Assembly (NCBI GenBank): GCA_032718475.1
Contig: JAUCBJ010008948.1
Location: 1 to 37,635 of the forward strand
Reading direction: 5' to 3'
Length of the DNA stretch: 37,635 nt
Source: Nemertoderma westbladi
Taxonomy: Eukaryota; Animalia; Xenacoelomorpha
The notes beneath the pieces were generated by a model. That model was not told the origin of the DNA, searched no databases, and worked only from the letters and a program-made list of their open reading frames with translations. A program made the translations under genes and the position numbers. Below are positions 1-37,635 of this stretch, piece after piece (position 1 is the stretch's first letter; each line of letters opens with the position of its first letter).

Positions 1-42
1 TTGGTCTGTTCAACAGTTCTGCTGTTAGTATAGAGGTCGCGG

Positions 43-912
43 TTGTTTATCAGATATAGAGAAACTTATTGTCACAAGGAGAATAGCTACTTCTTAAAAT
101 TCAATGAGAGGAAGACCAAGACAGAGAGTGGAATTGCAGGGAGAAACAGAAGAGCAGTTTCAAATAAAGCATATGAAGTAGTGGAGAACAGGAGCATTTG
201 TCCGGTCACCCTCCATGATATCTATTTGTCTAAACGGTTTCCAACAGGTATAGTAGACCCAAAAAGGCTAGATATTGGATGAAGCCCAAAGAAGGCAAAT
301 GTGGAGGAGTCCTATCAGAGTGGTTTTGCAAACAACTAACAGGAAAGAACAATTTTAATACTATAGTAAAACGATTAACTGACGCAGGCGGTGTCAATAA
401 AGACAGGAGAAAACTAACCACCATGAGTTATCGAAAGAGTGTAGCCCAGGCCATTGTTGATAAGAATATCCCGTCTAACTACGCGCAACTAAAATTGGGC
501 CACAAATACCTGAGCACTACAACCACCTACATACGTCCAACAGAGTTCAGCCAATTTGAAATTAGTAATGTTGTATCTAATCTGATTTCAGGTTGGGCAG
601 TTCTTGCATCGGGTGGTTCGGGTGCAGGAGGAGAGCTATCTGGTGGCAAATCAGTTTTAGAATCTGGTGGCATAGTAGATGTAGAACGATCAGGTGCCAG
701 ACCATTTCATGCATTGGCTAGCGCAGGTGGAGGATCTACTGTTGGAACAGCATCATGCCCAGGGGCAGGGAGGGGAATGTGATGGATGAGGGCAAGCAGT
801 GACCAACCATAATAAAAATGTTGACATAAGTCAATACATGCAACTTCAATCCATCTTCGGCAATGCTACTATCAATGGCCCAATAAATATATACTTTGGT
901 TCTTCAAAATAA
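43..912 (+). pseudogene. Crypton-type tyrosine recombinase (DUF3504-like) remnant, frameshifted, 5' part outside the window
   Basis: ORFs 43-282 and 279-782 give ERKTKT...CPV..HDIYLSKR, WFCKQLTGKNNFNTIVKRL..AG, KLTTMSYRKS (degenerate HSxR) and LGHKYLSTTTTY (catalytic H...Y box). An out-of-frame tail FGNATINGPINIYF stops at 910-912. Confidence 0.7.
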
Positions 913-995
913 GAATTTAACTCAGGATATGCTGTAGTATTAAAATAAACTAAACATGGAAACATAGTATTATTTATATATATTTAATAAGAATA

Positions 996-1261
996 TGTTA
1001 GAAGTTGAAGTGTATATATCGAATATCATTATAATATATTAGGCCTACTAGCCAAACATGACTGCAGATATATAAACCTAGCGCAGTACAGCAGTACTTC
1101 TGACAGTCATTGTAGATGCTCAGTACCGGTTGCCGGTAGCACAATGATAAACTAGAATGTAATACAACTAGAGTATTTAAATTTCCCGCCACACCCTTAA
1201 GATACTGATCATCGCATAATATATTGTCATACAGTTTAAAGGTAAGTTACAGTTTCTAACA
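996..1261 (-). repeat. Copia 3' LTR (266 bp)
   Basis: TGTTAGAA...TTCTAACA terminal inverted repeat; no differences seen against 18340-18605. Confidence 0.97.
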
Positions 1262-1270
1262 CTCCCACTT
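1262..1270 (-). other. Copia polypurine tract
   Basis: AAGTGGGAG on the minus strand directly abuts the 3' LTR. Confidence 0.8.
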
Positions 1271-1301
1271 GACAATAGTAATTATGCGACATTGAATTTA
1301 A

Positions 1302-4300
1302 TTACTCTAATGAAATAAGACCAATTTTTGAGCAATGATACTCAAATATCGCTTTCGTGAGTCCCTTTGTAAACATATCAGCAGTCATTTCCTTCGAGCT
1401 GCAGTATTTAACAGTAACAATATTGCGAGCAATTAGTTCTCGAATGAAATGAAACCTGACATCGATATGTTTAGTACGATTGTGGAAGACAGGGTTCTTC
1501 ACTAGTGCAATAGCACTCTGGTTATCCTCAAACATCATTACTGGTTCAACCTTTGACAATAATATGTTTGCTATCAAGATGCGCAACCACTTTGCCTCTT
1601 GGGCAGCTGAACTTAATGCAACATATTCTGCTTCTGTTGAAGATATTGCCACAATGTCCTGTCTCTTGCTTCTCCAGCTAACAGCACAATCTCCTACAAA
1701 GAATATATATCCAGATGTAGATTTACGAGTTTCAGAACATCCTGCATGATTAGCATCTGAGTATCCACTTGCAGAAATCACTGAAGTTTCTTTAGCATTA
1801 TATTTTAAACCTACATTCAATGTACCACGGATATAACGAAATACACGTTTTACCCCCTTCCAATGTGCCTCTGATGGATCTGACATGTATTTACTTAAAA
1901 TACCAATAGATGTAGCTAAATCTGGTCGAGTTCCAGTCATTGCATATGTGAGACTACCAATCGCTGTTTGATAAAGAGTTTTGTCAGCTGGTTTCTCATC
2001 ATCAGTTCTCTTCTCGAATTTCACATTTGGATCAATTGGGGTAGCAACTGGTTTGCAGTTTAGCATACCAAATCTCTCAAGTACATTTTCTAAGTACTTT
2101 GATTGATTTATAGTCATTGTCCGATTCTTACGATCCCTAGTAATCACCATTCCAAGAATATATTCTAATTCTCCTTTATCAACCATTTCAAATCGACTAG
2201 ATAATGTACATTTCTCTTGCATTAATATTTCATCATCATTTGATGCTATGAGAATATCATCTACATAGAGAACAATGATTACTACAATATCATTGACATA
2301 CTTGATATACATGCACGGATCAGCTTCATTTTGTTTGAATCCATTCGAAGTTAGATGCTTATCAATTAATTTATTCCAGCATCTAGAAGATTGTTTTAAA
2401 CCATAAATGGCCTTTTTTAGTTTGCAGACGAAATCAGGACGTTTGTCATCAACATAGCCCTCTGGTTGCTTCATATAGATTTCATTCTCAAGTTCCCCAT
2501 TTAGAAAGGCTGTTTTAACATCCATTTGATGTATTGACCAATTCAGTTGATTTGCAATAGCTAATACTGTACGAATAGCACTGTATTTAGCAACAGGTGC
2601 AAACACTTCATCATAGTCTATCCCATATTCTTGAGTAAAACCACGTGCCACTAGACGGGCTTTATAACGTTCAATGGAACCATCAGGTTGATATTTATAT
2701 TTGAGAATCCATTTGCAATCAACAATATTTGCATCTGCGGGTGCTTTTACCAAAGTCCACGTCTGATTCTTTATTAGAGATTCATATTCAGTATCCATTG
2801 CCTCTCGCCAATAATCACCATCATTTCGTGACCATGCTTCTTTGAGTGTTTGAGGTTCAATACTCTCCTCCTCTACAATCATGGCCTTCGGCCATTCAAT
2901 TGTACCCAATCGGTCTGGTGGCTTACGTTGACGTGTTGGATAATGACAAACACTTTTTGATGTTGATGATGAAGTCATTTCACCTTCATTGATTGTTTCC
3001 ACTACAGGTTCATCATCTAAATCAAACCCATGAAATACTTCACCATCAGATGAAGACACACTATCTCCTATAGTCTCAATCTCCATAGCCTCTTGATTAT
3101 TTACAATGTTTGATGTATGATCAACTATACTCGTCCTAGTCTGTTGAGCCTCTTGATTATTTACAATGTTCGATGTATGATCAACTATACTCTTCCTAGT
3201 CTGTTGAGCCTCTTTTACAACTAGCTCCCCTTGATCAACATCGGAACTTTCCTTCATATATGGAGGTTTTAATATTGGATTTGTGACACGATTTGACATC
3301 TTTGGAAAACTATTTTCAAAGAACTGTACATCACGACTCTCATAAATCCGCTTACTCTCTGGCTCATATAATCTATAACCCTTAGACTTTCCACTATATC
3401 CAATAAAGATGCACTTACGAGCCTTTGCATCGAGTTTCTTTCGTTTCTCTCGTGGTAGATGCATAAATGAATAACATCCAAAAATTCTCAAAGAACTTAC
3501 ATCTGGTTTATTGCCAAACCAAACTTCATAGGGAGTCGACCCTTGAACTGCATTTGTAGGACATCGGTTGCGAATATAAACAGCAGTGCTCACAGCTTCT
3601 GCCCAGAACTGTTTTGATAATCCTGCTGCATATAACATTGACAATGCAAGTTCCATAATTGTGCGATTCATGCGCTCTGCAACTCCATTTTGTTGTGGAT
3701 TATATGGAACAGTGAATTCATGCATAATTCCTTTAGATAAACAATACTCTTTTAATGAGGTTGAGTTATATTCGCCACCATTATCTGAACGTAATATCTT
3801 TACAGTTCGACCAATTTGGTTTTCAACTTTTGCTACAAAATCCTTGAAGCATTGAAATAGTTCACTTTTATGCTTCAATATATAAACTGTTGTATATCGT
3901 GATTTATCATCAATGATAGTAGCAAAATATTTAGAACCACCAATTGATTCAGTGTCCATAGGGCCACATATATCTGAGTGAACAATATCAACTAGATCAT
4001 CTGCCCTACGAGAAGAATGTGTAGGAAATGGGACCTTGTGCGATTTCCCTAGTGCACAACCCTCACAATTCGTATTGAAGGTTTCTATATCACAATTAAT
4101 TCCACTTACCATTTCATTATCCAATAATTGCTTTAAGCTATCAATTCCAACATGACCAAATCGTTCATGCCATATTTGACCAGGTAAAGAAGTAGCAACC
4201 AATGCAGAATTACCAGTATGTACTTCAAGTTTATACAAGTCACCATCCACTCTACCATTTGCAATTACTTGTTTTCCATAACCAATTTCACATTCTGACC

Positions 4301-5381
4301 TATAAAAATTTATATAAGCCCCTTTCTTTGTCAATGCACGAACTGAAAGAAGATTCTTCCCTAGTTTTGGAACATACAAAACTTCAGAAATACAAAGTTT
4401 AGCTCCGCAAGTAGATTGAATATTAACAATTCCTTTACCTATAGCATTTACATAACGTTTATCACCAAGATAAACATATTTGCAATGGTCAAATTTTTCA
4501 TAATTTATGAAACAATCTGACACAAATGTCATATGTTCGGTAGCTCCTGAATCAATATACCAATTATCACACCCAGTATTCGAATTGCTAATATGCAAAG
4601 CAAACGAACAGTTTTCAAGATAATCCAGCTCATTCAATACTGATTCACTACCTTTAACAAGAAGTCCCTCTGACTTCTTTCGAGTTGGACACGCTGAAGC
4701 CCAATGTGAATTATCACTGCAAAGTTGACAACCTCTTTGAGTACATTTCCGAGCAAAATGTCCCCCAACACCACACTTGAAACATGGAGCCTTGCTCTTC
4801 CGGAATCCTGGTGAAGAAGTGAACTGCTGCGGCTTGCTACTCCCACTGTCTTGTTGTCCCTTCTTTGCATAACCCTTTTGTTTCACTGATAAAAGGGCAT
4901 TCTCTGTTTCACTATTGTGTGTGTGCCGTGCACTTTCATTAAACAGTAAACCCTTTATATTGTCCCATGACATTTCATTGACAGCAACATCAATCGCTGA
5001 CAGCATGGAATTATACGATGATGGAAGTGATCCTAAAACAGTAAGTGCGAATGCCTTGTCCGTAATATTCTCTTCTGGATCAAGTTCATTAATCTTTGTG
5101 TAAAGATTCCTCATCTCCGTAACATGTTTCTCAACGTTGCCACCATTTGGCAACTGTTTATTGAAAAATTCGGTTCGAAGTCTAACAATCTTTAGCCATG
5201 ATTTTCGATCAAACTGTTCCTCTAATGCATCCCAAGTTTCCTTTGCAGTCGTTGCATCCTGTAAAAGCTTTTGCTGAATTGTCCGGTTATTTTTCCTTAT
5301 TTTTCCCGTAAAATACTCTGTAGTTGGTTTACCAGGCATAAAAAGGCCGTGTCCTTGCTGTACTGGTGTTTTAGTGGACAT
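1302..5381 (-). CDS. Copia Gag(C-terminal part)-PR-IN-RT-RNaseH polyprotein; about the first 41 codons come from the antisense BEL LTR
   Basis: Two CCHC knuckles (CFKCGVGGHFARKC, CQLCSDNSHWASAC); protease YIDSGATEHM; WHERFGH..CEGC; integrase HSDICGP/SDNGGEY/GVAERMNRT; SKGYRLY; RT MDVKTAFLNG/LYVDDIL; RNase H YSDAN/TEAEY/EDNQSAI/ADMFTK. No stops in 1359 aa. Confidence 0.96.
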   Translation of the reverse strand: MSTKTPVQQGHGLFMPGKPTTEYFTGKIRKNNRTIQQKLLQDATTAKETWDALEEQFDRKSWLKIVRLRTEFFNKQLPNGGNVEKHVTEMRNLYTKINELDPEENITDKAFALTVLGSLPSSYNSMLSAIDVAVNEMSWDNIKGLLFNESARHTHNSETENALLSVKQKGYAKKGQQDSGSSKPQQFTSSPGFRKSKAPCFKCGVGGHFARKCTQRGCQLCSDNSHWASACPTRKKSEGLLVKGSESVLNELDYLENCSFALHISNSNTGCDNWYIDSGATEHMTFVSDCFINYEKFDHCKYVYLGDKRYVNAIGKGIVNIQSTCGAKLCISEVLYVPKLGKNLLSVRALTKKGAYINFYRSECEIGYGKQVIANGRVDGDLYKLEVHTGNSALVATSLPGQIWHERFGHVGIDSLKQLLDNEMVSGINCDIETFNTNCEGCALGKSHKVPFPTHSSRRADDLVDIVHSDICGPMDTESIGGSKYFATIIDDKSRYTTVYILKHKSELFQCFKDFVAKVENQIGRTVKILRSDNGGEYNSTSLKEYCLSKGIMHEFTVPYNPQQNGVAERMNRTIMELALSMLYAAGLSKQFWAEAVSTAVYIRNRCPTNAVQGSTPYEVWFGNKPDVSSLRIFGCYSFMHLPREKRKKLDAKARKCIFIGYSGKSKGYRLYEPESKRIYESRDVQFFENSFPKMSNRVTNPILKPPYMKESSDVDQGELVVKEAQQTRKSIVDHTSNIVNNQEAQQTRTSIVDHTSNIVNNQEAMEIETIGDSVSSSDGEVFHGFDLDDEPVVETINEGEMTSSSTSKSVCHYPTRQRKPPDRLGTIEWPKAMIVEEESIEPQTLKEAWSRNDGDYWREAMDTEYESLIKNQTWTLVKAPADANIVDCKWILKYKYQPDGSIERYKARLVARGFTQEYGIDYDEVFAPVAKYSAIRTVLAIANQLNWSIHQMDVKTAFLNGELENEIYMKQPEGYVDDKRPDFVCKLKKAIYGLKQSSRCWNKLIDKHLTSNGFKQNEADPCMYIKYVNDIVVIIVLYVDDILIASNDDEILMQEKCTLSSRFEMVDKGELEYILGMVITRDRKNRTMTINQSKYLENVLERFGMLNCKPVATPIDPNVKFEKRTDDEKPADKTLYQTAIGSLTYAMTGTRPDLATSIGILSKYMSDPSEAHWKGVKRVFRYIRGTLNVGLKYNAKETSVISASGYSDANHAGCSETRKSTSGYIFFVGDCAVSWRSKRQDIVAISSTEAEYVALSSAAQEAKWLRILIANILLSKVEPVMMFEDNQSAIALVKNPVFHNRTKHIDVRFHFIRELIARNIVTVKYCSSKEMTADMFTKGLTKAIFEYHCSKIGLISLE
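3087..3214. repeat. 60-bp in-frame tandem duplication in the Copia IN-RT linker
   Basis: EAQQTR(K/T)SIVDHTSNIVNNQ occurs twice; 2 nucleotide mismatches between units. Confidence 0.9.
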
Positions 5382-6466
5382 AAAAGCTATTTCTTCTGTA
5401 TTTGTACTTTAGAGGACATAATCCGTAATTCCGTGACGTAAAAGCTCGATACTCTTGAAAACAGTGTCGCTACCATGACGACGGCTAGCAGCTGATATTG
5501 CCACGTCGACGTTTCTTTGTTTCTCTGTTCTCTCGTTGTTCAGGTTGACCAATCAGAGCGTTTGTTATCTCTGTGTTGGAGGTATATACAGAAACTCAGT
5601 AGTTCAGTGTTATGTTTTTGCCCAGAGCCTAAGATCCGGCTTTGGCACCTCCGTGTTTTCAGTTTTTAGTCTTACACTAGTAGGTTTAATTATAAAGGGC
5701 ATATATCCTTTAACTCATGGAATCACTGCTGACTGATCATACATACTGACTGCTGAAACATTGCAAACTCATAACAATCAGTGTTTTCATTGTTGCTTTA
5801 TACTGCTATTTACTGTCAGTTCTTCATAACATGGTTGATGAATTATTATATTTGGAATAACGATAAATAACCCCGAAACCCAATATTCTTGATATACCGA
5901 AGGTAAGAGAGAAGGGTTACAGATAAACGATTGTGACTTATGTTAAAGTGGTTTGAAGTGAATCTAATGTTATTTGATAGACCCTACATGAGTCAGTCTG
6001 TGTTCCTTTTATATGTGACTAAAATCAGTGAAGATTGGCAAATTAGTGTGCAGTATTGTGCAGCATTGTGTATGAGTGAGTCTGTTAAAGAAGCAATTCC
6101 TAAAGAATGCGCCATATATGTGAATTATAATTAAGCCATATCGTTGTGAGTAGTTTAAGTCATAACTCTGTTTATATAGATAAAGCGCCACGTCCTAAAG
6201 GAACTGTTAATATTACCGAAGGTGAATAATATTGTCAGAGATTATATAGTACTGTCAGTCGAATAATACATTAGGCTTACATAGCAATAAAATTAAACCG
6301 TCGAACCCAATCTCCCGGGAATATCCAGCGGGTGAATGATCGCGCACAGATTGGTTTCGACTAGTGTAGTGAATCAAATACTTGTCATAGACTAAAAACC
6401 GATTTAATATCTAGAAGACATCTTAATTTGGTGGGTTAAACTGCCAAAGGTCTGAAAGCGCGAACA
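5260..6466 (+). repeat. BEL/Pao 5' LTR (1207 bp)
   Basis: TGTAAAAGC...GCGCGAACA; matches 16642-17848 with about 6 substitutions seen by eye. Confidence 0.96.
5430..5610 (+). promoter_or_regulatory. Putative U3 promoter of the BEL LTR
   Basis: CRE-like GTGACGT (~5434), CCAATCAG (~5549), TATATA (~5583) and TCAGT Inr-like motifs (~5596, ~5603) in a plausible order; motif-only inference. Confidence 0.4.
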
Positions 6467-6488
6467 TTAAAGGATATAGCTTCTTTAT
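6467..6488 (+). other. Non-tRNA primer-binding position, complementary to LTR segment 5692-5713
   Basis: TTAAAGGATATAGCTTCTTTAT pairs with ATAAAGGGCATATATCCTTTAA: 18 Watson-Crick pairs, 2 G-U and 2 mismatches, with a perfect 12-bp run at the LTR boundary. No TGG follows the LTR. Confidence 0.7.
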
Positions 6489-6761
6489 TGCAGTAAGCAA
6501 TAAAGTTGAAAGTACCGGTCAACCGGTACATCTGTAGGTCAGTAGGCCTGACTACCTAACTACCCGGACCGGTACCTACAGCAGTACAGGTACAGCAGTA
6601 TTATTCGATTTTGATTGTTATATACCAGTAGGCCTTAATAATTTATCAGGGACTGCAGCCCTGGTTTTTTATTGAGATTTTTACTTATTTCTGTCAAGTT
6701 TTATTTGTTTGTAGGCCAGTATTGAACAGAAGGCGTGTAAACCTCATCAGATTGTACAGAC

Positions 6762-7332
6762 AATTTGTAGGCTGAGCTGTTGTCTGGCTGTTATTAAGTC
6801 TGAACGGATTACAGTGTGTGTAGAGCACTTGTCCGATTAAGTACGGTTAGGAAGTAGGGGCAGCCAATGCGGTAAGGTAAACCCCCAACTAAAGAATAAG
6901 TCGCACTACTGGGTTAGAGCGCATACTCCCTAATCATTTCGGAGTCTGCATGTCCTGTGGTTTATTTAGGCTTGAGAGTAGTCTGCCATCGTTTAGTCTG
7001 TACTTTGTTTGTGTAAGTCTGTACGGGTAGCGTATAATTTTATTTAGATAATTTGTAGGCTGGATAGTTGTCTGGCTGTTATTAGGTCTGAACGGATTGC
7101 CGCGTGTGTAGATCATCTGTCCGATTAAGTACGGTTAGGCAGTAGGGGCAGCGAACGCTGTAAGGTAAACCCCCAACTAAAGAATAAGTCGCACTACTGG
7201 GTTAGAGCGCATACTCCCTAATCATTTCGGAGTCTGCATATACCGTAGTTTGTTTAGGCTTGATAGTAGTCTGTCAGTGTTCGGTCTGTATTTTGTTTGA
7301 GTAGTTTGTACGCGTAGCGTACTATTTATTAT
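6762..7332. repeat. 288-bp tandem duplication in the BEL 5' leader
   Basis: Units start at 6762 and 7050 (AATTTGTAGGCTG); central ~80 nt identical, flanks diverged. Confidence 0.9.
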
Positions 7333-8264
7333 TCAGAGTTTATGCGATTATTCGCAACATTCAAGTCCCCAAGTTTGTTCCTACAGTAATTGTGTTTGTT
7401 ATACATACCGCTATAGTTAAATTAACCCCGGTACTACACGGGCTGCTCGGCGTAGGTAAAGACTGGTGATTTTGTGCATCGGTCACTCCAGCAGATGCCG
7501 TGGTTCTTTTAGCTGTTCAAGTATATTTAACTACTGATTATTTGTTGTACAAGTACTCGTACCTAATTTAGGGTTTAGTGTACAGTGCTTTCCGAGAATA
7601 ATTAGTGTAGACATTATATCTGTGTTGTAAAGTGGTTGATAGGCACATTCGATTAGCTCTATTAACTTCTAGGTAGGAACACTCCGTGATACATAACGTA
7701 GAACCTATAGCGATACGGCTATAGGTCGTCAGGCGGTGGTATTTTCCTATCTAGACAACGCAGTGTATTTACTACTACTTATTATTTCAAATACCGTAGT
7801 ACTCTGTCCGTTGTAATAACCGGTTATCTAACCCTTTGTTAGGCTGGTTTGTAGACTTCTTGTAAAATTACCCTAAAAATTCGTATTTTGTGTTTTTGTA
7901 AATTTTTGTGTTTATTTAGAGATTGTAATCTCAACCCGAATTGTACGTAATTAGTAGTATTAAGTAACTTAGGTAAATTAGAATTATTTGTTTTAGTGTC
8001 CTATACGTAATACTTCACTAAAAGCGCACCGCTTTGTGTAGTGATTACCCCAGAAATAATAACATTTATTTCAAACATTGACAAAACCCATTAAAACGGG
8101 TATATATTATAAATCAAATCTAACGATTTATAAATAGTAGGCCTACCATATAACCATTAGGTCTCAATATCAGTTGGATTACTGCTTAAATAACGGTAAT
8201 AAAGTAAGTTAAAGTAGTTAATAGTAACCCTAAAGTTCAGAAATTCAATTATTCTAAAATAATT

Positions 8265-8550
8265 GATATACCGGTATTTACGATAGGCCTATTATCTTAT
8301 TTCTATAAATCTAGGCTGAAATTATACCGGTACTTGTAATTAATTCTATTCTAGAATTATATATACTACAAACAGTAAGCTGTATACCGGTATTCCGATA
8401 GGCCTATTATATATTTATATATATTTGTGCTAAAATTATACCGGTATTCTGTGATAAACCTAGTCTGTAATAATAGTTATATATACTATAAGCATACCGG
8501 TATTCTAATATATTATATATCACGCTACACTGAGTAGCAGTACCGGTAAT
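8265..8550. repeat. Array of six TACCGGTA palindromes upstream of the BEL gag ATG
   Basis: Sites at 8269, 8325, 8385, 8439, 8495 and 8541 (spacing 46-60 bp); TAGGCCTA at 8284 and 8399. Confidence 0.85.
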
Positions 8551-8636
8551 TAATTACTAGGCTAGCAGTTAATACTGAGTTATTAGACTTACTCAGACTG
8601 TAATACAGCAGTAGACATTCAACGGTATACATAGTC

Positions 8637-11600
8637 ATGTCTGATACTAAGCAGAACCTGTCAGACAGTTTATTAGATGTAACTATCTGCGACTCAGATA
8701 GAGACGTACAAACGTCTGGTCGTAAATCCAGTTCACCTCCCACTGTGAGGAAGGTCATCCCTCCAGTAGTAATAACAGAACCTAGGCTGGTCCAACATCG
8801 TAGGTCTATCATAGGCACTCGAGCTCAGGTCAAGCGGGACCAAAAGGCAGCGGAACAGCAACAACCCGCTAGTCAAGAACTTATTCCTCAGCGGCCCAGC
8901 AGCTCCAGTAGTGAGGATACTGTAGAGCTGACACCCGAGCGCGGAGCAGAGATGACGGATGCGGTTTATACGGATCCCCTTCTCATCCTTCCTGCAGCCG
9001 TGCTCGCTGGGTTATTGATCGCGGTGGAAGAACACCAGATCGATTGGGCGAGAAGTCAACGGTCAACTAGAGATAGCTACGCGGGATACACGAGTGAAGA
9101 ACTGAAGTCTATTGTCGAGTCGCAATGGAACTTCCCCGGACCCGGACTCCCGTTTGATTTATCAGAAGCTGCCTGGGAAGACATACACCGGATGGGAGTA
9201 GCCAAGGAAACCATCGATCCAGCTGTATGGAAGAGGTCCGCAGCCGGATACGCCCAGGGATTCTTCAGCTCTATGGAGCGAGTAGAGAGACAACTGTTTC
9301 AACAACCTCAAGGACCTCAAGAGCAGGGATCGCTGCTTTATCAAGTTAGAGAAAGAGTTTTGCGGATTAGGCTAATCTTATCCGCCTTTGAGGAGGCTTC
9401 TAAAAGAAAACAAGACACGTCGTTGCAAGTTGCCGTAAAAACTTGGTTTCAACGGGTGAGTCGCCAGGTTCAAGGAGCAGCTCAGTAGAAAGCTCAGTTG
9501 GAGGAGCGCTCAACCCATGGAGAATCGACGGACGCTATTTTTTCCCAAGTGGAAAGTGAAGCGACGGCAGAGAGACCGCATAAGAAGGATGCCATTGATA
9601 TCTATCTGTCAGACTATCAGCGTTTTTTGGGAGATGATGAGTTGAGGAGAAGGTTAGAGGGACTTAGCCCTAATAGCGAAGGAGCCAAACTCGTGTTAGA
9701 TGCGATTGATGTGGATAGGTTAGCGGCGAACCAAGCTAAATTCGATGAACAACTCCGCATCGCTAGAGAACAAGAAGAACAAGTAAAGAAAAAACGTATA
9801 GAAGACAGAAAAGCAGCGGCAGTAGCAGCAGCAGTGGCAGCTGCAGAAGCAGAAACAAAAGCGGCAGCGGCAGTGGCAGCAGCAGAGCCAAAGGCGGCAG
9901 TAGCAGCAGCAAAGGCAGCGGCCGAAGCGGAAGGACGCAAGCGGGAGGCAGTGGCAGAAGCCGAACGGAGAGCGACTGAAGAAACCACCCAATTAGAATT
10001 GGAAAACATTCAGGAGAATCAAGACTGCATAAATAAACTGTTAACAGCTAGTAATATGCAGATGATGAATCGATCTACTCCCAAACGACAGGGATATACA
10101 TCATCTGAGGAAGGCGATACCACCGACACTGAAGGCGGAAGAAATCGATCTCGTCTAAGCAGACGTAAAAGAACATTCCACCGGCAGAAATTGCCTGATT
10201 TGCCTCCAGCTGTTAGAAGGCAACTAAATAACACCAAAGTAGGTAGTACAGAACCCACAGACCAAATAATTACAATAGAGAGACTCCCTACTATAGTAGA
10301 TGAGCCTGAAATAATTAGGCCTGTTCCCGAAGCTACCCTTTCGGTCGTAGGGACGCCTGTACTCCCTGAACCTACTTCTCAATTCCCTTTGCACAGCACT
10401 AAGCTACCTGTGCCCAGCAGAACAGTCCATGAGACAGTGCATACCCTGGACTCCGAGCGAAATATTCCAGATTTGTCGCCCGTTGTCCCTCGTCCGCCCG
10501 CTACAACGTTGGCGACTCCCGCTTCGGCGGTCGAATGGGTGGACGAGAGACGACGGGGGATGGATCTCCTGCTCGGGCAGATGCAGGAGACTGTCCAACA
10601 ATTCAAGGGCACAGTAAGGGAAAGTAGGCTAGAGTTGCAAGAAGTGCAGCAAAGTATCGCGCTTGAACGCGATAAATTAGTAAACACCCAAAAGGGTATA
10701 CCACCACCCTCTGTAACAATGTGTCAACCCGTTAGGTCTGAAGTATCTCATGCGCAAGGTGTGGAGCCTACACGCATTTATACTGCTAGCGAAGTAGAAA
10801 CTCCTATAGTGAACCCTATTAAGGGTGATTATAAACCTGTTGATAATGATATTCCATATAGACCTGATCATAATCCGAGAAATTTAGATACCAATAATTC
10901 TATATTCAATAATACGATGGCTCAAGAAAGTTTTACGCGTCAAATGGCTAGAACCGAAGCCCGTCAAGCGGTAAAGGTTGGAGAGATTGTCAAGTTCAAT
11001 GGAGATGAGATGAAATGGTTACCTTTTAATGAATATTACAAAGATAACATACAGAACTCTGTACTATCTAACGGAGAGAAACTTAGATTCCTCATCGAAT
11101 GTTTGGAAGGACCTCCCAAGTCAATGGCGTTAAAATTTATTGGACATCCAGATGGATTAAGACAAGTTTGGGATACACTAAACATCAGGTATGGTAATAG
11201 GAATGACATAGCTGGGTATTTGTATGCAAAATTAATGGCGCCCCGAAAGTTTCTTAGCAGCGGGATTATAGAGTTTTCCGATGAGATTCAGGAGATCTGT
11301 AGACAATTAGATTGGCTAGGTAAGTCTCATGAACACCAGAATTCTATGGTTGTAAGAGCCTTAGCATCTGCTTTGCCCAAGGGTGGAGTAGGTACACGCT
11401 GGGATAAGAAGGTGTTATATATGATGGAACAACAACGACGAGACCCTACCATGACTGATCTCATGTCATTCTTAGATAGAGAAGTGAAATTACAGCTCCT
11501 AAGGCAGTCCAGAGAGAAGACATTGGAAAACAAGGTAAGTGAGAAACCCGTTTCTAGGAGAAGGGTAACACCAGTATGTTATACCGACGACGGTGAAAGC

Positions 11601-13574
11601 CAAACCTCTCAAGGAGAGGACAGCGGGAAAGACACTGACAGGCCTTATTATGTCAATAAAATGCCTAAAGAACAGGTAAGTAAATCCAAGTCTCGACCCA
11701 ATGACAGAAGGGAACCGGTACAAAAAACCCCTCCTACGTCTCCTAAAGGAATTCAGGTGAGAAAGCCCGAGGAAAGAACAAGTGTGCACCACATAGCACA
11801 GGTTAAAGTAAGTAACATCAAGCCGAAATGTGTGCTGTGCGACGGGCCCCACCGTTTAAATGCGTGTGATAAATTCCTGAGGAAATCACTCGAGGATAGA
11901 CGTGAAGTCATGTGGGATAAGCGGTTGTGTTATAATTGCCTCAGACGAGGACACCAACGGCGAACCTGTAACTCCGACGCAAGGTGTGCAAAGTGCGGCG
12001 CAAATCATCATATCTTGTTGCACACGGAATTCGAACGAAACAGCCCGAGTCAGGTAAGTGAGTCCGAACTACATGTCCAATTCAGTGATGTGAACGACAC
12101 TGATCAATCTGAGATGGAAGGATTCTATACGGACGAGTTCTCCGACCAAAACGAATCCTGTTACCTAATAAACACCACCGCAGTGTATCGAGCACTCGTA
12201 CACGTACATGAGAAAGACACAGACAGCGACCTTACCTTAACTACTTCCGATCAACAACCATCTTGGAAAGCGCCAACTTCCAATATAGGAATCCGAGAGT
12301 TTCCTGTGGTGCAGGTAAGGGTGCACGGACCTAAACGGAGTTATGTAGTGAACGCCCTCCTGGACTCCGGCAGCACAGGAACATTCATCGATAAAGAGCT
12401 AGCCGAAGATATATTTGCTGGACAACCCAAGTTCCAAACTAAGCTCAACATGTCAGGCATTATGCAAGTTTGGAAATCTACAATAACAGCTGATTATTAT
12501 GTAGGCGCGTTGTCCACCCCACAAGACGAACTAGGATAACATAGCATAAGGTCAGTGAAAATGGTGGCTATAAAGAACTTCGCTACTACTCAAGCAGACC
12601 TTTATAATTGGGACGAGGATGAGAGCATCCAACATCTTAACATACCTCGATTCCAGACTGATTACCCTGGAGTGCAAATACTCATCGGCCAAAACGCGCA
12701 TGAGGCGCTGGAGACATTAGAGAAACGGCCTGCTCAACCGCAGCCCCTACAGACCTATGCGGTAAGAACTAGAGTAGGTTGGTACCTTACTGGACCTTCC
12801 CGTAGAACGCTCAGGGAAAGACTGCTTCAAGATCGCGTCTGCCAGGTGAGTGAATGGGAAGATGATACTAGTGAGGGAGACGACCCAACTGAGGGAACAC
12901 CACACTCCTCAGATAATGACAATCTTAGCTCCAATGTAGATCAATGGAGATATTGCCCCAAGAAGTTTAATCCAACGGACATCGCTTCCAGAGGAGCAAC
13001 TCCTCAAGAACTGACAGATACTATAGACCGGTTAGGTGAACCCGACTTCCTGAGTAAGGAGAATGAATGGCCTCCCCATCTTACTCCGACTGAGATTAGA
13101 CCAGCCAAGGGAGCGGAGAAAGTCGAACCTGAAACCCGGACGGGTGGATCGGAGTTATTTGAACCCGGGATAGATCTGTCGGTATTACATGTTGCCAGGG
13201 ACGACGCCGTGGATCTGGGCCTCCCCTCCGCGAGTGGATCCTTCATGAAGATCAGAGAGAGCGATTGGAGCTCTGGAACATCAGACGTCTCGCAGGGACT
13301 CTCACCTCTCCTGCAGAGAGCGACGGACCACTATAGCTCCTGGAATCGGCTTTGTGACGCCGTCATATACTTTGAGCGATGTTTCTATCGTCACTATTCC
13401 AGGACGAAGAGGAAACCTGGAATTGTATTCAGGATGCAGCAACTCAATCACCCAGTCGGTCGTTTGTGTTTATCGGAAGGGAATGGAGGACTCTCCGGAA
13501 ACTGTGGAAGGCAAGATTCTCTTCCCACGACCACCTCCCTAATCCTTCAAACATCTAGGGACTCCATAACGTAA
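8637..13574 (+). pseudogene. BEL/Pao Gag-protease polyprotein with RT deleted, RNase H C-terminal remnant, and two in-frame stops (9486-9488, 12537-12539)
   Basis: ORFs 8637-9488, 9498-12539 and 12555-13574 share one frame. Motifs: KFNGDEMKW..EKLRFLIECLEG..LNIRYGN (DUF1759-like); CVLCDGPHRLNAC..CYNCLRRGHQRRTC..CAKCGANHHILLH; ALLDSGSTGTFI; ILIG..AVRTRVGWYLTGP; then almost directly QWRYCPKKFNPTDIASRG and YSSWNRL. No YVDD. Confidence 0.9.
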
Positions 13575-14096
13575 CAACATATGGAGTGGGTGTGTGACTC
13601 TATTATTTTATATTATTTTATTATTTTTATATTTATGTATGTATTACTATGTAATTCTATTATAATCGTTTTCTTTAATTTTATTCAGTAGAATGTTATT
13701 TTAGCGATTATTTAGTAGATTAGTGCAATATATATTCGCGTTTATTACTTAATTACGTATATATTATATTTAATGCGACGGCAAGAAATAATTCTTTTCC
13801 TTCTTCCTTACTGTCCGTATTACATTACAAATACGTAACTACAGTAAGATGAAATGTCCGTACTTATTAAAGTACAATAAAGCCACTACTATATTCAAGT
13901 ATTATTGGTAGGCAGAGTATTAGGAATGCAAAGTTCAGATCCTCGTGTCTCGGCTAAACCAAGCTCTGGGTAGACCTTGGAAACGACTTGCCTCTTCACA
14001 CTGACATTGCTTCGTGCGATATTGCTCTCATACCGTATATTAAATAATACATATAGTAGCGTGATGTCCCTTTAACAGTAGCGTATAACGCAAAAT

Positions 14097-14410
14097 AAAT
14101 CTGTTAAACCCTTTGACCATCTGTAATTCTAGTCGATTAAGATATCGCGGCACCCACCGATATACTTGAAAGACAAATTCTAGAATCAGTGGTTAACGTC
14201 CCCAGACAAGTTCTGGAATAAATCGGTGCCCATCTCAAATATTAATTATTTAATATTTGCAAATCTAATAAATCAAAATCTGTAAAATTCAGATCCTTCA
14301 GCAATTCTAGTCAATTAAGATATCGTAGCATTTACCGATATTCTTAAAAAGACAATTGTCATAGAATTAAGGATCTTGTGTCCCCAGACATATTCTAGAA
14401 TCAAAATATG
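14097..14410. repeat. Diverged ~180-bp tandem duplication in the BEL internal non-coding region
   Basis: AAATCTGT..AATTCTAGTC(G/A)ATTAAGATATCG..ACCGATAT..AAAGACAA..GTCCCCAGACA occurs twice. Confidence 0.8.
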
Positions 14411-15229
14411 TCAATTTAATTATCAAATAATAAAATTTCAGGGAATAAATTTAAATTCATGCCTTTTAATGAATTTAATAAATTGCCATTTTTACGCAAT
14501 TTATAACATTCCCAAAATTCCATTAATTAATAGATCAAGGGAGCGGAGATTTATCTTATTATGTGTATGAGTGTGCGAAAGTCTCCCAAACATAGTCAAT
14601 AGCCGATAAAATTCATAAAGTCATGTATAAAACAGAACATTGACTATTAAAGAATACTATTAAATAACATCCCAGATCTGTATGCATTGGAATTGCTCTA
14701 ATTCTACCGCTAGCTTTGCATAATGTCACCATAGCAACAACCACGCTAGAATTAGAATTGAGTTAAAAGAACAATGGAAAGCTTGTCCCATTGAATAGCA
14801 TAGGGAATAAATAGTGCACTGATAGTATCCAAGGATACATAATAATACAGTGACATTCTGGAAGGCATTGACTAACGGACAAGTGACCCGAGTGTGTGTA
14901 ATTTGTGACAAGTTGTGTGTGTGGTACTTGTGAGTTTATAGGCGAATGTTACTACTAAGGTGTGTTTACAGTAGCTAGTCGCAATCGTAAAAGTAACCTA
15001 ACTCTCCAAGGAAAACCTGAAGTACATCTAAGCCTTTGGGACGGACAGTCGAGTGACTTGTGCCGGTTGTCGTTGTCGTTGTGCGGCTACGTCGTTGGCG
15101 AAAGTACAGCGGCGACGACACATCGGCGCTGAGGATCTCGTACTGTCCGGGGGTTAATTGGAGTAGGCAGCGACGCTCGCTAGCCTGAATATAAACTCAT
15201 TATAATATGGATAAACTCATATAGCAGAT

Positions 15230-15930
15230 ATGGTTGAGTTGATAGAAGATGATCTTGGTATCGGGGAGCGATATACTCTACTTTTGCAAGCGTTTGTTGA
15301 TAGCTTAATACGCGGTGACGTTAGTCTAACTGCTGCGGAGGACGATGGTCGTTATATCGAACCGACAATGTCCCAAGTGCAGCTCTCGCGAGAGTTGGAC
15401 TATAGAAAATTCGCTGCTCGCTACACGCATTGTAATGGTATGTATATGGACTTCTTAACCATTGACCATTCTATCGATTTACACAATACGGACTATGTCG
15501 ACTATATATCCTGCCCAGCGGAGTCTGAACCATAAACTGAAATTCGAATGCGAAAATTCTATTCGAAATCGGCTCGAAAGAAAAGACATTAAAGAAACAA
15601 ATAAACGCGGTAACTCCAACATATATTTGGAATTCTTGATAGAATCATTGTAACTACAAATAAATATCATCCGCGTTTCCCCTACCAGACGTGCGTCTTG
15701 GGTATTATTACGGTAAATGCCCTAGACCCAGCCAATAAACGGAAAGACATAAACATCCACGGAAACGTTGTGTTAAATACAGTTGTGTTCGTTATATTTA
15801 CTGGAGTTTCGAGCGAAACTTGTTTGACGTATCACCTATGCTCACTCGGCTCTAACGATCCTAGAGTAAACCTACGATCAGAGTCCCGGAATACTCGGTC
15901 AAACCTCCTCATTCCTTAGTTGGACCTCAG
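15230..15930 (+). pseudogene. Possible heavily eroded BEL integrase relic
   Basis: One frame with stops (ORFs 15230-15535 and 15698-15919 are co-framed). EDDGR..QLSRE, EIRMRKFY..AR and VIFTG..SLGSNDPRVNLR..I..D are spaced like BEL DxDG, LRxxYW..GR and IFTC..SLxTDxFxxALRRF..IxSD. The position before the PPT fits. Weak, by-eye similarity. Confidence 0.4.
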
Positions 15931-16633
15931 ACCTGCGATCCTGGTGGTGTCGCGGATCCTCGCGGACGGTATTCACTGTTCAAAGATCTAGTGCTACTCT
16001 AACAATTAATCGGTAACACTCCGACAGTGATTTCTAGCTAGCCGCCCATCTTACCTAGCCGGATTGTGACGCGGACACCTAATATCACTATCCAACCGTA
16101 TGGTCGTCCCCGTTTAACGCGATACAACCCCTCATCAAGGTGAAGGAGAGCTTTGTACGAAACGAGTTAAACGCTATTCTATAAAGATCAAAAGAGAAAC
16201 CTGCGTTTGTTCAGATAAACGTAAGTTATAACAGTAAGTCCAGTCGATAAACGAATTGGCCTTATCTCAATTCGATTGGGAAATCCAGAATCTCTAAGAA
16301 GTTATTGAACTTGGACGATCCTATTCTCTGCGAGAGTTTTTGGATGAACGTATCCAGCTACGAGCGGAGGAAAATCAGCTCGAGGAGAAGCATATCGAAA
16401 CGGCAGATACCTCGACCATAAACCTACACCTTCTGATGCAATCATATTGCACCCTTCACCCAGGAGTTATGGCCCTCCTAGTAAAGTGGCTCCCCCCAAA
16501 GAGAAAAAGACTCTTGCTAGCCTCAAAAAACTGCGTAAACGCCGTCTGCGTAAGAAAGACTAACTGTTTAGAGTATCTTTATATTTTAGAAACTGTGATT
16601 TTGTATATTTTATAGACTTAAATCCCATTTTCT

Positions 16634-16641
16634 GGGAGCGG
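16634..16641 (+). other. BEL polypurine tract
   Basis: GGGAGCGG directly precedes the TG of the 3' LTR. Confidence 0.75.
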
Positions 16642-17848
16642 TGTAAAAGCTTTTGCTGAATTGTCCGGTTATTTTTCCTTATTTTTCCCGTAAAATACTC
16701 TGTAGTTGGTTTACCAGGCATAAAAAGGCCGTGTCCTTGCTGTACTGGTGTTTTAGCGGACATAAAAGCTATTTCTTCTGTATTTGTACTTTAGAGGACA
16801 TAATCCGTAATTCCGTGACGTAAAAGCTCGATACTCTTGAAAACAGTGTCGCTACCATGACGACGGCTAGCAGCTGATATTGCCACGTCGACGTTTCTTT
16901 GTTTCTCTGTTCTCTCGTTGTTCAGGTTGACCAATCAGAGCGTTTGTTATCTCTGTGTTGGAGGTATATACAGAAACTCAGTAGTTCAGTGTTATGTTTT
17001 TGCCCAGAGCCTAAGAACCGGCTTTGGCACCTCCGTGTTTTCAGTTTTTAGTCTTACACTAGTAGGTTTAATTATAAAGGGCATATATCCTTTAACTCAT
17101 GGAATCACTGCTAACTGATCATACATACTGACTGCTGAAACATTGCAAACTCATAACAATCAGTGTTTTCATTGTTGTTTTATACTGCTATTTACTGTCA
17201 GTTCTTCATAATATGGTTGATGAATTATTATATTTGGAATAACGATAAATAACCCCGAAACCCAATATTCTTGATATACCGAAGGTAAGAGAGAAGGGTT
17301 ACAGATAAACGATTGTGACTTATGTTAAAGTGGTTTGAAGTGAATCTAATGTTATTTGATAGACCCTACATGAGTCAGTCTGTGTTCCTTTTATATGTGA
17401 CTAAAATCAGTGAAGATTGGCAGATTAGTGTGCAGTATTGTGCAGCATTGTGTATGAGTGAGTCTGTTAAAGAAGCAATTCCTAAAGAATGCGCCATATA
17501 TGTGAATTATAATTAAGCCATATCGTTGTGAGTAGTTTAAGTCATAACTCTGTTTATATAGATAAAGCGCCACGTCCTAAAGGAACTGTTAATATTACCG
17601 AAGGTGAATAATATTGTCAGAGATTATATAGTACTGTCAGTCGAATAATACATTAGGCTTACATAGCAATAAAATTAAACCGTCGAACCCAATCTCCCGG
17701 GAATATCCAGCGGGTGAATGATCGCGCACAGATTGGTTTCGACTAGTGTAGTGAATCAAATACTTGTCATAGACTAAAAACCGATTTAATATCTAGAAGA
17801 CATCTTAATTTGGTGGGTTAAACTGCCAAAGGTCTGAAAGCGCGAACA
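16642..17848 (+). repeat. BEL/Pao 3' LTR (1207 bp)
   Basis: Direct repeat of 5260-6466, followed by TSD CATCC. Confidence 0.96.
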
Positions 17849-18092
17849 CATCCTTTATATAGCAACGCAATTCCGGATCAATAGCTAGTGCAATAGTTGT
17901 GCGTGCGCGAGTTTTCCTTCGCATAAACGCAGCTCTACCAGCTCCTTCCGGTGGAGTAGGATCTCCAATGACAAACTCCCACAAATCGTGATGTTCCAAT
18001 GTAAGCTGCATTGTGTAACGCCATTCACGATAGTTTTCGGACCGCAGTTTCTCGATTTTCTCTATCTTTAAACCGCCAATATCATCCGCCAT
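17849..18092 (-). CDS. Copia Gag N-terminus (81 codons), cut off by the BEL insertion
   Basis: MADD..IEKLRSENYREWRYTMQLTLEHHDLWEFV..ARTTIALAID..YIKD. Removing the BEL element and one TSD joins it in frame to ATTAKETWDAL, giving an intact 1398-aa ORF. Confidence 0.93.
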
Positions 18093-18325
18093 TTCAGTAA
18101 ACTATCTGTGTGCAATTAATTATATCAGCAACAAAGGAGTAAACAATATCGATTTGTTAAATTTCAGTCACTGATCCTTTCCCACTACTGCTACCGCTTG
18201 CCGGTACCGGTAACCACGATAATTAGCGATTTTAGTATTTGCAAAGTTTCCTTGCATACTGGTACTCATTACAATTCATTACAATTAACAGTACCATACA
18301 GCCATAGCATCTGACTGCCTGTTAC

Positions 18326-18339
18326 CTGGGCCCATAACC
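18326..18339 (-). other. Copia primer-binding site (half-tRNA-iMet type)
   Basis: GGTTATGGGCCCAG directly after the 5' LTR; same as the Drosophila copia PBS, which pairs with an internal fragment of initiator tRNA-Met. Confidence 0.9.
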
Positions 18340-18605
18340 TGTTAGAAGTTGAAGTGTATATATCGAATATCATTATAATATATTAGGCCTACTAGCCAAA
18401 CATGACTGCAGATATATAAACCTAGCGCAGTACAGCAGTACTTCTGACAGTCATTGTAGATGCTCAGTACCGGTTGCCGGTAGCACAATGATAAACTAGA
18501 ATGTAATACAACTAGAGTATTTAAATTTCCCGCCACACCCTTAAGATACTGATCATCGCATAATATATTGTCATACAGTTTAAAGGTAAGTTACAGTTTC
18601 TAACA
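18340..18605 (-). repeat. Copia 5' LTR (266 bp)
   Basis: Matches 996-1261; flanked by the PBS and TSD GAATA. Confidence 0.97.
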
Positions 18606-18789
18606 GAATATACATAATATATATATATGTACGCTTGAAGTATGAATATTTTAATATTATTTAATTACATATCAAAAAAACATTAACTCTAATCTCTCTC
18701 TCTATTCTATAAATCAAAACTTTCCCAACTAAAGTATAAGAAGGCCATTAGGACTTCTTGCTGTAAAAGTATTCTGTATGTATCTTTGT

Positions 18790-18890
18790 TAGTGTTTAAA
18801 CAGGATCCCGATTCCGTTCCCGAAAAATCGGGAACCCAGGGAAAAATACAAACCCGGTCCCGATCCCAAATTTTTTGGAAAGGAATTCGA
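18790..18890. mobile_element. Possible terminus of a non-autonomous DNA transposon/MITE
   Basis: GC-rich island of TCCCG/CGGGA motifs with hairpin GTTCCCGA-AAAA-TCGGGAAC; no partner end found. Confidence 0.3.
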
Positions 18891-19299
18891 AGTATATTAT
18901 TGTTAAATACATTTCTTGAATATCTGATAAATAGTTGCAGCAGAACAGAAATGTTTTGATTATATCGAATTTTTATGTCAGTAAACCATCTAGTAATCAA
19001 TTGCAAAATAATTTTAATATAACTTTATCTTACTAATATTTCAGAAGTGTAAGATAAATTTGATTTGATAAATTTGAAGCCTTAGCAATAAATTACCCAA
19101 AGGTGAGTGAAGGTAATGGAGAATAACACACTTATTACCCTATTGTTAGAGTTATTTTCCCGGTTATTTAACCCTTGGGCAGGAACACCCGCGCGCATGC
19201 ATACTGCCGCCACTAGTATGTCTCTGTTAGTTGAAACAAAATTGGAACATAATTGAAACAAATTAGTAGCCACGTAATGGTGTCCCTACCTACAATGCT

Positions 19300-19497
19300 A
19301 AGTATGCCAGTGAAACAAATTAGCAGGGCCATAATGCAGTAATGATAGTCTTCTGGAGAATTGGAACAATGATGGGCTACGGAGCTTAATAAATTGGAAC
19401 AATGTAAAGTATGCCAGTGAAACAAATTTGAAACTAATTAGGAGGTCCATAATGATAGCCTACTGGAAGAATTGGAACACTGATGGACTATGGAGCT
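19300..19497. repeat. Diverged ~107-bp direct duplication
   Basis: AAGTATGCCAGTGAAACAAATT..AATGATAG..GAATTGGAACA.TGATGG.CTA.GGAGC occurs twice. Confidence 0.75.
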
Positions 19498-20004
19498 GCC
19501 TGGGTTGTTTGGCTGAGCGAGTGTTGGCATGTAAGAAAACGGGGAAGGATCTAAAAATATCACCCAATAGGACGCTTCTAGCATTGCTACCGGTACCTTG
19601 CTTGGCCTCTAGCCTGGGATAACCCTTATTTTCGCTTGCGAATATAGGTAATGTTTTAAAGATCTGGTGTGTAAAACGCGTTTTTGTGCAGTGGTAATAT
19701 AATGTTTACGATATTATCAAAACGAGTTCTGCACTAATTATCTCACATTTATTTAATAATATATGGTAAAAAAGCAACCAACCTATTAATTACAATATTT
19801 ACAATAATTTTCGAATGTTCTATGATGTAAATACTTAGCATTATTTTATAGGAAACGATTATTAAAAAACGTTTCTTGTAAAATAAAACAAGACATACAT
19901 AACATTTTGGCGAAAACTGCCCCTGCATTCCGTTTTTGCAAATTTTGTGGTACGGCTTGATTGCTCCGAGGATGCTTGCTGTAGAGTCTGAATAAAGTAG
20001 ATAA

Positions 20005-20305
20005 AGAAGGGGTGGGTGTGTTTGTTAGATTCGGCCGGTGGTTGTGGGTAACTAGGGTTTGGGAGGGAGGGGTGGGTAGGGAGGGGTATGTGAGTGCAGG
20101 TAAGTAGGTGTGTAGGGGGGTAGGGGAGGTTGGGTGCGGTTAAGTAGACATGCTTAGGTTGGTTTGTGGGTGCGGTTAAGTAGATGTGCTTAAGTGGGTG
20201 GGTGGGTGCGGTTAAGTAGATGTGCTTGGGTAGATGTGTGGGTCGGTTAAGTAGGTGTGCTTAAGTGGGAGGATGGGTGCAGTTAAGGAAACGTGCTTAG
20301 GTAGG
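20005..20305. repeat. G-rich 36-bp minisatellite
   Basis: GGTTAAGTAG at 20138, 20174, 20210 and 20245, with degenerate flanking units. Confidence 0.85.
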
Positions 20306-20851
20306 AATGACAGAAATTGACAGAAATTGCAGCTAGGACCTCAGCAATTTGGTTTGTATCTGAACCGGTACTAGTCCCATCAACATTGGCGTTGAGATGG
20401 GGTGAGGCAGTACGAGAGCTCGATTGCTTACGTTTGTCTTTTGCAGATTTGTGATGGAAGATGGTTGAAATATAATGGATAAATTTAGATTTCTTATCAA
20501 GAGACTGGATACGGTTTGTAGGAAGAATCTGTCTCATTTATGTTTACGATTATAATAAAATAGTTATAATAATAAAATACATAAATTATTGGCAGTTAGG
20601 CCTATAATGTTCACTCACTACACACTTTGCCGGTACATTATAGTTCTTAACATCTACTGATAGCAGAGTTCAATAGATATGCAGGTGTTGTTTTGAATTA
20701 TTATAGTTATAATATACAGCAAGTTTGCAGTTTAGTTAATGCACTATTATTATTAAACAATACCTATACTGCCTGATAGTGTATTAGTTGTGTTTTTCTT
20801 GTCCTGTCTTTTTCAACATTTGATCAGAAATAGCTACCTCTACGAAATCAA

Positions 20852-21733
20852 TTAATCATCATCTTCATTCATGTCATCTTCATTGAATTGAAATTCGCTC
20901 AGTTCTATATTGTGCAGCACTGCAAAACGGATTATTATTTTGCTCACCTTGTGTAAGGAAGTGCAAGCCCTGTATTGTAAAATTGGAAATCTGCCTTTCA
21001 TCTGCCCAAACATATGTACAATCAAAACATGTTCTCTACAAAATATTTTATTATAGGTATTTCTGAGTAGGGGTCTCTGGTTGCTTATACACAGGGTCAT
21101 GAGGAATGGATAAATTCCTTAACCTTCATTGTCTAGCAAACAAACCGGATTAAATAAAGCACTTGGCTGCAATGGCTGGTTGTTCAGAAATTTAAACAAT
21201 TCTCAATTTTTCTACTGTCAGGAACCGATCCAGGCTAGCTTGCATCTATACTTGTGAACCATTCACTAGCATCACCCATTGCTTGTACATTAAATATAGC
21301 CTGACCTTTTCGGTTTATATGATCTTCGTCATGAACTCCCCTGGCATTAAAATCTTAACATGGATGTAATTGATTGCCCCAATGCAGCAGGGGAATTGGT
21401 ATTTCTCCTGCCATACTCTATGGTGGTACAAGGAAAATGCATCCAGTCATTTTGCTTTGCTAAGATCCAGAAACATAAGGCGTGTCATAGTTTTGCTAAC
21501 TGTATATTGGCACAGTCCGCATTCTTACACAACTCCACCTTGGAATTCTAGGTTGCTACAGACACTTTATTTGTTCTTGAGGTTGTAAAGCTTTACCTCT
21601 AGTCTCCAGTTTCTAATTACCATCCATTCAACGATTTCCCTTTGAGAACTATACAATTCTCGAAAATCACCTCCCTCTGTAATCCTCCATTCCTTGTGTG
21701 TTTAATTTTTCTTTGTGGTAACCATTCTGCCAT
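20852..21733 (-). pseudogene. PIF/Harbinger (HARBI1-like) DDE transposase pseudogene
   Basis: Minus-strand fragments INRKG..FNVQA and FGQMKGRFPIL..KVSKII..AVLHNI with an acidic tail; multiple frameshifts and stops. Confidence 0.85.
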
Positions 21734-22039
21734 TTTGTCAAAGAAATATAGCCTGAAAAGTTATACAATCTGATGATTAATATGGAATGTCAAAAGGAAT
21801 GGGGTCTAAGTCTACTACATGGCACATTAACAATTTACAAGTATTTACTTAAAATATAAAGCATCATGGGTAATTTTATTCATATGATTTCAAGTAAGTA
21901 CTTTGTACTTAACATCAAGTACTTGATTCTTAATAATAAGCATTTTTATTTCTCATTTTCTTATTCATACTACTAGGGACGGCCCTTGCAGCCCAATAAG
22001 GAACTAACCTATTATTTCAAATAGAAGTCAACTGGTAGT

Positions 22040-22440
22040 GGTTACGAATTTGAATCCCTGGTTACGAATCGTTGTTTCTGGTTACATATCTGAGAGTTCT
22101 GTAACAAATTGGAATACAAATCAGTTACAATAGTTTCAAATTGGAGCACCTGGTTACAAATATGAGTACTTGGTTACGAATCTGTTTTCGTGGTTACAAA
22201 TCAGTGTGTTTGGTTACAAATATGAGCACCTGGTCACAAACTGATGTCCATGGTTACAATCTGTAGTTACTGGCTACAAATCTGAGCATCCAGTTTCAAA
22301 TATGAGTTCAGGGTTACAAATGGAACTGCCCAATTACAAATCCATGCACACCCAGTCATAAATTTTAGCACACATGAGCAGATCAGTGTCCAGCTACGAA
22401 TTCGATAACTCAGTTGCAAATCTGAGTGGCAGTTAAATTT
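22040..22440. repeat. 20-bp-period array: conserved GGTTACAAAT plus a variable 10 bp
   Basis: Exact 20-bp phase at 22152, 22172 ... 22332 and at 22040, 22060, 22080; about 20 units. Confidence 0.9.
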
Positions 22441-22466
22441 TTAAAATTATATAAACCTCCATAAGA

Positions 22467-22516
22467 CAGGGCGCATCTCTGCCTTGCATCCTTAAGTGGT
22501 AGCTAAACGTATCTGA
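22467..22516 (+). mobile_element. SINE central-domain fragment abutting the LINE 5' end
   Basis: 22469-22491 is the exact reverse complement of 29312-29334 (23 nt); weaker similarity continues to ~22516. Confidence 0.75.
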
Positions 22517-23807
22517 CTATCGGGGGATCTGTCTGCTTGTGGTAGCTGCCAAAATATACAATAAAATGATTCTATATAGGATTAGGCCTCACATAGAGAA
22601 ACTACTGCGTAAGAGCTAAAACGGATTTCGACCAAGTAGATCAACAATAGCTCAGATACTTGCACTGCGGAGACTGATTGAAGGAATCAAGTCAAAGAAT
22701 CTCCCCGCAGTCATGACTTTTGTGGACTTCAATAAGGCATTCGACTCCATCCATAGAGGTAAAATGCTTGAAATCCTAAGTGCTTATGGAATACCAGAAG
22801 TAATCGTTGCTGGCATTGGATTGTTATATTGTGACACAGAAGCACAGGTACTCTCACCAGATGGTGAAACTGAGTTTTTCTCAATCCTGGCTGGCGTACT
22901 GCAAGGTGACACATTAGCACCATTACTATTTGTAATTGTACTGGATTACGCAATGAGGACGGCCACAAAGGGTGAAGATCTGGGATTCACACTTCAAGAA
23001 CGCAGAAGTAGTAGATATCCGGCAACTACAGTCACAGACACCGACTTTGCGGATGACATCACCCTGCTCTCTAATACGCTAGCAGATGCACAGCTTCTAC
23101 TAAATAACGTGGAGAGGGCTGCTAAGGAGGTTGGATTGCATATAAATGCTACCAAGACCGAATTCATGACTTTTAATGTTGATGGAAACTTGACAACCAT
23201 TGATAATAATCAACTAAAGCTAAGGAAGGTTGACGACTTCCAGTACCTAGGATCATGGATAGAGAGTAGCAAAAAGGACATAGAAGTTAGGAAAGCAAAG
23301 GCTTGGGTAGCTCTATCAAAAATGGATACCATCTGGAAATCAGATTTCCCCAGGCACCTGAAAACTAAGTTCTTTCGAGCCACAGTGGAAAGTGTATTTT
23401 TATACGGGGGTGAGATCTGGACACTGACTAAATCACTTGAACAACGAATTGATGGTTGCTACACAAGACTACTAAAGGCAGCCCTAAACATCAGCTGGAG
23501 ACAACACATGACAAATACCGAGCTTTATGTTACAATACCACCTGTATCAACCACCCTCCATGAACGCAGATTAAGATTCAGTGGGCACTGCTGGCGAAGT
23601 AAAGACGAGGTTATACCAGATCTACTTTTCTGGCAACCAACTCATGGAAAGCATAGTCGTGGATGACCAGCCATGACATATATAGATCAACTTGAAAGGG
23701 ATACTGAACTTGGGAGAAACGAAATTGCGACAACTATGGAGAATCGGGAAGCCTGGAAGGATCTCATTTCCACTGTCCGAGTTCGCTCGACTTAGTAGTA
23801 GTAGTAA
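22515..23807 (+). mobile_element. 5'-truncated RTE-clade LINE, RT pseudogene with (TAG)n tail
   Basis: DYRGICLL..NGFRPSRST..FVDFNKAFDSIHR..GVLQGDTLAP..FADDI..FQYLGS..RRLRFSGHCWR; in-frame stops at 22617 and 23664; natural stop at 23793-23795 followed by TAG repeats. Confidence 0.9.
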
Positions 23808-24102
23808 ATTAATAAATTATATAAATTTGATTAAAATTTATCATTATTACATGTATTATGTATATCATCGTTGAATACTACAAATGTAATGTAATATTGT
23901 TAATTGCTGTAATCGTCATCTTGTGCATCAATATTAATTTAGTTGTTTGTTCATTTTAATAAAAGTATAAATATAGTATATAGAATATCAAAATCTTAAG
24001 ATACAATATTGAATGATAATAATTCAACTAAATCAAATTCATTATGTATATCATTATGATATATTGTATTATATAATATAGGCCTACCAGTAAATATTAT
24101 AC

Positions 24103-24400
24103 TCACATCCCATGGTAGCAGATGAAAGTGTCGATCTTCGAGCGCTGTGATGTCCAATGTGTTGCATTGTCAAGCTGTGGAATAACACCCCCATCCTCCT
24201 GCAGCCCTCTTGACTTTATCAATTTGTGATTATGCAGAAAGTGCTTCTGTACCTCACAGATCAGTGCCATGATTACCCGAGGTACCCACCCATTCTGCAC
24301 TAGGTTGAGGTAGTGGCTGGAACAGCCATAGATGATAAGTGAGGGACACCACTCCAGAAGTAGCCCTTGTAACTTTAGCATAACTTTAACTGTAACATAA
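24103..24400 (-). pseudogene. hAT transposase fragment
   Basis: YGCSSHYLNL (CxxHxLNL), EVQKHFLHNH and GGVIPQL..THWTSQ (TRWxS motif). Confidence 0.75.
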
Positions 24401-24715
24401 ATCTTTAGCTCATTATCACTAACAAAGCCAATGACTAAGCATTTATACTCCTCCTCCGCCTTGAGGATGTGTCAATGTTTTTTGTGATGACTAGGTGGTT
24501 GTGGACATTTGACCTTCCATCCTGAGTCATGACAACTCGCTTGCCACACAGTTTTCCTCTGCATCATTGTATGCCTCATCAAGATTGCCTCAATTTATTT
24601 CTCAATTTGTGTAACCCATCCAAACGACCAAGGGTGTCTAGTTACGAAGAGGGCGCTGCTGGTTCGTTCTCAATTTCCACAGCGGGAAGACAACAACTTC
24701 CTGTCCCATCATTCC

Positions 24716-25310
24716 ATGCTCACAGTCACCCCCCTCCCTCCACTGGCGCATGTTAATAACGTAAATGGCAATCCGTCTGGCCAGTCTGACTACCTATCTA
24801 TGCTTCCCTCAATCATGGATGGTATATCTAGTATTAAGGAAACCTTAGACGTGTCTCTGGGTCGGATAGATGACAATAGGAGGAATTTTGAATTCTTACA
24901 CCATTGCCAAGTCAAAACTGAGCACAACCTGTCATGGAGAAACTTGATTATCAGAGGCCTACAAGAATCCCCAGGCGAGAATGTTGAAGCTGCTGCTACG
25001 AATTTCTTCTCTACGGTTCTCGGAATATGGGAGGACTTATTGATCGAACGCAGTTTCCGTATGGATAATTTCATGGCCAACCGTACTAGATCTATACTTG
25101 TCGAATTCCTGTGACTGTGGCACAGGGATATTGTCTGGAAATCCCACCACAAATGTCAAGGTCTGGTCACAGCTGTTACTGAAGATCTCCCATTCAAATT
25201 GCGATCCCACCAGGAATCATTATATCAGCTGTCCTGAGAAGCCTAAAGCATCGGTGCTACTGCAAGGGTCGCTGGTAACTCTGTAATTATCAACAGCAAT
25301 AGGTTTAGTG
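24716..25310 (+). pseudogene. LINE ORF1-like (coiled coil-RRM-CTD) remnant
   Basis: RNLIIRGLQESPGE..FFSTVL..IERSFRM..RSILVEF; continues past a stop and a frameshift as RDIVWK and VTEDLP. Confidence 0.7.
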
Positions 25311-27465
25311 GTTGGGATTTATACAATAGTCCTAATGTTCGTTTAACTGATATTATGCCATCTCTAAATTGCACTAATATTCCGTGTAGTGGCAGTAGTA
25401 ATAGCAGATTCGGTTGGTCTAATAGGCCTTCAGTACAGGTCCCTTACCAGTTTGGTGGACCAGGTGTGCTGTGCAGCCTCAGCCATTTACCACGGCTGCT
25501 AGCATTAGGCTAATTGGGCATAGTAGCATTAATAATAATAATTTTTCATTTCATTTATTAAATCTTATTTATATAGATATATATATCTGTGTAATGGTGA
25601 TTGTGATGTGCTTACTGGTCTTTGTTTTATCCGATATTTTAACTAATTTTAAAGAATATAAATGCTGGCATGACTGGTGTAAACGTTGAAATGAAATGAA
25701 TGTTGCCTCAGATGGTAGGGCCTCATATCTGTTGCTCAGCACAAGTGTGAGCTGCATCTCACACTGGTCCTGGACCAATCATGCCATGGTAAAGTATATT
25801 TCTTTGTAATGTTACCATAGAGACTAAGTTCTATCTTAGCCTGTTTGCCAAGACCCAGCACCACCCTGCAGAGATGCCGCCTGAGCTTGCTGGATATTGT
25901 TTTCGCCATCAGGATCAACCTGTACTGTAGACAACCTTATGCCGCGAGTGGTGGGAGTCAAAGTACCATCAAAGCACCACAATTATACCATACATGATTA
26001 CCTGTGATTGATTCAATATTTTTTGTGTTTTTATCAGTTTTTTTGTTAGGTCATTAATTTCAGCCTTTGGAAATATAGTAGGGATTGGGTGTATAAACAG
26101 GATAGGATTGAAACTGGGTGTCACCCAGATCACAAGCATATCTCCTTGAATAGTGGCACTTAGTCTACAAGTCGCTCAATTACTCCACTATTGGGTAATA
26201 AGCCACACCCAAGATCAACTCTACTACAGGACTGGCACACTTGAAATTCAGACTCTGCTTAATAAGTAAGGTTTTTATAACAGTACCCCTCCCTACCTGT
26301 AACAATACTTAGGTAGGTACTTGAAACAATATATGCAATACCATGCAGTAGTGCAGAGTGTAGTAACAGTATATAGTTATGCCTATTCGGCAAAATGGTA
26401 AATATTATGTTGTGATTGACTTCACCTTTAGTAATTTATCACATTTATATATTTAATCACATCCATAACTATGAATTGCACCAGTACATGAGTTTAAATC
26501 AAAGATTATATTTTCAACAACAAAAATTGTAAAGGTAAATTACATTAAGGATTAACTTGAAAACACCAAAATAAAAATTCACATCAATGATATTTTCACA
26601 GAAAGTACAGTATAATGGGATCATCCAAATTCAGAATCACCACCGTAGAATTTACCGCAATTCATTAATATTACTGTACTATTATTTAAGAATTACCATA
26701 CCAGTATGGCTTCTATAGTCAATCCAAAACCACACCATACCTCGAAAATTACCAATTTATTAGGTTTAAATTAAAAGGTTAACAAGTTTTGACAATTTAT
26801 AGGAATTTAATCCAGAAAGTTACCATAATGGTTAATACAATCAACTAAATCTACAGAACTGTACAAAGGAAATAAATAGAGATGACTGATTGTACATTGA
26901 ACTGAACGATTGCACTGAAAATACCTATTTTTTTTAAATCATCATATGGTCGATTAAAATATTCGAGTAGGATTTTTATCTCGTACTTTTCTAAGATTAT
27001 TGCGCACACTACTTACTACTCTTCATTTGATACCAAAAACTGACAAATTGGTTTAAATATGACTGATGAGTTGTGATTTAAAAATGGTTAAAGTTTGAAC
27101 CTTCCTGCCCAAAAATTATGTTAATATGTAGAAATGTCTGCCAATATATATCTATAAAACAGTACAAAACCTTGCTAAGAATTTTGCGGAGGGGGGTTCC
27201 CTGATAGCTGAGTTCATTACTGAAGTCTGTTTTCACTTTTAATGAAATCTAGTTAGGCTATATGTCTGTCAGTGTATCTGACTATCCGACAACCTGTCCA
27301 TCTAATAAAAAAAATGGCACACCGACACCATATACTGTAGCTAAAAGTTAAGCTAATAGGGAATTCCTGGTCGCAGGCAGAAACAACGAGACTAAATTTA
27401 AAATTGACATCAGAGATGCCTGTTTTTAAGAGATACCTGTCGAATTGTTAAGCCAACAAGGCCTA

Positions 27466-28695
27466 CTATTTATATTTTCGTTTAAATATGTTAACATTAA
27501 CAGCCATACGGAAACTTTCAACAAATAGATACATGAGATAGAAGTTTAGACTGAAGACAATCATAAATATATTAGATATTAGAGTTGATAAATTATTAAT
27601 AACTAATACCTTTTCATAAAACGTACGTTCGTCTAATGTAGATAAAGGATCCATACTTCCTGCTATATAGTCCAGGTATCTTTTTACAATATGCCAGATT
27701 ATACGGGCACAATCTTTTGCGCACATTAGTGTTCCAGTAATTAGCATCATATTTACAGCGGCAGACATTTTATGATTGCTTGGCGAATTTGGATTAGCCC
27801 TCATTAGTTTTCTTAACTTATAAATCATAAGACCGTTTATAGAAAAGACACCTACAATTTGAATGGTTTTTCTTATGGGAAAGAAATACTCCAGAAACTT
27901 ATTTGCTCTAATGAAGTGGACATTATATGAACTGAAATAGTAAAGTAAAGCCCAATATTGCTTTTCACCATTTACATATCGAATTTCCCCTTTATACATA
28001 AATACATAGGGCCAGTACAGACATGCTGTGTATATAAATATAACTACTATAATCCCATATATCATGTTATTATTCTTTAATTTTGTATCCTTATACCATA
28101 CCGGAAAATAAAGGGCTGCAATACGTTCTGCACCCATAATTAAGGTGAGTGTAGAATCTCCAAATTGTACACACCATGCAAATATAGGCCAATAACACTG
28201 GCATATCCAGCAGACAACGTTATAACAATGAAATTTCCAAATTACATTGTTGTTGATAATTACTGCAACATTATCGAAGTAGAACCACCCAGCATTTTGA
28301 CCTTGCTTTAATATTTGGCCAAACGAGATTAGAATATCGAAAACAGACTTTAACATCAACGTTCTATAAAACAGAGTATTGAATGATTTTTCCTTCACAA
28401 TTGTTACAATAATTAATATATTCCCAATCAGACCTAATGTATTATATGTTGATATATAGGGTGTGAGAATAAAATTTCTAACAAATTTCGTAGCATTGTA
28501 ATAAATCTCATATCCCTTTAGCATCTCATTGTAATCAAATTGGAGAATAGTTTGATAATATTTGTGGTACCGATTTGATTTGGTTGTGTTCACATTAACT
28601 GTTTGGTTGATACCATCATCGGTAGTAGCAGAAACAAAGATAAAAATACAACAAAAATACAATAACAATTGAATGTGAAAGTTTGTTGCAAACAT
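27466..28695 (-). CDS. Intronless class-A (rhodopsin-like) GPCR, divergent peptide-receptor/chemoreceptor-like, 409 aa
   Basis: Predicted signal peptide and N-glycosylation sequons (NQT, NTT, NAT); TM1 GLIGNILII; TM2 SVFDIL; TM3 end AERIAALYFP; TM7 SLNFYLMY and helix-8 SFR; seven hydrophobic segments; ATG to stop intact. Confidence 0.88.
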   Translation of the reverse strand: MFATNFHIQLLLYFCCIFIFVSATTDDGINQTVNVNTTKSNRYHKYYQTILQFDYNEMLKGYEIYYNATKFVRNFILTPYISTYNTLGLIGNILIIVTIVKEKSFNTLFYRTLMLKSVFDILISFGQILKQGQNAGWFYFDNVAVIINNNVIWKFHCYNVVCWICQCYWPIFAWCVQFGDSTLTLIMGAERIAALYFPVWYKDTKLKNNNMIYGIIVVIFIYTACLYWPYVFMYKGEIRYVNGEKQYWALLYYFSSYNVHFIRANKFLEYFFPIRKTIQIVGVFSINGLMIYKLRKLMRANPNSPSNHKMSAAVNMMLITGTLMCAKDCARIIWHIVKRYLDYIAGSMDPLSTLDERTFYEKVLVINNLSTLISNIFMIVFSLNFYLMYLFVESFRMAVNVNIFKRKYK

Positions 28696-29139
28696 TTTTT
28701 AGTATGTCCAAATCACAAGAATAAGATAATGAGGCTAAAATAAAAGAATTTATACATTTAATGAACATCCACAGTACAGTATATGGTTATTCATTACCCA
28801 CTCACATCGGCATAGAATAACCACATCAAATTGCAATCACCAGAGCGTACTATGCAAATTTCAAGTAAAAAATATCAACATGGATTCGGAGATGAAATAT
28901 CTTATATATAATAATATAAACTAGAAGCTCTCTAATGTTTCTTTTGTACTGGTTATTTTACAAGATATATATTAGGATTTATTTTTATGAGATATTTTTA
29001 CTAGATTTTAAAATACACTCTCTGACTGCATAAGTGTAATGTCAGAAAGTAGGCCTTCCGGTACCTATAGCTGTATACCTATAGCTGTATATTTCAAAAG
29101 TCAGATAGTACTGTATATTGATAGGCTATACTAAAAAGT

Positions 29140-29452
29140 AAATTTTCTTTGGCCAATAGGCCAGGGATTACGCACCAAGTCTTAATTTTCTTCAGCTGTT
29201 AGGCCAGGGATCACGCACAAAGTCTGTGACGACTTATTGCCAGTGCAGTCTCCCCAGAACTATACTCCCCAGAGGAAACTTCAGTACTCATTTAATTACC
29301 ACTTTAATTATGGATGCAAGGCAGAGATGCGCCCCTGGCTGGTCCCTTCATAGCATTCGTGCTGAACGAAAACTGCCATGGCCAATGTGGGGATTGAACC
29401 CATGACATACGAGAGGTGTGAATTCAATGCAACTACTACACCAAGGAGGAAC
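29140..29452 (-). mobile_element. tRNA-derived SINE (central domain resembles Meta-type), duplicated 3' tail
   Basis: Pol III A box TGGTGTAGTAG (29433-29443) and B box GGTTCAATCCC (29390-29400); core CTCTGCCTTGCATCC..GGTAATTAAATGAGTAC; a ~43-bp tail unit occurs twice. Confidence 0.75.
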
Positions 29453-30239
29453 CTGGTGTGTACCGGCAGTCTGGCACAGCACCCGTCACTCGCGCCAGTC
29501 TGCCAGAGCCAGATCGTAAATAAAGCAGGCAAAGGTGGGCTTAGTTCTGTAGTTGCAGTTGTACGGAATTACCTTGTTATGTACCACCTACTGCATACCG
29601 GTACTATTAACAGCAACCAGTACTTAGGCCTATGGTTGTTCTGCAGGTATTCCTTTCAGTTCAGTTAGAAAGTCCAGGTAGGATAACGTCTGACCATACC
29701 GTATGGCTGTTCGGCCTCTAGGGCAGTAGGGAGTAGGGCATGCCTGTGCCATGCCCTAGGGTAGAGCTGTAGAGTAGACCATATTACCTAAACCAGTACA
29801 TAGTTTGGATGTTGTTGTATCCTTGAAGTTGGTCGTCACTCTGTCCAGCTGCCAGTCACTACGCTACCCAACTACCAATAGACCAGGTGCTTCCGTCTGC
29901 CTGCCTATGCTTGTCCTCTTACTTAATTCCATTACATACAGCCATATGGTCAGTGTTGTAGTCAGATTGTATACAAGAATACCACCAACGACGAGCCTGT
30001 CAGCTTCCCTTCAGTTCAGACCCTATAACCATAGCATCAGGCTGTCAGGTGCCACTACCCACACTACCCACCTAGGTTTCCACACCCTTCTACGGCACCG
30101 GATGTGTGTGGGGTGGAGGATCGAGTTTGCCGGGAGGATGAGCATCCGCATTTGTACGACGATGTGAGTATCGTTGAGTCGGACATTGTCACGCTCTCAG
30201 TAAAGTTGTACATGTACATAGTGTAATTACGTTTTATAT

Positions 30240-30415
30240 TGGTTTTAGGTTAGCGTAGTGTAATATTGTATTTGTAACCAAGTAACATAAAGGACCCCCT
30301 TGGAAATAAGCTGCAAAGCTTTAGGGGTAATCCTATATGTTATGTTGGACAATACCTTTATACCGGTATATTGTTTGGTGTATGTGATATTGTTTTTACA
30401 TAATGTATAAATATC
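30240..30415 (+). mobile_element. Possible CR1/L2-type LINE 3' UTR remnant
   Basis: Stem-loop AAGGACCCCCTTGGAAATAAGC..GCTTTAGGGGTAATCCT in a TG-rich context, resembling invertebrate CR1-group tails; no ORF support. Confidence 0.3.
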
Positions 30416-30418
30416 CCG

Positions 30419-31127
30419 GTGGAAGTTCAGTTGATGGTTTTATTGCGATATTTGGCATCCAATGACTATCAAATGGGTGTGGCTGATGACTTTGGCATCA
30501 ATCAGTCCAATGTTTCGCGAATTTTGGATAGTTTCCTGAATGCTTTGGTTCCAAAAGTTCATGATTTTATTAAATTTAAACCACATCCGATCAGCAGCAC
30601 CAAAATATGCAAGGAATTTATTAAGTTTTTAATTGGCTGTTGTTGTAATCGGCTGCATTGATTGTGCAAGTCTGAACGAAAATGATTACATTATTCGAAA
30701 GCATCAACGTACTTTAAATATACTAGCAGTGTGTGATTTTCGAGGGAAATTTATGAATGTTGTTGCTAAATGGCCTGGTTCCACCCATGATTCATTCATT
30801 TTGAAAAACAGTGAACTGTGGGAAGCTTTCGAATCTCAATGATTGTCTGGTGTACATATTTTGGATGACTCTGGCTATGCTTTACGTCCTTGGCTCCTCA
30901 CTCCATTTTTGAGTCCACAAACTGAATTTCAAGTGCACTACAATTCAGCTCACCGGAAAACTCGTGTTCTAATCGAGCAAGTTTTTGGTTGCTTGAAACG
31001 TCGTTTCAACATTTTGCATGATGAAACTCGTCTTTCACTTGATAAGGTTGCAAAAGTAGTTGTTGCTTGCTTTATTTTGCACAACATTGCTGTCAAAAGG
31101 GGTTTGTCCAAAATCGACAGAAATTAA
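30419..31127 (+). pseudogene. PIF/Harbinger (HARBI1-like) transposase pseudogene, 5'-truncated
   Basis: QLMVLLRYLAS..VADDFGINQSNVSR, VIGCIDC, KWPGSTHDSFI, DSGYALRPWLLTP, YNSAHRKTRVLIEQVFGCLKRRF and CFILHNIA; frameshift ~30640 and stop at 30840-30842. Confidence 0.92.
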
Positions 31128-32290
31128 GACAATAATATTTGGAATATTCCAACTGTGTCATACACAGGAAATTTAAATATCGCAGTCACATTGTCAATTG
31201 TGTATTTTGAAATTATTTCCGGCCTTTTATATAATTTTATTTTTACTCAAATAAATGCTGGCTCGACTGGTCTGCGTTCTTGTGCGCTGTAATAAATTAA
31301 CATATCATTGTTCATTCCCTCAGATGGTATTACGATAGTAGAGGAATACATCCGTACACCCCCCTTCTAAGTTCTCTCTCTATTATAAGGTTAGTGTAAT
31401 AGGCAGTGTTAGTGGTCAAAATCGTTTCAAATACTTGGAGTTAAGTGTACTTTAAAAATTAATGGAAAATAACAATTTATAGTGGCCTTGTTTTCTAACC
31501 CACCCATTAAACGAAAGTCAATTTCATAAGTACGTATTTACAGGACATTTACCCGGACAATTCCTACCCAGACAATTGCGACCTGGACAAATCCGACCTG
31601 GAAAATTCCGACCCGGACAATTCCAACCCATTCAAAGATCTAATGAATTTTTATGGGTCGGAATTATCCTAGATCGGAATTTTCTGAGTCGGAATTGTCC
31701 AGATCCAAATAAATAAAAATAATTAATAGAAATTACCGGTAATCAATAACAAAAATCTGTGTTCTAGAACACTAATATTTTTCATTAATTGATAGCTAGT
31801 ATTATAACACTTTCAAAAAAATAGCAAAAACTAGCTAGGATTATACACATTTGGTGGGGGTGTGCCCAAGACACACTAGTACCGAATCAAGGTGTACTAA
31901 ATAACAGGTCATGCAGCGAGATGGGTATTGAAATTAGCGGGGGCCTAACTAAGCAATAGCGTAACTACTGTATAGTACTCGTTTCTACTGTATAATACAA
32001 TTCCAGAATTCCATAGAGTTGATTAGTAAATGCGACACCCGTGTTTTATAAATGTTGGTTGTGTGACTAGCTATTTGCTAGAGTAGGCTACTCTACATAT
32101 AAATACTAGAAATATTGGATGCAACGTAATGTTGTTATTGTACGATAATTAAGTAAAATATTTGTCAAAACACAAAGAGGAACACCTTAAATACATTGTA
32201 CTGTACAAGCCTAATACATATATCAGAAGCCCGCCTATTGTTACTAGGACCACACTCGGGTCCTCAGCGTCACACTATTCGTGAAGAAAG

Positions 32291-32863
32291 ATAGGGAGAA
32301 AGTGTAGTGTTGCTGGTTGTCGTACGGGGTACAAACCCACTGAAGATAATCCTGGTCCCGGTCCTAATCCCAAGGTAACAATACACAGATTTCCCACGGA
32401 CCCAACCGAACTTCAGAAGTGGCTACATCGGCTACCGAATTTTATAGACCCTGATGCAGTCACCGGAAATATGGGAGTGTGTGGATTGCACTGGCCTGGT
32501 GGTTGTGCCATGAGGACAGCACCCGGCGGTGCTTTATCACCAGTGAATGCACCAAGCATCTTCATAACGAAACTGAACCGTGGCGGTTTGGTTTATCCGG
32601 ATGATGAGTTGGTTTCTTTTTGCTTTCTAGTATTCAACTTCTTTCGACAATCACCAACACAGTTCTGCCGTACGAGTTTCGTGCAAGCTCTGAAGAATAT
32701 TGCCGAGATATATTTCACTGATGGAATGTTTACTTTTCCGTTGTTCAGGAAACTCTCAAACGTGTTGTTTCATAATTTCTGCCACAATACGGTGGGCGCT
32801 GATGTGACACCGAAGCGGTGCAGGAACGACAAAGACCAGTCCAAAGTTCGAAAACTCCGATAA
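32291..32863 (+). pseudogene. THAP domain fused in frame to the P-transposase C-terminus (start codon reads ATA)
   Basis: (ATA)GRKCSVAGC..HRFPTD..KWL..VCGLHW..NAPSIF (C2CH THAP) runs directly into ITKLNRGGLVYP..SNVLFHNFC..KVRKLR; catalytic core absent. Confidence 0.85.
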
Positions 32864-33249
32864 TTGTCATTAAACTGTATTTTGTACTACAACGTTTGTG
32901 AATTATAATGATAAAACAGTGCAATAAATTTAACACTCAGATAAAAAATATATTGAAATGATCCGAAACATAACCAGTTTAACATCATATCTATTCTAAC
33001 TGACATTCTGAAAGATTGCGTGTGGCACATTTGTTAAATTGTAAAAGCACTGCAAACAATAGCAATACTCTAATGATTGAAAGTCCATCAAATGACAAAA
33101 CGTAAAATTTATAAGTATTTTTCAGTCCCATAGTGAAATAAAGTACCGGGAAAATAACGTAAAGTAACAAATTGGAAACATTAATAAAGCAACTATAGAA
33201 AAAGTGTGTTCGTTTGCAATGTATAATGATACCATATAATGTTACGTTT

Positions 33250-33570
33250 AACAGTCAACAGTGAAATAAAGTAACACAGGTGAGTGAAATAAAGTGAATG
33301 GTCACTAATCTTCAAACCATGTAATACAGGATATGTTTCCGCAGGCTGACATAGATATTATGATAATTCGACGTGACGTGGCCGAGATAATGTACAATGT
33401 TGTGTTTAAAAGTGAAATAAACTAACTTAGGAATGTGAAATAAAGTGATGAATGACCAATAATTTTCAAACCATGTGATAGAAGATATGTGTCGGCATGT
33501 TCACAGAAATTTTAAAAAAATTTCACCAAGATGCCGCTGAGATATATATGATAGTGTACGGTGCTTTAAA
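33250..33570. repeat. 151-bp diverged tandem duplication within the P element
   Basis: GTGAAATAAA at 33261/33412 and 33284/33435; extra copy near 33133. Confidence 0.75.
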
Positions 33571-34643
33571 ACCATATCAGTAAACGCTATTGCTTACTTA
33601 GGCCCCCGCTAATTTCAATACCCCTCTCGCTGCATGACCTGTTATTTAGTACACCTTGTACCGAATACACTCAAATTCTAAAAGTACTATGCAACTATAA
33701 AATTACATAGCAAACGTGTCTAGAATGAAGAAATATCCATGGATACAGCAATCTTATATTGAATAACAAAGCAATGTAATATTAAATAAAATTATTATTT
33801 ATTATTATTATTATAGTTTTTAAATTATTTGGGTTGGAAGTGTCCGATGCTGGATCTGGACAATTCCGACCCATGAAAATTTCATTCGATCTCTGATTGG
33901 GTTGGAATTGTCCGGGTTGGAATTGTCCGGGTTGGAATTGTCCGCATCGGAATTGTCCTGGTCGGAATTGTCTCTACACCAAAATCACAAAAGTATTAGT
34001 ATAACTCCGTGGTTAGATAGGCTGAATAGGTGGCAGAATATAACTACATAATGGGTTCTACTTTGACCTTATGACCCTTTGGTACAATTTATGGTTTTGT
34101 TTACTTCCCGTGGGTGTCGTCTGGTTACTATTCGGCAGCGGTCAGGACGTTAATACCTGCACAGTGCACACGTCGGTTCGATACTGAGGATACTAGCATC
34201 CGGTGTTCAACTAGACGAGTGGCAGAGTGGAACCAACTGGTCCAAATAAACCGAGTAAACTCTGAGTCAACTATGGAACTGGGCTACTTATGGCCCCGAG
34301 TGAGACTTGGATGAGGTTGGAGACACAATAGGGGGCTGCCTAGATACAAGTGGTGTAGATGAGCGCAATTTGGATGCAATTTTCGATGGCAGATTATGCA
34401 TACCAAGGCCCACCCAGAATAATAGGTTGGAAACACAATCACAACAGGAGGACCCTTGGATTTTCAACCCAGATTGTTTTGTTGAGTCGATGGTGTTCAG
34501 ATGGCGAACAGATAACTCATAGAAAGTAAATTTTTTGAGGAATTGGGAGATAGTTTCCATGTAGATGTACCAGGGACTGGTTTCATTAAATTCATGGAAT
34601 TTATAGTGAGCCTAAGAGAGCCGGTTTACGCGGATAGTCACTG

Positions 34644-35118
34644 GGAACAACCTCTCTACTCCACCATGATGAAGATGGTTGGAACGGAAATTCCTACGGT
34701 GGAGTACGTGAGTCTGTTGGAACAACCCCTCTACTCCACCACGATGGATAGGATGGTCAGAAGGGGAACTCCTACGTTGGACTACATTGAGTCCATTGGA
34801 ACAACATCTCTACTCCCCCAAGATGGATAGGATGGTTGGAAGGGGAACTCCTACGTTGGACTACATTGAGTCCATTGGAACAACATCTCTATTCCCCCAA
34901 GATGGATAGGATGGTTGGAAGGGGAACTCCTATGGTGGAGTATGTGAGTACATTGGAACAACCTCTCTACTCCGCCACGACGGATATGATGGTCACAATG
35001 GGAACTCCTACGGTGGAGTATGCGAGAGTACATCGGAACCTCTCTACTCTGCCACAATGGATAAGATGGTCGGAATGGGTACTCCTACGGTGGAGTACGC
35101 GAGTTTGTTAGAACAACC
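34644..35118. repeat. ~78-bp tandem repeat, about 6 units
   Basis: GGAACAA-type unit starts at 34644, 34719, 34798, 34877, 34955, 35035 and 35110. Confidence 0.9.
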
Positions 35119-35738
35119 ATTGGACAGTCCATTGGGTGGTACAGGATTAAGATTGATAAAAAATGTAAAATGTATGTAAAATAGGGTAAAAATAGCTACC
35201 TGTTCTAAACTATTGAGTATTTATTTGGTATCATCCAATGCAACTAATCATCAGGAAAGTCATGATTTGCCATGATATGTGTCTCCTGGTAAGGTTGTTG
35301 CCATTATTCCATCCCCATGTCAAACTAAATCAGATGATCACTACATCTCATGATTTAGTGGCTAGGCAATCCAACTGTTGGGTGATATCATAGCTTCTCG
35401 TCAACCCGCGATTGAATATTCTCCATAACCTTCACAGGTCAGGATAGGCGGTGCCTGCAGTAGAAATCAACACGTCCAAATTCAGTACCCCATATGGCAA
35501 TGCAGATCATCGAAGTATCACAATGCGTGCCAGAGCAAGGGACTTAGATTTCCGTTAAACCATCATCCCGAGACGTAGGTAAGCAGGGGGAAGGTGAAAC
35601 AGGAGAGTGGGCACAGTTAATTTGACATTCCGCAATGTTGTGTTATTATTTAAGTGGTGGCAAAAAATCGACTCTTTTGTCGATCTATATTATTTGGTGA
35701 GCATAGAAAGACACATAAGAAAGAAAGCAAGACAAAAA

Positions 35739-35777
35739 ATGTTACTTTTTGCCACCACTTTTGTCGTTTTATTTGTT
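35739..35777 (+). CDS. Possible first coding exon (signal peptide) of a host gene
   Basis: AAAAATG context, MLLFATTFVVLFV, then consensus donor GTAAGT at 35778 and AT-rich intron-like sequence; no downstream exon identified. Confidence 0.25.
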
Positions 35778-37635
35778 GTAAGTCTTCTCACTTTTATCTG
35801 GGCCTATTTCAACATAAATATCATGTCTGACTGTCTTGAAAACTTTCAATCTAAGAAATGTTCGCCTATTCAATGCGCTTCTAACGCTATATTCAGTAAC
35901 TCAATAGCTATTACTTAAGCTGTTCAGTGTAGGGAACGGAGTGACCGGAGTGACCTTATCTAATCTGATATTATGAAGTTATGAGGGTGGGTGGTGGGTG
36001 GGTTAAAGGTGGCAATAATATTTCTATCTGAGGTTTTATATTTTTTTATTTTTGGATATTGTTAGTCACTTTATTTTTATAAAATTTTAAGTAATTAATT
36101 AGATCAAATGATTACAGTTTATTGCATATTCCTAATACCTACTGTTATGCTGCTATACTGTAGTAAGTATATCAGAAAAACATATAACACCTCTATTATT
36201 ATTATCTATGAGACAAATAAATTGAAATAATTGTCAACATATGTTTGAAAAAGAACAATTATTGTCTATAATAATTCAGATTCTTACTAATAATTTAATA
36301 GTTCTAGGGAAAACAAATGAACTGTATATTTTATATAATGTAAGCATAATCCCCTTTTAAATTTGTCATTTTGAAATAGTTCACTATAATCCAAAGGATT
36401 CAAAACCATCTAATTTCATCACTTTCAACATTCAGTTATCTGTCACCTCTGAATTGATTGTTCTGTATTTCATTGTTATTAATGTCGCAATAAAACTGAT
36501 TTATGATACAATGGCAAGTTGTAATTGGGGGCAAAACAACTTCAGTGTGAAAGCAAATCTACTGAGTTTCCAACTCTGAGTATTTCCCATACTTGAGGGA
36601 AGGTCAGTGATAACCACCCCCCCCCCCCCCCCCCCCTCCCATCCGTCTGTGGGGCCTATTTTATATGAATTTAGCAATAGAGAGTTATGATTAATTATTC
36701 ATGGGTTCTATGCTACAGTATCTACATTTTTGTACAAGATAGATTTTTTCCCTGGATTCATGGGGTCATCGTCGCCGTCGTTGAGTTGAACTAGTTGTGT
36801 CATCAGAAAATGATATTATATTACTGATCTGGATTACTGATGTTATATATATATATTGTAGTTGCAGAATTTTCGCAATTTTAGAAATAATAAATGTAAT
36901 TATTATAAGAAGATACGAATTTCAGTTTAGTTGAGTTTATAAAGGATTGTTGGATATGTTTATAATAGGGAGTGGCTGATAATTATGTGTAGTGTTGACC
37001 AAGGGTTTGATAACGCTCAGATTTAACCTATTCGTTTAGTATTCAGTATTATACAATACAACCGAGTATAAGTTTTAAGTAAGCCTAATGTAGTAAATGG
37101 TTATACTATCCTATTAAATATGCACTATTTATAATGAAAAAAACTGCCTCTTTATAGCTATAAATTATATTTATTGCCATAAATTATTTGAGATAAAAGA
37201 GAATAATAACGAGTAAACTAACCAACCCACACATGAATCGCTACTTTCCATAAAAACTATATAAAAAACAATACAATTCGTTAAATTTATAGACTTAAAT
37301 CTAAATAAACTGTAAAAGTAACTGTAAAAATATTAATTATTACATAGGGCAGTTCCCTATAATATATATTATAGGCAGGCGCTCTATATTTGAATATACT
37401 CTGTGTATTGGCTGTAAAACACAGTTGGTTGGTTATATAAGCTGTATTATTTTTCGGCAAAAAAAGCAACACCAGATATGCTACTGCTATCTTTGGCTAA
37501 GTGTAATTAATATTAATACAAATTTAAATATAATAAAAAATCACAAAATTGTATTGTTATTATGTATATGCCTCGTCTCGTTCACTATCTGACTATACTG
37601 CACTTAGTTATAAAGGATATGGGCTAAATGGGCCC

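Follow-up and report, generated by a model that had tools for sequence, protein, structure and literature searches.

A BEL/Pao retrotransposon with a candidate self-primer in its own long terminal repeat

Self-priming of reverse transcription, in which the primer is the element's own RNA, has been reported or predicted for the Tf1/sushi, Tcn1 and copia TAR lineages of retrotransposons with long terminal repeats (LTRs) (available sections of PMC6317226 and PMC4600332). In Tf1 and Tf2 of S. pombe, Tj1 of S. japonicus and the wider Tf1/sushi group of Ty3/gypsy elements there is no tRNA primer-binding site (PBS); the post-LTR sequence is complementary to a segment of the element's own LTR, and the element's RNA primes after a cut by reverse transcriptase (RT)/RNase H (PMC4600332 and PMC5341516, in the parts open to us). 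[quoted passage not shown]

BEL/Pao elements are described differently. The reference description of the family Belpaoviridae by the ICTV gives an 18-nt PBS for tRNA-Arg or tRNA-Gly, and treats BEL/Pao replication as tRNA-primed and poorly understood (PMC8742986). The term 'PBS' does not occur in the main text, as available, of three BEL/Pao surveys whose supplements might list sites (PMC554778, PMC3118150 and PMC6238403), and the available parts of PMC3601003, PMC10886601 and PMC8220671 report no BEL/Pao self-priming. Our literature search, with subscription journals, Repbase and the original Suzu paper outside its scope, found neither BEL/Pao self-priming nor a splice-built primer, which does not prove that either is absent from print.

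Here we analyse a window of 37,635 nucleotides from Nemertoderma westbladi (contig JAUCBJ010008948.1) that carries a BEL/Pao element. Like Tf1/sushi elements, it has no tRNA PBS, and its post-LTR sequence is complementary to a segment of its own LTR. We think it quite likely that the element self-primes in some form. The more specific reading, that the 5′ LTR copy of the primer at 5702–5713 is cut in cis and primes minus-strand DNA synthesis, has in our estimate a probability of about 0.58.

Anatomy of the element and its genomic setting

The BEL/Pao element spans 5260–17848 and has split an older resident of the locus:

5255–5259, no strand: left target-site duplication (TSD) CATCC
5260–6466, plus strand: 5′ LTR, 1207 nt, with TG...CA ends
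8604–13574, plus strand: broken gag–protease frame, with an ATG at 8637 and stops at 9486 and 12537
16634–16641, plus strand: polypurine tract (PPT)-like stretch adjoining the 3′ LTR with no spacer
16642–17848, plus strand: 3′ LTR, also 1207 nt with TG...CA ends
17849–17853, no strand: right TSD CATCC
996–18605, minus strand: host copia element split by the BEL insertion, with identical 266-nt LTRs and TSD GAATA

The two LTRs differ at six positions and CATCC stands on both sides, in agreement with the original prediction of young LTRs and an intact TSD. At four of the six differences (5635, 5796, 5830 and 6041) nearly all contigs of the family agree with the 3′ LTR, which makes the changes private to the 5′ LTR of the window. 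The family contigs contain many young copies and cover the LTR/PBS junction region in all four runs examined.

The frame at 8604–13574 encodes DUF1759 (Pfam match, 5e-13), a zinc knuckle, a protease and a remnant of an RNase H tail. DUF1759 is the BEL-type gag domain of Belpaoviridae and is present in homologs of the window protein, most of which also contain PF05380. The element further shares with that family its LTR size, two LTRs with TG...CA ends, a short (5-bp) TSD, the PPT, the zinc knuckle and the protease. The Gypsy-like order of RT, RNase H and integrase that also defines the family has been deleted in this copy: no RT or integrase match was found inside the element, and only the RNase H tail remnant is left. 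With two stops and without RT or integrase, the window copy is a non-autonomous derivative. About 3 kb at 13575–16640, containing a 106-aa open frame (15215–15535), stands in place of RT and integrase, and in the 2.1-kb leader a stretch of about 288 nt is duplicated in tandem, with 87% identity, at 6758–7337. Membership of Tf1/sushi would call for a Ty3/gypsy chromovirus polyprotein, whereas the window protein is BEL-type; the element would work like Tf1 but is not a Tf1 member.

The copia element is itself young, and the BEL insertion point lies within its gag. Its PBS lacks the leading T and is presumably of the initiator-tRNA-half type. Elsewhere in the window are an element with long terminal inverted repeats (31556–33972) and a THAP-domain frame (32285–32863), a frame at 234–782 with a weak tyrosine recombinase match that is possibly a DIRS- or Crypton-like fragment, an RT fragment (22620–23666) and a 7TM receptor-like frame (27466–28698).

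Pairing between the LTR and the post-LTR sequence

Directly after the 5′ LTR, where Belpaoviridae would have the 18-nt site for tRNA-Arg or tRNA-Gly, the window element has no TGG and instead a sequence that matches its own LTR:

5702–5713, plus strand: candidate self-primer core, 12 nt, contiguous (no intron), pairing with 6467–6478
6467–6478, plus strand: PBS core, at offset 0 from the LTR end and without TGG
17084–17095, plus strand: the primer core again, in the 3′ LTR, where the two LTRs match without a difference
5697–5700, plus strand: predicted primer extension, pairing with 6479–6482 past a bulged A5701
6483–6505, plus strand: predicted 9-bp hairpin adjoining the extended primer duplex

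Recomputing the pairing in register reproduced every coordinate of the original prediction: the LTR end at 6466 with no TGG after it, 12 Watson–Crick pairs between 5702–5713 and 6467–6478, and a mismatch at the next position, where C5714 stands opposite A6466. The continuation fared less well. It had been given as two mismatches, two G–U pairs and six more pairs, a register that is correct; a better one bulges A5701 and pairs GGGC 5697–5700 with 6479–6482, and the hairpin at 6483–6505 competes with the six outer pairs, beating them in five of six folds and largely in the sixth too. Nucleotides 5692–5696 are predicted to pair further only when this hairpin opens, and extension past the core is weakly above control (12/300). 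Relatives have an 11–12-bp core, a primer-side bulge and a short further helix, and the window element shows the same design. Given the CA at the end of both LTRs, 5713 is where a primer taken from here would have to end.

At 12 nt and offset 0, the match lies within the range of Tf1-type elements (at least 10 nt, offset 0–5) and within the rule derived from plant Tcn1 and TAR/Houba/Osr-1 elements. Among Tf1/sushi elements the complementary LTR segment measures 11–12 nt; in Tf1 itself it is 11 nt long, with a known cut site. When the LTR was shuffled 3000 times with dinucleotides preserved, no anchored run of 12 arose and the maximum was 11, seen twice; a complement of at least 12 nt within the preceding 1207 nt occurs at 16 of 36,398 window positions, the PBS included. 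None of 500 shuffled LTRs gets to the duplex energy of −20.0 kcal/mol, but 140 of 1451 internal 22-mers, mostly GC-richer, find the same energy somewhere in the LTR. The signal therefore rests on position and run length, not on energy, and duplex energy by itself was dropped as a statistic.

The family varies at 305 places; the 40 with the best support were examined and all lie outside 5692–5713 and 6467–6488, a sample too incomplete for claiming conservation of the primer block. A 1-nt deletion at 5694 occurs in some family contigs. At this position the summed depth is 2–4 times that at 5796 and 2–6 times that at 5635 (runs X1, X3 and X4), an excess that is only a hint, contig depth not being copy number. 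ARAGORN found no tRNA in the window, a search of the window itself and not of a host tRNA set; Rfam gave no match in 5200–8700, which is not a comparison of the PBS with host tRNAs; and a 22-nt LTR-end pattern had no match in metagenome contigs.

Covariation and split primers among relatives

A protein search found BEL polyproteins of about 30% identity to the window protein. An alignment of 30 of these led to 100 loci, of which 79 lie on metagenome contigs and 21 on genome contigs, and scanning viral contigs found no relatives. The 21 genome contigs (L080–L100) are filed under bacterial genomes and carry animal-type BEL elements; they are probably host contamination. Fourteen of the 100 loci, in which two LTR copies fix the LTR 3′ end, were used. 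Near-duplicates (L016, L099, L026, L039, L060 and L077) and loci with an unclear LTR end (L014, L015 and L031) had already been dropped, and the remaining loci had no usable second LTR end.

There is no TGG after the LTR in 13 of the 14 relatives, in common with the window element and unlike the tRNA-primed Belpaoviridae of the ICTV description. A normal TGG PBS in coding relatives had been named as evidence that would count against self-priming; only one begins with TGG, an insect-type control with an own-LTR complement score of 4. Under strict splice rules, 10 of the 13 others have a complement of 11–15 nt to their own LTR at offset 0–4. In two of these (L045 and L085) the match is contiguous; in the other eight (L010, L018, L020, L028, L050, L082, L083 and L096) the predicted primer arises only across a GT–AG junction inside the LTR, of the form GT[AG]AG..YAG. 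The three misses score 10 (L061) and 11 (L090) with a looser acceptor rule, and 8 (L087). None of 208 cross-family pairs reaches 10 nt, and among 375 pseudo-PBS controls two get as far as 11 nt; the offset range, splice filters and PPT pattern were fixed after viewing the data, with the controls under the same rules. L082 and L083 are separated by two compensatory changes that affect both sides of paired positions. Thus the post-LTR sequences differ, and each finds its partner in the LTR of its own element (10/13 versus 0/208), the covariation that the original prediction called for, seen here among relatives and not within the window's own family. It supports the earlier proposal that this BEL lineage primes without tRNA.

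A further 64 loci, in which the LTR end is not fixed, contain spliced matches of at least 11 nt in 12 cases, compared with 1 of 253 mismatched pairs. Contiguous matches do not discriminate in this set, since 11-nt matches occur in 26 of 253 mismatched pairs; the contiguous L008, L023 and L031 are tentative for this reason, and L071 is included solely on account of its alignment to L065.

The geometry of the duplex points the same way. Of 27 elements, 24 have a PBS offset and a PPT spacer that are both zero or both non-zero. A duplex lying at the real starting point of DNA synthesis would be expected to give such agreement, although a p-value on this count overstates it because kin share offsets and the PPT pattern was adjusted by visual inspection. 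In the window element both are zero. In other respects it stands apart: its primer ends in AA, where the matched end reads AC, AT or ACT in 12 of 13 non-TGG relatives, and 753 nt separate its primer from the LTR end, compared with 44–216 nt in relatives. In a quick gag–protease tree its protein falls outside the clade of the relatives, on a long branch joined to another long branch; in profile scores it shows a modest preference for the relatives' type over the insect type (262 versus 210 bits). The named BEL/Pao clades (Sinbad, Sparrow, Surcouf and Suzu) are told apart by RT/RNase H phylogeny, and this copy has no RT. The window element likely belongs to the self-priming clade.

Tf1 needs no splicing to make its primer, whereas most BEL relatives split theirs with a predicted intron. 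The window element has the contiguous form: the best spliced match in its LTR is 9 nt under loose rules and none exists under strict rules, and no spliced primer was found via its donor-like sites at 5903 and 6222. The same eight bases precede each of these two sites, whose role may be in splicing a gag mRNA or in making the repeat region shorter; no joints at them were seen in family contigs. No GT–AG joint in the LTR occurs in contigs of run X5, which is only guessed to be RNA and is uninformative either way. One family includes both forms: L065 has the intron and L071 lacks it, with the two exon ends joined base-exactly and matching the PBS. Contiguous types occupy several separate places in the quick gag–protease tree, three of them tentative. 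Intron loss as in L065/L071 is a plausible route to the contiguous primer of the window, which is likely a form that lost its LTR intron. The 3′ LTR of L020, and L028 at 2079–2772, show a second candidate intron upstream of the primer intron, with which the primer would form at the later exon junction. On balance, we favour the view that a widespread animal BEL/Pao branch dropped tRNA priming and has the spliceosome build the primer, which would license reverse transcription, and that intron-less forms recur through back-copying of a spliced repeat, the window element being one, with its primer already assembled.

Proposed priming route and its alternatives

The preferred route begins at a promoter in the 5′ LTR, for which motif matches suggest several candidate elements:

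5549–5553, plus strand: CCAAT-like box, candidate upstream promoter element
5583–5588, plus strand: TATATA, candidate TATA box, with the primer 3′ end 131 nt downstream
5659–5664, plus strand: initiator-like TCAGTT
5691–5696, plus strand: TATAAA, overlapping the distal primer extension
6286–6291, plus strand: AATAAA, candidate polyadenylation signal, 572 nt past the primer

Transcription would start upstream of the primer, near 5606–5661; use of TATATA at 5583 would place the start site (TSS) near 5606–5613. The 5′ part of the RNA would fold onto the PBS through the 12-bp core, the bulged A and about four more pairs stacked on the hairpin, and be cut after A5713, probably by RNase H, with RT and RNase H supplied in trans by a coding partner. 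DNA synthesis would begin opposite the last LTR base and copy back to the cut, and a strand jump to the 3′ repeat would restore the primer sequence. In most relatives, splicing out the LTR intron would assemble the primer. Tf1-type elements serve as the model for the cut, for the enzyme and for the start site. Even so, the primer of Tf1 is the extreme 5′ end of its RNA, whereas that of the window likely lies 50–100 nt inside, and, unlike Tf1, the window copy has no RT and must be served in trans. No TATA-like motif stands about 30 nt upstream of 5702, the candidates being those at 5583 and 5691.

Self-priming might also use a primer from another copy, either the 3′ LTR at 17084–17095 (through a circle) or an LTR transcript acting in trans, solo LTRs included; we regard this as rather unlikely. 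The 3′ copy has the same sequence and would be part of the transcript whatever the TSS. TATAAA at 5691, if used, would give a TSS at about 5720 and a primer-less RNA, which could exclude the 5′ copy. Family contigs contain subfamilies that diverge upstream of 5663 and of 5834; some have a different LTR upstream of 5663, where they join the window sequence (loose ends in X3 and X4, a joint in X5), and so lack the motifs at 5549 and 5583. Folding support for a cis duplex over about 750 nt is also fragile, the core duplex being predicted in just one of six folded fragments of 830–1000 nt. Retention of an intron through replication would require one repeat copy to be spliced and the other unspliced, for which either assignment is possible. 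Against a 3′ or trans source, a cut inside the 3′ repeat would take away sequence needed in strand transfer, and Tf1-type elements use the 5′ copy (PMC4600332 and PMC5341516, available parts). The upstream TATA-like site of the window also has the spacing seen in four relatives (127–148 nt upstream of the primer in L020, L028, L082 and L083), other relatives having shorter spacing or no such motif. A TSS downstream of 5713, which had been proposed as a refutation, would not alone refute self-priming and would alter the model instead, because the 3′ copy is transcribed regardless and Tf2 uses a second TSS that gives primer-less RNA (PMC5341516, in its available part).

We consider it distinctly unlikely that a host RNA, such as a tRNA half or small RNA, is the primer and that the LTR–PBS pairing has a regulatory role, as a fold that hides the site or signals the splicing state. 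Such a primer would fit the tRNA-Arg or tRNA-Gly given for the family (PMC8742986) and the tRNA halves that prime some copia elements (available sections of PMC10886601 and PMC6317226). Yet post-LTR sequences vary freely among families and track their own LTR rather than a few tRNA types, the paired end coincides with the position of priming and goes along with the PPT spacer, and the sole TGG element is without a self-complement. Least probable is an unused relic or convergence in the window family, even though its clade may self-prime, with poor priming or another route, or a chance match through AT-rich quasi-palindromes: both paired segments are of this kind and fold alone into small hairpins, and the AA end, the 753-nt spacing, the long branch and the contiguous matches among mismatched pairs without a fixed LTR end would agree with it, but in the window element two LTR copies and the TSD define where the LTR ends, chance matches are rare (0/3000 and 16/36,398), the copy is young and its family abundant, and no insertion at 6466/6467 occurs among the 12 best-supported indels of the family contigs (97 others were called).

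Priming by the 5′ copy in cis makes exact predictions, an RNA end at 5713 and a DNA start at 6466, and the natural pair L065/L071, with and without the intron, allows a direct comparison of the role of splicing. Self-priming would explain why tRNA-based annotation finds no PBS here. The window copy itself appears to be a somewhat atypical, intron-less and non-autonomous example, with Tf1-like logic in another superfamily, BEL/Pao rather than Ty3/gypsy. If the reading is true, a large share of BEL/Pao diversity primes without tRNA and each of the three LTR superfamilies includes self-priming elements. A splice-assembled primer would then couple host RNA processing to the start of reverse transcription, a control point for hosts and elements.
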